Assembly: GCA_029856365.1 (NCBI GenBank)
Contig: JAHQWW010000007.1
Location: forward strand, 1-64,000
Direction of reading: 5' to 3'
DNA: 64,000 nt
Origin: Candidatus Hodarchaeota archaeon
GTDB lineage: Archaea; Asgardarchaeota; Heimdallarchaeia; Hodarchaeales; Hodarchaeaceae
The notes under the pieces are model-generated. The model had not been told where the DNA came from, did no database searches, and was given only the letters and a program-made list of their open reading frames with translations. Below, piece by piece: positions 1 to 64,000 of this stretch. Position 1 is the stretch's first letter. Each line of letters begins with the position of its first letter. The position numbers and the translations under genes are program-made.

Positions 1-1500
1 CATCTTGAGTTCCAAATAGGCTGCTCCCAAAGCCAGAATCCCTTCTAAGGTTTTTTCTAAATATTTTGCTGCCTTGGTTAACTGCTCTTCAGCTTTGGCG
101 GGAACAGCTAAAGGGCGTTTCTTATACAAATTCTTAAATATTAACCAAGATTTAAATAATCCTTTATAAGCAGGTATATTATCAGGCCCATATTGCAAGA
201 CCACTCCATAAACACGCACTGCATCAGAAATATACGTCGTATATTGCTTATCTATGAATAATTCTAAACTTAAATCTCCTATTTGCAGGTAAGTCTGGAT
301 TAGGTTCCTTATAGCTTTTTCTTTGTATTCATTATGTTCAGGGCCGAAATCTCTTGAAATAAACTCCAGATAAAAACGAGCAGCCTGTTTAAAATATGCA
401 ATTGCTATGTCTTTGTTTTTACTTATTTGTTCCTTTGCTTGCCTATAATAATTATTGGCATTTTCCAGCGGACTACTCGCGCCCGGACCTCTACCCGGTT
501 CAAGAGGGAATTCATTTTCAGGTAGAAGAGGGCTATCAACTATTCGAGCAATACGCCGTTCACCTTTTGATTTTCGAAGGTATACGCGTGTTTGAGCAGC
601 ATGAGCGACGATATGTCCTCCTACAGGATGAGTTGGGTCACCGAAAAATTGGTCGGGTTTGGCATGGACTTGGTTGGTGACTATAACAACAAGATTCCCG
701 ATCTCTGCAGCTCGTAAAATGGTATGAATGTGTTGATTGAGTTTTTGTTGGCGAGTGGCTAATGTTCCCCGACCCACATATTCTGCTCTGAAATGAGCAA
801 TCATTGAATCGACTACCAACAACTTAACATTTTCTGTGGGTAAATAATCTTTAATCATTTTTTCTACCAATACCATTTGGTGATCGGAATTATGGGCACG
901 TCCATGCAGAATGTTTTCTAATAACAAATCTTCATCTAGATCATCCTTCCATCGTGAGGCCATTGATAAAATGCGTTCTGGACGAAATGTTCCCTCACTA
1001 TCAACGTATACGACTTTAGGGTATTTATCACCATCTCGTAATCCCCCCTTTTCTCGTGGCAATTGAACAGTTACACAAAGCTGATGGGCTATCTGAGTTT
1101 TTCCGGTCCGAAATTCGCCAAAAAGCTCTGTAACAGTGCCTGTTTCGACCCCACCACCAAATAATTCATCTAATTTTTGGCTACCTGTAGTAACTTTAGC
1201 CAATTCTTTACGACGGGCCAATACCGATTTAGCGGTCTCAAAGTCAATATCAAGTGCTTCTCGTGCAGTTTCAATAATTTTTTTGACTGTTTTTTCCCCC
1301 ATACTTGCAATTGAGGTTAACTCTCCAATCGAAACTGTCGCAATGGATTCTAACGTGGAAAAACCTGCCTCTACCAATTTTGCTGCGGTAGAAGGCCCTA
1401 TCCCAGGCAAATCAGTGATTGATGTCACATGTTTAGTCTTTTCTCCAGCTTTTGCTTCGGCATCTGTTTCAGTCTTTTCAGATTTTTTCTTTGGTGTCAT
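1..1500 (-). CDS. radA: RadA recombinase (about 330 aa) continuing in frame into a >=170 aa TPR-like helical extension; runs off the window edge
   Basis: Manual translation from ATG at 1500 (absent from the ORF track because there is no stop). N-terminal HhH DLPGIGPSTAAKL, Walker A GEFRTGKTQ, YVDSEGTFRPER, Walker B LLVVDS, GRGTLATRQQKL, VTNQV, RIARIVDSP. No stop codon down to base 1. Confidence 0.93.
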   Translation of the reverse strand, partial: MTPKKKSEKTETDAEAKAGEKTKHVTSITDLPGIGPSTAAKLVEAGFSTLESIATVSIGELTSIASMGEKTVKKIIETAREALDIDFETAKSVLARRKELAKVTTGSQKLDELFGGGVETGTVTELFGEFRTGKTQIAHQLCVTVQLPREKGGLRDGDKYPKVVYVDSEGTFRPERILSMASRWKDDLDEDLLLENILHGRAHNSDHQMVLVEKMIKDYLPTENVKLLVVDSMIAHFRAEYVGRGTLATRQQKLNQHIHTILRAAEIGNLVVIVTNQVHAKPDQFFGDPTHPVGGHIVAHAAQTRVYLRKSKGERRIARIVDSPLLPENEFPLEPGRGPGASSPLENANNYYRQAKEQISKNKDIAIAYFKQAARFYLEFISRDFGPEHNEYKEKAIRNLIQTYLQIGDLSLELFIDKQYTTYISDAVRVYGVVLQYGPDNIPAYKGLFKSWLIFKNLYKKRPLAVPAKAEEQLTKAAKYLEKTLEGILALGAAYLELKM

Positions 1501-2015
1501 TATCTTACTCGTCCTAGAGGGAGATTCTCTCACAGGATAATAGAGAACTATCATTTTTTTGAATCCATGAACCCCTTAAATCTTTTCTGCTTTTGAGAAA
1601 TATAACGAAATTAGAAATATTAAGACAGAATTAAGGCTCTCTATCATTATTTTTTTTTACAATAAATTTAGCGTTATATGTCTTGAGTATTACAACTAGA
1701 ATACCCCCATGCTAGAAATAGATCAAGGATAATTGGTTTGGATTAATTATTTTTCACTAGGATTCCCTTCCAAACCCATCTAGTGCTTTATGAGTAAGAT
1801 AAATGTTCAAGCTTAATTAAAATAGTCCGTATGATACTTATTTAAGTGGTCTTAGATAATTGATTTTTCTCAAAACAGGTTCTCTACAAGAGATTAAATG
1901 CCCTTAAGAAAGATAATGTCTAAAAGTATAATGATTTTCTTGGGAATACAAAAATCCTTAAATCGTAAAATCTTAAATAATAAATCCCTGAGGTATGACT
2001 TGTTCATAGAGATTA

Positions 2016-2972
2016 TTGGTTGAAGAGAACGATAGAAAGGGATCGAACTTGACCAATCATATTATCACCCAATTTAAACTAATAAATTTCAGTATTTTCA
2101 CGAAAAAAAACCGTGGTGTCTCTCCTGTCTTAGCGACTGTCATAATATTCGGATTAATTATTACAGGAGTTATGATAACCTTTGTTCAAGTTATCCCATA
2201 TATAGAGCAGGCACAGAGCGAGGAAGCGATTGCAGCAGCTCGGAATAGTTTTTTAGAGCTTGACACCACAATTAAATCATTATTAAGCGAAAGTGGAACT
2301 CCTGGAGGTTTCCGAACTATTTTATTTTCTAAACCCTCGGGAATCGTTTATTTTATTGAAGACCGCTATTATTTTTCGTTACGATTATATGACCAGGATG
2401 ATAACATTGTCTATACAATCTTCGATGAACAAGAAGTTGGAGCCCTTGATTGGGTCTATAATAGCCCTCGATCGGTTCTACCTCGTGGGACCACAAAATA
2501 TTTAACTGGACCTGATCCCTATAAAACTCGTGACCCAATACTGTTGACAGGAACATTTTCTTCAACAGATTATCAAGATTTAACTAACCTAACATTGAGT
2601 CATCTTAATGATAAGAAACATCACATAACCTTAAACTATCGGATAGCTATTTATTTGACAATTTTGACACAACCAGAGCCAGAAATCCGCTTTGAAGTCT
2701 TTTTAATTTTACTCTCAGCAGATTTCGAAACCATCAACTCTCAATATCAGCAGATCGCAATTCATTCTAACTATAATTTTTCCACACCCTTTACTTTAAC
2801 GGATAATGACGGCTCAATTGGAGGTTTAGAGCTAGTATGGGACAATATCCAACCATCAGGAATATCTACTACGTCCATTTGGAGTACTCATTCGATCCAA
2901 GGCTTTAATGTTCAGTACTTCAATATAGTGGTACAAACATTGGTATATGAAATGGGTCTTTCAAAATCTTAA
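2016..2972 (+). CDS. Archaeal type IV pilin-like protein with class III signal peptide
   Basis: KKNRG/VSPVLATVIIFGLII motif (basic residues, G cleavage site, hydrophobic helix); true start probably downstream of 2016. Confidence 0.8.
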   Translation: MVEENDRKGSNLTNHIITQFKLINFSIFTKKNRGVSPVLATVIIFGLIITGVMITFVQVIPYIEQAQSEEAIAAARNSFLELDTTIKSLLSESGTPGGFRTILFSKPSGIVYFIEDRYYFSLRLYDQDDNIVYTIFDEQEVGALDWVYNSPRSVLPRGTTKYLTGPDPYKTRDPILLTGTFSSTDYQDLTNLTLSHLNDKKHHITLNYRIAIYLTILTQPEPEIRFEVFLILLSADFETINSQYQQIAIHSNYNFSTPFTLTDNDGSIGGLELVWDNIQPSGISTTSIWSTHSIQGFNVQYFNIVVQTLVYEMGLSKS

Positions 2973-2998
2973 GAAAAATATGATAATGGTAGTTTGAT

Positions 2999-3451
2999 AT
3001 GGCTTCACAATATATCACCTTTATGATCATCTTCATACTTGGCCTGAGTATGGTTTTAGTTACAAACAGCATGTTTGCAACTTTGAGTGATCAATTTCGA
3101 GAAAATATCGCTGAAGTTGAACTATCACAAATCCTAGATCTAATTCAGATGCAAATCCTGCAATCACTTCTTCTTCCCATGGACTCTAATCAAACAATCG
3201 ATCAACAATTAGAACTACCGATACTATTAGGGCAAAAATTTCAGTATTATATTGAAATTTATAATTCGAGTGACAATCAGATAATTCTTCACGGTTTTTC
3301 TACCGATGAAAAAATCAATCAAATAACCACCTTCTCAGTGGGAGCAAAATACATAATTCAAACCTCTGAATCATCATTTCAGAGTATAAACATGCTGCTT
3401 ACTTTACATATCGAAAAGAATGCAGACAAAGTTGTAATAACAATCTTATAG
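2999..3451 (+). CDS. Pilin-like / pilus accessory protein with N-terminal hydrophobic helix
   Basis: N-terminal TM helix followed by an amphipathic helix and beta-rich domain; lies within the pilus cluster. Confidence 0.6.
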   Translation: MASQYITFMIIFILGLSMVLVTNSMFATLSDQFRENIAEVELSQILDLIQMQILQSLLLPMDSNQTIDQQLELPILLGQKFQYYIEIYNSSDNQIILHGFSTDEKINQITTFSVGAKYIIQTSESSFQSINMLLTLHIEKNADKVVITIL

Positions 3452-3606
3452 GTATTAATTTCAATAAACTTACCAAACGACTATCATTAATTTAATAGAA
3501 AAGCCTAAATATAATAAACACTAAAAGATATTAGATTAAGTAAAATATTACACTTGAAAAAACAAATCTATTAGATCTAGTAAAAAAAAAGAGGAGCTAC
3601 AGACAG

Positions 3607-5115
3607 ATGTCTGAGTCAAGTAGTTTAATTCGAGAAACTTATCCTTTAATCCCTCCATTCAGTTATGCACTAGTTGCAACCGACCCTGAAACAAAACAGA
3701 CAAAATATACCGTGGTTGAAGTTCCTTTAAGTACAAAAGAGAATGACATCTTGGATATGATAAAAAATATTCTTGAGGAGGAATTGGATGTTGATTTTAA
3801 TGTGCTTAAAAACCCCGAAGTGGCACGTGACTATCTTCGATCGAAAGTAATTGGAATTGCCAAGGATTATGGGCTAAAACTAGATGAAAAGACATTTGAT
3901 AAAATCAATTACCATATTACTCGTGATTTTGTTGGTTTCGGGCCGATTGATGCGATGTTGAAGGATCATAATGTTGAAGATATCTCCTGTGATGGTGTAG
4001 GAATTCCTGTCTATATTTGGCATCGTAAATTTGAAAGTATCCAGACTAATGTAAAATTCGAAGAAGAAGATCTGCTAGATGCTTTTATTATCAAATTAGC
4101 TCAACGAGCTGGACGACATATTAGTGTAGCAAGACCTTTACTTGATGCTGCCTTACCAGACGGCAGTCGTCTTCAGTTAACATATGGGCGAGAAGTTACA
4201 CAACGCGGTAGCACATTCACTATTCGAAAATTCCGATCGGATCCATTAACCATCACTGATATGGTTATATTCAACACTATTGATGAAGATTTAGCTGCAT
4301 TCTTATGGTATGTCTTAGAAAATAGAAATTCTATTGTTATTGCAGGAGGAACTGCAGCAGGAAAAACCTCATTACTCAATAGTTTAGCTATGTTCATCCG
4401 ACCAGGAATGAAGATTGTTTCAATTGAAGACACAGCAGAACTTCATATCCCCCATGAGAATTGGATCCCTGCAGTTGCACGTGAAGGTTATGGCGGACGT
4501 GAAGCAGATGGTTCACGGAGAGGAGAAGTTTCAATGTATGATCTATTACGTGCAGCACTTCGTCAAAGACCTGATTACCTTTTTGTTGGAGAAGTTAGAG
4601 GGGCAGAAGCTTATAACCTCTTTCAAGCAATGGCTACTGGTCACACTGGAATGGGTACAATTCATGGAGACAGTGTATCGGGCACAATAAGACGTTTAGA
4701 GAACGAACCAATGAATATACCTCGAACATTAATTCAAACATTGAACCTAGTTCTTGTTCTTCGTAAAGTACGTCGTGGTGACAAACAAGTACGACGAGTG
4801 ATTGAGTGTACAGAAATCGTAGGAATTGACCCTGTAACTACTGAATTGATCACTAACAAAGTTTTTGGATGGAATGCTCGTGAAGATGCATTCATTAATT
4901 ATGGGCGATCCTATGCATTGGAAGGAATTCAGGAAGCACAAGGATTTACTGAAGCTCAAGCTTTTGATGAACTTGAAAGACGAAAAACAATCTTACGATG
5001 GATGGTTAAAAAGAAGTTAGCTCATTATACTCAAGTTTCTGAAGTTATAAACAGCTATTACCAGAATGCACTTGAAACAGTTGATCGAGCAAAACGTGAA
5101 TTGAAGTCGATATAA
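3607..5115 (+). CDS. Type IV pilus / type II secretion assembly ATPase (VirB11/ArlI-like)
   Basis: EDISCDG, FTIRKF, Walker A GGTAAGKTS, SIEDTAEL, LRQRPD, Walker B VGEVRG, AMATGH. Confidence 0.95.
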   Translation: MSESSSLIRETYPLIPPFSYALVATDPETKQTKYTVVEVPLSTKENDILDMIKNILEEELDVDFNVLKNPEVARDYLRSKVIGIAKDYGLKLDEKTFDKINYHITRDFVGFGPIDAMLKDHNVEDISCDGVGIPVYIWHRKFESIQTNVKFEEEDLLDAFIIKLAQRAGRHISVARPLLDAALPDGSRLQLTYGREVTQRGSTFTIRKFRSDPLTITDMVIFNTIDEDLAAFLWYVLENRNSIVIAGGTAAGKTSLLNSLAMFIRPGMKIVSIEDTAELHIPHENWIPAVAREGYGGREADGSRRGEVSMYDLLRAALRQRPDYLFVGEVRGAEAYNLFQAMATGHTGMGTIHGDSVSGTIRRLENEPMNIPRTLIQTLNLVLVLRKVRRGDKQVRRVIECTEIVGIDPVTTELITNKVFGWNAREDAFINYGRSYALEGIQEAQGFTEAQAFDELERRKTILRWMVKKKLAHYTQVSEVINSYYQNALETVDRAKRELKSI

Positions 5116-5125
5116 ACAAGATCTC

Positions 5126-6052
5126 TTGGAGAGTTTATTTTTGAGTAAAGTTATCAGAAGAGTCGGTTATCTGAGATTTGGTAAATTTCTAGAATCATGG
5201 ATTGAAAAAGGAAGTTTTGATAGGCTTAATAGAAGTCTAAAAAGAGCAGGTATGGATATTTCCATACGAGCTTACTTAGGAAGCGCTATTTTCAGTTCAA
5301 TACTAATAGGATTTTTCTCTTTTTTCTTAATAACATTGGGAAGCATTTTCCTTCTTCAAACCACAGATCCGACTGCAGACTTACAAAGCCAATTAATTCC
5401 ATCCATTCTAATTGGGGTGATCATTGGAGTAGTATGTAGTGTTCTAATATATTTACCATTTTTATATTGGCCTCAAATGAAAGCAACTGATCGTAAAATC
5501 TTAATAGAAGCGGGATTACCCTCAACAGCGTCATACCTCTCTGCTATGTCAAGTTCAGGCGTTCCCCCTAATAGGTTATTTTACTCTCTTGCAGGAGAAG
5601 CCTCAGTTGCTCCAGAAATTTCTAAAGAGAGTAAGAGAATTACCCGAGATATTGAGATCTTTGGGTACGATATTCTAAAGGCTTTACGAACCGCAAGTAA
5701 TAGGTCTCCCACTGAAAGATTCTCCAAATTCTTGGATGGAATGTCAGCTACTATTACTAGTGGAGGAGATTTAACCTTCTTTCTCTCCGCTGAAGCTAAA
5801 GCTTTAATGAAACTAAAAGAAGAAGAAACTAAGGAATTTATTGATCAATTAGGAGTATTAGCTGAGATTTTTATGATTTTAGGAGTAGTTGCCCCCTTAT
5901 TCTTCGTAGTAATTGCGGCTATTCTTTCTGTCATTACAAAGGATGCTATTACGGGGCTCGTTATTCTTATGTTACTATTAGCATACCTTATTATGCCTAT
6001 CTCATTAATGATAATGATTTTACTAATCTCTACTATTTCACGCGAAATATAA
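5126..6052 (+). CDS. Type II secretion system F / TadC-like membrane platform protein
   Basis: Multiple TM helices, YLSAMSSSG and DIEIFGYDILKAL...SGGDL pattern, directly after the ATPase. Confidence 0.9.
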   Translation: MESLFLSKVIRRVGYLRFGKFLESWIEKGSFDRLNRSLKRAGMDISIRAYLGSAIFSSILIGFFSFFLITLGSIFLLQTTDPTADLQSQLIPSILIGVIIGVVCSVLIYLPFLYWPQMKATDRKILIEAGLPSTASYLSAMSSSGVPPNRLFYSLAGEASVAPEISKESKRITRDIEIFGYDILKALRTASNRSPTERFSKFLDGMSATITSGGDLTFFLSAEAKALMKLKEEETKEFIDQLGVLAEIFMILGVVAPLFFVVIAAILSVITKDAITGLVILMLLLAYLIMPISLMIMILLISTISREI

Positions 6053-6074
6053 TACTAAAGGAGGTTTCAAAATA

Positions 6075-7076
6075 ATGGGAAAGTTAACGACAAAACGTGA
6101 ACAGCGAATCTGGATTATTTCAGTGATTCTCTGTATAATTGGATTAATTATTTCTTTTACCTTTTACGTTCCTGTTCTAGAACACATCTTTGACTTTATC
6201 GAAAATCCTCCTTCCCTCGCAAATCGTGATAATATAGATTCATATCTTTTTTCTATAAGAGAAGTGAGTCTTACCTCTGTATTTTCATTTGGTTTTATTG
6301 ACCTTTTAGATTTTACATTTTTAACAATTCTTGTTTTAATTTTCCTCCCAGCTTGGATCTATCATTCTGATCGAAGATGGCGTGATAACATTGATGATCA
6401 CATTCCTTCTTTGTTACGTGAGATTTCTGATGCTCAGAAGACTGGCCTTCCTTTACCAAGAGCAATTTTGGAAGCTTCAAAACATCAATATGGTGAACTA
6501 ACACCTGAATTAAAAAAAATGGCAGCCAAGATCAGTTGGGGAATCCCTTTTAGCAAAACTTTACGAACTTTAACTGAGACTGCTGATACTACACTAATGA
6601 AAAGAACTTCACTATTAATTTTAGAAGCAGAACGCTCTGGAGGAGCTATTGAGGATGTTTTTGAATCAGCTCACAAACATGTATCAGAAATATTAGGTCT
6701 AAAACGAGAACGCCTCGCAGCGATGAAACCCTATACTTGGATTATCTATGCATCCTTCATTGTATTTGCTTTTGTAATGATTATTCTACTTATAACATTT
6801 TTTCAAGGATTAGCAAATCAGATTGTTGATTCTGTAAGAGCAGAACAAGCACCTACGGCAGCATTGCCATTCTGCGTGGCAGGTTTACAATTGATCTTTT
6901 TTCATATGATGATTATTGAAGCTGTATTCGCAGGTCTCATTGCTGGAAAGATGGGTGAAGGAGATGCTAAAATTGGGCTTCGACATTCTTGTATTCTTTT
7001 AATTCTCTGCTACATTATGTTTAAAGCCATAATTATCGGACCAGAGATTCTTGGGTTTTTGGAAACGATCGCGTGA
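6075..7076 (+). CDS. Second T2SSF / TadC-like membrane platform protein
   Basis: IPSLLREISDAQKTGLPLPRAI, YGELTPEL, SWG, SGG, GLIAGKMGEG motifs. Confidence 0.9.
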   Translation: MGKLTTKREQRIWIISVILCIIGLIISFTFYVPVLEHIFDFIENPPSLANRDNIDSYLFSIREVSLTSVFSFGFIDLLDFTFLTILVLIFLPAWIYHSDRRWRDNIDDHIPSLLREISDAQKTGLPLPRAILEASKHQYGELTPELKKMAAKISWGIPFSKTLRTLTETADTTLMKRTSLLILEAERSGGAIEDVFESAHKHVSEILGLKRERLAAMKPYTWIIYASFIVFAFVMIILLITFFQGLANQIVDSVRAEQAPTAALPFCVAGLQLIFFHMMIIEAVFAGLIAGKMGEGDAKIGLRHSCILLILCYIMFKAIIIGPEILGFLETIA

Positions 7077-7543
7077 GGTTATTATTTATGGGAAAAGAAG
7101 AAAAAATGCTATCAGAATTACTAGAAAAAGTTTCAGCACTAGAAGATAAGCTAACCAACATGGAGTTTCTAATGGTTCAAGGTATGGGATCAGGAGGACC
7201 AACTCTCAAAACTCCATCCTTTTCATCCGCTTCTGCTCCGATAACTGGCCCTGTTGAAGTCGACTTAGCCCCTCTCGAGAGGAGAATATCTGAAATTGAA
7301 GGTAACGTCACAGAGATGATGAATAAACTTAATAACTTAGCAGACTTAACTTCCGCATTAAAGACAGAGAAAACACAGAAAGCAGATGAGTTAATTTCCC
7401 AAGCCACCTCTCTTTTGGAGAAAGGGCTTCAATTAACTGAATTAGAAACTACAATGCTCGAATTAAAAGATCGCATTCAGGAAATAGTTATTCAACTTGA
7501 AGTAGCCAATGTTGGTTCCTCGAATGATGAGGGCATGTCTTAG
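7073..7543 (+). CDS. Cytoplasmic coiled-coil protein in the pilus operon
   Basis: Heptad-rich helices separated by a G/S/P linker; overlaps the tadC stop. Confidence 0.6.
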   Translation: MRLLFMGKEEKMLSELLEKVSALEDKLTNMEFLMVQGMGSGGPTLKTPSFSSASAPITGPVEVDLAPLERRISEIEGNVTEMMNKLNNLADLTSALKTEKTQKADELISQATSLLEKGLQLTELETTMLELKDRIQEIVIQLEVANVGSSNDEGMS

Positions 7544-7574
7544 TATCCTTAAATGAGAATTTTCAGAAAGATAA

Positions 7575-8744
7575 ATGTGTAATAAAATGGTTTTTTCAAG
7601 ACTTAAAAAACGACGGTGTGGACAGATTAGAGCTGTCGACTTCGTGGTGAGTCTTTTTCTCTTCTTACTCATGTTATCACAGTTGATTTTGATTATCATT
7701 AATGTCCAATCTAGTATTAGAACAGGTACAATTGGAACCCTAACTTATGAGGAATTAGATATCTTTGGACGTAAATTACTTTTTGAGGAAGGAGATACTA
7801 ACTGGGGATATCTACAAAAGCTTCCAAGAACATTTGGACTTGCAGATTCAAATTCACATTCACTCTTGACTTTAGATAGCGCAAAAATAGCACGACTCAT
7901 TACTGGTACCTTTCTCCCTATATCACCTGTATCGGGATTCGATATGTATGACTATACAACTCTTAAGGAGACTGTAGGTCTGGAAAGGGAATATGATTTC
8001 AAATTGGGATTTTATCCTTTGTTAGAACCAGAAATAACTGTATCCACATCAGATTTTGCTCAAGTTAAAGTTACAGATACTTATAATGCTCCTATTTCTA
8101 ACGCTCAGGTTAATTTCTTTACCATTGATCTGACCAATGGAGATGTAATTTCAGAAGGATCAACACTAACAGACTCAAGAGGAGATACGACCCTCCAACT
8201 GTCAGATCCCACCAGAAATGATCCAAAGGGTGAACATATTGTATTTATTATTGTAGAAAAAGGTCCTCTCTGGGGAATGAATTGGGGATTCCACGATCCT
8301 ACATCTGAAACAGTTATTATCGGTTCAACTTCAACCACTGCTGTTTGGGGAGGAGGTATTAATACTTCCAGCCTGTTGATAACAGATAGACTGGAAGAGA
8401 CTCCTGATTCACATTTTCTCTCTATCATATATCAAAACAGTACATCGTGCTATTTCAATAAAACAATGGACTTATCTACGGCTTATGAGGGAAATGAAAC
8501 AGTTTCAATTCCTAATGAGGGATTAATTACTTTTTTCAGTATTGCAAGGATCAATGATGAATACCAAGTAGGAATAGGAACATATCCTTCAATTTTAGAT
8601 CGTGATTCAACTAGTGGAATATTTTATCAGGTATTTGGTGAGTTAATTCCTAATGAGAGAATCAAATCAATGCTATCAAGATTATACCCTATTATCGTCA
8701 GAGGTACATTGATGAGATGCCAACTTACCATCTGGAGAAGATAG
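7575..8744 (+). CDS. Large pilin-like protein (class III signal, GQ type) with Ig-like beta domain
   Basis: KKRRCG/QIRAVDFVVSLFLFLLML; beta-sandwich-like VKVTDTYNAPISNAQV...TDSRG. Confidence 0.7.
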   Translation: MCNKMVFSRLKKRRCGQIRAVDFVVSLFLFLLMLSQLILIIINVQSSIRTGTIGTLTYEELDIFGRKLLFEEGDTNWGYLQKLPRTFGLADSNSHSLLTLDSAKIARLITGTFLPISPVSGFDMYDYTTLKETVGLEREYDFKLGFYPLLEPEITVSTSDFAQVKVTDTYNAPISNAQVNFFTIDLTNGDVISEGSTLTDSRGDTTLQLSDPTRNDPKGEHIVFIIVEKGPLWGMNWGFHDPTSETVIIGSTSTTAVWGGGINTSSLLITDRLEETPDSHFLSIIYQNSTSCYFNKTMDLSTAYEGNETVSIPNEGLITFFSIARINDEYQVGIGTYPSILDRDSTSGIFYQVFGELIPNERIKSMLSRLYPIIVRGTLMRCQLTIWRR

Positions 8745-8748
8745 AACA

Positions 8749-9261
8749 ATGCAAAAAAATCGAGACCATGCCCATAGAGGCCAACTTCAAATCGCAGAAA
8801 CACTTGTTTCTGTGGCTTTAATGTTAGTTCTCGCTCTTCTCCTGATTAATGCGACTAACCAAACACTATCTCCCTATTCCAATCTTACAAGCATGGATCA
8901 ATCAGCAACAGATATTCTTATAGCTGCAGATGAAGCAGGGCTATTACGACCCGTAATATATCTTTATGGTGACACTAAATATGAAGCTGATTATTCTTCA
9001 TACAGAAGTCAACTGGAAGAATACATTTCCATTGTCGTCTCTGACAACATTGATTATGCATTAATTGCACATGAAATCAACAATAATACTGTAGAATCTA
9101 ATTATTTCAGCCCTATTGGCTCTTCAACAGCTATTTCAGCAATACAGCAAGGAGGAGAGGGAGTTGTTGCAAACTACCACTTAGGCTCCTTTACTTCCGC
9201 TACTTTTGGTCATTATTCCACACAATATCTTATTCAATTATATTTATGGGAGAAATTCTAG
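8749..9261 (+). CDS. Pilin-like protein (class III signal, GQ type)
   Basis: HRG/QLQIAETLVSVALMLVLALL. Confidence 0.75.
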   Translation: MQKNRDHAHRGQLQIAETLVSVALMLVLALLLINATNQTLSPYSNLTSMDQSATDILIAADEAGLLRPVIYLYGDTKYEADYSSYRSQLEEYISIVVSDNIDYALIAHEINNNTVESNYFSPIGSSTAISAIQQGGEGVVANYHLGSFTSATFGHYSTQYLIQLYLWEKF

Positions 9262-9984
9262 ATGGAGTTTTTAGGATTCATATACATGAAATATCGTCAC
9301 CGAGGTCAAATGTTCATCTTAGCAACAATGTTGATTGCAGTCTATATTGTTACGATGACGGCAGCTTTGATGAATCTTGGAGCTGAGCAAATCAAATTTG
9401 ATCGTGAATCAATACGAGAGCCATACTTAGATTCAAAGCGTGAAATTCAAAATTATTTAGAACTAATTCTCGCTGAGTATAGTAAAAATGGAACCACAAT
9501 AAAGAGTGCTACTATCGCGAAAACTAAAATCGAGGAATTCTTAGTAGGAATGGGGAGCTTCTATTTCACCCGTGGTGTCAATTTGAAAGTTCAATTACGC
9601 AATAATAACTTCAATATCATAGCAAAGCAATCCCCATATGAGAATATCTCTGATGGGGCTGTTTACACCAGTGAAATTCATGCAGAATTTAATTTGAGGA
9701 TGAGTTCTGTGTCCTCCACATTTAACATTGATGAATCCTTTACTATTGTCTTTGTTGGCCGGGCTGAAATTCAAGGGAATCGTATTATTGTTCAACAAAA
9801 GACTGAAAACCAGTTTGAATACATTGAAGCTGCGTCAGTCAATATCTTCAATGGTTCTAGTCGTTTTTTTCCTAATGTAAATCCAGATCAAACTGGAGTT
9901 TATTACTTTGAGGGGAAAAATAATCTAAATGATCTAGGAGTTCTCAATGTTACTTTAATGAATGGAGTTCAAATTCTCTCGTGA
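9262..9984 (+). CDS. Pilin-like protein (class III signal, GQ type)
   Basis: MKYRHRG/QMFILATMLIAVYIV; likely start at 9286. Confidence 0.72.
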   Translation: MEFLGFIYMKYRHRGQMFILATMLIAVYIVTMTAALMNLGAEQIKFDRESIREPYLDSKREIQNYLELILAEYSKNGTTIKSATIAKTKIEEFLVGMGSFYFTRGVNLKVQLRNNNFNIIAKQSPYENISDGAVYTSEIHAEFNLRMSSVSSTFNIDESFTIVFVGRAEIQGNRIIVQQKTENQFEYIEAASVNIFNGSSRFFPNVNPDQTGVYYFEGKNNLNDLGVLNVTLMNGVQILS

Positions 9985-9990
9985 GAGGAA

Positions 9991-12900
9991 ATGATTGAGA
10001 AAGAATTTCAGGAATACATTCAAAATATAAAAAAAATTCTTGAAACTCAAGTTCAGCTTGCAACACAAGCTCGGGCCCTCAAAATAGATCCCCAAACCAC
10101 AATAGAAACTAAACTTACATATTCTTCGGAAGCAAAAATCGCTGCTATTCTAAATATCCCTAGATTAAAGGAATATCTCCCTCAAAATATTTCACAGCAT
10201 GAAAATCCCCTCCTTTTAGCAGCGGATATTGCCAAACAAATAGTTAATGGCCGGTTTGTAAAGAAAACCCGTGAGAATCTAATATTATTAGCATTGCACA
10301 GCGCTTTAGTGATTTTAAGTCAGGGATTAATCTCTGTTCCTCAGGAAAGTATTCCAAAGGTTTCGATTGGATCTAAATCTAATCATTTAACGATTTACTT
10401 TTCTAATACAATACGATATGCCACTGGGGAAACTATTGGCTTAGTCATCCTCATTGCAGACTATATTCGGCATATATTGCACTTAAACCGCTTTAACCCT
10501 TCCCCAGAGTTGACGGGAAGATATATTGAAGAATTAGAACTTTTTCTTACCATGAATGATCGTTTTCAACATCTAAGAATAGATTTAATCAGATTTCTCG
10601 TTCAAAACATTGGTGTTGAAATCTCTGGAGAAGCATATGAACGAATTGAAGTTAAGAAATATAGAAATTTGCCTAATATGACGAATAAACTTCGAATGGG
10701 GATGTGTGTAGCTTTTGATAAAATAATTGGAAACATCAATTCAATTGCTTATCGTCGTTTAGCATCAGGGATTCCTGAATGGCAGTGGTTGAAACCCTCT
10801 TTTGATAGGATAAGACGTGGAAAACACGAGTTTGGGCGAAGAGAAATGCGTGGAACGCAGCCTTTACTCTCAAGGTCGAGAAAACCTGGAGGTTTTAGAT
10901 TGAGATATGGTCTATCACGTAATACTAGTCAAGGTGCAGCAGGAATCCATCCTGCAACAATGTACCTGACCGAAATGCTCTCTCCAGGCACAAACATAAA
11001 AATTGATTTCATGGAACGGCCACTTACAATATTTCCAGTTTCCAGCTTATCTGGTCCATTTGTTGAATTAAAGGATGGTTCAAGCGAGAGAATTGAATCT
11101 TTAGCGAGAATTTGTGATATAGAAAATCAGGTAGTGCAGATCTGGGAAATGGGAGACATTCTACTCTCTCCTGATGATATTCCTGTTACTGAAACTGTCG
11201 AATTATCTGCTTGGACAGAAGAATGGTGGAGTCAAGAAATCAAGCACTATATTTACTCGAAAATGAGATCGCTAGAGAATTTTGCATTAAGTCTAAATAT
11301 TAACCCCAAAAAGTTAGAAGATTTGTTAACAGAACCAACCCAGTGTAAACCCTCTCCGGAAATTGCTCTTAATCTAAGTAAGATAAGTAATATACCTATT
11401 CATCCCTTCTATTCTTTTAACTGGAATGAAATTGCTATAAGTGATCTAATAAGATTAATTCAGAAACTCAATGATTCCAGTGATGGCTTACTTCCTAATG
11501 AAGATGATTTAAAGGAAATTCTTAGACGATTAGGTGTCCCCTTCATTATTTATAAAGATTACATTCAAACAGAACGATTTCAATTATTTATTCGAGCATT
11601 AAGAGGAAAAGAAGACCAATTAACTAAGTTCATTTCAAAATCATTAAAACCAATAGAAATCGAAAAATTAATTCCAATCCTTACAAAGATTCCTGTACGA
11701 TCATTATGTCAAAGAAGAATCGGATTGAAAATCATTCGAGTTGAAAAAGCGGAACCTCGACATATAAATCCACCAGCACACGTACTTTTCCCCATTAGTT
11801 CTCATGGTGGTGCCCAAAGAAATCTTTTAAAAGTTAAAAACACAACTAGTGTAGATATTCAGGTTTCCGAAAGGTTCTGTGAAACATGTAAGGAATCTAC
11901 CTTTGTTTCATATTGTCTAAAATGCCAACAGAAAACCAAGCAACAATTTGTTTGTAAAAAGGGGCACATTTCTAGCACACAAACATGTATGGAATGTGGC
12001 CAATATGCTTTTTCTGCAAGAGTTAAACCTGTTGATGTGGCAAGATTATTGGAATCAGGCTTTCAACAGGTAGGATCTCTTGAATTAAAAATAGTTAAAG
12101 GAGTTTCCTTTCTCAACAGCAAGAACCGAATACCCGAACACATCATTAAAGGCATATTACGAGCAAAACACAAAATTTTTGTTTACAAGGACGGGACAAG
12201 CCGTTTTGATCAAACCAATGCGCATCTCACCCACTTTACTCCTGAAGAAATTCATATCTCCATCAAGGATCTCATAAGATTAGGGTATTCTCACGATGTT
12301 AATGGAAATGACTTAACCCAAGAAAATCAGTTAATTGAGATTAATCCTTATGATGTAATAGTGAGTAAAGCAGCAGGTAATTTTCTTGTAAATTTATCCA
12401 ATTTCATTGATGATGAATTAGTCTTTTTGTATGATCTTTCACCTTATTATAGAATATATTCACTTAAGGATATTATGGGCTCTTTAATTGTGGGTTTGTC
12501 ACCTTTTTCGATGGTAGCTGTTATAGGTAGAGTAATTGGTTACACGGATAATAATGTTACTTATGCTCATCCTCTTTGGCACCTATTAAAAACTCGAAAT
12601 TGTAACGGGGATATAGACTCAATGACACTGCTCTTAGATGTATTACTTAATTTTTCTACTGAATTTATTCCTGCTTCGCGTGGGGGGACAATGGATGCAC
12701 CATTTATAATCAATCTTTCTGATAAATGGGAAGATACTTCAGTCTATGCAAATTATGATTCTGTATCGATGAATCTTTTATTTTATAGGAATCTAACTGA
12801 AAATCCTTTAAAAGATGAATTATTGTCTTACAAAAAGTCATACCTCATGCCCTCTTTTCCCAAATTTCATACGATAGATAATATTTCTCATTATAACTTC

Positions 12901-13314
12901 GAGAATCGTTTTCGTGAGAGTAAAATAGTTTCCAAAATTGAGACCGAATTACGGGTTCTCAGCCGCATTCGGGGGGTAAAGGAAGGGGAGTTTGTTGAAA
13001 ATATATTAGAAAACGATTTCCTGCCAAAAATTGCGACCTCATTGACTCGTTTCTTTCTTCAACCTGTACGATGCAATACATGTAATACTACCTTCAGACG
13101 GATCCCTCTTACAAAATGCCCTGTATGTCATCATCAGAATATGGGACTCACTTTATCAGAAGGATGGGTTTTAAGATATTTACAAATAATTAACCAGTTA
13201 AGAGATAGATATTATACAGACATTTCTGAATATTGTCAATCCTGGGTTGAACTGATTGAATTAAATAAACGTTTATTATTCGATAAAGGCCCTCGTCCAA
13301 CAACACTATTTTAA
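9991..13314 (+). CDS. polC: DNA polymerase D large subunit (DP2) homologue, divergent, catalytic motif altered
   Basis: GGFRLRYG, GIHPATM, KDGTSRFD, THFTPEEI, RNCNGDID (canonical RNCDGDED), LLLDVLLNFS, RGGTMDAP, internal and C-terminal Cys4 zinc fingers. Confidence 0.9.
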   Translation: MIEKEFQEYIQNIKKILETQVQLATQARALKIDPQTTIETKLTYSSEAKIAAILNIPRLKEYLPQNISQHENPLLLAADIAKQIVNGRFVKKTRENLILLALHSALVILSQGLISVPQESIPKVSIGSKSNHLTIYFSNTIRYATGETIGLVILIADYIRHILHLNRFNPSPELTGRYIEELELFLTMNDRFQHLRIDLIRFLVQNIGVEISGEAYERIEVKKYRNLPNMTNKLRMGMCVAFDKIIGNINSIAYRRLASGIPEWQWLKPSFDRIRRGKHEFGRREMRGTQPLLSRSRKPGGFRLRYGLSRNTSQGAAGIHPATMYLTEMLSPGTNIKIDFMERPLTIFPVSSLSGPFVELKDGSSERIESLARICDIENQVVQIWEMGDILLSPDDIPVTETVELSAWTEEWWSQEIKHYIYSKMRSLENFALSLNINPKKLEDLLTEPTQCKPSPEIALNLSKISNIPIHPFYSFNWNEIAISDLIRLIQKLNDSSDGLLPNEDDLKEILRRLGVPFIIYKDYIQTERFQLFIRALRGKEDQLTKFISKSLKPIEIEKLIPILTKIPVRSLCQRRIGLKIIRVEKAEPRHINPPAHVLFPISSHGGAQRNLLKVKNTTSVDIQVSERFCETCKESTFVSYCLKCQQKTKQQFVCKKGHISSTQTCMECGQYAFSARVKPVDVARLLESGFQQVGSLELKIVKGVSFLNSKNRIPEHIIKGILRAKHKIFVYKDGTSRFDQTNAHLTHFTPEEIHISIKDLIRLGYSHDVNGNDLTQENQLIEINPYDVIVSKAAGNFLVNLSNFIDDELVFLYDLSPYYRIYSLKDIMGSLIVGLSPFSMVAVIGRVIGYTDNNVTYAHPLWHLLKTRNCNGDIDSMTLLLDVLLNFSTEFIPASRGGTMDAPFIINLSDKWEDTSVYANYDSVSMNLLFYRNLTENPLKDELLSYKKSYLMPSFPKFHTIDNISHYNFENRFRESKIVSKIETELRVLSRIRGVKEGEFVENILENDFLPKIATSLTRFFLQPVRCNTCNTTFRRIPLTKCPVCHHQNMGLTLSEGWVLRYLQIINQLRDRYYTDISEYCQSWVELIELNKRLLFDKGPRPTTLF

Positions 13315-13537
13315 AGAAAGAAAATTTATCAATTATAAAGGCCTTCTGTTTCATCAGATTTCATCCAGTTACGAGGATATACTCAGAAAACCCCGAGGAG
13401 TATTATAGAGAGAATTATAAATTTAAGATTTTGAAATCATTAATGAAAAAGTTTTTTTAGTTGATAAGAATAAAGAACTTAGATTATTCTTACCGCAAAG
13501 AAAAGAAAAAGATGCGAGGAAAAACTCACATCCGCAG

Positions 13538-14194
13538 GTGATTAAAGGGTTGATAGATAACGAGAAAGAGGTTTTAATAGGCAATCTACTGAAAACTTTG
13601 ACAACTGGGAGTGTATCGAAGCAAAATAAAGGGATTATATCGATGCCAAGTGACCAACCTGTGACAGAAGCGGCAAAATTGATGGTAGAGAATCGGATAG
13701 GTTCTATCATTATTAAAAATAACCAAATTGAAGGAATTATCACAAAGGGGGATATTATCAATCGTGTGGTAGGCCGTGCTTTAGACCCAGGAATTGTTGT
13801 AGTTGATGATGTTATGAGTAAACCTGTTTCTTATGTCTCTGAAGATGAAACTTTAGAGAACACTATGTTACTAATGGGTCAGGAAAACATCGAACGGATT
13901 TTAGTGGTTAAAGATAATGATCTTTCTCAACCTTTAGGGATCGTTTCCACAAATGATATACTTAAATTTGCTCCAGGATTACTTCGAATTCACAGAGAGC
14001 GTCTTCTTATCGAAAATTTTTCTGGAAAGCACCCTGATGATAATAATCGCGAATCTATGAGGTTTGAAGGTTTTTGTGATGATTGTGGCAACTATTCGGA
14101 TACTCTCAAAACAGCTAATGGCTATACATTATGTCCAGCCTGTATGGGATCTCAACCAGAAGAAGAGCAATCCCCTGATGATGATATTATGTGA
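13538..14194 (+). CDS. CBS-pair protein with C-terminal zinc ribbon
   Basis: EAAKLMVENRIGS, GIITKGDI, VMSKPV, GIVSTNDI; C-terminal CDDC...CPAC. Confidence 0.88.
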   Translation: MIKGLIDNEKEVLIGNLLKTLTTGSVSKQNKGIISMPSDQPVTEAAKLMVENRIGSIIIKNNQIEGIITKGDIINRVVGRALDPGIVVVDDVMSKPVSYVSEDETLENTMLLMGQENIERILVVKDNDLSQPLGIVSTNDILKFAPGLLRIHRERLLIENFSGKHPDDNNRESMRFEGFCDDCGNYSDTLKTANGYTLCPACMGSQPEEEQSPDDDIM

Positions 14195-14245
14195 ACAACA
14201 TCCTATCCACGCAACGGAACTTCGTTGGTGAAATCAAATGTGGCT

Positions 14246-16291
14246 TTAATTATTTTTCTTCTCTAATTTTGAATACTCCACCCTAGATATAACTGAATCG
14301 TGTGGAATTGCTTGGACAAATTCATTCAAGTCAATTGCCCGTATTTTAGCTTTTTTTTCAGGAGAAACAGCCTTTTTTATGAAAATCTGATTAATTTGTT
14401 TTGCTATTTTACCTTTTGACTTAGAACCTGGTTTAATAATTACTGTTATGGGACTTCGCGAGCGAATATTCTCCTCAGAACCGTAAATAACTTTTGCATT
14501 GAATTCATCAACTTGAACTCCGATCGCTAAGGCCATTTCTACTCCTCTAACATAATTTCTTGTACCCCGAATCATTATTCCTCCTTTGGGGATATATTCG
14601 CCAGTTGGTGCGGAAAAACTTGCACTCTTAGCTGGCACATAATAAACGTCAATGGCACCATATCCAGCTTTCCAACCACTCGAAAACACTGCAGCTAAGA
14701 GTGCTGCATCAGCAAAATCTTGGTCTGTAACATTTTTTTCACTGGTATCACGAATTAAAATAGTATAAGGAGCTCCTTGTAATTCCGCATGAAAAAAGAT
14801 ATCATTTTCTTTCATACGTCGTTTTACAATTTCCTCGTTACTAGAGATGTCTTTTCCACCAATTATTAGAAATTTATTTCGGGTATTTGTCCAATGGTAC
14901 TTTTCATACCATTTTCTTTTTCTTCGTTTCAATGTAATGCTTTCTACTATTTTTTGTTCTGAAAGATTTTTAGTTAATAAATTAATTTTTCTTTCCGTTT
15001 CAAGTATAGCCTCATTAGCAGGGGTTATTTTGCGAGCAGCCTTTTTCGCACGTTGATAATACTCGTTTGCAATCTCAGTTGCTGATTTCCGAAAGTTTAC
15101 TTCAATTATTTCAGAGTTAAGATTGATACGAATAGTACCCCGTTCTGGACAAATCTCCTCTAGAATTTTTGCTGAATGTATTCCTTGTTCCTTTGCAATT
15201 TCTAATTTGTTCTGAATTACTGGCCAGGCAATGTTTTTTTTCCGAGCTATAACAATAGATGATAATAATTCGTCAATATCATTTAATTGAAGAAAAATAT
15301 TATCCCCCAGATCCTTGTAAAGCTTTTTCTTTTTTTTAAATCCTTCAAGGGTCTGTTTTTGCGCCTCTAAAACCTTGAGTAGCTTCTTTTTTTTCTGATC
15401 ATGCTGTTTAAGGCCAACAGAAACTATAGGGGATATATTCATATAGTAAAAATCTAATACGTGAGAAAAACTTTCGAAATATCGGATTTCTCCAGATATA
15501 GATTTGAAGTCAATAGGGTGAAAAGATAACGGTTTTTCATTTGAATCTAGGGCTATCGAGGGTTTCAGTTCTAGTAAATCTTTCTTAATATCCATAGTGG
15601 ATTGTAGAATTCGATTAATTTCTTCATTACTAATTTCCTTATTCTTCGTCTTTTTGGAAATGTTGGCTCGTGCCAGTAATTCCTCCATCAAATCTCCTCC
15701 TCCTCCAGCTTTCCGAGCTAATGTCCGTACAATTTCCTCATCTTCAACCTCTTCAGCAGAGAGAATCTGAGTAATTTCTTCGTAGTTCATATCTAAAATT
15801 GATTTTCCACGACTAGGTGGAAGTTCGAATTCTTTTCCAGGTAACACATCACGATGGCGCATTTTTCTATACCAAAGTGCTGAAATTACTCTGTTTTGAT
15901 TCCCAACAACAACTATATTCGGACGATTACCAAAAATCTCAACATAAACTCGATATTCCTGTTTTCCTCTCAATTTAATTTCTACTAATCTGTCAAAATC
16001 AACTTGACGAATACCGATCACTTCAGCTCCTTTCAGATGACTTCTTAGACCCATAATTTTGTCAGAAGGTCTTTCAGGAACAGGGTGTTTCACCTCTGTC
16101 AAATGTAATCGTATTCCTGGCTCAATCAGGAGAAATGGATCTTTAAAAGGGCCTTTCCCCTTGAACCTGAAAAGGAAATATTTTTCTGTTGAATCACGAT
16201 AGATATTAGCGACTCTATAACCTATTAGCCCTTGCAATTCTTTCGAAATGGCATAAATGTCTAAACTAGACATTCTCCTCACGCCTTGCAC
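14246..16291 (-). CDS. rqcH: NFACT-family ribosome quality control protein (Rqc2/NEMF/RqcH)
   Basis: MSSLDI, LRSHLKG, FDR motif, NEYYQRAKK, WYEKYHW, IGGKD...NE, FFHAE..GAP, APTGEYIPKGGIMIRG. Confidence 0.93.
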   Translation of the reverse strand: MQGVRRMSSLDIYAISKELQGLIGYRVANIYRDSTEKYFLFRFKGKGPFKDPFLLIEPGIRLHLTEVKHPVPERPSDKIMGLRSHLKGAEVIGIRQVDFDRLVEIKLRGKQEYRVYVEIFGNRPNIVVVGNQNRVISALWYRKMRHRDVLPGKEFELPPSRGKSILDMNYEEITQILSAEEVEDEEIVRTLARKAGGGGDLMEELLARANISKKTKNKEISNEEINRILQSTMDIKKDLLELKPSIALDSNEKPLSFHPIDFKSISGEIRYFESFSHVLDFYYMNISPIVSVGLKQHDQKKKKLLKVLEAQKQTLEGFKKKKKLYKDLGDNIFLQLNDIDELLSSIVIARKKNIAWPVIQNKLEIAKEQGIHSAKILEEICPERGTIRINLNSEIIEVNFRKSATEIANEYYQRAKKAARKITPANEAILETERKINLLTKNLSEQKIVESITLKRRKRKWYEKYHWTNTRNKFLIIGGKDISSNEEIVKRRMKENDIFFHAELQGAPYTILIRDTSEKNVTDQDFADAALLAAVFSSGWKAGYGAIDVYYVPAKSASFSAPTGEYIPKGGIMIRGTRNYVRGVEMALAIGVQVDEFNAKVIYGSEENIRSRSPITVIIKPGSKSKGKIAKQINQIFIKKAVSPEKKAKIRAIDLNEFVQAIPHDSVISRVEYSKLEKKNN

Positions 16292-16526
16292 ACAGCTCCT
16301 TTCTCAATTGAATCGATGTTTATTAATAGAATCCTAAGTTTCGAGTATTAAGCCAACCTAGGTATATTTATTAATGATCGTAATATTTATCATATGTAAT
16401 TGTTGTCAGAATAATCATACAATAAATGGAAAATTAGCTGGAGATTAGAATAAGAAGAAAATTAAATCCTCTATAAATCAATTGAATAATAGAATATCAT
16501 TCTTACTATACAAAGGTTGAATTCTC

Positions 16527-17093
16527 ATGACAACACAAAGAACAAAGACAGCAAATCCCATATTAAACACTTTTGCTGTTTTTGGAGTAGGCACAGCTGT
16601 TCTAGGGGGAGTGGCAACGCTAACAGTATCTTCTTTTGAGTTTAATGAAATCTATACGCAAATGTTTAAGGGAATGTTCCTTTCATTTGATAATCTAATA
16701 GATTTTTGGGCTGTTTTTGTCGCATGGGCACTTGCAGGTATGGTTGCAGGGGTTCGAGCAAAGAATGGATTTTGGGGCGCAATAGCAGGATTTTTCGGCA
16801 CATTGTTAGGAGTAGGTTTGTTAGCTGTTTTAAATCTAGCAGCATTGGAAGAATCAACCGCTATTCTTGAGTTTGGTTTAGGAACAGCTGCCTGTGTCAT
16901 AGTAACTTGTGCGGCAGCTTATATAACTGGTAGTGCTACAAAAGTAAAAGTTAAACCTGCAAAACCAAAACCAACAAGAAAAGTATGGACGGCTTCCAAA
17001 GAAAAAGAAGTATGGACCTGTAACCGCTGTGGTAACAGCATTCCTCCAGGGGCCTTTTCATGTCCAAGTTGTGGAGAACCAGTTATTGAATGA
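16527..17093 (+). CDS. Four-TM membrane protein with C-terminal zinc ribbon
   Basis: Four Gly/Ala-rich hydrophobic segments, a basic linker, WTCNRCG...CPSCG. Confidence 0.75.
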   Translation: MTTQRTKTANPILNTFAVFGVGTAVLGGVATLTVSSFEFNEIYTQMFKGMFLSFDNLIDFWAVFVAWALAGMVAGVRAKNGFWGAIAGFFGTLLGVGLLAVLNLAALEESTAILEFGLGTAACVIVTCAAAYITGSATKVKVKPAKPKPTRKVWTASKEKEVWTCNRCGNSIPPGAFSCPSCGEPVIE

Positions 17094-17133
17094 AGAAAAT
17101 TTTTATTACCGAAATTTAGAAAAGAGAAATGAT

Positions 17134-17160
17134 GTATTTTTGCCTGGGAAGCAAAAATAC
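17134..17160. terminator. Perfect 10-bp inverted repeat between convergent genes
   Basis: GTATTTTTGC-ctgggaa-GCAAAAATAC. Confidence 0.4.
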
Positions 17161-17688
17161 TTATAGAATTCTTTTCTGTCGTAAATCTTCAAGCTGACTT
17201 GATCTTTTGTCAATTTCAATTAACAACTTATCCATTACCTCATCTAGGTCAGAAAATTTTTTGTTTTCAATAACTGTATGGAGATCGTTATCTACTGATC
17301 CAAGCTCATTAGACCTAAGAGACTTATAGGAATTCCGTACAATTGGTTCCATTTGCTTTAGAGCTAGAACGAGACCCCTAGACAGCTGAGTACCTCGCTC
17401 TAGTAGATCACTTGCCAAGATTTCAATCCCATTCAGTTCCATCAGTAGATCTGTTATGTCCCAATAATGTTCTTTTAGTTCTTCCAGAAGAACTCCAATT
17501 CTCTTGAATCTCCGTTTTTTCTCATCCACACTATCAGCCCCGTTAGTAGAGGCCCTTAAGTAGGAAGCATGTGTCCGTAATTCCTCGTAAAAATCTGAAA
17601 CAATGGTACGATGGTTTTCTAATTCACGTACCAACCGAGTTATCTCGGAAGCAATAGAAGTAGAGGTGCGAAACTCGGTGTTGTTCAA
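17161..17688 (-). CDS. All-helical coiled-coil protein of unknown function
   Basis: 175 aa ORF, charged heptad pattern, AGGAGA SD-like sequence upstream. Confidence 0.7.
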   Translation of the reverse strand: MNNTEFRTSTSIASEITRLVRELENHRTIVSDFYEELRTHASYLRASTNGADSVDEKKRRFKRIGVLLEELKEHYWDITDLLMELNGIEILASDLLERGTQLSRGLVLALKQMEPIVRNSYKSLRSNELGSVDNDLHTVIENKKFSDLDEVMDKLLIEIDKRSSQLEDLRQKRIL

Positions 17689-17917
17689 CTCTTAATATCT
17701 CCTTTCGTTTTAGCCAAAAATAACTGGATAGGGGAAAGAACACTTTATTAATGCAAGTCTAATAGACAAAACATTTGTTGGTACTAAAACACCGTAAGAT
17801 TGCAATTAAGCCTGATATTATCCTGAATAAAAAGCTTTTCGCAATTATTCATTATAATTATTAAATTACCTTGTATATATCCTGTAGTTTAATCCAATCG
17901 TTAAGACTTATATTGGA

Positions 17918-19267
17918 TTAGTGAAACTCTTGATACTTCTCACGGATTGTAATTTCTCCTTTCAAATTTTGTTTCATTAATTCCTTGACTTTTTCCTTTT
18001 CACGATAATTTCCTAGGAGATATGCTAGCTTTATATATGCTATTTCGGGTAGAATGTTGAATGCATGGATAACACCAGCTTTTTGGAGTCTTCTTCCGCT
18101 TTCATATACCGATAGAGCTGTAAAACCATGTAGACATTGAGTAGTCATTACAATAATCATCTCATTCTCAATAGCTTTTTCAATTGTAGGAATTAAATTG
18201 AATGAAACGTGTCCAAGTCCAGTTCCTACTAACACGATTCCTTTAAATCCGGCTTCGATACAGTAATCTAATATCCCTGGTTGGATACCAGGATAATGGT
18301 AAATGAGTCCGACCTTCTCTTCAAAGTTTTTCGTGATATGAACAGGTTTATTTTTCAGTTTGGCCTTTATAGGTAGATTCTCCTCTTCCATTTCATAAAT
18401 TATTTTTCCTTCAGTAATTCTACCTAATGGACTTCCTCCAATCGACTTAAATGTATCTCTTCGACTACTATGCATTTTTCGGACTCTTGTACCTCTATGT
18501 ATGGTACAAGAAGTGTCTGACGATTTTTCATGCATGACAACTACTACTTCTTTTTTTGCTTGAGGAGAAGCTGCATATAATACTGAATTATATAGATTAA
18601 AGAAGGCATCTGAGGAAGGGCGATCAGAAGACCGCTGAGAACCAGTAATAACGATTGGGAAAGGTGGATTTGTAATCGAAAAAGAGAGGGCAGCAGCAGT
18701 AAAAGCCATTGTATCAGTACCGTGTGTCAGTACAATTCCTTGAGGTGTTTTATTTTGGATTAAGTGTTCAATTTCTGTCAAGATTTTGATATAGTGTTAA
18801 AAAGTAATGTTCTCTGAAAAGATATCAAATAAGAGTCTTGTTTCAACCCGAGCCAATTCTGCAATTTCAGGAAAAGATGAGAAAAGCTCCTCAGGAGTCA
18901 AAGCTGGAATTGTCCCTCCAGTTTGGTAATCCAAGCGAGAAGCAATTGTACCTCCGCAACCTAATATGGGAACAAAGGGTAATTCAGGTTTTTGGGTTAC
19001 ATTGACCTTTGGAACGTGGTATCTACCTTCAAAACGGCCAATTTTTTTGATCCTATATGTCTCCCTCGGATTGAATCCAATATTATAACCTGTAGATAGC
19101 TTTAGACTAATAAAATCAGTTTCAGCTAGTTCATTCCTTGGTAGTATTACTCCTTTTAGTGAAGAACCAGCCTTAGTAACCTCTATTTCATCCCAAACTT
19201 TTAAACCTTGATTTTTCAACCAATCTAATGTAGATCCTCTGTATCCAGTATATTTCTCTTCCGACAT
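17918..19267 (-). pseudogene. gatD: Glu-tRNA(Gln) amidotransferase subunit D, interrupted by one in-frame TAA at 18797-18799
   Basis: KLSTGYNIG, GGTIASRLDY, SEN, HGTDTM, TGSQRSSDRPSSDA, RKMHSSRRD, GTGLGHV; the two ORFs are in the same frame (ENITF*HYIKILTEIE). Confidence 0.88.
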
Positions 19268-19292
19268 CTTAATTGTCTCTTATTATTTATTT

Positions 19293-21284
19293 CTAAACTT
19301 GTTTTTTCAAGTGTTTACGTAACTCTTCACTCACAATCTTTCCATCTATTTTCCCACGGGCTTTTTTCATTACTAATCCCATTAAAGGAGAAAAAGCATC
19401 CATCCCACGTTTTTTTACAAGCTCCTGAGAGGTTTTTAGAACCTCGAGAATTATTGTGTTTAATTCTTCTTGTGACATTTCACCACCGAAGTGATTCACG
19501 ATATCTGTCAATGACTTTGTAGGATCTTTACCAAGATTAGTTAAAATATCTGGAATTGCTTCTTTGGCGAATTTATTCAACACTAGTGCCTCAAAAATTT
19601 TTAATAAATGAGCCTCAGTTATATTATTGATATCAACTCCCTCTCTCGAGATAGCGGTCAAGGTTTGAGTTAAAGTTGTCACAACTGCCTTGATAGGAGC
19701 CCCTTTTTCTATTAATTCTTCAAAAATGTCAGCTTTCTCCTCATAGATTAAAGATTCAGCTAATTCGTTAGAAATAGAATATTGTTTGTTTAGCCGCTTA
19801 ATTCGAGCCATAAAATTTTCAGGTAGATTTTTTTCCATCTTAATAACTCGATTTGAGTCAATCACTATAGGGGGAAGATCTGTATCTGGATACAGCCTAC
19901 TCCTACCATGTAAATCTCTTGTGAAGGTAGAAATTCCATTATCATCAACATGTCGAGTTTCTTGATGAACACCATTGAAAGCAGCAAGTAATCTCTCGTG
20001 TACAAAGGAAAGGGCCCTTTGTGCTTCTTCTTTTTTTCCGATTACAATAATAAAAGCTTTTTTCTGACATTCTTTTGATAATTCATAGATTTCTCTCTCA
20101 GAAAAGTTATATTTCAATAAATCCTCATCACTATGGATTATTCCTTTTAGATTAGTGAACGATTTAACCCGATCGGAGAGCTCTGTTCCAAATCGTTTAT
20201 TTGGCTGCAATTCTCGACTTAATAATCCTTGAAATCCAGCAATAGGAAGCATTAAAACTCTTTTCTTTCGTTTAAAGGCTGATTTAATTATATCAGAAGA
20301 AGTGTCTGAAAAAACCTTTGTAACATCAAAAATCTGAAGAGGAATGTCTTGAGGCTGAATGTTTCGTCTTTGAAGTTCCTTTTGAATAGATATCAAACCC
20401 AGTTGTCTTTGGATTTCGATATCAATAGCAATAGGGATCAATTGAAGTAATTGAATCCCCTTTAACTCAATCCGTTCTCCCTCAGATATACTCACATTTA
20501 CGTCCTGTCGGACTTTTCCTAATCCTTTACGTACTATTCCAGACGATTTGATTAACATTCCTAATGTTTTTGCTGCAGAAACTACTTCTGAAGGGGAACT
20601 TAAGCTATGATCTGTTACGATCTCAATTAATGGTATTCCTAAACGATCTAATTTGAAAAAGATGTTTTTACCCTTGGTTCGATCATTATCCCTACGAGCG
20701 GCATCTTCTTCAATATAAATCCAAGAAATAGGTAATTTCTTTTCCTCAATCATCGAAGGATCTTTCTTAAAGGTTACATATCCATCATAACCAATAAGGA
20801 CTGTTCTTTGAAATCCACAGGGAACAGAACCGTCTAAATAATTCTTTCTGCAAATATTTGTTTCTTCAACAATCTTACAGTTCATCATTTTTGCCAATTT
20901 TATAGAATCATAGAGAGCTTCATCATTGATTGGAAGGGGAGGTGTTTCGTCTAATTCATAAATACAAACACTATCAAAGACTTCATAAAAAATGGTATGA
21001 TCTTTCTTAAACTCAATAAGTAAAGCTGGGTCATACACTCCCATCTCACCTAATACTGGGCGAAACTTACGTTGAACAATAGCTTGTGGTTTCTCATTTG
21101 TCAAGATTGCGGGACAATGACAAAATAATTTTTTTTCGGTAGAAAGCTGTGCGTGAATTTCTAACCCTGCTTTGAAACCCAAATTGTCGTAATCAAACAT
21201 TTTTTCAGTCATTGTGCATCGCATCCAATTGATTACCAAGAATTTGTGAGGAAGATCAAGATTAAAAGCCCAGACTTTTAACAA
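19293..21284 (-). CDS. gatE: Glu-tRNA(Gln) amidotransferase subunit E
   Basis: GLEIHAQL, KLFCHCP, DGS...GFQRT, EEDAAR, LDRLGIPLIEI, RQDVNVSI, RLYPDTD; adjacent to gatD; real start probably near 21212. Confidence 0.95.
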   Translation of the reverse strand: MLKVWAFNLDLPHKFLVINWMRCTMTEKMFDYDNLGFKAGLEIHAQLSTEKKLFCHCPAILTNEKPQAIVQRKFRPVLGEMGVYDPALLIEFKKDHTIFYEVFDSVCIYELDETPPLPINDEALYDSIKLAKMMNCKIVEETNICRKNYLDGSVPCGFQRTVLIGYDGYVTFKKDPSMIEEKKLPISWIYIEEDAARRDNDRTKGKNIFFKLDRLGIPLIEIVTDHSLSSPSEVVSAAKTLGMLIKSSGIVRKGLGKVRQDVNVSISEGERIELKGIQLLQLIPIAIDIEIQRQLGLISIQKELQRRNIQPQDIPLQIFDVTKVFSDTSSDIIKSAFKRKKRVLMLPIAGFQGLLSRELQPNKRFGTELSDRVKSFTNLKGIIHSDEDLLKYNFSEREIYELSKECQKKAFIIVIGKKEEAQRALSFVHERLLAAFNGVHQETRHVDDNGISTFTRDLHGRSRLYPDTDLPPIVIDSNRVIKMEKNLPENFMARIKRLNKQYSISNELAESLIYEEKADIFEELIEKGAPIKAVVTTLTQTLTAISREGVDINNITEAHLLKIFEALVLNKFAKEAIPDILTNLGKDPTKSLTDIVNHFGGEMSQEELNTIILEVLKTSQELVKKRGMDAFSPLMGLVMKKARGKIDGKIVSEELRKHLKKQV

Positions 21285-21535
21285 TAGTTCATTAAACTAG
21301 TTTAACAAAAAACTAGGGACAATCCTGTCTTCAACCAGATAGAATATCCTATATCCTAGAGATAAGAACTATTTTAAAAACAATTTTTGGCTGATTGATA
21401 ACACTATCTGGATCCAAATGGACATATGAATATATATGAAATAATCTCTGATTTCTATTCAGCCTATAAAGTATAGAAGTAAAAATTTTTAATTTCTGTT
21501 CTGTTTCCTACATTCTATGATTAGAAACTTTATTA

Positions 21536-22837
21536 TTGATTGTTCTTGAAGGTAATTTCATGGAAGCGTTAATCCTTACAGCTGGTAAAGCAACTCGTTT
21601 GTATCCTCTCACTAAAACCATTCCTAAACCACTAATACCGATTGCAGGAAGACCATTAATTTGTCATATTCTAGACGCGTTATCGGGAAATATCGATAGA
21701 GTGGTTATAGTTATTGGACATAAAGCAGATTTAGTTAAGCAAACTATAAACCAAATGAACTATCCATTTGAGATCAGTTGGGTCACCCAACAAGAACAAC
21801 GAGGAACTGGTCATGCGGTAAAAATCTGTGAACACTATATTGAATCTGATCCTTTTTTTATGATGTATGGCGATATTTTTACTAGCCAGCGCACAATCAA
21901 AAACATAATAATATTGGGGCAATCTAATGATCTTACAGGAGGTATTTTCTCGGCAAAAAAGGTGAGGAACCCAGAAAAATATGGGTGCCTTGAGATTAAA
22001 AACAATAAATTAGTGAAAATATATGAAAAACATTCAAGTCCACCAAGTTCCTATATTAATGCAGGTATCATGGTTTTACCTTTAATAATCTTTAATTACT
22101 TAACCCATACTTCTGAATCTAGTCGAGGAGAGATAGAACTTACAGAAGGCATAAATCAGCTAATCCAGAACCAAAGAGAATTGTTTTTTTCTATATATTA
22201 TATAAAAGATCACTGGTTTGATATTGGCTATCCTTGGAATCTAATAACTGCTAATGAAGTAGGAATGCAAAAAGCAGAATTCCCCGCAAAATCTTCTTCA
22301 TTCTCTGCTGTAACGATCGAAGGTTCCGTTAAACTTGCAGATAGTGCGATTTTAAGACCAGGTACCTTCATTCAAGGACCAGTCATCATTGATGAAAATG
22401 TTACTGTAGGCCCAAATTGTTTTCTTCGATCAAGCACATATTTAGGAAAAGGTGTTCGGATAGGAAATGGTGTTGAAATTAAAAGTAGCTTGATTCTTGA
22501 AAACACAACGATTGGCCATCTTTCGTATATAGGAGATTCAGTTATTGGAAAAAATTGCAATTTTGGTGCTGGAACTAAAGTAGCAAATCTAAGATTAGAT
22601 AATAACGAAATTAATATGAGAATAAAAGGTGAGTCAGTCTCTACAGGACGAAAGAAACTTGGTGTTTTCATGGGAGACAATGTCAAGACAGGTATTAATG
22701 CCTCTTTAATGCCGGGAATAATTATTGGAGAAAATTCCATAATTGGTGCTCATACTTTAGTTAACCAAGATATTCCCCCGAATACCATTCTTTATTATGA
22801 CCCTTTTCAAGGTTTAATTCAAAAATCTCTCGAATAA
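21536..22837 (+). CDS. glmU: Bifunctional sugar-1-phosphate nucleotidylyltransferase/acetyltransferase (archaeal GlmU)
   Basis: AGKATRLYPLT...PKPL, SRGEIELT, DIGYPWNL, hexapeptide repeats, HLSYIGDS, GRKKLG. Confidence 0.9.
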   Translation: MIVLEGNFMEALILTAGKATRLYPLTKTIPKPLIPIAGRPLICHILDALSGNIDRVVIVIGHKADLVKQTINQMNYPFEISWVTQQEQRGTGHAVKICEHYIESDPFFMMYGDIFTSQRTIKNIIILGQSNDLTGGIFSAKKVRNPEKYGCLEIKNNKLVKIYEKHSSPPSSYINAGIMVLPLIIFNYLTHTSESSRGEIELTEGINQLIQNQRELFFSIYYIKDHWFDIGYPWNLITANEVGMQKAEFPAKSSSFSAVTIEGSVKLADSAILRPGTFIQGPVIIDENVTVGPNCFLRSSTYLGKGVRIGNGVEIKSSLILENTTIGHLSYIGDSVIGKNCNFGAGTKVANLRLDNNEINMRIKGESVSTGRKKLGVFMGDNVKTGINASLMPGIIIGENSIIGAHTLVNQDIPPNTILYYDPFQGLIQKSLE

Positions 22838-22855
22838 TTTAAGGTACGAACGAGT

Positions 22856-24328
22856 ATGAGAAAGATTCGTCTAAAAGAGATAAATGTCATACAAAAATCG
22901 ATTCATGATACTCAATGGCGTATTGGATTAGTGTATCCAAACTCTTATTCGATAGGAATGTCAGGGCTGACAGTCAAATTCTTGTATCATCTATTGAATC
23001 AGCATCGAAACATTTACACTGAACGAGTCTTCTTTTCCGCTGATCTCCCTGGTCCTCCAAGATCAATAGAAACTGGAAAAACACTCACTCAATTTGATCT
23101 TCTAGCTTTTTCTTTTCAATTTGAACTTGATTATATCAATGCCCTTAAAATGTTACTACGATCGAATATCCCCGTTTATTCAAGAGATAGAACTTCCGAT
23201 CATCCATTATTGATAGCGGGAGGCCCAACAGTCACTACAAACCCAGAACCTTTGTTAGATGTTGTAGATGTAATTTTCTCTGGTGAATTTGAAGTAATTT
23301 CGAAAAAATTTCTTGAGGCAATTATTACAAGCAAACACAGTAACATTTTAGAAGAAATCCTCTCAGTTCCAGGATTCTATTCCTCTCATGAGCCTGTAAC
23401 ACAGATAACACCGCTTATAACATCAAATCTCAATGATGTCAATTATCCTACCGCTCAAGTCCGTCCAATTAGTGGATGGAGAGATAGGAAAGGAGTGTTG
23501 GATGGTTACTTTCTTCAGGTGTCAAGAGGATGCGTTCACGGTTGTCATTTCTGCTTAATTGGAAAGATTTTTCGCCCAAAGAGAGAAAGATCATTAATTA
23601 ATTTGTTTGAATTAATCGACAATGGGGCCAAAGAAACTGAAACAAATTTCTTTTCTCTCATTGGGTCGAGTACAGCTGATTATTCTCAAATTATAGATCT
23701 TTTAAAGTATCTAATTGAAAAGGAGCATAAATTCTCCCTTCCCAGTATTAGAATCGATTCAGGAATTGAATTACTAGAACAAATAAGGCGAAGTGGGTTA
23801 AGAAGTCTTAGCATTGCTCCTGAAAGCGCATCAGATGATGTTCGGTTTAAGGTGGGGAAAAAAATAACCAATTCACAAGTTTATGATTTTGTTAAGAAAG
23901 CAGAGCAAAATCAAATTCAGGAACTCAAAATCTACTTTATTCTTGGGTTATCTTCGAACCTAGTCTCAGAATCACATGAAATCATAAATTTTCTCCACAA
24001 TCTAGCTGAATTATGTTCTTCACTTCGACTCAATGTTTCTGTAACACCTCTGATTCCAAAACGTGGAACAAAATTAGAAAACCTATGTGTTAATTATAGA
24101 GAAATTCAGGCAGGTTTCAGGGCTCTTAAAGAAGGAATACCTAGGTCTATACGTCAAAAAATGTTTCCAGTTCACTGGGCAGCAGTACAAGCTATTCTTT
24201 CAATTGGAGGTCGTGAATTAACACCTATCATGATTAATATTGCAGAGAATGGAGGATCTTACCAGAGTTGGAAAAAAAACTTGGATGCAGAACCAATAGA
24301 TTATTATCTTAAGCACTACTGCTTCTAA
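22856..24328 (+). CDS. Radical SAM protein with N-terminal B12-binding-like domain
   Basis: YPNSYSIGMS, FQFELDY, AGGP, SRGCVHGCHFC (CxxxCxxC), IAPES. Confidence 0.88.
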   Translation: MRKIRLKEINVIQKSIHDTQWRIGLVYPNSYSIGMSGLTVKFLYHLLNQHRNIYTERVFFSADLPGPPRSIETGKTLTQFDLLAFSFQFELDYINALKMLLRSNIPVYSRDRTSDHPLLIAGGPTVTTNPEPLLDVVDVIFSGEFEVISKKFLEAIITSKHSNILEEILSVPGFYSSHEPVTQITPLITSNLNDVNYPTAQVRPISGWRDRKGVLDGYFLQVSRGCVHGCHFCLIGKIFRPKRERSLINLFELIDNGAKETETNFFSLIGSSTADYSQIIDLLKYLIEKEHKFSLPSIRIDSGIELLEQIRRSGLRSLSIAPESASDDVRFKVGKKITNSQVYDFVKKAEQNQIQELKIYFILGLSSNLVSESHEIINFLHNLAELCSSLRLNVSVTPLIPKRGTKLENLCVNYREIQAGFRALKEGIPRSIRQKMFPVHWAAVQAILSIGGRELTPIMINIAENGGSYQSWKKNLDAEPIDYYLKHYCF

Positions 24329-24376
24329 GAATCATGTTTTATGGAAGGTTCGATAATGGAGCTTGAAACTAATAAT

Positions 24377-26128
24377 TCATCGAGATTGAGAGTCAATCAT
24401 GGTTTTTGCATCCCGGAGGTATCGAAGAGCATCTCTTATATTTGCTATTGGGGAAATAGTCGCACTTCCAATTCGACTTTTGTGAATATTTTCTAATAAT
24501 TTCTCGGCCAAACCCCGAAAGCGTGGAATAGTATTCGAGGAATCAGCTGTGAGAGTCTCAAGAAGCTCTTCAGCCTCTTCATTGCGCCCCTGTGCTGAAA
24601 GCATAATGGCCAAAAGACATTTTCCCTTCGTACGCTTAGGAACACCAACAAGCTTCTCTAAGCTTTCATTAATCATTTTTTGTGCTTCTTGAAGTATTTT
24701 AGAATCCTCTGAAAGCCGATATTCATTAAGATATACTTCAGCTAATGTGTATAAAAGGGTTGATCGAAAATCAGGGCATTCATCAGTAAGCTTCATTGCA
24801 TTGTGTAATAATGTCTTAGCTATACCAATATTATGGATGTGAAACTCATACTTACCTTGGATATAATTATAATAAGCTTTAGAACATTTTTTTAGATCAT
24901 CAGGGGGCTTTATTGTCTTGAAAAGACCTGGTACTTTATCTAATCTGTTTAGATCGATAAGTAATTCAGCATATTTCAGCTGAACTTCATTTTGAAACTG
25001 TGGATCTTTCAATTCTAATCCTTCAACAATAGAAAGGGCCCTTTGTGCGTGAGCTAATGCAAGATCATCTTGTGATTCTAGGAAAAAAACATAAGCTAGC
25101 CCAAATTCTACTTTTATTTGGTAATTGGAGCAACAATAGTTTTGAGCTTTCTCAAGGACGAGTGTGAAAGTCTCCTTTGCTTCTTGTAATTGCCCTCGTT
25201 CAACAAGAAGCCAACCTTTCTGAATCAAAGGGTAAACGGATAATCCACCATCAATCCCTTTGCTTAGTAATGTTGTCAAGGAGAAAGCTTTTGATAAATA
25301 CTCAGAAGCCTCCTCATGTTTTGCCTTGGCTGCATAATAATTTGCAAAATTTGTATAGGCTATAATCAATCGATTATTAGCACTAATTAATTGAAATTGT
25401 TGAATAGCAGCTTCTAAATGATTTTCAAAGATGTCATCTTCTTCCTTATGAGACATTAGGATGTAAATAAGTCCTATATTTAAGTGGTGTTGAGATCTTT
25501 GTGTTACTTTTAAAGAATTAAAGAGATCTACTTTAGCTTTTTCTATGTCCTTCACAGATGCGAAAGATTGTATTGGAATAAATAAATGCTCATATTTTGA
25601 ATTAGAGTTCAATTCATCTTCAAAAACCTGTTTAGTTGTAAAATATACCTTTTCAAAAGTAACCATTCTATTAGAGTTACTTAATAGGAGAATATATGGC
25701 AAAGCTATATCAAGTAATGCAAACCAATCTTTAGAAGATTCTAATTGAGAAAAACCTTCTCCTATAATTGTGATACCATTGTCTGAATTAATAAACTCTG
25801 TAATTCCCGCCCCAACATAAGATAATAACAGTGGATCAGAATGAGTTTCAGCTTCTCTGATAAGGAATTCAGATTTTTTAGTAAAAAATTCTATATCAGC
25901 CTGAATCCAAGCTAACTTCGAACACAATGCCCAAAGTACGGTAGGTAGATTTTCTTCTTTTTCAATAAGGTGTTGAATAAGGAAGTACCAGTCATCCAGC
26001 TTCGAAACGGAGCTTTTTTTCTTAATCTTCGAAAAATTACTTTTTATTATGTTAATCCAATGACCATTAATACGATCAGTAAAAATAGCGAGCTCTGGGG
26101 GAAATTCTATTTTATTCATTTCAAACAC
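24377..26128 (-). CDS. Tetratricopeptide-repeat protein
   Basis: Repeated helical A/G/Y-patterned units (AYTNFANYY, GLAYVFF, LAEVY). Confidence 0.75.
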   Translation of the reverse strand: MFEMNKIEFPPELAIFTDRINGHWINIIKSNFSKIKKKSSVSKLDDWYFLIQHLIEKEENLPTVLWALCSKLAWIQADIEFFTKKSEFLIREAETHSDPLLLSYVGAGITEFINSDNGITIIGEGFSQLESSKDWFALLDIALPYILLLSNSNRMVTFEKVYFTTKQVFEDELNSNSKYEHLFIPIQSFASVKDIEKAKVDLFNSLKVTQRSQHHLNIGLIYILMSHKEEDDIFENHLEAAIQQFQLISANNRLIIAYTNFANYYAAKAKHEEASEYLSKAFSLTTLLSKGIDGGLSVYPLIQKGWLLVERGQLQEAKETFTLVLEKAQNYCCSNYQIKVEFGLAYVFFLESQDDLALAHAQRALSIVEGLELKDPQFQNEVQLKYAELLIDLNRLDKVPGLFKTIKPPDDLKKCSKAYYNYIQGKYEFHIHNIGIAKTLLHNAMKLTDECPDFRSTLLYTLAEVYLNEYRLSEDSKILQEAQKMINESLEKLVGVPKRTKGKCLLAIMLSAQGRNEEAEELLETLTADSSNTIPRFRGLAEKLLENIHKSRIGSATISPIANIRDALRYLRDAKTMIDSQSR

Positions 26129-26286
26129 TATTATTGTTTTTATTTAAAAAATATTTAGTATGTTCACGTTTTATCGAAAGGATAAAAAGTTTCATGTATT
26201 GACAAAAATACTAAGGAAGATTGAAATTTATTTCTGATTAGGATTGGAAATAGAAAATAATTGTATAAATTATTGGAGTTTGGAAT

Positions 26287-27486
26287 ATGTCTATCCTAAT
26301 AGGCATCGTTGGAAAACCATCGTCTGGTAAAACAACTTTTCTAAATGCACTTTGTGGTACATCGGCTAAAACAGCTGATTATCCATTTACAACTATCCAG
26401 CCAAACCAAGGAGTGGGGTTTGTTACAACACCATGCGTCTGTGAAGAACTCGGGGTAACTTGTGACCCCCGAAATTCAGAATGCATTGATAGAGTTCGTA
26501 AGGTTCCTGTCAAAATTATTGATGTGGCTGGATTGGTTCCGGGCGCATATGAAGGAAAAGGGATGGGAAATCAGTTTTTATCTGACCTTGCTCAAGCTGA
26601 TATTCTCATCCATGTGGTAGATATCTCAGGATCTCTTAATGAGGAAGGAGAAATAGTTGATCCTGGTAGTCATGATCCAATGAAAGATGTGAAGTTTTTA
26701 GAGAATGAGATTGCTGCTTGGATCCGTGGAATATTGAAAAAAGACTGGGATCGTGCTGTACGAAAAGCAGACACAGAGAAAAAGAATATAGTTGATTTTA
26801 TTACCGAAAAAATGACAGGATTAAAAATTGCCAGAACGGATGTATTTAAAGCAATAAATTCAGCCTCTTTGAATACTTCAACCGTAAAAGAATGGACCGA
26901 TGATGATTTACTTCAACTTTGCCATGAAATACGAAAAGCGGGTAAACCAATCATCATTGCAGCAAACAAAATTGATCGGCCTACGGCAAAAAAGAATTTT
27001 GATCGTTTGAAAAAAGAATTTGGAGAAATAATCGTACCAACTTCAGCTCTTACTGATATTGTTCTTAAAAATCTTGTTAAACATAATAAAGTAGAATATG
27101 TTTCTGCTAGTGGGCGTTTAAATCCAACGGGTAGTATGTCCCCTAAAGAAGATTCTATTGTTAATAAAATACAAACAGAGATATTAGAACCTTATGGAAC
27201 CACTGGGATCTTTGAAACGCTAAATAAAGCGGTATTTAATATCTTACAACTTCAACCTATATATCCTGTGGCAGATGTCACTCATTTCAGCGATAATGAT
27301 GGGAAGGTACTACCTGACGTATTTCTTGTCAAAAAGGGTACAACTATCAAAGAATTTGCGGGGATTATTCATCAGGATCTGTTCAAGAACTTCATACATG
27401 GTATTGATGCCCGTACGAACCGTAGAACTTCCGAAAAATACGAATTACAATTTGGTGATGTCATTAAAATTGTAGCTGCTACATAA
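26287..27486 (+). CDS. ychF: YchF/Obg-family translation-associated NTPase with TGS domain
   Basis: GKPSSGKTT, YPFTTIQPN, DVAGLVPGA, GMGNQFL, ANKID, IHQDL. Confidence 0.93.
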   Translation: MSILIGIVGKPSSGKTTFLNALCGTSAKTADYPFTTIQPNQGVGFVTTPCVCEELGVTCDPRNSECIDRVRKVPVKIIDVAGLVPGAYEGKGMGNQFLSDLAQADILIHVVDISGSLNEEGEIVDPGSHDPMKDVKFLENEIAAWIRGILKKDWDRAVRKADTEKKNIVDFITEKMTGLKIARTDVFKAINSASLNTSTVKEWTDDDLLQLCHEIRKAGKPIIIAANKIDRPTAKKNFDRLKKEFGEIIVPTSALTDIVLKNLVKHNKVEYVSASGRLNPTGSMSPKEDSIVNKIQTEILEPYGTTGIFETLNKAVFNILQLQPIYPVADVTHFSDNDGKVLPDVFLVKKGTTIKEFAGIIHQDLFKNFIHGIDARTNRRTSEKYELQFGDVIKIVAAT

Positions 27487-27493
27487 ATCAGTG

Positions 27494-27994
27494 TTAATCC
27501 TTGGTTTTATCATCCATTTGAGAAGGATATCTCTTCTGAATTAGTTTTCGAGTTTTAATTTCGCTAGACTTTCTGTAATAATAATTAGAAGAACGTTTAG
27601 GCCCAAAAGATCGTATTCCTAATGTTTTTAGCTTTTTTGTTAAGTTATCTGCGTTTTCAGGTGAAATTTGGCCTTGCTTAACTAAATAGTCAATTATTTC
27701 TAATCCTTCTTTATTTGTTCTTGCTCTAGCTAAGAAATCGTAAACATTGGGTTCGTAGTTGCTAAAGGGGTCTTGATTTTGCCTCTCTTCATTTAATGAT
27801 AAAGAAGGCACTATATCATCTCCAACTTCATCTATTCTCATACTCATTTTCTTATTGGTAAGTTCTGCATATATCGCTGGAAATTTTTCTCTAATTTCAT
27901 CGATTGTCATGTTCTGGCTTATTGCAAATGATTCTAAAGAGGATTTGTTTCGTAAAAGTTGTTTAGATTCTTTTGAAGTATTTTGGTTATTCAT
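27494..27994 (-). CDS. DUF2095-family protein
   Basis: KFPAIYAEL, YEPNVYDFLARA, EIIDYL..QG.I, GIRSFG. Confidence 0.8.
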   Translation of the reverse strand: MNNQNTSKESKQLLRNKSSLESFAISQNMTIDEIREKFPAIYAELTNKKMSMRIDEVGDDIVPSLSLNEERQNQDPFSNYEPNVYDFLARARTNKEGLEIIDYLVKQGQISPENADNLTKKLKTLGIRSFGPKRSSNYYYRKSSEIKTRKLIQKRYPSQMDDKTKD

Positions 27995-28018
27995 TGATAA
28001 TCTTCCAAATATTTCATA

Positions 28019-28972
28019 TCATTCTAACAATTTAGGATTAACACAAAATTCAGGTTTTTTACTATTCAAGACTAATCTTACCTGTTCAGCTGTGACCTGT
28101 CCAGCTCGTTCTTGCGCTTCTTTAGTGGAGGCACCAATATGAGGGGAAACATACAAGTTCTCAAGTTCAAATAATTTATTTTCTCTTGCAGGTTCGACTG
28201 AAAACACATCCAAGGCAGCACCAGCGATTTTTCCTTTCTTCAGTGCATCATAAAGAGCTTCTTCATCAACAATCCCACCCCGCGCGCAGTTCACAAGGAA
28301 GGCCGTAGGTTTCATTTTTTCAAGTTCATTCTCACCAATCATTCCCCGAGTTTCTTCTGTTAACCACGCATGGATGGTAATGAAATCAGAAACTCGAAAC
28401 AATCTATCAAGGTCATCGGTCAATTCCACCCCTATTTTTGCAGGTACTTCAGGAGGAAGATAGGGATCGTAGACTAGACAAGTCATGCCAAAAATTTGGA
28501 CTCGCTTTGCAACTTCAGCACCAATTCGACCACATCCAATAAAACCTAATGTTTTACCATAGATTTCTGTGCCCATTAATCGTTTTTTTGGCCACTTGCC
28601 AGCTTTGGTTTCATTCGTCGCTTGAACTAAATTACGACTGAGAGCCAGCATATATGCAATTGTTATCTCGGCAACAGAGATGGTAGATGCTCGAGGAGAA
28701 TTAACAACAAAAATCCTTTTTTCTGTTGCTGCTTCCACGTCAATATTATCGACTCCAACTCCAGCTCGTCCAATTACTTTCAATTTACTTTTTTCGATCA
28801 CCTCTCGAGTGACTTTTGTTCCACTACGTACAATAATAGCATCATAATCACTGATTTTACTCAGTAATTCGCTAGGAGAGAAGTGTCGTTCGACTACTTC
28901 AAAATTTTTACTTAAATTTTCAACTGCTGAAGTTATAATGGGATCAGCTATTAAAATTTTGATTGTTATCAC
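28019..28972 (-). CDS. serA: D-3-phosphoglycerate / D-2-hydroxyacid dehydrogenase (short form, no ACT domain)
   Basis: IVRSGTKV, GRAGVGVDNID, GCGRIG, NCARGGIVDE, LDVF..EP, PHIGAST.EAQ. Confidence 0.88.
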   Translation of the reverse strand: MITIKILIADPIITSAVENLSKNFEVVERHFSPSELLSKISDYDAIIVRSGTKVTREVIEKSKLKVIGRAGVGVDNIDVEAATEKRIFVVNSPRASTISVAEITIAYMLALSRNLVQATNETKAGKWPKKRLMGTEIYGKTLGFIGCGRIGAEVAKRVQIFGMTCLVYDPYLPPEVPAKIGVELTDDLDRLFRVSDFITIHAWLTEETRGMIGENELEKMKPTAFLVNCARGGIVDEEALYDALKKGKIAGAALDVFSVEPARENKLFELENLYVSPHIGASTKEAQERAGQVTAEQVRLVLNSKKPEFCVNPKLLE

Positions 28973-29285
28973 TTCCTCAATCCAATAACTAGCTCTTCTT
29001 TTTCATTACGGAGAATTAGCTTCAAAAGAAAGGCGTTTTATACAACTGTAAAAGGTTATGCCTAAAACAATACCCTGAAATTTCAAGGTAGCAATCTAAG
29101 CATTGAAGTAACAATCAAACAATATCAAAAAATACTCAATATTAGATAAATATTGAAAGAAAACTGTAAATGGTTAAGCAAGCATTTAAAACTTTCCCAA
29201 AAAACGTCTGATCCAAGTATCTCCGTTTTGGAATGTTGCTGAGTGAGTCAGAAACTCATATCCGCAGAACCTAGAGGAGGTAATC

Positions 29286-29852
29286 TTGATGAGTGCTTAT
29301 AAATACGTATCTAAATTCTGGAAAGAGAGAAATCAAGACTTTCGAAGATTGCGAATATCCAGATTGATCCAATGGAGGCGAGATCCAACTGTTATTAGAA
29401 TTGAAAATCCGACAAGGGTTGATAGAGCTCGTGCACTTGGATTTCGTCGTAAAAAAGGTTATATCATGGCAAGGGTTCGCGTGCCCCGTGGGGGGCGTCG
29501 AAAATCCAGACCTAAAAGTGGCAGACGCTCAAAAAGAATGGGAATAAGACGTATTACTCCCAAGAAATCCAGACAATGGATTGCTGAAGAACGTTGTTGG
29601 CGTCGATTCCCAAATCTAGAGGTGTTAAACAGTTACCCTGTGTTAGAAGATGGTTTACATCGGTGGTTTGAAGTGATTTTAGTTGATCCTCATGCCCCAG
29701 AAATCTTATCTGATCAAAAAATCAACTGGATTTGTAATAGAAGTAGTCGCGGCCGTGTTGCTCGAGGGAAAACTTCAGCTGGCCAGAAAAGCCGAGGATT
29801 GCATCGCCGTGGAAAGGGAACAGAACACATTAGGCCTTCCTATGATCGCTGA
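29286..29852 (+). CDS. rpl15e: 50S ribosomal protein L15e
   Basis: MSAYKY, WRR, PTRVDRARALG, IAEER, NLEVLNSY, FEVILVDP, RGKTSAG. Confidence 0.97.
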   Translation: MMSAYKYVSKFWKERNQDFRRLRISRLIQWRRDPTVIRIENPTRVDRARALGFRRKKGYIMARVRVPRGGRRKSRPKSGRRSKRMGIRRITPKKSRQWIAEERCWRRFPNLEVLNSYPVLEDGLHRWFEVILVDPHAPEILSDQKINWICNRSSRGRVARGKTSAGQKSRGLHRRGKGTEHIRPSYDR

Positions 29853-29957
29853 CCATTTTCTTTCATTTTTCTATGAAAAAACGTAATATGTGCTTTAATT
29901 CAATGTTGATTTGAATTAAAAGACACAAATTGAGAAAAATTTAAAGAGATTCTTGAT

Positions 29958-30716
29958 GTGAGGAATTTGCCTCGGAATTTCATTGATTCACTTGGTCCCA
30001 GATATGAATCATACTTATCAGTATATCTTCACACCGCCAGCCAGTTGGGCTTCTCGGAAATTTGGATTAGTAATCCAACGGAAGAAGAAAAAAATTTGAT
30101 CACTCAACCTACCTTTACCTCTCTGATTCGTATGTATGAGCGATTAGATATTGGATTAAACCATGAATCTAAAGCACATATGGTATCGATCCTTCGTCAT
30201 CAAAGACGACAAATCCCAATCATAACGGTAACATGTTTAACCCCCGAACTCACTGCATGGGCAGCACAAGACAATCGTGTTGATATTTTAACATTTCCTG
30301 TTTTTCAGATTGGCAAGCTCATGTCTCGATCTATTGCAAAGCTTATGGTTAAATTTAAAAAACACTTAGAAATTCAACTCTCCGATTTATACTCCCTACC
30401 TGAACGACAACAAATTCCAGCGTTGAGACAGATTCGTTCTGCCTTGGAAATTGCTTCGTGTAAGAATGTTCCCATTATTTTCACCTCTGGAAGCAAAAAA
30501 CCTGATCAAATGCGGTCTCCACGAGAACTAACGTCATTGGGGCAAATGTTGCTAATGAGTTACATAATGTCGTTGGATTCTTTGAGTATAATTCCCCAAC
30601 AATTATTACAAAAAAACCTCCTCAAAATCAGTCCAAATTATATTGCTCCTGGAGTGTACAAGATTCCTTCCCGAATACGGCCATCTATAACAATGGAGAA
30701 GGAGGAGGAGGAATAG
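29958..30716 (+). CDS. rnp3: RNase P protein component 3 (Rpp30)
   Basis: PHP-like pattern RVDIL, TSG...MRSPREL; conserved rpl15e-rnp3-rnp2 order. Confidence 0.85.
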   Translation: MRNLPRNFIDSLGPRYESYLSVYLHTASQLGFSEIWISNPTEEEKNLITQPTFTSLIRMYERLDIGLNHESKAHMVSILRHQRRQIPIITVTCLTPELTAWAAQDNRVDILTFPVFQIGKLMSRSIAKLMVKFKKHLEIQLSDLYSLPERQQIPALRQIRSALEIASCKNVPIIFTSGSKKPDQMRSPRELTSLGQMLLMSYIMSLDSLSIIPQQLLQKNLLKISPNYIAPGVYKIPSRIRPSITMEKEEEE

Positions 30717-30721
30717 AAACA

Positions 30722-31111
30722 ATGGATGAACGAATAAGGTATATAAATATTCGATTCATCAGTCCTATCCAACTCCAAGAGAAGGATGCTTGGTTTACTG
30801 TATCATCTGAAGTAAAACGCCTCTTTGGAACACATGGAGCGGCAGAGATTGGTTTATTTCTCTCCTATTTTGACCAAACAGCTCAAGGAGGTATTTTTAG
30901 GGCCTCACACAAGTATGTTTATCGTGTTAGATCCGCCCTTTGCTTTATCCACTCGAGACATAATAATCCCCTTTTCTTATTTTCAGAAAATGTCAGTGGT
31001 TCATTGAAGAAAGCGAAAAAACTGTTATCGGGATCAAAACACTTAACTCGTTATCAAAAACTTCGAAAAATGCTTTGTATAAGTTGGGAACAACGTTTCG
31101 ATGATGATTAG
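30722..31111 (+). CDS. rnp2: RNase P protein component 2 (Pop5/Rpp14)
   Basis: RYI, LFGTHGAA, GIFR..H, VRSAL, VSGSLKKAK. Confidence 0.87.
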   Translation: MDERIRYINIRFISPIQLQEKDAWFTVSSEVKRLFGTHGAAEIGLFLSYFDQTAQGGIFRASHKYVYRVRSALCFIHSRHNNPLFLFSENVSGSLKKAKKLLSGSKHLTRYQKLRKMLCISWEQRFDDD

Positions 31112-31155
31112 ATACCAGACTGAACTAGATGTTGATACCGTCCCAGTCTGAGAAA
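31096..31155 (+). ncRNA. C/D box guide sRNA; D guide predicted for 23S rRNA Gm2251 (E. coli numbering)
   Basis: C ATGATGA 31101-31107, 12-nt guide, D' CTGA 31120-31123, C' ATGTTGA 31129-31135, 12-nt guide TACCGTCCCAGT, D CTGA 31148-31151, terminal TTTC/GAAA stem. The guide is complementary to P-loop ACUGGGGCGGUA. Confidence 0.88.
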
Positions 31156-31412
31156 TTCCATTTGGAGTTCCCAACTTGGTCTTTGAGTAGAAACCATTTC
31201 CACCATAGCCCTACCTTTTCTTCTTCGATCAACAAAAATTAGCCATTGTTCAAACAAACTTAGGTATAAATACCTAAAAGTAACACATAGATTCTCACAA
31301 AATACAAATGAGTTAACAATCCTGGAGTATTTCCAACGCCTTTTGTACTTGTGTTATAGAGGATAGATAGTGATGTATAAATCATGTTTTTAAGTTATAT
31401 TATGCTGTTTCC

Positions 31413-31571
31413 TCATTGTAATTTAATTTGAAACATTGAAGTGTCTTCAGGTATTGGTTTATTGGTTCCACACATTGGGCATACAAAGATTTTCTCATCA
31501 TCTTTATTCTTAAGTATCCAGATTCCTCCACATGAACAGAAAATCGATAAAGTTTGGAATTTTAAATCAAT
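31413..31571 (-). CDS. Small zinc-ribbon protein (about 52 aa), no canonical start codon
   Basis: Manual translation IDLKFQTLSIFCSCGGIWILKNKDDEKIFVCPMCGTNKPIPEDTSMFQIKLQ*; only ATT/ATA available as a start. Confidence 0.5.
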   Translation of the reverse strand: MDLKFQTLSIFCSCGGIWILKNKDDEKIFVCPMCGTNKPIPEDTSMFQIKLQ

Positions 31572-32045
31572 TAGAATATATATGTTTAATATGTGATGTT
31601 ATCATTTTAATTAATTATTTTCTAATTAAATTACTATTACTCAATTATATTCGGGGTTTATGCCAAAAAAAAACATTTTTTTCTAATTTTATCACAGATT
31701 ATATTAGATAAATTCTAAAAACTATCGAAATGGATTCAATTCTAGTAGAATGAGTCAAAGGTGTTCCAGATTCCTTTCCATTAAGCAACTAGAGGTTAAA
31801 AGGATACAAACATGTTTCCTCTAAATAAACAACTTTAATTCTATCCCCCCTTTTCCCAACAAATGGAATTATATATGTTGATATAATAATTCTATATCGG
31901 ATTCCAATCCATGACTTCGAATAATTAAATAAACAAACACAAGTTAATAATACGTGTTTTGTTACTTTTTTCTACCTCTTTCACTGGAAGCTAACGCTAT
32001 TAAGGCGATCTGGATAGTTCATCTTCGATTAACAAAGATTTGTTA

Positions 32046-32555
32046 TTACTCAGCTATTGCGAGGTAGAGATAACCCACAATTAACGCGGAGACTCCTACA
32101 AAGAATATTGAAAAAAATTCGTTATATATTATCAGACTTGAAAGAGTAAAAATGAGAGTTATTCCAGCTATTTCAAGTAAGCCTGTTCTACCTCCAGTAT
32201 ATTCACGAATCATTGTATAAACCAAAAGAGTGGAAAAAAACATTATTCCCCACACTATTAAATGAAAGATAGTTAGAAGTGGTGTGAATGTGCCTCCAAA
32301 TAACTCAAATTCCCAGAATAGAAATTCCAGAAAGTTTTGCAAATCAACGGGGAAGAAGAGGAATAAAAGTTCCAGTAGAAAACATATTGAGAGCATTAAT
32401 GTTCCTAGGATTAGAGTTCGTACCTCTTCTGAGGCCCAAAGATTTCGATAGAGGGTTTGAGCCATAACTTTTCCAACTCCTTTCAGAGCTCTCAAGACGT
32501 TGGCAATTTGTGTTCGGTTTTTAATTTTTCCCAAAATTTTCAAAAGCAATCTCAA
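32046..32555 (-). CDS. Hypothetical multi-pass membrane protein
   Basis: Basic N-terminus followed by about four hydrophobic helices. Confidence 0.7.
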   Translation of the reverse strand: MRLLLKILGKIKNRTQIANVLRALKGVGKVMAQTLYRNLWASEEVRTLILGTLMLSICFLLELLFLFFPVDLQNFLEFLFWEFELFGGTFTPLLTIFHLIVWGIMFFSTLLVYTMIREYTGGRTGLLEIAGITLIFTLSSLIIYNEFFSIFFVGVSALIVGYLYLAIAE

Positions 32556-32918
32556 GCGATTTGAGCAATGATATCAGTTGGTATATTGTGCTGATCAAAA
32601 ATAAATAATTTAATTCTAAAAAAATGTAGATATAAAGAAATTAAGACTGGATCCAGATATAAATGGCTCCATTCTATCCTCTTCAAGTGTTTTTATCTAA
32701 CCATTACCAATCTAAAGAAAAGTGAACCTCTAAAAATTCCGATCAATAAAATACTTACTGAATAAGGGAAGTAAAAAGAAAATAAAAGCTAATGTTTATA
32801 AGTTGTAGAAATAGGATGAATGTAACGAAGGTATGGAACAAATCTTTTCCTAGATTCATAGCCATTGCCTCACGATAGTTAGGCTGCTCAATTTGGATTG
32901 TTAATCAAAAAAAGCAGG

Positions 32919-32947
32919 CTTTGATTGAATTAGTGATTCAGTCAAAG
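32919..32947. promoter_or_regulatory. 12-bp hairpin/palindrome 50 nt upstream of the small GTPase gene
   Basis: CTTTGATTGAAT-tagtg-ATTCAGTCAAAG (one G-U pair). Confidence 0.35.
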
Positions 32948-32996
32948 TAATTATTCTAATGGATAACGATTTTGTTCAATCAGAGAGGTCTGAGTA

Positions 32997-33698
32997 ATGA
33001 AAATAGTCCTAATAGGCCCCTACAATAGTGGAAAATCAACGACAGTCCAAAAGATATGTAGGGGTTCTGCAGTCTCTATTGATTATGGTGGAACAACAGT
33101 TGCTTTAGATCATTGTCGAACAAAGATTTATGGAGTTGAAATTTTCCTATTTGGAACTCCTGGACTTCAACGATTCGAGATAATCCGAAAAATCTTGAGT
33201 AAAGGAGCAGATGGTATCCTCTTTGTAGTTGATTCAGTGAATGTAGCTTCATTTGAAGAAGCTAAAAAACTATTGAATGAAGTTTATGACATATTACCAG
33301 GCGTTCCTATTGTCCTCTGTGCAAATAAACAAGACATACGAGGAGCAAAAAGTCCCAACGAAGTAGCAGAAGTGGTTTTAGGAAAAAATAAAGACAAAAT
33401 TTCAGTTATAGGAACTTCAGCAACAACTGGAGAACAAATTGAACACGCCTTAGGTCTAATTGTGCTTAATGCGATCAAACAGTATTATGATATTCTTATA
33501 GCAGTGAAGAAATCAAATGGTGAACTTGCAGAGATTGCAAAAAACATCCAACAACCTGAAGAGAAAGTTTATTCACAACTTCAATTTGCCTCTTGGAGAC
33601 GACTTATAATAGCTGATTGGGACAACTTAACTTTTAATTTAACGATAGGAGTTTCGAATATTACTGATATACTTGAATTTGGACACAAACAGTTTTAA
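32997..33698 (+). CDS. Small Ras-like GTPase (MglA/CvnD-like) with C-terminal helical/HTH-like extension
   Basis: GPYNSGKST, TTVALD, FGTPG, ANKQD, SAT. Confidence 0.88.
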   Translation: MKIVLIGPYNSGKSTTVQKICRGSAVSIDYGGTTVALDHCRTKIYGVEIFLFGTPGLQRFEIIRKILSKGADGILFVVDSVNVASFEEAKKLLNEVYDILPGVPIVLCANKQDIRGAKSPNEVAEVVLGKNKDKISVIGTSATTGEQIEHALGLIVLNAIKQYYDILIAVKKSNGELAEIAKNIQQPEEKVYSQLQFASWRRLIIADWDNLTFNLTIGVSNITDILEFGHKQF

Positions 33699-33729
33699 GT
33701 AATTATTCATAGACTATTTTAACAAGGAG

Positions 33730-33915
33730 TTGGCATATATGGTTGAAAAACCTGATGTCTATATTTGTCAAAAGAAGGAATGTGGTCATCGTTTTCAGAA
33801 AGCGAAATTTATTACTGTTGAAGAAGATGGGGTCTATATAACAAAGCCTTCTTGTCCAGAGTGTGGTACAACAGATATAATATCATCTGCTTGGTTGTTA
33901 AAAGAAGAGAAATAA
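33730..33915 (+). CDS. Small zinc-finger protein
   Basis: CQKKECGH...CPECG; co-oriented with its neighbours with short gaps. Confidence 0.7.
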   Translation: MAYMVEKPDVYICQKKECGHRFQKAKFITVEEDGVYITKPSCPECGTTDIISSAWLLKEEK

Positions 33916-33939
33916 TGCCAAGAACGAGGCCCCTTTACG

Positions 33940-34470
33940 ATGAGCTTCTTAATCAGCTCTCAGCGAACGTTCGAACGTGATGCTCTTTCTGAAGCCTATT
34001 ATGTAATTTCAGATGTTCTCGGATATAAAGTTCATCCATTAAAATCTCGTGTACCAGGTTTAGCAATTTTACGATTAAATGAAGAAACCAGTCCATTTAG
34101 CATTATTGATGAAATCAGCCAGTATATCCAAAAAAAAGGTCTCCTGGTAGCTTGTCTAAAGATTGTTCCTCTCGAGAGACTAATGAAAACTAATCTATCA
34201 AAAATAGTGGAAAATGCATTTTCTCTTGCAAAAGCAAAGATTCTTCCCACTCATTCATGGAAAGTTCATGTAAAGAAAAGACAGACAAATCTAAGGACTT
34301 TTCAGGTAGTCGAGAAAGTTGCAGAAAAAATTAATTGGGGGGTAGTAGACCTAACGACGCCTGATCTCGAGATCAGAATCGAAATTGTAAGAGATTTGAC
34401 TGGGATATCTGTAATGGAACCACGTTTTGAACTTAGTATGGTTCGTTTATCACATGAAACTTCTAATTAG
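33940..34470 (+). CDS. THUMP-domain RNA-binding protein (Tan1-like)
   Basis: KIVPLE, SWKVHVKKR, VDLTTPD.EIRIEI. Confidence 0.85.
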   Translation: MSFLISSQRTFERDALSEAYYVISDVLGYKVHPLKSRVPGLAILRLNEETSPFSIIDEISQYIQKKGLLVACLKIVPLERLMKTNLSKIVENAFSLAKAKILPTHSWKVHVKKRQTNLRTFQVVEKVAEKINWGVVDLTTPDLEIRIEIVRDLTGISVMEPRFELSMVRLSHETSN

Positions 34471-34483
34471 ATGGTTTAGATTA

Positions 34484-35056
34484 TCATTCTAAAGCTAGCA
34501 GAGCAATTTTCTGTAGAATTGCTTTTTCAATTTCAGAAAAAGTGAAATCAGTGGCAAGATATCCATCATCAATAAGTATTTTTATTAGATTTTGTTTTTT
34601 AGACGAAAAATCATCCAATAAATCGAGGTTTGGTGTTAAACGAAGCTCTTTTTGGAGTTGGATATTGGCATTAATTAACGTGTGATCTGTTTCGCCAAGT
34701 AACACTCCAACAATATCTTGTGTTGTTTCCTTTACTCCTAAAAGAGCAATAGCCTTTTTAATCTGCCTTTGACCAGCTACGTAAAGAAGAACTTCGATAG
34801 CAAGTGTTTTTGATATCATTCTATCATTTTTCTTAGCATTCAAAGCATGCCAAATTCCAGAGAAAAGATGTTTATAACCCCAGATGTATCGATTATCGAA
34901 CAATTGTGATGCCTCTAAATTATAGCCAGTTGTAATTTGGTTTAAGATACCCCCAATGTTTACAGAGGATGGCTTCAACACAAGTAGTGATCCAACAAAT
35001 ACCAATAAACTAGATCCGTCAACTTTATCAAGAATATATGACTTATGTTGGGTAAT
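34484..35056 (-). CDS. cgi121: KEOPS complex subunit Cgi121
   Basis: QLFD...IWG..HL, ISKTLAIEVLLYVAGQRQIKKAI..LG, KIALL. The frame is open to an ATT at 35056 with a GGAGAG SD; the track start is 35005. Confidence 0.88.
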   Translation of the reverse strand: MTQHKSYILDKVDGSSLLVFVGSLLVLKPSSVNIGGILNQITTGYNLEASQLFDNRYIWGYKHLFSGIWHALNAKKNDRMISKTLAIEVLLYVAGQRQIKKAIALLGVKETTQDIVGVLLGETDHTLINANIQLQKELRLTPNLDLLDDFSSKKQNLIKILIDDGYLATDFTFSEIEKAILQKIALLALE

Positions 35057-35170
35057 CTAAACAACTCTCCATTTGCCACGGAGCATAATTCGATGAGTAG
35101 ATTTTTTTTAACCTTTCTTAATAACATATTATTATCATTGCAGTTCAATTTAAAGTGTTGATAAGATAAG

Positions 35171-35773
35171 ATGGTTAAGTTTAAAATAGTTAGCTGGCAA
35201 GAAATAGACCAGTTAGCACGAAAACTCTTTCATCTAGTCAAAAATGACGAATTTGAACCTGAAATCATATTAGGTATAAGTAGAGGGGGTACGATTCCAG
35301 CTAGATTATTAAGTGATATGTTCGATGCAGTAATGCCATTTAAGAAGGGAGTAACCACTTCAATATTAGCTTCAATGCAAATAAAGTTCTATACTGGAAT
35401 AGCAGAAACCCATACACGTCCTGTAGTAGCACAAGATGTGACTGTGGAAATTCAACAAAGGAAAATATTATTGGTAGATGACCTCGTGGATAGTGGCGAA
35501 AGTATTCAGTGTGCTCTCGATTATTTGAATTTAAAGAATCCTAAAGAAGTGAAAATTGCAGCCCTTCTCTTTAAACCTTGGTCTAAGATCATCCCACACT
35601 ATTATGTAGAAAAAGCTACTGAATGGGTGGTGTTTCCTCATGAATATTATGAATTCATGACCGAACGAACCATTTCAGAAGGATATGATAAAGCGGAAGC
35701 ATGGGCAACTTTTATCAAGCTTGGAATCCCCGATTCATCTGTAGCTTTTTTTGTTGAGAACTTTTTACCTTAA
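35171..35773 (+). CDS. Purine phosphoribosyltransferase (type I PRTase)
   Basis: ISRGGTIPARLLSD, PRPP loop LLVDDLVDSGES, WVVFPHE. Confidence 0.9.
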   Translation: MVKFKIVSWQEIDQLARKLFHLVKNDEFEPEIILGISRGGTIPARLLSDMFDAVMPFKKGVTTSILASMQIKFYTGIAETHTRPVVAQDVTVEIQQRKILLVDDLVDSGESIQCALDYLNLKNPKEVKIAALLFKPWSKIIPHYYVEKATEWVVFPHEYYEFMTERTISEGYDKAEAWATFIKLGIPDSSVAFFVENFLP

Positions 35774-35800
35774 CAAGTAAAGACTCTAGTCTTTTACTTG
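35774..35800. terminator. Hairpin immediately after the PRTase stop
   Basis: CAAGTAAAGACT-ct-AGTCTTTTACTTG near-perfect inverted repeat. Confidence 0.35.
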
Positions 35801-35872
35801 AATGTGGAAAAGTACTTTTGTAGAGGAAAATTCTGGTTGTTCTGACCCAAAAAAACGTTAAAATAGAACATC

Positions 35873-37777
35873 GTGTTTATTATGCAGTTACTATTAATTC
35901 ATTCAGATGGATTTAGCTGGAAAGTTAATGATAAAGCAGTGAGTAGCCCTGAAACTTTGACAGATAATATATTGAGGGAGTATAGTACAGAAAATTCGGT
36001 AATGGTTATTTTTATTGGTGTAGAGAAGAGTGACTCCGATAACACTTCTCAATTAATTGATATGGCTATTTTAGAGATTCAACAAGCTCTACAAGATGTT
36101 AAAGAGAATAATATTATTCTCTATCCCTGGGTTCACTTAGTAAAAACGACCCCAGCAAAACCCAATGACGCTTTACGTGTTTTACAAACATTACATAAAC
36201 AATTAAACAATAAATCAGATTTTCACATTGTCCGTGCTCCTTTCGGGTATTATAAAGGTTTCTCGTTACAATGTAAGGGACATGCTCTAGCAGAACGTTC
36301 TAAGGAGATTTTTAGTGAGAAAAGATATGAAAAATCTAAAGAGACAGTTGAAGTAACTACTGCAATTGCGGCAGAAGATAAAGTGAAATCCCAGTTCTAC
36401 ATTCTCACTCAGGCTGGTAATGTAATCCCATATGATACGTTTGACTATGGAGAATTGACAGACTTCCAAATATTTGTTTACTATGAAACAGCCAAAGATA
36501 GGGCTGTGAGTTCTCCTCCTAAACACGTCGCATTCATGAAACAACTAGAATTAATCGATTATGAGGAAGGTAGTGATGCTGGAAATTTTCGCATTCTTCC
36601 TAGAGGATATATTGTCAAACATTTGATTGAAAATCATGTTCTCGAGATGGCAATCAGATATGGAGCTATGGTTGTTGAAACTCCCCTTATGTATTCCTAT
36701 GAACATCCTTCTCTCAAAAAATATTTGGAGCGTTTTCCTGCTCGTCAATATATTGTAAAATCTGGTGATAAGGATTACTTTCTTAGGTTCTCAGCATGTT
36801 TTGGTCAATTTCTAACTTTGTCTGACGCGACAATTAGTTATCGACAGCTTCCTCTGAAAATGTTCGAGATGACCAATTCTTTTAGACGTGAGCAACGTGG
36901 TGAATTAGCTGGAATCCGTCGTCTCCGTGCATTTACAATGCCTGATTTACACACTGCAGCCATAGACATGCCAATGGCTAAAAAAGAGTTTGAAGCCCAA
37001 TTCAAGCTTGCTTTACAGTATATGCGGGATATAGAGGTTAGTTTTGAAACTGCATTTCGTATGACAACCGATTTTTTTGAGGAGAATAAAGATTGGCTGA
37101 TTTCTCTCATAAACAATCTAGAAAAACCTATTCTACTCGAGTTGTTCAACACAAGATACGCCTATTTCATTTTAAAATTTGAATTCAACATTGTTGACGG
37201 CCAACGGAAAGCTGGAGCCTTATCGACAGTCCAAATAGACGTGGAAAATTCAGAGCGATTTGATATCAAATATATTAATATCCTTGGGCAAGAAGTACAT
37301 CCATTATTGTTACATTGTTCCTTATCAGGATCAACTGAGCGTGTGATTTATGGAATCCTCGAGGAGCAAATCAAGCAAATACAAAAGGGTTTCAAACCCC
37401 AACTTCCATTATGGCTCTCACCTGCCCAAGTTCGGATTTTACCACTCACAGAAGTATTTTTACCCTATTCTATAGAGGTTGCTGAGGAGCTAGAACGGAA
37501 AAGCATTCGAGTGGAAATTGATGATCGTGATCTCTCACTTGCAAAGAAAATTCGTGCTGCAGAAAAGCTTTGGACTCCATTGATTTTTGTAATTGGTGAG
37601 AATGAAGTAAATCAGGAAAAAATCAGTGTTCGCTATCGAAAAGAAAATACTCAAGAATTTCAACCCTTAAAAGAAGTGATAAAATATATTGAGAAACATA
37701 CTACTGATATGCCATCATTTAATCTAGTTATTCCAAAGTTTGTGTCTCAACAACCCATATTCACTCGTGAGGTCTAA
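35873..37777 (+). CDS. thrS: Threonine--tRNA ligase, archaeal type with N-terminal editing domain
   Basis: MQLLLIHSD, RAPFGYYK, CKGHALAE, LRFSACFGQF, FRREQRGE, RLRAFTMPD, LHCS.SGS.ER. Confidence 0.96.
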   Translation: MFIMQLLLIHSDGFSWKVNDKAVSSPETLTDNILREYSTENSVMVIFIGVEKSDSDNTSQLIDMAILEIQQALQDVKENNIILYPWVHLVKTTPAKPNDALRVLQTLHKQLNNKSDFHIVRAPFGYYKGFSLQCKGHALAERSKEIFSEKRYEKSKETVEVTTAIAAEDKVKSQFYILTQAGNVIPYDTFDYGELTDFQIFVYYETAKDRAVSSPPKHVAFMKQLELIDYEEGSDAGNFRILPRGYIVKHLIENHVLEMAIRYGAMVVETPLMYSYEHPSLKKYLERFPARQYIVKSGDKDYFLRFSACFGQFLTLSDATISYRQLPLKMFEMTNSFRREQRGELAGIRRLRAFTMPDLHTAAIDMPMAKKEFEAQFKLALQYMRDIEVSFETAFRMTTDFFEENKDWLISLINNLEKPILLELFNTRYAYFILKFEFNIVDGQRKAGALSTVQIDVENSERFDIKYINILGQEVHPLLLHCSLSGSTERVIYGILEEQIKQIQKGFKPQLPLWLSPAQVRILPLTEVFLPYSIEVAEELERKSIRVEIDDRDLSLAKKIRAAEKLWTPLIFVIGENEVNQEKISVRYRKENTQEFQPLKEVIKYIEKHTTDMPSFNLVIPKFVSQQPIFTREV

Positions 37778-37973
37778 GAAACAGTTTTAATAATCCATAC
37801 AAATCATCAATCAAATAATAATAACAGGTACTTTGTCTCAGAAATCAACCTTGAGATCTAAATTAGAGCAAAGCATCACATAAAGACCTTTAAATTAATC
37901 AATCGGCATCAATAATTGCATTTTTTACTATTTAAATGGATTTAAATTAAATAATCTTTGAAAGGGAATACTT

Positions 37974-38522
37974 ATGCCTACAAAATTGTTTGGTCGAGAG
38001 ATAGAAAATCAAATAGCATTTGTTGGCCTTGCAAATGCGGGGAAAACTACCTTAGTTAAAAGACTTAAGGGAGACGATAATCTAGAAACCGTACCAACAA
38101 TGGGGATGAATATTGAGACTTTAAAAATTGGTGACATTGAAGTAATGGCTGCAGATCTAGGAGGACAGGCAACATATCCGACGAGCTTATGGAAACCATT
38201 TGTTTCAGATGCATCAGGTATTGTGTTTGTATTTGATTCTGCAGACAGATCTAAAGTCGAGAATGCGGGAAAGTGGTTGAAGAACGTCATTCAATGGGCG
38301 CCAGAAGATTCTGCATTTCTTTTCTTGGCAAATAAACAAGATTTAACAGAAGCAATGACTCTTGAAAGAATTATTTATACATTAGAACTTGAAAAAGAGA
38401 TGGCTGCAAGACCTAGAACGTTTGCTGTTTATCCTTGTTCTGCATTAACAGGTGATGGGGTCGAGGAACCGTGGCAGTGGATGAGCGACAGGTTTCGTCA
38501 TAGAATGTCACAAAAAAAATAG
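37974..38522 (+). CDS. Arf/Sar-family small GTPase
   Basis: GLANAGKTT, VPTMGMN, DLGGQ, ANKQD, CSALTG. Confidence 0.92.
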   Translation: MPTKLFGREIENQIAFVGLANAGKTTLVKRLKGDDNLETVPTMGMNIETLKIGDIEVMAADLGGQATYPTSLWKPFVSDASGIVFVFDSADRSKVENAGKWLKNVIQWAPEDSAFLFLANKQDLTEAMTLERIIYTLELEKEMAARPRTFAVYPCSALTGDGVEEPWQWMSDRFRHRMSQKK

Positions 38523-39095
38523 GTGCCCCATATGAGTTTCCTTTCAAAGCTTCGCGCAAAATTTGCCAAAGAAAAATTAACGGTAAAGATCGCGTGGCTG
38601 GGTCTTGACCAGGCAGGGAAAACTACATTAGTCAAAAGAATAACATCTGGAGAGTTTAACAGTAGTACTTTCCGAACATTAGGGATGAATGTTGATGAAT
38701 TTAGTTCGGGAAATGTTCGATTTATTTCTTGGGATATTGGGGGGCAAGAAGCCTTTCGTGAATCTCTTTGGGAAAGCTATATGGCAGGTAGCATGGGAAT
38801 CGTATATGTGGTGGATTCAGCCGATAGAGCTCGACTCTCAGAAGCTAAGATGGAATTATGGAAATATGTCCTTGATAATGATAAAGTTGAAAACATACCA
38901 ATTTTAGTCCTTGCTAATAAACAGGATCTTGAAAATGCCGCTTCAGCTGGAGAGGTTGCTCGAGGGCTCAATCTTCATAAAGTTACGACACATTCATATG
39001 CTATCGTTCCCACGTCTGCCAAAACTGGTTTTAACGTTGAGGAAGGACTTGAATGGCTTCGCCAAAGGGTGACTGAAAAAATCGATCTCTTATAG
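38523..39095 (+). CDS. Arf/Sar-family small GTPase with N-terminal amphipathic helix
   Basis: MSFLSKLRAKFAK, GLDQAGKTT, WDIGGQ, ANKQD, SAKTG; likely start ATG 38532. Confidence 0.93.
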   Translation: MPHMSFLSKLRAKFAKEKLTVKIAWLGLDQAGKTTLVKRITSGEFNSSTFRTLGMNVDEFSSGNVRFISWDIGGQEAFRESLWESYMAGSMGIVYVVDSADRARLSEAKMELWKYVLDNDKVENIPILVLANKQDLENAASAGEVARGLNLHKVTTHSYAIVPTSAKTGFNVEEGLEWLRQRVTEKIDLL

Positions 39096-39145
39096 TAAAA
39101 TCTCTATAATATTCTGTTTCTTCATGGTAGATATTCTAAGTTAAT

Positions 39146-39955
39146 CTAACGTTTTTTCTTCATGACTACCTTTTCAGAAACCTCATTAATCCGGTCACAA
39201 AGTGCAAGAAACAGTGCATGTAACCTTTCCAGATTCAAATCTTTGTTAATTCGTGCATAAATACGAATGGATGGATCATCAGCAGAATTGACAGAAATTC
39301 TAACAACTACTTTTCTAACATTATGAATCAGTTTCAAAAGGTTTTTATCACCGAGAAAGTATGTTCCTGTCCGTTGGGTGGTCGCTTTAACCAAAAAAAA
39401 ATCATCAAATCTTTTTACTCCGAGCTCGATGTCTTCAAGTGTAAACAGGAAATCTTGATGTTTTTTTATTTGACCTTCTTCATGTTTAGGTATGATCTGA
39501 ATCTTGGTAGGAATTTGAGAACGGATTTCTCCCTTTTTTGAGTTTGCCTCTAGTGCTATATAATCATTTACTCCTGCAAACCATGAGATGATGACTGATA
39601 ACATGAGATGCCTTTCTTCTAGGGCAAATACCACACGGAAGTCTTGAAAGGGTATATCATGTGATCTCTTGTACTTGGGAAGTAACAAACCCCCGTTTGA
39701 ACTCATTTCATCCATAACAAGATCATCGAATTCGTTTGTAAAGACTTCCAACAATGCTTCTCGTGATAATCGCATAATTTTGCGATTTTTTCGTCTTCCA
39801 GCCCATAAAAGGTAGAATGTAAAGAATAGAACCGTCCCTGGGCCTAAGAATATTAAAACATAGTCTATCATCCCATATCCTTCTTGGAGGAAAAAACGAG
39901 GAAAATTTTCTAGAGGAAACTCAAAAAATCCCAAATTCAACATCATTGAACTCAT
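39146..39955 (-). CDS. CCDC47/DUF1682-like single-pass membrane protein
   Basis: TM helix followed by GRRKNRKI...L...F and L..RH.MLS.I, paralleling CCDC47 GKNKN..LA and L..RQDLL; by-eye match only. Confidence 0.55.
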   Translation of the reverse strand: MSSMMLNLGFFEFPLENFPRFFLQEGYGMIDYVLIFLGPGTVLFFTFYLLWAGRRKNRKIMRLSREALLEVFTNEFDDLVMDEMSSNGGLLLPKYKRSHDIPFQDFRVVFALEERHLMLSVIISWFAGVNDYIALEANSKKGEIRSQIPTKIQIIPKHEEGQIKKHQDFLFTLEDIELGVKRFDDFFLVKATTQRTGTYFLGDKNLLKLIHNVRKVVVRISVNSADDPSIRIYARINKDLNLERLHALFLALCDRINEVSEKVVMKKKR

Positions 39956-40084
39956 GGCTCATAATTAGCTTGCAAATTTAAATTATTTTTCGTCGGAATC
40001 TTGTTTTTAATTTGCATTCTGTAGGAAAATGCTTCAATTCGTTGACGCTTTTCCCCTCAAAATATGTTAAATGACTAAGGGTTC

Positions 40085-40684
40085 TTAATGCTGTATAAAG
40101 CTAGCAATTTCCTTGTATCTGAAGGAATCTTTCCCATTTTCCCCTATAACTTGGTAAAATTGAAAAGCAGCACGACCAGAAATATCAATCTTGGTAGGTT
40201 CAATAACAAGTGCAATAGAAAGAGCATTGTGGAGCTGAAAAGAATAAATATGAGTTTTTATATCTGTTTGAGATAAAAATAGGCCATATCCAGGATGAGA
40301 ATGCCACCAACCAAGGCAATAATAGTCATCTTCCAATATATCTTCAAAAACCCTAAAATCTTCTTCAGAAAAAGAAACAGATACTTCATCACCTTCAGAA
40401 ACAAAAATGATTTTTAATATTTCCAATTCTTTGGGACGTAGTTCTTTCCCACCTAACAGACCAATAGCTTCCCTAGGCATAGATTTTACTGAATATTCAG
40501 TTATTTCATCAAGTAATTTTCCTAAGATTGATACTGACTTAACTTGGGGAGATGAAGGAATTTTTAACTTTTCGATTTCCGCTTGTTTACCAAAAAAGCC
40601 CTCTTGTATTTTATTAGTAGTCTTCCCTTCCGTTATTTTATAATTTTCTGCCCTCAATCCTTTTTGTTTATTATTGTCAGACAT
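40085..40684 (-). CDS. JAB1/MPN+ (JAMM) metalloisopeptidase
   Basis: EAIGLLGG and intact GWWHSHPGYGLFLSQTD (E...HxH...S..D). Confidence 0.93.
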   Translation of the reverse strand: MSDNNKQKGLRAENYKITEGKTTNKIQEGFFGKQAEIEKLKIPSSPQVKSVSILGKLLDEITEYSVKSMPREAIGLLGGKELRPKELEILKIIFVSEGDEVSVSFSEEDFRVFEDILEDDYYCLGWWHSHPGYGLFLSQTDIKTHIYSFQLHNALSIALVIEPTKIDISGRAAFQFYQVIGENGKDSFRYKEIASFIQH

Positions 40685-40716
40685 AGATCATCCACAATAC
40701 CAATTCCACAAGAAGT

Positions 40717-41259
40717 TTACTTTGCATGCTTCTTGGTCCAATCTTCAGCTGTTTCCCAGAATTTATCAAAATTTGTTTTCATCATCTCTCCAGCTTCAGG
40801 ATTAAAGGGATCATTTGGATCAACAAGATATTCTGGAAAATCTACATCCCCTGTTGCCTGATAAACATCTAACATCATTTCAACATGTTCAAAGACACTG
40901 GGCAAAGTTATCGTTTCCTTCCAACCACCAGGTTTCCCTAAGTTATTCCAATTCACAAGACTTAAGCATACATTGGAGCCCCAGTTCCATTGAGTTTTAC
41001 CAGTTGCAATATTAGGGTGATATATAGGAGTCAGAAAGTTGATAATTGGAGGTTTAAAGGGATATTCAGAAGGTAAGTCAAGAGTGATCTCCCATTTACC
41101 TCCCTCATAAGGAGTATTTTTCTTTCCTTTAATAGTCGCTTTGTAATGATGAAGGTCATTATTGACTATAGCCCATTTAATGGGACTTTTTTTCGGTGGA
41201 TAAGTTTTCAACATCCGTTTGAACTCTTCTCGTAGCCGTCTAGAGTGTAAATCCTGCAC
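40717..41259 (-). CDS. Ubiquitin-conjugating enzyme E2
   Basis: RRLREEF, TPYEGG, YPFKPP, YHPNI...VCLSL, DPFNPEA. Confidence 0.95.
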   Translation of the reverse strand: MQDLHSRRLREEFKRMLKTYPPKKSPIKWAIVNNDLHHYKATIKGKKNTPYEGGKWEITLDLPSEYPFKPPIINFLTPIYHPNIATGKTQWNWGSNVCLSLVNWNNLGKPGGWKETITLPSVFEHVEMMLDVYQATGDVDFPEYLVDPNDPFNPEAGEMMKTNFDKFWETAEDWTKKHAK

Positions 41260-41480
41260 GATCTTACCATCCTACCATTTTTATCATTATATAATCTATG
41301 ATAAATTATAATTTAATATCATTTAACGCTAAAGATAACTTATAAATTATACAAGGTTGCCGATATTTAAAGCTGTGGCTAGGAAATGGAAGAAAAGGTG
41401 TAGAATAAGCTAGCTTTTTAAGGTCTAAAGACTGACTCATCTTGCACGAACATTCCTCACATAATGGGTGATCAAAAAAA

Positions 41481-42275
41481 ATGGAGGATACACAAACTGA
41501 TATTTCTCAATGTAGCGGTTGTGGGGCGCCCCTTCCAATAAGACCAACATATCAACACCCTATAAAGTGTGAATACTGTGACCTGACAAATTATCTGAAA
41601 CGGGCCGCTATCACACCAGCAGAAGCACAAATGATGGATGCAGAAGAAGAAGCTGAAAATTATTATCTTATTTACCAAGAATCACAGAAAATTCTTGAAA
41701 ATTTTCCTGGGGAATTTGTTGGTGATGAAGTAAGTAAGATAAGGATAAAGATGCAAGTAAAAGAATACGCTTTTCCTCTCTTTCTTGTGTTGGATGATTT
41801 ACCTGACCGACCTTACATTGATGGCCCTGCTAAACTTAGAGAAATATTAGATTGTGAAATCAATGATTTAAAAGGAATGAAAAACTGGACTCCCGGTTCA
41901 GGTTCAGTACTGAGCGTGTTAGAAGAAATTTATCAGAAAGCTGAAGAAGGACTTCCCCGAGTCATGGAAGAACCCGTTATAGCGTCTTCTGAAGTTTCTT
42001 CTATAATTCAAGAAGAACGTGATCCTCTTATACGTCAAATCCTCGCGAATTATGATGCTTCAGCAGATAAAAAAGAGATTAATGTAAGATTTTATGCCCA
42101 GAATGGTGAAGTCATAAATTTTGTCATTAGGAGAAAAAAGAATTTACCTATAGGTCTTGAAAGTGATATTTTGACTAAATATCCTCTTATCCGAGGGCCT
42201 TTAGAGGATTATGCCAAAGGACGGATTGATATTCTTTCTACACTCTCAGAAATTGAACGTATGTTTTACACTTAA
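41481..42275 (+). CDS. Zinc-ribbon plus putative inactive E2-like (UEV/RWD) protein
   Basis: CSGCGAPL...CEYC; LPDRPYI...LKGMKNWTPG...VLSVLEEI resembles a UBC fold lacking HPN and the catalytic Cys. Confidence 0.5.
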   Translation: MEDTQTDISQCSGCGAPLPIRPTYQHPIKCEYCDLTNYLKRAAITPAEAQMMDAEEEAENYYLIYQESQKILENFPGEFVGDEVSKIRIKMQVKEYAFPLFLVLDDLPDRPYIDGPAKLREILDCEINDLKGMKNWTPGSGSVLSVLEEIYQKAEEGLPRVMEEPVIASSEVSSIIQEERDPLIRQILANYDASADKKEINVRFYAQNGEVINFVIRRKKNLPIGLESDILTKYPLIRGPLEDYAKGRIDILSTLSEIERMFYT

Positions 42276-42297
42276 GTTAATTAAGAAGGTGAAAATT

Positions 42298-42618
42298 ATG
42301 AGTAAAAAGGATGTAATTTGGGATTCTACTTCTACAGGAAAAACCCCTGACAGTGGTATTGAAAAAATGATTAAAATTCGCTTTAAGGATCCACAACTTC
42401 CTCCAGATCAAAATATTCGTGAAAAATACATCAACATTAACGGAACTGTATTTCAAGCAATCACAGCGGCTCGTGATGCATTTAATATTCCAGAAGTTGT
42501 ACCGATCGCTTTATTATTCAAGGGAAGAAGAATGAATCCTTCAAATAATCTTTCTTCCTATGGAATCGAACAAAATGCAATTCTCATGATAGTTCCAGAC
42601 CAGATTAAGGGGGGATAA
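42298..42618 (+). CDS. Ubiquitin-like modifier ending in di-glycine (UFM1/SUMO-like features)
   Basis: ATG 42298 after AAGGTGA SD; LLFKGRRM...LSSYGI...LMIVPDQIKGG*; directly upstream of the E1. Confidence 0.9.
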   Translation: MSKKDVIWDSTSTGKTPDSGIEKMIKIRFKDPQLPPDQNIREKYININGTVFQAITAARDAFNIPEVVPIALLFKGRRMNPSNNLSSYGIEQNAILMIVPDQIKGG

Positions 42619-42657
42619 TTCCCTCTTATTTTAATTTCAAAAGGAAGATTTCAGAGT

Positions 42658-43887
42658 ATGACACAGGATCTTCCTTCTTCCAAATATGACCGACAAGAAC
42701 GTCTATCTCTCTGGGATCAACATATCGTTGAAGATAGTGTAATTTTAATAGCAGGAGTAGGAGGGACAGGTAGCGAGGTAGCTAAGAACTTAGCTTTATT
42801 GGGTATTGGTGGTTTGATCCTTGTTGATGTTGACACCATAGAATTTTCTAACTTAAATCGTCAAATGTTGTTTAAAGAGGAGGATGTTGGGAAGAAAAAG
42901 GTAGAAATTGCAACAAAAAGGATTCGAGAGAGATTTAATCCCGATATAAAGATTGAAAGCTATTCAAACCTCCTCCAAAACTTACCACAAAGGATTTTTC
43001 ACAAAGTTGACATCATCGCAGGCTGTGTAGATAATTTTTTGGCGCGACAATATCTTAATGCTATGGCGGTTGAACTGAAAATACCTTTTATTGATTCAGC
43101 TACCGATGGTTATTTCGGACAAATCCAGTACATAAAGCCAAAAGATACTGCTTGTTTAGCTTGTGAAACACCCCAACCGCCTAATGAAACTCGAGTTTTA
43201 ACAGCTCCTTGTACCTTAGTGGGAGTTCCTCGTGTGAGAGAACATTGTGCTTGGAAAGCGCTTTATGAATTTAGTACTATCCATGAGCGTGAACCTATAG
43301 ATACCTCGGCTGAAGATATTGCTGAACTTACAAAATTAGCAAATAATTTTGCCTACGAGTACAATTTTGGGCAATTTGATGAAAAACAACTCTTACAATT
43401 AATACTTTTCCACGTACCCAGTCTGATCACTGTTAATGCGGTAGTCAGTGGTCTACAATCTCAAGAAATCATAAAGTCTCTCTTTTTAGAAAAAAAAGAT
43501 ATTATGAAAGAAAGGGAACGCAAAATCCTTGAAAATTTGCTAAAAGCTCATAGATTCCGCATCCCTTCATTTATCATATATTCTGCGTTAACAGGGACTA
43601 TTAATACATTCGATTTAGTTCCTGATCCAAGTTGTCTTGTTTGTGGTCAATCTAATACCGTTGTAGATTCCATCCAAATCGTAACAGTAGATCGTAAGTC
43701 AAGATTTGGATCTCTTCTTGATACGATTCGAGAAGAACATAATAAAGACTATGTTGGGTTTCGAGGAAATCTCATCATACCTGATGATGGTATCATCCAA
43801 AAATTTCTTTCTGATGGTGATCGGATAACTCTTAGTTCTTTAGCTGATGATGAAGAAATACGTTTGCAAATAAAATTTCTAAATTAA
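42658..43887 (+). CDS. Ubiquitin-activating enzyme E1 (UBA3/UBA2-like)
   Basis: YDRQ, GVGGTG, DVDTIEFSNLNRQ, CVDNFLAR, CLAC, catalytic PCTLVGVPRVREHC, CLVC, small C-terminal domain. Confidence 0.93.
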   Translation: MTQDLPSSKYDRQERLSLWDQHIVEDSVILIAGVGGTGSEVAKNLALLGIGGLILVDVDTIEFSNLNRQMLFKEEDVGKKKVEIATKRIRERFNPDIKIESYSNLLQNLPQRIFHKVDIIAGCVDNFLARQYLNAMAVELKIPFIDSATDGYFGQIQYIKPKDTACLACETPQPPNETRVLTAPCTLVGVPRVREHCAWKALYEFSTIHEREPIDTSAEDIAELTKLANNFAYEYNFGQFDEKQLLQLILFHVPSLITVNAVVSGLQSQEIIKSLFLEKKDIMKERERKILENLLKAHRFRIPSFIIYSALTGTINTFDLVPDPSCLVCGQSNTVVDSIQIVTVDRKSRFGSLLDTIREEHNKDYVGFRGNLIIPDDGIIQKFLSDGDRITLSSLADDEEIRLQIKFLN

Positions 43888-43995
43888 CGACACAATAACC
43901 TCTAGAGCATAAAATGTGACTTTCTCTTTATTTTTTTCCCTGTTTCCTCTATGCTCTTCAATTACTAGTTTCACACAAAATAGAAGTACTTTTAA

Positions 43996-44337
43996 TTACT
44001 TTTTATAAAATAATCGTATCTTGTCCCTTCTTTTGGGGAGAATTGGATTGATTTTCGGTTTCAGGTAAGGTTCTTTAAAACCAAGATCAGGGGCTTTTTC
44101 ATCAGTTAATCGGTCATAAATCTTTCCAATTACTTGATCTCGTGATTTTTGAGTGATTTGCGGCTTTTTATAGAATTTTCGAGCAACTCTAGGGCGGTGA
44201 TGGGGAATCTCCACGCGTTTCCCACACTTAGGACAATACCAACTCCCAGAGACAGGGAGATCTCGAGGAATATGACCACAATTTGCACATTTGAATTCAT
44301 TCTGAGCCATTATATTTTTTCCTCTGGCTTTTCCCAC
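43996..44337 (-). CDS. Small basic zinc-ribbon protein
   Basis: FKCANCG...WYCPKCG followed by a K/R/P-rich tail. Confidence 0.65.
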   Translation of the reverse strand: MGKARGKNIMAQNEFKCANCGHIPRDLPVSGSWYCPKCGKRVEIPHHRPRVARKFYKKPQITQKSRDQVIGKIYDRLTDEKAPDLGFKEPYLKPKINPILPKRRDKIRLFYKK

Positions 44338-44434
44338 TAAACTTCAATACTATAAAAGCCTAAAGATTTTATAAAAAAATATTTCTCGGTTTTTTCATAT
44401 AAAAATTTTACAGCAAGAGATCTGGGTCAGACCA

Positions 44435-46186
44435 ATGTTTGGGAGAAAAAGACAAAAATGGTTCACAGAAGCTCAAATGGCACATACTCTGCTTAAATTC
44501 CGTGAAATGGCACCAAGAGAAAACCCAAGCGTTATTGCTGCATTTTTGCGTGAAAAAATTGGTTCAAACGAGTTAAATGGCTTTGTTAGTTTTGATGACG
44601 AAAAATTCATCCCTAAAAAGTTCCTTCACCAATGGATATCTCGTGAATTGGCAACAAAAGGTTTTATAGACATATGTGATGTTATTGACACTACAAACTT
44701 ACCAGGTGAGCTACTAGAACACCAAATCAAATTGGCAGCTCAAAATATCGAGGGGTTCTTTGATATCATTCATCGAAAATTCTTCACCCTACAAGGAGCT
44801 AAAGCAGAAATCAAACAGAGAGTAAGTACAAATACCACAATGGATCTGAAATATCTCTTGAACCAACTCTATTGGACTGAAGAATACTTAGAAGGCGTTT
44901 TGGAGCTTATTGCCCAAGAAAATCAATTCATTGGTTACATTGATCCAATAAAAAAACGAATATATAATTTTACTCTTTTAAATTTCTCCTCTCCCTCAGA
45001 CATGCAAAAAAATATCAAATATCTCATTCGTTTTATAAATACAAGTTTTCAATTGGAATCTGAAGTCTCAGTTAACCATATTAGTAAATTAACACAACTA
45101 TCAGAAGAAGAATGTCTAGAATTTCTGGAAAGAATTCGAAACCAAATCAGCTTCATCTTTTCCGCTAACTACCATTATCTATATTCCACTATGGACATTA
45201 TGAACCAAATCTTGAAAGACATTTTCGTTTATCGAAATATTCCTATTGATTTCTGGATTCGACGTCTCGATGTAGACAGACCTGATTTTTTCAATATGCT
45301 AAATATTTTAAATCAGAGTTTAAAGGGAACTTTGTCTGTAGAAGATTTTAGTGCTTCTTCTTTAAGCGAATGGTTCGAAAATGGAATTGCTGTTGAGGAT
45401 TTAGCATCATCATTAAGTCTAGACCCATTAAAACTCTTAGATCGAATTCTCAAGTTAGCAAAGCTCCTTGGATTACGACTTATAGCAGGAGAAACCTCTG
45501 ATCCCTTTTTAGTTAAAGGTGTAAGATATTTTGAAATTTTTTGCCAAATAGACACGTCTTCTTATACGGATCCTGGTCTTTATTTCGAGTGTCAAAACTG
45601 TCGACGAATTATGTGCTCAAATTGCCGTTCTACAGGAAGTAAACATGAATGTCCGTTTTGTGGAAACATTTCTGCTTTTATTATCGATCTTCCTAGATAT
45701 TGTCCCCATTGTAGGGTTAACTACACTCACTCTTACAATTTAGTGAGCACAGAGGAATGCTATTTCTGCAAAAAGGGTCCTTTAAAAATTGGATGGACTG
45801 AATACGAACCAATCCCACTTAAATCATCTGAATTAGATCCAACTCTCTTAGAATTTCTTGAACAGTCATCTAAAGCTGAAATTCCACTCAAACAAATAAT
45901 AAATTTAATTAACCGCTCTGATAGCGAAACAATTAAACTATTAGAAAGCTACATCTTACGTGGTACGATTCAAGGGAGGATCAATATTCGAGAAATGACT
46001 TTACAATTAGCTTTACAAGAAGAAAAATTTCTTTGTGGTGTTTGTGAACTTTCTAAAACGGATTCTATCAATTATTTCTGCACATCTTGTGGCTTAAAAT
46101 TATGTACAGATTGCTATAAAGAGATGAGCATAGTAGGAATGATTTTTTGTCCTGAATGTGGGGGAAGTTTGCAGGAGAACAAATAA
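44435..46186 (+). CDS. Winged-helix (PCI/UFL1-like) repeat protein with two RING-like zinc fingers; candidate E3 ligase
   Basis: Repeated WH signatures (IEGFFD, FIGYID, TIQGRI); CQID...CQNC...CSNC...CPFC; CPHC...CYFC; C-terminal CGVC...CTSC...CTDC...CPEC. Confidence 0.7.
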   Translation: MFGRKRQKWFTEAQMAHTLLKFREMAPRENPSVIAAFLREKIGSNELNGFVSFDDEKFIPKKFLHQWISRELATKGFIDICDVIDTTNLPGELLEHQIKLAAQNIEGFFDIIHRKFFTLQGAKAEIKQRVSTNTTMDLKYLLNQLYWTEEYLEGVLELIAQENQFIGYIDPIKKRIYNFTLLNFSSPSDMQKNIKYLIRFINTSFQLESEVSVNHISKLTQLSEEECLEFLERIRNQISFIFSANYHYLYSTMDIMNQILKDIFVYRNIPIDFWIRRLDVDRPDFFNMLNILNQSLKGTLSVEDFSASSLSEWFENGIAVEDLASSLSLDPLKLLDRILKLAKLLGLRLIAGETSDPFLVKGVRYFEIFCQIDTSSYTDPGLYFECQNCRRIMCSNCRSTGSKHECPFCGNISAFIIDLPRYCPHCRVNYTHSYNLVSTEECYFCKKGPLKIGWTEYEPIPLKSSELDPTLLEFLEQSSKAEIPLKQIINLINRSDSETIKLLESYILRGTIQGRINIREMTLQLALQEEKFLCGVCELSKTDSINYFCTSCGLKLCTDCYKEMSIVGMIFCPECGGSLQENK

Positions 46187-46193
46187 CTCTATC

Positions 46194-47084
46194 TCATGAC
46201 ATCTGAGCTTTAAATTGAGCCAATTTTTTAGAATACTTATCTGTAAGTTCCTTGTACTTTTGTTCTGAGATTTTACCACTGAGAAACATTTCATCAGCTT
46301 GCTCAAGCATTTGTTCATACTTTTTCACTTTCTCTGTTATGTCATCAAGCGACTTTCTTTCTTCTGTCAACTCTCGACGTTGCTCTAAAACTTGCTTCTC
46401 GACTTCATACGATAACAAGGCTTGATATTCATCAGGTACCTTGAAACCTCCAATATCCAAGCCAACTAATTCTAATCCCCAACGAGAGGTTTCGGGTCCA
46501 AGCTCTGAACGAGTTTGGATTTCCAAGCTTCTACGTTCCTTGAGCATCTCGGGTACAGAATATCGTGACAATACATGTTTTACTGCTGCGATGATCGTTT
46601 GCTTGACCCAATTCTTCAATTCATCTCCAGAATAATATTTCTTATGCGAAACAATGTTCATAATAAAATTACGGGGATTGACAACCCTCATACGAGAAAT
46701 ACCATAAGAACCTACCATTATATTATCAGAAGTATAAATCCCAGGTGTTCCCCATTTGATAATGAATTCTCGTTTGGTTACCCAGATAATTTCACTTCCA
46801 GGCTGTTTTGCACTCTTATCAAGCTCATAAATACCACTTCCTGCGATCCCCACTAAAGATCCAGATTGTAGCAAAATGGCATTTTCTGGGTCTTTAACAA
46901 TGAATCCATCATACTTCCGAAAACCATCAAGATCTTCGGATTTAATCCTACAAATCAATGAACTTTTTGCTTCTGGGCCAAAATCTGAACTCAAAATCGA
47001 TTTTCCCTTAAATTTCTTTGTTCCAATATGTACAGTATCGCCTATTCTACGAAATAATCCACCATATTTCTCTACTTCTGCCAT
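46194..47084 (-). CDS. SPFH/band 7 domain protein with C-terminal coiled coil and SHOCT-like helix
   Basis: IVKDPENAILLQSG, IKWGT, YG...RVVNP..F, WGLELVGLDI, FLSGKISEQKY. Confidence 0.82.
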   Translation of the reverse strand: MAEVEKYGGLFRRIGDTVHIGTKKFKGKSILSSDFGPEAKSSLICRIKSEDLDGFRKYDGFIVKDPENAILLQSGSLVGIAGSGIYELDKSAKQPGSEIIWVTKREFIIKWGTPGIYTSDNIMVGSYGISRMRVVNPRNFIMNIVSHKKYYSGDELKNWVKQTIIAAVKHVLSRYSVPEMLKERRSLEIQTRSELGPETSRWGLELVGLDIGGFKVPDEYQALLSYEVEKQVLEQRRELTEERKSLDDITEKVKKYEQMLEQADEMFLSGKISEQKYKELTDKYSKKLAQFKAQMS

Positions 47085-47094
47085 AAGATTTCAC

Positions 47095-56069: not shown

Positions 56070-57512
56070 TTATGGTTCAGGATCATCAATAGAGAGTTTT
56101 CTGTCTCCACGATACCGTGGGTGATACATTTTTAGCATTTTGGGCGGAATCCGCTTTAATTCATCTTCTGGGAGATCTGATAATAAATCCCATGCCAACT
56201 CAAGGGTCTCAAATACTTCCCTTGATTCATAATAATCCTGTTGAAGAAATTCGTTTTCAAATCTATCAGCAAAATCTAGATACTTTTTATCTACATTGGT
56301 CAAGCTTTCTTCTCCCACAACTGCAACAAGGTCGCGTAAATTTCTACCCATGGAGTAACCAGCAAACATCTGATCTGAAACTGATTTATGACTTACGTGC
56401 GTTCGATCTCTACCTATCCCTTCACGCATTAGACGACTAAGACTAGGCATGGGATCAATTGGTGGGTAGATCCCTCGACGATGGAGATCCCGATCGATAA
56501 TTAGCTGACCTTCTGTGATATAACCACTAAGATCAGGGATAGGGTGTGTAATATCATCAGAAGGCATTGATAATATTGGAAGTTGAGTTATGGTTCCTTT
56601 TTTACCCTTTATTCGGCCAGCTCGTTCATAAATGGTAGCTAAATCTGTGTAAAGATAACCTGGATATCCTCGTCGTCCTGGAACTTCCTCTCGTGCTGCT
56701 GATATTTCACGTAGAGCCTCGGCATAATTGGTCATATCGGTAAGGATAACTAAACAGTGATAATCATATTCAAAAGCTAGATACTCGGCAGTGGAAAGAG
56801 CTATTCTAGGAGTAATCAACCGTTCTGCAGCAGGGGAGTCTGCAAGGTTTAAGAATAAAATGACTCTTTCTAGAGCCCCAGTTTTCTCGAAATCTGAACG
56901 AAAAAATCGGGCTTCTTCTGTTGTGATTCCCATTGCAGCAAAAATTACAGCAAATTCCTCTTCTTTTCCTAGCACTTTTGCCTGTCTGGCAATTTGAGCA
57001 GCAATATTATTATGAGGGAGCCCACTACCTGAAAAAATGGGTAATTTTTGTCCCCGAATCAATGTATTTAGACCATCGATCGATGAAATACCCGTCTGAA
57101 TGAATTCCCTGGGGTATTCTCGAGCATAAGGATTAATGGGGGCTCCTGTTATGTCGAGGCGCTCTTCTGCAAATATTTGAGGACCTGTATCAATAATTTT
57201 TCCACTTCCAGAGAAGATTCGACCAAGCATATCTTGTGATACTGCAATTTTAATAGTTTCACCAAGAAATCTAACGGATGTTTCCTGAGTATCAAGACCC
57301 TGAGTTCCTTCAAAAACTTGAACTATAGCAATGTCTTCAGAGACTTCTAACACTTGACCCGTACGTTTTTCACCAGTTGGGGTTGTTACACTAACAATTT
57401 CCCCATAAGAAACCCCCTTTATATTATTAACAAAGAGAAGCGGCCCAGCAATTGTTGATACCGTTGAATAAGTAACGATAGAAGACAGAGATTCATCCGT
57501 CATTGATTTCAC
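56070..57512 (-). CDS. atpB: A/V-type ATP synthase subunit B
   Basis: [64 protein letters not shown]. Confidence 0.97.
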
Positions 57513-57699
57513 TCCAAAAAAACAGCTTTCGACTTGATAAATCTCTTAATGTTAACTTCTCAAAATTGTTTCGTTCTTTCGTAAGAAAAACATAAAGTCT
57601 CACACTTAGAACAAATTCTAATTACATCCAAGAGAACATCGCAATTAGAAATCATAAGCCCTTTATATGGAGGTTAAGGGAATTAATACAGATTCTTTC

Positions 57700-58530
57700 T
57701 CAAACTTCAGATTTATGAGCATCAACTTTTGTGTTATCGATTATTTCTTCCCAATATGGGAAGAGTCCAGCAGTAAACTCACGCATTAATACCTTTGCTG
57801 CTTCTGTAACATTTGGTTGAGCACCTTTCAGAAGCATTCCTCTCTGTTGTGCAATATGTGTTATTATTGCCTCATTCTCCATTGAAAGCGATGAAAGATT
57901 ATATCGTTGTATGAATCCTTCTGAATAATGTTTTCTTATTCGATCGAGAAAGAAAAAAGAAGTTTTTAGTGGATCCTCAAGCTTATCGATAGGTACAGCT
58001 CCCATAAAAACTTGTAACTCCTTATTAGGATGATCGAAAGGTACTACTCCGGGTGTATCATACATTAGGATTTTCTTTGATACACGAACAATTTGTAGAT
58101 GTCTTGTAACACCAGGTTTCTGTCCTGTAGGAGTAACATGTTTCCCCCTCAGAATATTTAAGAGACTACTTTTCCCTGTATTTGGAATTCCAACAACTGA
58201 GACAAGGATCTCTTGCTTCTTTAGAGATAGTTGTCTGATTTTTTGACGAAGTATTTTCGTCCCTTGGCGATTACGAGCAGAAATATAGACTGTGGGGTAT
58301 TCTTGATTAAAAATCCTCTTTATTCTATCGCAAATATTTCGAGGAACTAGGTCACACTTATTAAGAACGATAATGAGAGGAATTCCTAATTTTTCCAGAT
58401 GTCTTTCAATCGTAGAAACACGACTAAGTTCTGAAAGGCGACCATCGATTACTTCCAGTACTATATCGCTATTTCTGATTAACTCAAACACTTGGCGGTG
58501 TTCTTTTTGACGTCTCATGTTAATCAGCAT
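57700..58530 (-). CDS. Circularly permuted GTPase (YlqF/RbgA family)
   Basis: NKCDL precedes G1 GIPNTGKSS, PGVT, DTPG. Confidence 0.92.
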   Translation of the reverse strand: MLINMRRQKEHRQVFELIRNSDIVLEVIDGRLSELSRVSTIERHLEKLGIPLIIVLNKCDLVPRNICDRIKRIFNQEYPTVYISARNRQGTKILRQKIRQLSLKKQEILVSVVGIPNTGKSSLLNILRGKHVTPTGQKPGVTRHLQIVRVSKKILMYDTPGVVPFDHPNKELQVFMGAVPIDKLEDPLKTSFFFLDRIRKHYSEGFIQRYNLSSLSMENEAIITHIAQQRGMLLKGAQPNVTEAAKVLMREFTAGLFPYWEEIIDNTKVDAHKSEV

Positions 58531-58649
58531 TATAAAACATCCTAGCGAGAGGATTAAAAAGCTAGCCGGATTCGCTCCTGTCAGAAGGAATGAGTTTGTA
58601 AATCATCTCTTGATCACTTTTACAACTTTATTTCCAAGGATTTTGAAGT

Positions 58650-59069
58650 TTGATGACAACAGAAAAAAACTATCTTGCTTCTCTTAAACGTGCTAGAGAC
58701 AATCTTCCAGCTCATGTGTTTGAAAAGTCACGTTTTAAAATCCCACATGCGGATGTTTTCAAAGAAGGAAACAAAACATGGATAACTGATTGGGCAAGGA
58801 TCCTCAAGACATTAAATAGAGAAAATGAGGCAGATCATCTAGCTAAACACTTAGCAAGAGAATTTGCTACATCTTCTACTGAAGAAAGAGGACGATTATG
58901 TTTACAGGGGAAATTCTCCAGTGGAATGATAAATCGCGAGTTGGAAGCATATGTGAAAGAATTTGTTTTATGTGAAGAATGTGGAAAACCCGATACTAGA
59001 CTTATCAAAGAGGGACGCATATTAATTAAAGTCTGTGAAGCTTGCGGTGCCCGTGTTGCGGTCAAATAA
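58650..59069 (+). CDS. eif2b: Translation initiation factor 2 subunit beta
   Basis: RFKIP, EGNKT, LNR, LQGKF, YVKEFVLCEECGKPDT, CEACGA. Confidence 0.94.
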   Translation: MMTTEKNYLASLKRARDNLPAHVFEKSRFKIPHADVFKEGNKTWITDWARILKTLNRENEADHLAKHLAREFATSSTEERGRLCLQGKFSSGMINRELEAYVKEFVLCEECGKPDTRLIKEGRILIKVCEACGARVAVK

Positions 59070-59412
59070 TTCTCCTCAGCGTTCATCGTCGTCTAGTCGT
59101 GTGTATTTTAAGGTTCATCGAAAAAATAATGTTGAAATATTAGCTTTATGTGATGAATCACTTTTAGGGCAAGAAATATTCAACGAAAAGGCCCGAATGA
59201 GAATCCCAGTTGATTTTTACAGGGGTCAAGAGATAGAAGCACAGGATGCTCTGCAATTGATGAGAAATTATGCGAACATCAACGTTGTAGGTTCAGTACT
59301 AGAACTCGGAATTCGCAAGAATCTCATCAATGAAGATGCAGTGCTGTGGTTCTCCACACTGGAAGGAAAAAAAATCCCACATCTGTTGATATTCTCTATC
59401 CCTCCCCTATAA
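59035..59412 (+). CDS. DUF424-family protein
   Basis: YFKVH...ILALCDE.LLG, FYRG, NINVVG; likely start GTG 59101. Confidence 0.82.
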   Translation: MKLAVPVLRSNNSPQRSSSSSRVYFKVHRKNNVEILALCDESLLGQEIFNEKARMRIPVDFYRGQEIEAQDALQLMRNYANINVVGSVLELGIRKNLINEDAVLWFSTLEGKKIPHLLIFSIPPL

Positions 59413-59428
59413 CAATTGGAGGTTTGTT

Positions 59429-60529
59429 ATGGCTGAATTGGCACCTCAATGCATTTCATGTGGGTCATCAGAAGTATTTTTTGGTCGTTTATGTCAACAG
59501 TGTTATTTACAAAACCATCCGATCTTAAAACAAAAGAAGGATCTTCATATTACTGTATGTGAACGATGTGAATTACTTTCATTAAAAGGACATTGGTCAA
59601 ATTTCTATTTAGTTGACTTAGGTAAACCCCCTATAAACACAAAGCTTACTAAGCTTTTTTCTCAGGAATGGGAATTTTATTATCGTCCAAGGAAGATTCA
59701 AATTCAAAAAATGAATATTGAATCAGATGAGGAAGGAGATATCTCTGTAATTATTGGCATTGTAGACATTAGCGCAAGCCCCGATGCATTTGTTCCACTG
59801 ATGACTATTTCGGAAGCCTTTAAAATACATATTGAATGGGGAGAGTGCTCCGAATGCCGCACGCGCCTCATAGGATCCTATTTTTCGAAAATTCAAATTC
59901 GTGCCCCGAAAGAAGTTAATAATGAACACCTAAATATTTGGAGTGACGAAATTGAAAATATAAGCCAATCTTATCCTCAATCAGATGGTAAAAATCCGCT
60001 TTTTAAGATAAAATACTTACAATCAGGAATTGACGCCTTATTTCAAACAAGAGCAGCTGCTAATTCTGTTGGCAGAGAATTCGCTAAAAATCATGGTGGT
60101 ATCATAAGCGTAACAACAGAATTTGCAGGATTTGATAAATCAAGATCCAAGGAATATCCAAGGAAACCTGTTGTTTTAATAACACTACCAAATTTTAACC
60201 CAGGAGATATAGCGATATTAAACCACCAATTGATTCAAATATTGAGATACAACTCTAAAGTAGAATTCTGGGATTTCAGGAAAAAATTAAAGGGAAAACT
60301 GCCGATAAAATCATTTATAGCCTCTGAACCACAGTTTTTGGAAAATAATTATGAACAATTTCAATTAATAAACTTTGAACAAAGAGGAGGACTCGCTCAA
60401 GTCATGAATACTAGAACCTTTGAGACTCAATATATTGATTCAACCGAAGTATCTGACCTTTCAGAAGGAGAGTCCTTCGAGTGTATATCTTATAATGGTA
60501 GATTACTCAGAAGACAAAAAGAGACTTAA
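59429..60529 (+). CDS. nmd3: NMD3-family ribosome biogenesis protein
   Basis: CISCG...LCQQCY, CERC, CSEC...SYF..IQIR; adjacent to DUF424 and aIF2-beta. Confidence 0.85.
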   Translation: MAELAPQCISCGSSEVFFGRLCQQCYLQNHPILKQKKDLHITVCERCELLSLKGHWSNFYLVDLGKPPINTKLTKLFSQEWEFYYRPRKIQIQKMNIESDEEGDISVIIGIVDISASPDAFVPLMTISEAFKIHIEWGECSECRTRLIGSYFSKIQIRAPKEVNNEHLNIWSDEIENISQSYPQSDGKNPLFKIKYLQSGIDALFQTRAAANSVGREFAKNHGGIISVTTEFAGFDKSRSKEYPRKPVVLITLPNFNPGDIAILNHQLIQILRYNSKVEFWDFRKKLKGKLPIKSFIASEPQFLENNYEQFQLINFEQRGGLAQVMNTRTFETQYIDSTEVSDLSEGESFECISYNGRLLRRQKET

Positions 60530-60558
60530 TTGTTTTATTAAAGGACGGATGAGTCTAA

Positions 60559-61932
60559 TTGAATACTAATGCTGATTCAATAAGTTTTCAGACTATTATC
60601 GAGTCAGCAGCAATCATAATAACGTATTATGAAGAGAATCAAGTTTCCTTAAGAAGTGCTATGAAGATCATTCCAACATTTTTAGAGTCTGTTACTCCAG
60701 AAACTTATTCACAAATCCATGCTCTAGTATTTGAAACCGTAAGACATCAGAATGTTCTCAATCGGATTATTCATCTCAATTTTCAGAGATTTCTTGCAGA
60801 TAAAATCCCGAAAAAACTACATAATCTTTTACGGGTTTTAACATATCTTTTGACTATGTCCTCGGATGTTGAGAACGACCATCTCTTAGAAATAGCTCAT
60901 TTAATCACTCTTAATTCAATTGATGACCCCAACTTGGTTCATTTACTTAGAAATTATGTTGAAGATTTGAGGAATTGGGATTTAAGTTCATTTATTAAAA
61001 CAATTGATGACCCTGCAGAGAAACTAGCAGTTCAATTTTTCCATCCCACATGGTTAATTCGTGATTGGATTAATTATTATGGTTTAGAAACGACTAAAAG
61101 AATTTTAGAATCGAATAATCTTATTAAACCAGTTTATTTACGACTTGATCTAATGAATCATGATAAGATGGATATTATTGAACAATTGAGAGAGGAGGAA
61201 GTGGAAATCGAACAAGATAAACACCTTTTTGATGTTGTGAAAGTCTTATCATGGAAAATCCCTGTTCCTCGACTTCCTTCCTTCGTTAAAGGACTTTATT
61301 ATATTCAGGATAAAGGATCAGCACTTATTTCTCATATATTAGATCCTCAGAATGGAGAGGTGGTATTAGATGCTTGTGCAGCCCCTGGTGGGAAAACTCT
61401 TCACATTGCAGCGTTACAACAGGATTCAGGAACCATTATTGCTCTAGATAACCATTTTCGAAGATTAACTGAAATGGTAACAAAGGTTAACACTTTTAAG
61501 ATGAAAAGTATTTCACCAATTTTATATGATCTCCGATTGGGGCTGAAATTTCGAATAAAATTTGATAAAATCTTAGTAGATGCCCCCTGTTCTGGATCAG
61601 GTACCTTTGCATCCCGACCCGATGCTAAATGGCGTGTTGATCGTCACCAGACCAAATGGTTGAGTCAATTGCAATATTCTCTACTATCGAACGCTTCTAT
61701 CGTGCTTAGAAACACTCCAACTGCATCATTGGTTTATGCAACTTGTTCTCTTCATCCTATTGAAAATGAAGGAGTTGTAAAACAATTCCTAGAAAATCAT
61801 CCAGACTTTGTACTACAACCTCAAAAGATCTTTATCGGAACATCTAGCCCAGAATTCCCGTTAGCGCAACGTCTCTTCCCGCACTTGACTCAAACGGAAG
61901 GTTTTTCCATATTTAAACTTGGATGGAATTAG
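60559..61932 (+). CDS. RsmB/NOL1/NOP2/Sun RNA m5C methyltransferase
   Basis: IQD, LDACAAPGGKT, ILVDAPCSGSG, YATCSL...ENE. Confidence 0.93.
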   Translation: MNTNADSISFQTIIESAAIIITYYEENQVSLRSAMKIIPTFLESVTPETYSQIHALVFETVRHQNVLNRIIHLNFQRFLADKIPKKLHNLLRVLTYLLTMSSDVENDHLLEIAHLITLNSIDDPNLVHLLRNYVEDLRNWDLSSFIKTIDDPAEKLAVQFFHPTWLIRDWINYYGLETTKRILESNNLIKPVYLRLDLMNHDKMDIIEQLREEEVEIEQDKHLFDVVKVLSWKIPVPRLPSFVKGLYYIQDKGSALISHILDPQNGEVVLDACAAPGGKTLHIAALQQDSGTIIALDNHFRRLTEMVTKVNTFKMKSISPILYDLRLGLKFRIKFDKILVDAPCSGSGTFASRPDAKWRVDRHQTKWLSQLQYSLLSNASIVLRNTPTASLVYATCSLHPIENEGVVKQFLENHPDFVLQPQKIFIGTSSPEFPLAQRLFPHLTQTEGFSIFKLGWN

Positions 61933-64000
61933 CCAAAGAATTCCATTAAATTTACTTGACCAGTAGAAACCTCGTCAACATCTATATCCAGTGCTCCAAA
62001 CAGCTGATCAAAAATGGAATCAACCATTGATTTGTACGCTTTCACATCAACCTTTGTTTTATCATTCATTAATTCAATAGGAGTCACCCGATCACCTGTT
62101 CTCGTTTTAACAAAGCGAATTAATTGGCCTGCTTTGATAAAAGAACTCCGACGCTTCTTATCATCATAGTTATGTTGTTTTTGATAATATTTCTCCAGTT
62201 GATTTGCTGCTTTCACATGTTGTGCTTTCACTTTGTACCTACTTAACGGTTGTGTAAGTTGCATAGTGATCGCTAAATCTTCTCCAGAGTAGAGTTGTTT
62301 TTCCAATTTATGATAGATATCTCTGACTAGTTCTTTCACCTCTTTTTTCGCATTTTTAAATTCCTCCTCTGTATTGACTTGTGATAAAATTATCAAAACA
62401 CTGTTGAATCCTTCCTGTAAAAATGGAGGAGTATTTCTTTTTTTTCCCATCAGTCCTTTAACATCGATGCTAGAGTCAGGATATACCCCAAAGTAATTCT
62501 TTTTGCGTTCTGAGAGAACAACATACCTGTAGAATTTTTCCATCTCCAACCTCACTCCCAAATTTTCTTGGCTCCAAGTAATAATCTCATCAATCTGTTC
62601 TTTATTGGGTTTATGTAGAAAAACAGAATCAGTGTCACCATAGAGAACCTGAATACCCAAACTCTGAGCTTTTTGTATAGTTTTTTTAATTGCATCGCGG
62701 CCATATGCTGTTGTGGAGTCAGCGACAGGAAGACAGTACAATGGAAATCTGTCACTGCCTATGACCCCGTACGAAGCATTAATTAGTACTTTTAGGCTTC
62801 TTTCCAAGATACGTAAAAAATTTTTATGAGGAGTGTCTTTTTTCGACTCGGGTTTGAGCCAGTAGACACGTACATCTTTAATAAAACCAATAATGTCAGC
62901 TACAATTCCACGGTTCTTCTGGCAAACCCAATAATTTGTTTGGGGTACAATATTGTTCTCGCATTCTTTATGAGAACAGTAAATTGTTTCGTAACTCAGA
63001 TTAAAAGTTCCAATGATAGAAGGATAAAGAGAAGCAAAGTCCATGACTGTAACATTGAAATGAACGCCTGGAACAGGATCGATAACCAAGGCTCCCTTAT
63101 ATTTTTTTCCTTTTATTATAGCCTTCGAACTGGCGTGTGTTCCTTTTATTGAAAGATCTTCTTGATTTGGGATGAGGTATCCCCTACGACGATGTTCGTA
63201 ATAAAAAAGACTTCTTACCCAGTTGGATACGCTAGTACGTACCAGATCATCAATCGGTATTCTAGAAATACGAGCTAAAATGAATATTAAGTTTAAAGGT
63301 GTTTTATTATCGAATAATAGAAGGTTTAAAGTAATTTTAGCATCTCGCACGCAATAAGAAATTAACTCCCACTCTGATAATTCTGAAATCTCCTTTTTTA
63401 ATGGGATTTTCCCAATTCCAAACAATGATCGGGTAATTGTGTCAAGAGTTTCCTCTCTATATCGATTTCCAAATGCATAGCCTCGAATAGCAACATTATG
63501 ATAAAATCGATACATGTCTAAATGTAGTGCCTGCTTAAAGTTACAACTTTTATTTCTACGATTCCATATGATAGGACTATGAGTACCAATCTTTAGGTGT
63601 TTTGCACGTTCGTGAAGATACGGGAAATCAAAGTTGTCTCCATTAAAAGTAACAACAACTGAATATTTTCTTAGAATCTCAAAAGCTTGTTTTAGAAGGG
63701 ATGATTCATTAGTGAATCTTTGAATTTGAACATGAAGGGGCAGCTCTTTAGGTTTATTACCCTTATCTATGCCCTTACGCTCCAGAACCAAAGCAATTTC
63801 GTTGCCATCACTATCAGCGAAACAAATACAAATTATTCGAAATTTTGGGTCTGCAGCTTGAGGAATCTGTCCCTTTTTATACTCTGTTTCGATATCACAA
63901 GCCACTATAGGCATTTCTGGAATTTCTTGTGTAAAATCATCCTGAAAAACCTCGCTTAATCCCTCATATTTGGCTAAATGCTCGATAATGCTTTGTGGAA
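61929..64000 (-). CDS. polB: Family B DNA polymerase (PolB1-type), 5' end outside the window
   Basis: ExoI DIE, ExoII FNGDNFDFPYL, DFASLYPSII, KVLINASYG, YGDTDS, KKNY, C-terminal PIP box QVNLMEFF; frame open to the window end. Confidence 0.95.
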   Translation of the reverse strand, partial: PQSIIEHLAKYEGLSEVFQDDFTQEIPEMPIVACDIETEYKKGQIPQAADPKFRIICICFADSDGNEIALVLERKGIDKGNKPKELPLHVQIQRFTNESSLLKQAFEILRKYSVVVTFNGDNFDFPYLHERAKHLKIGTHSPIIWNRRNKSCNFKQALHLDMYRFYHNVAIRGYAFGNRYREETLDTITRSLFGIGKIPLKKEISELSEWELISYCVRDAKITLNLLLFDNKTPLNLIFILARISRIPIDDLVRTSVSNWVRSLFYYEHRRRGYLIPNQEDLSIKGTHASSKAIIKGKKYKGALVIDPVPGVHFNVTVMDFASLYPSIIGTFNLSYETIYCSHKECENNIVPQTNYWVCQKNRGIVADIIGFIKDVRVYWLKPESKKDTPHKNFLRILERSLKVLINASYGVIGSDRFPLYCLPVADSTTAYGRDAIKKTIQKAQSLGIQVLYGDTDSVFLHKPNKEQIDEIITWSQENLGVRLEMEKFYRYVVLSERKKNYFGVYPDSSIDVKGLMGKKRNTPPFLQEGFNSVLIILSQVNTEEEFKNAKKEVKELVRDIYHKLEKQLYSGEDLAITMQLTQPLSRYKVKAQHVKAANQLEKYYQKQHNYDDKKRRSSFIKAGQLIRFVKTRTGDRVTPIELMNDKTKVDVKAYKSMVDSIFDQLFGALDIDVDEVSTGQVNLMEFFG

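Follow-up and report, generated by a model that had tools for sequence, protein, structure and literature searches.

A Catalytically Degenerate DNA Polymerase D Large Subunit Retained in Hodarchaeales, Which Also Encode a B10 Polymerase

Gene Content of the DP2 Locus

The window, that is, the whole stretch of 64,000 nt that was analyzed, comes from the genome of an Asgard archaeon of the order Hodarchaeales (G000; 4.24 Mb, 84% complete), and it carries a gene for the large subunit (DP2) of DNA polymerase D (PolD) downstream of a type IV pilus/Tad-like gene run (table 1). As the initial annotation had reported, the DP2 frame is intact over 1107 aa. Its product matched PF03833, PF24844, and PF24846, representing the N-terminal, central, and catalytic domains, and narrowly missed the NCBIfam cut-offs (TIGR00354, 687.8 vs. 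702.15); it is 29% identical to the DP2 of Pyrococcus abyssi, and its nearest database homologs, the DP2 of B3_Heim included, are annotated as Hodarchaeales or Heimdallarchaeota. An AlphaFold model (pLDDT 90.3, pTM 0.89) had the two-barrel fold and the full domain order, with TM values of 0.84-0.86 to P. abyssi DP2 that denote fold compatibility only, the input alignment being rich in canonical DP2.

Table 1. Positions of the DP2 gene, its motifs and modules, and further genes considered in this study
Feature	Position	Strand	Description
Type IV pilus/Tad-like gene run	2016..9984	+	Pilin-like genes, FlaI/TadA ATPase, two T2SSF proteins, Ig-like protein
PolD large subunit DP2 ortholog	9991..13314	+	1107 aa, intein-free, catalytically degenerate as judged from its motifs
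KH-domain template-binding motif	10405..10431	+	Residues 139-147; canonical GPIRxxGGT, here NTIRYATGE
b-motif of barrel 1	10999..11019	+	K337 retained (K386), F340 for R389, R343 for critical K392
Zn-I/Zn-II modules	11878..11997	+	Cys 630, 633, 642, 645, 655, 666, 669 retained
s-motif (nucleotide selectivity)	12499..12513	+	PHT to PFS; steric-gate His (H923) is Phe839
a-motif (catalytic loop) KTRNCNGDID	12589..12618	+	T868 for R952, N872 for D956
Clamp-1/C-terminal domain with Zn-III	12946..13284	+	Predicted DP1-docking module, highly conserved across the lineage
Conserved short tail GPRPTTLF	13285..13311	+	Internal PIP box position, Gln to Pro
PolB1-like gene	64481 to 61932	-	Open frame, same window
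B10 PolB (Pol-epsilon-N-like)	G000:C18:43882-49584	-	1895 aa, separate contig from DP2
DP1	G000:C81		One PF04042 match

Twelve of the 13 invariant Cys residues are retained, and Zn-I, Zn-III (Cys 1028, 1031, 1043, and 1046, at 13072-13128), and clamp-1/C-terminal domain (CTD) are present; within Zn-I/Zn-II one canonical Cys column is gone, and the lineage invariably has a His at 659. The CTD has acquired two new fixed Trp residues, Trp 1059 and Trp 1085 (the R1178 position). The C-terminal alignment revealed neither the C-terminal PIP/primase peptide nor its linker. A complex prediction for PriL and the DP2 CTD scored 0.00, the fold of the partner being uncertain, and was given no weight in either direction.

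Profile search, tblastn, and a motif scan detected no second DP2 in the 84% complete host genome, and the relatives, some of them 94-99% complete, have a single catalytic-domain DP2 match each. The initial annotation had allowed for either a paralog or the only copy; the gene is the only copy found and not a paralog beside an active one, and its state is order-wide.

Catalytic and DNA-Contact Motifs

The codons at 12601-12618 (TGT AAC GGG GAT ATA GAC) read C-N-G-D-I-D, with AAC at 12604-12606, and the alignment to P. abyssi DP2 pairs residues N870, N872, and D874 with N954, D956, and D958, respectively. Both the codon reading and this alignment bear out the earlier statement that CNGDID stands in place of CDGDED. 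The accompanying statement that CDGDED is invariant holds for its first two aspartates and not to the whole string, as CDSDED, CDGDGD, and ADGDED also occur. The protein has NCNGD where the NxDGD a-motif has both catalytic aspartates, and it retains N870 (N954), D874 (D958), and D876 (D960), together with R869 and K867. The erosion previously noted at other motifs was likewise confirmed (HLLKTRN for HAAKRRN, SPFSM for APHTS, and TIRYATGE for PIRSAGGT), and further clamp and proofreading-channel residues were changed, namely R1114 (R1114T), K1129, and R1178 (R1178W). Among the 177 columns with at least 95% conservation in 73 canonical DP2 sequences, 129 were retained and 45 were lost nearly lineage-wide; for the invariant Arg of canonical DP2, 18 of 23 were retained.

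Several of these positions have been studied by mutagenesis. In P. abyssi DP2, D956 and D958 are essential (PMC4996933), and the triad N954/D956/D958 has been seen binding Mg. In the PolD of Thermococcus 9N, an Asp-to-Ala change at either a-motif position abolishes synthesis, the first Arg of the a-motif (the R952 equivalent) is required for full extension, with the mutant giving limited products, replacement of the K392 equivalent by Ala allows a 1-nt extension of <15% of the primers, and a His-to-Tyr change of the s-motif steric gate abolishes activity (PMC7708050). In RNA polymerase, transcription is lost when the Lys at the corresponding site is replaced by Arg (PMC7708050). Four mutagenesis-tested positions are therefore changed here (D956, K392R, H923F, and R952T): the Mg-A site is short of one carboxylate, the lysine at the primer end has been replaced, and the nucleotide-sugar site is filled by a bulky aromatic residue. 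By analogy with the published mutants, which were mostly Ala or Tyr replacements in a distant thermophile and thus differ from the residues found here, the polymerase activity of this DP2 has very probably been lost. Inactivity, as suggested by the initial annotation, is thus well supported on grounds beyond its original argument. An N-to-D reversion alone is probably insufficient to restore activity because the defects in the b- and s-motifs would remain. The loss of many DNA-contact residues also weakens the case for a pure DNA-binding role. We concluded that this protein is a DP2 ortholog whose catalytic motifs speak against listing it as an active PolD.

Distribution and History of the Aspartate Loss

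The substituted codon was found repeatedly. Four sequencing runs, each from a different study, yielded contigs that cover position 12604, and two of them may be the source of this very DNA. Neither GAC, the reading that the initial annotation had named for checking, nor any other alternative letter was observed; one of the four, X7, has 14 differences elsewhere in 801 bases and an unchanged AAC codon. At the D956 position, the 23 Hodarchaeales DP2 genomes have Asn (21), Ser (1), or Phe (1), and none has Asp; hence, the judgment that a sequencing error was unlikely proved correct, and the altered state extends to the related genomes for which its conservation had been in question. Asp occupies this position in all 14 other Heimdallarchaeia, in 77/77 canonical database homologs, and in 40/40 DP2 segments sampled from other Asgard genomes, which were drawn from the best matches of a phylum search, a choice that favors intact copies.

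All 36 Hodarchaeales DP2 sequences formed one long-branched clade (FastTree support 1.0), the neighbor of which was a TACK-like sequence and not other Heimdallarchaeia; the branch being very long, this placement was not taken as evidence on the origin of the clade. The loss of the single aspartate D956 looks ancestral in Hodarchaeales, since NGDID is shared by a second-family genome (G023) and those members of the host genus that branch off first. The loss of D958 is nested, having occurred in the B3_Heim subclade and separately in G010, and G022 of the second family has lost the whole catalytic loop; the genes lacking D958 or the loop are still full length. One nested lineage (P0004 and P0121, from two assemblies) has regained Asp at 872, and its s-, b-, and KH motifs are still altered.

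This series bears on the idea that DP2 is a slow or specialized but active polymerase with a rearranged site formed by N870/N872/D874/D876. The retention of D874, D876, R869, and K867, the conservation of N872 across synonymous codons, and the return of Asp in the nested lineage are consistent with such an enzyme, and archaeal PolB2 is described as active despite a lost Asp in the relevant passages of Kazlauskas et al. (PMC7544198). However, four separate motif defects would have to be accommodated; D960 is also present in the dead single-Asp mutants and does not substitute there; sister lineages additionally dispense with D958 (7/23) without signs of gene decay; and the lineage with the regained Asp keeps the other altered motifs. 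Residual polymerase activity is therefore improbable in our view.

Selection and Conservation Pattern

Pairwise dN/dS values of DP2 with the host genome were 0.11-0.15 (NG86); the one canonical pair close enough for this calculation gave 0.073, which is too few to prove relaxed selection. Relative to the protein mean, the C-terminal helices and the tail were conserved 1.15x and 1.21x, compared with 0.83x and 0.70x in canonical DP2, whereas the relative conservation of the barrels and the catalytic loop was lower than in canonical DP2, the comparison being between a single genus and many lineages. No DP2 segment of the lineage is more conserved than the catalytic loop (1.35x), and both synonymous Asn codons are in use for N872; these two features imply some constraint on the former active site. 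Furthermore, the lineage has settled on a new residue in 23 columns, and mean column identity within the genus is 72% for the CTD. From the sequences, this pattern looks like changed constraint, not decay.

A decaying pseudogene was rejected, dN/dS being far below 1. The broader possibility that the gene reflects a sequencing error, a decaying pseudogene, or a spare paralog beside an active DP2 could draw on the incompleteness of the genome (just 84%) and on the long branch. Against it, the codon is identical in contigs of separate runs, selection is as just described, and the state is shared by 23 genomes, including 94-99% complete ones with a single DP2 match. We regard its probability as negligible.

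Linkage to the Pilus Gene Run

The DP2 gene starts 6 nt after the last stop codon of the pilus run, which belongs to a pilin-like gene, and so within about 10 nt of it. The two genes upstream of DP2 were syntenic in all of the 19 loci that cover this flank, the whole pilus run was present in 8/8 genus genomes, and a divergent radA was present in 7/8. The close spacing to a pilin-like gene, the synteny, and the accompanying radA would fit co-option of the dead DP2 by the pilus and RadA, for which it would handle DNA in the cytoplasm during uptake or exchange. However, the linkage is confined to the genus, and the two dead DP2 genes of the second family lie in other neighborhoods; therefore, the inactivation either predates the pilus linkage or is independent of it. 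In addition, canonical DP2 genes are likewise packed against unrelated genes, and key template- and primer-binding residues have gone from this DP2. Accordingly, we give little credence to a role in the pilus system.

The DP1 Partner

The search for the small subunit proposed by the initial annotation was successful, yielding a single DP1 gene in the host genome. In all 15 DP1 sequences of the genus, GNHD is replaced by GEHD (Asn to Glu), six of the seven metal ligands and the catalytic His are retained, and dN/dS is about 0.15-0.28. The primer-channel aromatic loop is missing (by inferred numbering), and the N-terminal helical domain, which in Thermococcus binds GINS (PMC9023282, PMC8096248), is visible. 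Searches of the second-family genomes G022 and G023 (80-85% complete) with PF04042 and with the host DP1 as the query did not find DP1. The weak DP1-like hits in these two genomes were other proteins.

The preserved ligands raise an alternative in which DP2 holds the DNA for DP1, and the two together act as a stand-alone repair nuclease or phosphoesterase and not as a fork scaffold. The Glu is still metal-capable, DP1 has the dN/dS values given above, 18/23 invariant DP2 Arg are retained, and the relevant passages of Kazlauskas et al. (PMC7544198) indicate that the DP1 of B3 might still be active. Conversely, the primer channel has been rewritten on both subunits, with the DP1 aromatic loop gone and R1178W and R1114T in DP2, and P. 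abyssi mutants of such channel residues lose activity; the same passages report the DP1 of LC3 as inactive (PMC7544198), and the searches of G022 and G023 turned up no DP1. On this evidence, a repair nuclease is possible but unlikely.

The B10 Polymerase and Other Polymerases

The host genome encodes a B10 polymerase with exonuclease, A, and B motifs, an intein-split motif C, and a C-terminal Zn motif, and its best PDB matches were Pol epsilon (E 4e-41). The motifs were invariant wherever the loci cover them. With the B10 query used here, B10 was found in 22 of the 23 other Hodarchaeales genomes and in 0/37 other Heimdallarchaeia, a co-occurrence that represents one evolutionary event, not 22, and is not a statistical test. 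Between the Hodarchaeales families, B10 is 44% identical and DP2 only 23-27%; the latter is below the 30-35% identity between this DP2 and canonical DP2 of other orders. The B10 genes were detected by their motifs and PF03104, PF22634 (POL2 thumb) having no matches anywhere, controls included, and their dN/dS was left out because it was inflated by inteins and cut loci. Besides the PolB1-like gene, the host genome has a PolB3-like gene and a PolB2-like fragment. No PF05916 match for GINS was obtained in the host genome, with a weak probe that was positive in just 1/14 controls.

A Proposed Non-catalytic Role at the Fork

We proposed that B10 displaced PolD as the replicase and that DP1-DP2 was retained as a non-catalytic component of the fork, a reading to which we assign a probability of roughly 0.55. 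On the stem of the Hodarchaeales, B10 would have taken over DNA synthesis, and DP2 would have persisted on account of a non-catalytic job of DP1-DP2 at the fork; if inactivity is granted, retention for this purpose after the takeover appears reasonably probable. A fork role was chosen because PolD does more than synthesize DNA: in Thermococcus, the N-terminal domain of DP1 docks on GINS, and PolD stimulates the CMG helicase and bridges the primase (PMC9023282, PMC8096248). By analogy, the dead heterodimer would most likely still anchor the helicase; DP2 would supply the folded body to which DP1 is bound, in the way that Dpb2 is held by the inactive half of eukaryotic Pol epsilon.

In favor of such a scaffold are the full-length genes that persist despite the losses of D958 or the loop, the dN/dS of 0.11-0.15, the raised C-terminal conservation, the DP1 with its N-terminal helical domain in the genus, and the intact B10 across the order. 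Against it are the missing PIP/primase peptide, which is used for scaffolding in Thermococcales, the failure to find DP1 in G022 and G023 of the second family, and the continued constraint on the whole of DP2, all 1107 residues and thus also the catalytic loop, when the CTD alone would be needed for holding DP1. The graded series in Hodarchaeales (one Asp lost, both lost, the loop lost, and one regained) makes a non-catalytic PolD job testable in vitro.

Comparison with Known Systems

The combination of an inactive DP2 with B10 has been known since 2020 from a brief account of two relatives (B3/LC3), and what is gained here is detail and testability. Kazlauskas et al. (2020; PMC7544198), in their passages on the Heimdall_B3/LC3-like group, described the absence of an active DP2 and the co-occurrence of B10; these passages cover two genomes and contain no selection test and no function. 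Both have a degenerate DP2 and a B10 PolB carrying a Zn motif at its C terminus, and the GEHD change and altered primer-channel loop suggest that a divergent DP1 is likewise common to them. The DP2 of B3_Heim (PWI48439.1, P0032) is ~52% identical to the present one and falls in the same clade, and a same-genus genome (G002) carries the B10 C-terminal string that is printed for PWI48375 of B3_Heim. However, B3_Heim DP2 has lost both aspartates (CNGATD), whereas the present DP2 keeps D958 and represents the ancestral single-loss state. Our literature search found no functional study of a Hodarchaeales DP2. New here are the apparently ancestral loss of a single Asp, the regain of Asp without the other residues, and the position of the gene at the end of a conserved pilus operon beside radA.

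Compared with canonical PolD, as represented by P. abyssi DP2 (PDB 6HMS, 6T8H, 8PPT, and 9F2A), the domain order, two-barrel fold, Zn-I, Zn-III, clamp-1/CTD, and an accompanying DP1 gene are shared, whereas the a-, b-, s-, and KH motifs are altered, the C-terminal PIP is absent, and the internal PIP is altered. An independent inactivation of PolD has been described for another archaeal phylum, which has neither B10 nor a CTD-bearing PolB.

Eukaryotic replicases are thought to have dropped the catalytic core of PolD while keeping DP1 and the C-terminal domain of DP2. A possible likeness exists to Pol2-C, the CTD, and Dpb2 of eukaryotic Pol epsilon, in that both systems would combine an inactive polymerase body, a DP2-type CTD, a DP1-derived subunit, and an active enzyme of the Pol-epsilon-N type. 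Taken further, this likeness would make the Hodarchaeales system a split Pol epsilon, with B10 as the catalytic half and the dead DP1-DP2 as the non-catalytic half that couples B10 to CMG, a rather doubtful extension. If true, Hodarchaeales would be a living example of the stage at which the PolD core gave way to a B-family enzyme and DP1 and the DP2 CTD were kept. In their sections on B10, Feng et al. (2025; PMC12680538) regard this polymerase as the precursor of Pol epsilon; in their two-hybrid assay, the CTD of Hodarchaeal B10 made no contact with DP1, and these sections are silent on DP2 inactivation. The architectures also differ, since the inactivated B-family fold of Pol2-C is joined to the active half in one chain, whereas the inactive body in Hodarchaeales has the two-barrel fold and is encoded by a separate gene on a separate contig.

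Gene neighborhood of DP2

We compared the loci flanking the degenerate PolD large subunit (DP2) within the genus. The Type IV pilus/Tad-like operon was kept throughout the genus, and the CBS-domain gene and RqcH were syntenic 3' of DP2 in 19 genus loci. The pilus ATPase showed 90–98% identity among genomes, whereas DP2 showed only 52–84% in the same genomes.

At the contig end, the final ~14 residues of radA are swapped for a TPR-like open frame, with the junction near window position 510, and this frame continues past the contig end; in comparison, seven relatives kept these terminal residues, followed by a stop. The altered end could reflect an element inserted in the radA 3' end or a chimeric contig end. 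Contigs C34 and C52 each carry another radA-like 3' end.

Features of the DP2 neighborhood and of replication genes (G000, genome of the window; G022, second Hodarchaeales family; C, contig; L, extracted locus)
Feature	Position	Strand	Remark
radA	window 1-1554	-	3' end replaced by unrelated frame
Type IV pilus/Tad-like operon	window 2016-9984	+	between divergent radA and DP2
Pilus ATPase	window 3607-5115		
CBS-domain protein and RqcH	window 13538-16291		C-terminal Cys motif in CBS-domain protein; RqcH convergent
PolB1-like polymerase	window 61929-64000, extending to C91:64481	-	
B10 Pol-epsilon-like PolB	G000:C18:43882-49584	-	same gene as L074:2880-8567
PolB2-like gene fragment	L040 (G000:C200:1-2230)		intein inside
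DP1	G000:C81, L041:736-2289	+	
DP2 of G022	L031:81-3662	-	1194-aa frame, extremely eroded

DP2 and DP1 in relatives

The G022 DP2 frame showed 21–26% identity and retained the Zn motifs, and no trace of the catalytic loop was observed within it. Two database proteins, P0004 and P0121, were nested inside the NGDID sequences. In this natural lineage, Asp is restored at the D956 position (P. abyssi numbering; CDGDID, ~residue 870), and the remaining motif defects are retained despite it. In the partner subunit DP1, Glu replaces the Asn of the GNH metal motif, a substitution that was fixed (15/15 genus members examined).

The DP2 catalytic segment was matched in none of the four genomes of Asgard family f19 (82–91% complete), nor in G066, the one genome of family f13 (96% complete). 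Baldrarchaeia lack DP2 according to Feng et al. (2025; PMC12680538); G066 and the four f19 genomes may be these Baldrarchaeia, or may represent additional DP2 losses.

Other polymerases

The PolB1-like polymerase has intact motifs and a PIP box at its C-terminal end. B10 carries an intein in motif C, a long basic linker, a C-terminal Zn motif, and, after motif A, a Cys cluster that may resemble the CysX site of Pol epsilon.

Follow-up and report, generated by a model that had tools for sequence, protein, structure and literature searches.

To our knowledge, UFL1 is the only known E3 ligase for UFM1. It starts with a helix and a partial winged helix (WH), the latter being completed by DDRGK1/UFBP1, and ends in a helical CTR/CTD; its partners are UFC1, which has no HPN motif, UBA5 and UFM1 itself (PMC9627666). 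UFL1- and DDRGK-like proteins are already known in Asgard archaea (PMC10183829; bioRxiv 10.1101/2020.10.19.343400): a Lokiarchaeial architecture combining a Zn-finger with DDRGK and UFL1 was noted earlier (bioRxiv 10.1101/2020.10.19.343400), and IPR018611 serves as an 'E3' marker for these organisms (PMC9192718). Additionally, the E3 of archaeal ubiquitin operons is a small RING protein (PMC5654768).

The window considered here, a 64,000-nucleotide stretch from an Asgard archaeon of the Hodarchaeales, encodes a 583-aa protein that bears on the origin of E2 activation by an all-WH protein, as seen in UFL1. The Hodarchaeales are often placed close to eukaryotes. In the literature searched, a UFL1-type array that is covalently joined to two RING-like fingers, and whose gene is locked to a complete, canonical E1/E2/Ubl/JAMM set, seems to be undescribed.

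Conservation and genomic context

The ORF is real and conserved: it is present in all 20 of the sampled genomes of the same genus with the gene order fixed, and it has 64 homologues, the full-length ones spanning 582–591 aa. Residue conservation was computed over 46 orthologues, which are 42–85% identical. The AlphaFold model of the whole protein has a pLDDT of 87.8 and gives the domain order as six tandem PCI-type WHs, a cross-brace finger, a four-Cys ribbon, a seventh WH and a terminal C4C4 finger. When the query alone was compared with Pfam, nothing scored over any cut-off, the sub-threshold matches being to C1_2, PCI and B-box; the NCBI name 'DC1 domain-containing protein', carried by two of the orthologues, was set aside, as it is based on a weak likeness to C1_2. 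A search of the ESM Atlas by features with the 583-aa protein returned no usable match.

Synteny ties the gene firmly to those for a JAMM isopeptidase, an E2 of the UBC type, a ubiquitin-like modifier that ends in GG, and a canonical E1 (Table 1). The gene order is identical around an orthologue of merely 43% identity, and a remote relative of 596 aa adjoins JAB, UQ_con and ThiF genes in a different arrangement. The gene is also convergent with a conserved SPFH/EAP30 (Vps22-like) pair, and at one locus (L010) a 110-aa gene is found where the small zinc-ribbon gene sits.

The cluster E2 has the HPN motif, the catalytic Cys and a PFKPP loop, together with several insertions; its best PDB matches are to Ubc4/UbcH5 (E 2e-21), and the alignment shows its loop 7 to be without the S-P-A motif of UbcH5. 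The E1 matches UBA1 (4.5e-39), then UBA2 and UBA3 (about 1e-30) and UBA5 (about 1e-19), and the modifier, whose orthologues are 81–99% identical, gives a profile that matches ubiquitin only. There is no other RING or srfp gene in the conserved cluster. Neither PF09743, PF09756 (DDRGK), PF08694 (UFC1) nor PF03671 (Ufm1) was matched over cut-off in the source genome, and no DDRGK+UFL1 protein of the Lokiarchaeial type was found there, this genome being 83.6% complete, such that absences from these searches are not proof of absence.

Table 1. Coordinates of the conjugation cluster and of the domains of the 583-aa protein within the window
Feature	Position	Strand	Details
JAMM/MPN isopeptidase	40085..40684	-	Pfam JAB 1.4e-9; kept in synteny
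Canonical UBC-type E2	40717..41259	-	Pfam UQ_con 2.9e-24
Ubiquitin-like modifier	42298..42618	+	106 aa, ends GG-stop; Pfam Rad60-SLD and ubiquitin
E1 activating enzyme	42658..43887	+	ThiF 4.1e-55, E1_4HB
Small zinc-ribbon protein	43996..44337	-	113 aa; divergent from WH/RING gene; conserved neighbour
WH/RING protein (ORF)	44435..46186	+	Single 583-aa frame (P0001); no transmembrane segment seen
Six tandem PCI-type WHs (UFL1-homologous array)	44435..45526	+	AF2 secondary structure, pLDDT 90-97; aa 1-60, 61-118, 119-180, 187-251, 252-308, 309-364
RING-like finger 1	45530..45667	+	C370-x2-D373-x12-C386-x2-C389-x4-C394-x2-C397-x8-C406-x2-C409
Four-Cys zinc ribbon/knuckle pair	45695..45778	+	C423-x2-C426-x15-C442-x2-C445
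Seventh WH, PCI-type	45833..46015	+	aa 467-527; AF2
Terminal finger 2 (predicted C4C4 RING)	46028..46171	+	C534-x2-C537-x11-C549-x2-C552-x4-C557-x2-C560-x11-C572-x2-C575

Homology of the N-terminal array to UFL1

Sequence profiles, fold and hhalign all show that the six N-terminal WHs are homologous to the PCI-like WH array of UFL1. When PDB sequences were searched with the family profile (HMMER, whole-sequence), UFL1 and a DDRGK1–UFL1 chimera came top with E values of 1.6e-6 to 1.2e-5: the lowest belongs to the chimera (8b9x; 1.6e-6), and UFL1 in 8c0d, 8qfc and 8ohd follows at about 1e-5. In the resulting alignment, profile positions 64–115 lie on residues 138–189 of human UFL1, the ...LPG... 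segment included, and the likeness of a WH segment to UFL1 that the initial annotation had proposed by eye is thereby recovered. The Pfam family E3_UFM1_ligase (PF09743) matches 25 of the 46 orthologues at E ≤ 0.1, with a best value of 3e-6; P0039 is the sole orthologue reported over the cut-off (27.5 bits against 23.2), and the query itself gives no match at E up to 1.

At the level of structure, the top five Foldseek matches of the array are UFL1 chains, with E values of 1.9e-9 (8ohd_A) to 8e-8, including 8qfc_B at 4.1e-9; SelB comes after these, with 7.6e-5. VIA superposes residues 1–306 of the model on residues 58–365 of UFL1 (Z 10.0; 284 residues aligned, rmsd 12.2), the UFL1 alignments ending near residue 306. 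The nearest neighbours in a shape search of the ESM Atlas are an Asgard DDRGK/UFL1 cluster and eukaryotic UFL1 clusters, and hhalign matches the family to the Lokiarchaeial DDRGK+UFL1 family over about 160 residues (probability 93.6%, E 2.1e-7). Sequence profile, Foldseek and the Atlas shape search agree in making UFL1 the best match of the array. The register of the array on UFL1 is ambiguous, those given by HMMER and VIA differing by one repeat. Taken singly, the WHs match the PCI domains of the proteasome and CSN equally well (VIA Z 9 to 10.5), and the WHB of APC2 matches the fifth (Z 8.1); the archaeal transcription factor PF0095 is among the weak profile matches (E 0.04).

The first WH is modelled as complete, with helices at residues 2–15, 22–25 and 31–43 and strands at 49–51 and 57–60; since it is complete in one chain, no complement from DDRGK1 would be needed.

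The zinc fingers and the seventh winged helix

After the six WHs come two paralogous modules, each comprising a winged helix and a predicted cross-brace finger. Finger 2 is colinear with finger 1 (z 4.1), and both are RING-like, their eight zinc ligands following the RING order as C4C4 in finger 2 and C-D-C6 in finger 1; for finger 2 this assignment draws on sequence profiles, and for finger 1 the fold is a predicted one, recognized through matches to its model. The two Cys arrays of RING-like spacing that had been picked out in the initial annotation, at 45542–45663 (with one Asp ligand) and 46034–46160, correspond to C370–C409 and C534–C575, respectively, and stand on invariant ligands: in the 46 orthologues all 11 Cys of the first cluster are invariant along with D373, as are 8 of 8 Cys in finger 2. 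The position of D373 is a Cys (C-x2-C) in remote relatives, and hence the reading of this Asp as a ligand holds.

Modelled separately, finger 1 has a pLDDT of 88.9, and its top Foldseek matches are RING domains (Bre1, RING1B, TRIM32, Cbl and RNF4) with probabilities above 0.9 and weak E values of 0.04–0.4. A wide VIA search likewise returns RING, U-box and ZZ domains, with Z scores of up to 4.6 that are weak in absolute terms; Nse1 (7dg2_A) gives 3.7. For finger 2, the profile matches are to the RINGs of CesA (2e-5) and TRIM32 (6.5e-5), followed by BRE1 (7e-4) and RING1B (2e-3), with ZZ domains at 2e-3, weaker than the best RINGs. The canonical E2-contact positions are conserved, and in finger 2 they are V/I536 (C1+2; 44 of 46 orthologues), M564 (C6+4; 41 of 46) and P573 (C7+1; 41 of 46), and of which finger 1 retains the hydrophobic I/V372 and P407. 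The linchpin Arg/Lys is missing after the last Cys of finger 2, where the sequence reads C575-G-G. An RBR-like reading, raised by a match to the Rcat of ARIH2 (E 8.6e-4), was rejected, as the five zinc sites take up all of the conserved Cys and leave none spare for catalysis.

The finger family also has stand-alone members of 85–130 aa. Of three whose surroundings were checked, P0162 has a ubiquitin/E1/E2 operon about 3 kb away, and the other two do not. The finger profile gives an unconvincing match to the N-terminal finger of the Lokiarchaeial proteins (hhalign probability 24.7%).

Between finger 1 and the seventh WH lies a third invariant metal site, which was absent from the initial annotation: its residues C423, C426, C442 and C445 are invariant in remote relatives too, and it has weak Pfam matches to Zn_ribbon_NOB1 and the SprT ribbon.

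The seventh WH had been likened to DDRGK1, a claim that did not survive: HMMER recovers the proposed alignment, but with a domain E value of 7.8, a signal that is not above chance. By Pfam, PCI is matched in 16 of 32 members and DDRGK in 1 of 32 (E 0.15), and when the domain profile is run against the PDB, DDRGK1 (0.065) scores on a par with CSN2 (0.046) and SarA (0.024). Moreover, hhalign places this domain on the last UFL1/PCI WH of the Lokiarchaeial DDRGK+UFL1 protein and not on its DDRGK segment, and VIA matches it to the PCI winged helices of PCID2 and Rpn proteins (Z 9.0–9.7, rmsd about 2 Å). Judged from these profiles, the domain belongs to the generic PCI type of winged helix and has no specific likeness to DDRGK1; nor does the 583-aa ORF contain an N-terminal membrane anchor and long helix of the DDRGK1 type.

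Predicted function and relation to known ligases

We consider that this soluble protein of seven WHs and five zinc sites is probably the E3 ligase of the adjoining ubiquitin-type conjugation cluster, and not a UFM1 ligase. Finger 2, as the terminal C4C4 RING, and perhaps finger 1 as well would dock the charged UBC-type E2 via a hydrophobic groove (V536, M564 and P573), and the docked E2 would then be promoted to transfer the modifier directly, by a scaffold-type RING mechanism; a thioester step on the E3 itself is not envisaged, there being no spare conserved Cys. The winged-helix array would serve as an arm that binds the substrate or a platform, as in UFL1.

A complex prediction lends weak support to E2 binding by the seventh WH and RING: residues 463–583 modelled with the cluster E2 gave an ipSAE of 0.56, compared with 0.00 for the best of three controls, the runs having at least 97% of contacts in common and a partner pLDDT of at least 83. 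Of 80 solved complexes, 58 attain the ipSAE mark, as do 2 of 110 mismatched pairs; passes scoring 0.60 or less comprise only seven of the 80 solved complexes plus both of the passing mismatches. As RING–E2 complexes have already been solved, the pass may reflect likeness only.

The same fingers could be construed otherwise, as ZZ-, B-box- or PHD-like modules that bind the modifier, N-termini or peptides, in which case the protein would be a non-catalytic adaptor or receptor whose WH array links modified cargo to the SPFH and Vps22-like neighbours, with ligation left to the E2 alone or to another E3. ZZ domains bind peptides, not E2s; those of PRT1, dystrobrevin, HERC2, p62, Nbr1 and KCMF1 are among the finger matches with scores near those of RINGs, and two features typical of ZZ domains are present, namely, four residues (x4) separating ligand pairs two and three, and a Y-x-C-x2-C...C-x2-C-Y motif. 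The missing linchpin and the convergent SPFH/EAP30 pair would also fit. However, the strongest profile matches of the fingers are the two RINGs at 2e-5 and 6.5e-5, the final two ligands are arranged as C-P-x-C, in RING fashion, and not as H-x2-H, and all three E2-contact positions are both hydrophobic and conserved; the E2 complex prediction, weak as its support is, and a conserved cluster that contains no other RING or srfp gene also count against this reading, and we regard an adaptor as rather unlikely. A role in nucleic-acid binding, in which the tandem wHTHs and zinc fingers would contact DNA or RNA and control the neighbouring genes, could appeal to the WH array of SelB as the next-best fold match (VIA Z about 8) and to the faint appearance of PF0095; yet the matches to UFL1 and PCI-type domains are specific and score better, synteny with conjugation enzymes occurs in two different arrangements, and the fingers resemble cross-brace RINGs and not DNA-binding types, which makes such a regulator highly improbable.

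The initial annotation had proposed an ancestral single-chain, RING-dependent UFM1 ligase. On this reading, UFL1 and DDRGK1 would be united in one polypeptide that acts on a UFM1-like modifier and directly precedes the eukaryotic pair. Of this, the UFL1-homologous array and the RING-like fingers stand, and the complete first WH, with no need of DDRGK1, and the Hodarchaeales lineage are in keeping with it, as is the published view of an Asgard origin for UFL1 and DDRGK1 (PMC10183829) and of Asgard Ufm1 homologues (PMC12962969). The partners do not bear it out: the reading fails because the cluster E2 is Ubc4/UbcH5-like with an HPN motif and not a UFC1, the E1 resembles UBA1/2/3 far better than UBA5, the modifier is of the ubiquitin type, and UFC1, Ufm1 and DDRGK were not found over cut-off in the 83.6%-complete genome. 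In addition, the last WH is not DDRGK-specific, the family is restricted, within the sampled genomes, to a single order, and the eukaryotic pair has a much nearer counterpart in the Lokiarchaeial single-chain DDRGK+UFL1 proteins, so that the WH/RING family is less likely to be a direct ancestor; overall, we hold this proposal to be very unlikely. A different evolutionary connection, which we offer as speculation and deem decidedly unlikely, is that the family represents a surviving intermediate stage, with a canonical HPN-type E2 still being brought in by RINGs on a UFL1-type scaffold. Eukaryotic UFL1/DDRGK1, RING-less and specific for UFC1, would then have arisen as the RINGs were lost and the N-terminal WHs took over the binding of the E2, and a separate 916-aa paralogue, which bears a polytopic membrane region, would be the counterpart of the ER anchoring by DDRGK1.

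To return to the preferred role as an E3 of the ubiquitin-type cluster, the components are all soluble, small and clustered, and the cascade could thus be rebuilt in vitro; this would show whether a UFL1-like scaffold can act through a RING, and what the WH array binds.

Among known ligases, WHs adjoin a RING within one unit in Nse1, which has tandem WHs and a variant RING, and in the cullin and APC2 WHB domains with Rbx1 and APC11. The likeness to these is one of analogy in architecture, the scores being weak and lacking sequence-level support (for Nse1, 7dg2_A, Foldseek E 9e-3 and probability 0.99 over 163 columns). The srfp E3 of Caldiarchaeum and Asgard ubiquitin operons (PMC5654768), likened here by description, is likewise a RING-type finger that accompanies an E1, an E2, ubiquitin and a JAMM/Rpn11-like isopeptidase, and the mechanism proposed for it is the same; however, srfp is a small stand-alone RING, whereas the 583-aa protein has two fingers fused to seven WHs. 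The Lokiarchaeial proteins (P0182/P0183 family; about 790 aa) combine a Zn-finger with DDRGK, E3_UFM1_ligase, GAE and Vps28 domains, with E3_UFM1_ligase (8.8e-17) coming immediately after DDRGK (1.7e-13) and both scoring well over the Pfam cut-off. They share with the 583-aa protein a single-chain Asgard WH array with Cys-rich fingers in the same chain, but their fingers are N-terminal and their tail is of the adaptin-ear/Vps28 kind, whereas its fingers lie in the C-terminal part.

Eukaryotic UFL1 (PF09743, IPR018611; 8ohd, 8qfc, 8c0d and 8b9x) likewise possesses a tandem PCI-like WH array, and like it the 583-aa protein is presumably an E3 of the scaffold type that lacks a catalytic Cys. The first WH of UFL1 is partial, whereas that of the 583-aa protein is modelled as complete. 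UFL1 is without a RING and its C-terminus is helical, whereas in the 583-aa protein two RING-like fingers and a ribbon stand in place of the CTR, the C-terminal 220 residues consisting of fingers and one WH. Finally, UFL1 is partnered by UFC1, UBA5 and UFM1, whereas the WH/RING gene clusters with a Ubc4/UbcH5-like E2, a UBA1/2/3-like E1 and a ubiquitin-like modifier. On balance, we favour the view that the 583-aa protein is related to UFL1 and is predicted to work with ubiquitin-type, and not UFM1-type, enzymes.

Domain architecture, zinc ligands and distribution

The AlphaFold2 model of the 583-residue protein, computed from a 46-sequence alignment (pLDDT 87.8, pTM 0.76), delineates the domains listed in the table. 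Residues 366-454 are almost invariant and form the most conserved part of the protein among 46 orthologues that are 42-85% identical. The two fingers and the intervening ribbon contribute 20 ligands to five predicted zinc sites, and there is no spare conserved Cys in the protein beyond these. An alignment of the two fingers is colinear and sets D373 against C537 (z 4.1 relative to shuffles). An Asp ligand had been proposed in the initial annotation, and this reading is borne out, because remote relatives carry Cys at the D373 position and, conversely, some finger 2 relatives have Asp or His at the equivalent of C537. Twice along the chain a winged helix is combined with a cross-brace finger, and these two modules are paralogous.

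Positions of the genes and domains discussed
Feature	Position	Strand	Description
Two adjacent Arf-family small GTPase genes	37974-39095	+	flank the conjugation cluster
269-aa gene	39146-39955	-	conserved; no Pfam match
Cluster E2	40717-41259	-	180 aa (about 147 for UbcH5)
264-aa gene	41481-42275	+	conserved; N-terminal zinc ribbon; no Pfam match
Ubl	42298-42618	+	GG-stop end
113-aa gene	43996-44337	-	two-knuckle zinc ribbon; divergent from target
Target ORF	44435-46186	+	single 583-aa frame
Winged helices 1 to 6	aa 1-364		consecutive; each three-helix/two-strand
β-rich Cys cluster	aa 366-454		followed by linker
Finger 1			C370-x2-D373-x12-C386-x2-C389-x4-C394-x2-C397-x8-C406-x2-C409
Ribbon			invariant; C423-x2-C426-x15-C442-x2-C445
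Seventh winged helix	aa 467-527		
Terminal Cys cluster	aa 532-579		
Finger 2			C534-x2-C537-x11-C549-x2-C552-x4-C557-x2-C560-x11-C572-x2-C575
Lokiarchaeial about 790-aa protein (family A6)	L019:280-2661 (G272:C67)	+	
Paralogue in source genome	L001:205-2955 (G000:C133)	-	916 aa
Finger protein in source genome	L007:16-1674 (G000:C34)	+	552 aa; ends in the target's finger family

Word-indexed searching across some 5.8 billion proteins returned 64 homologues, nearly all of 582-591 residues; the named ones are labelled Hodarchaeales, Hodarchaeota or Heimdallarchaeota, and two are annotated as 'DC1 domain-containing protein', the others as hypothetical. When 1.84 billion cluster representatives were searched exhaustively with HMMER, only 14 proteins matched at E up to 1e-30, behind which lies a long tail sharing only the C-terminal or internal 'winged helix + finger' module. 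In a phylum-wide sample of 300 genomes, all 20 of the same genus encode a full-length orthologue, one of two from another family of the order encodes a divergent 588-aa relative, and 13 of 68 from a different family give a match to the N-terminal winged-helix region only; no orthologue was found in the other families of the class.

The finger family has expanded in this lineage, since several matches to it are present in most of the genus's genomes. Two source-genome proteins, at L007 (G000:C34) and L006 (G000:C63), end in this family (E 1e-6 to 1e-8), the former also having a double zinc ribbon and a zf-RING_4 match. The 916-aa paralogue comprises a long polytopic membrane region, UFL1-like winged-helix repeats (E 0.007 to PF09743, the E3_UFM1_ligase family) and then the same two finger types; two further genomes of the genus encode counterparts of about 920 aa. 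The paralogue has the target architecture in membrane-anchored form and recalls the anchoring of UFL1 to the ER by DDRGK1.

Relationship of the winged-helix array to UFL1 and DDRGK1

The match to UFL1 seen by eye around an L-P-G segment is reproduced in the family-profile alignment, for which the top PDB sequences are 8b9x, an engineered DDRGK1-UFL1 chimera (E 1.6e-6), and UFL1 itself (about 1e-5). In Pfam, 25 of 46 family members match PF09743 at E up to 0.1, one of them above the curated cut-off; the query sequence alone has no Pfam match above threshold. Structural searches point the same way, the first five Foldseek matches being UFL1 chains (E 1.9e-9 to 8e-8), and an ESM Atlas shape search being headed by an Asgard DDRGK/UFL1/PCI cluster and eukaryotic UFL1 clusters. 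With hhalign, the family aligns over ~160 residues (probability 93.6%, E 2.1e-7) to the Lokiarchaeial family, whose DDRGK (E 1.7e-13) and E3_UFM1_ligase (E 8.8e-17) domains are genuine. The Lokiarchaeial proteins are natural single-chain fusions of DDRGK and UFL1: N-terminal Cys/His fingers precede DDRGK (113-221), E3_UFM1_ligase (227-454), a GAE-like domain and a Vps28 C-terminal domain, with DDRGK and UFL1 in the same order as in the crystallization chimera 8b9x.

Taken singly, the winged helices fit the PCI domains found in the proteasome lid and CSN equally well (VIA Z 9 to 10.5), as expected, because the domains of UFL1 are themselves PCI-like (PMC9627666). The register of the array relative to UFL1 is ambiguous by one repeat. 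Our conclusion is that the target and UFL1-type arrays are homologous, but that the protein is not a UFL1 orthologue. Whereas the first winged helix of UFL1 needs to be complemented by DDRGK1, that of the target is complete and, therefore, needs no such complement; the target also lacks the helical C-terminal region of UFL1. The suggested likeness of the last winged helix to DDRGK1 holds up as an alignment yet lacks specificity: Pfam assigns PCI to 16 of 32 members and DDRGK to one, the profile match to DDRGK1 (E 0.065) is level with those to CSN2 and SarA, and hhalign aligns this domain with the Lokiarchaeial protein's last UFL1/PCI winged helix and not with its DDRGK segment.

A conserved conjugation cluster

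The cluster comprises, in window order, two Arf-like GTPases, the 269-aa protein, a JAMM protein, a UBC-type E2, the 264-aa zinc-ribbon protein, a Ubl, an E1, the 113-aa zinc ribbon and the target, then, both convergent with the target, an SPFH protein and a Vps22/EAP30-like protein. Gene order is identical at the locus of an orthologue only 43% identical to the target; the 113-aa gene keeps its place there, and the GTPase pair is likewise kept in the orthologous locus. Next to a remote 596-aa relative, JAB, UQ_con and ThiF genes occur again but are arranged differently, and this speaks for a functional link. The 113-aa protein may be a partner; a 104-aa gene also abuts the remote relative P0102.

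The E2, the E1 and the Ubl are all of ubiquitin type. Ubc4/UbcH5 are the best matches of the E2 (E 2e-21), which has the HPN motif, the catalytic Cys and a PFKPP loop; relative to UbcH5, it carries insertions on either side of the catalytic Cys, and a further one at the S-P-A loop, where it reads W-K-E-T. These insertions could change RING or backside contacts. For the E1, UBA5 (about 1e-19) is a far poorer match than UBA1 (4.5e-39) or UBA2/UBA3 (about 1e-30). The Ubl is 81-99% identical among orthologous loci, where the E3-like target falls to 43%; all copies end in GG-stop, and therefore need no C-terminal processing.

Finger class, proposed function and precedents

Modelled alone, finger 1 and the ribbon reach a pLDDT of 88.9. 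The best Foldseek matches of finger 1 are almost all RINGs (Bre1, RING1B, TRIM32, c-Cbl, RNF4, TRIM21 and Rad18), with probabilities of at least 0.9 and E-values of only 0.04-0.4; weak E-values are usual for a 55-residue domain. A Foldseek-independent search returns RING, U-box and ZZ folds (Z 3 to 4.6). For finger 2, a profile built with remote relatives included matches the RINGs of cellulose synthase (2e-5), TRIM32 (6.5e-5), BRE1 (7e-4) and RING1B (2e-3), as well as MAT1, TRIM56 and RNF125. Its E2-contact positions are all hydrophobic: V/I536 (after C1), M564 (C6+4) and P573 (after C7). On all this evidence we place the fingers among the binuclear treble clefs of the RING/ZZ class, RING fitting better than ZZ, and infer that they recruit the E2. 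Complex prediction lends weak support to binding of the cluster E2 by residues 463-583: the ipSAE is 0.56 (best of three controls 0.00), above a mark passed by 58 of the 80 solved complexes and by 2 of the 110 mismatches; only 7 of the 80, and both of these mismatches, passed it with a score of 0.60 or under. At least 97% of contacts recur between runs, with partner pLDDT of at least 83; the pass may reflect likeness only, because RING-E2 complexes are solved.

We propose that the protein is a scaffold-type RING E3: its C-terminal RING, perhaps with help from finger 1, would bind the charged UBC-type E2 and promote transfer of the GG-ended modifier directly. The winged-helix array would serve to bind a substrate or platform, as the UFL1 array does on the ribosome according to PDB titles. 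The analysis establishes the domain make-up, homology, conservation and synteny; E2 binding, catalysis and what the array binds are inferences. An adaptor that lacks catalytic activity and carries ZZ-like fingers is an unlikely alternative to this RING E3, but the one to which we give most weight: finger 2 lacks the linchpin Arg/Lys, and its profile matches ZZ domains at about 2e-3, behind the best RINGs. Decidedly less probable is the proposal of the initial annotation, an ancestral single-chain, RING-dependent UFM1 ligase uniting UFL1 and DDRGK1; it has the homology of the array on its side, and on the other the Ubl profile, which matches ubiquitin only and not UFM1, and the 83.6%-complete source genome, in which UFC1, Ufm1, DDRGK and the Lokiarchaeial-type protein were not detected. 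A nucleic-acid-binding regulator we regard as very improbable; the SelB winged-helix array appears in Foldseek (7.6e-5) only behind the UFL1 chains.

The individual parts have precedents. The origin of UFL1 and DDRGK1 has been traced to Asgard archaea (PMC10183829), where IPR018611 has been used as a marker for 'E3' (PMC9192718), Ufm1 homologues are present (PMC12962969), and E3_UFM1_ligase is combined with Vps28 and adaptin parts in multidomain proteins (bioRxiv 10.1101/2020.10.19.343400); the E3 used by ubiquitin operons of archaea is a small RING protein (PMC5654768). Within its limited scope, a full-text literature search turned up no account of RING fingers joined to a UFL1-type array.
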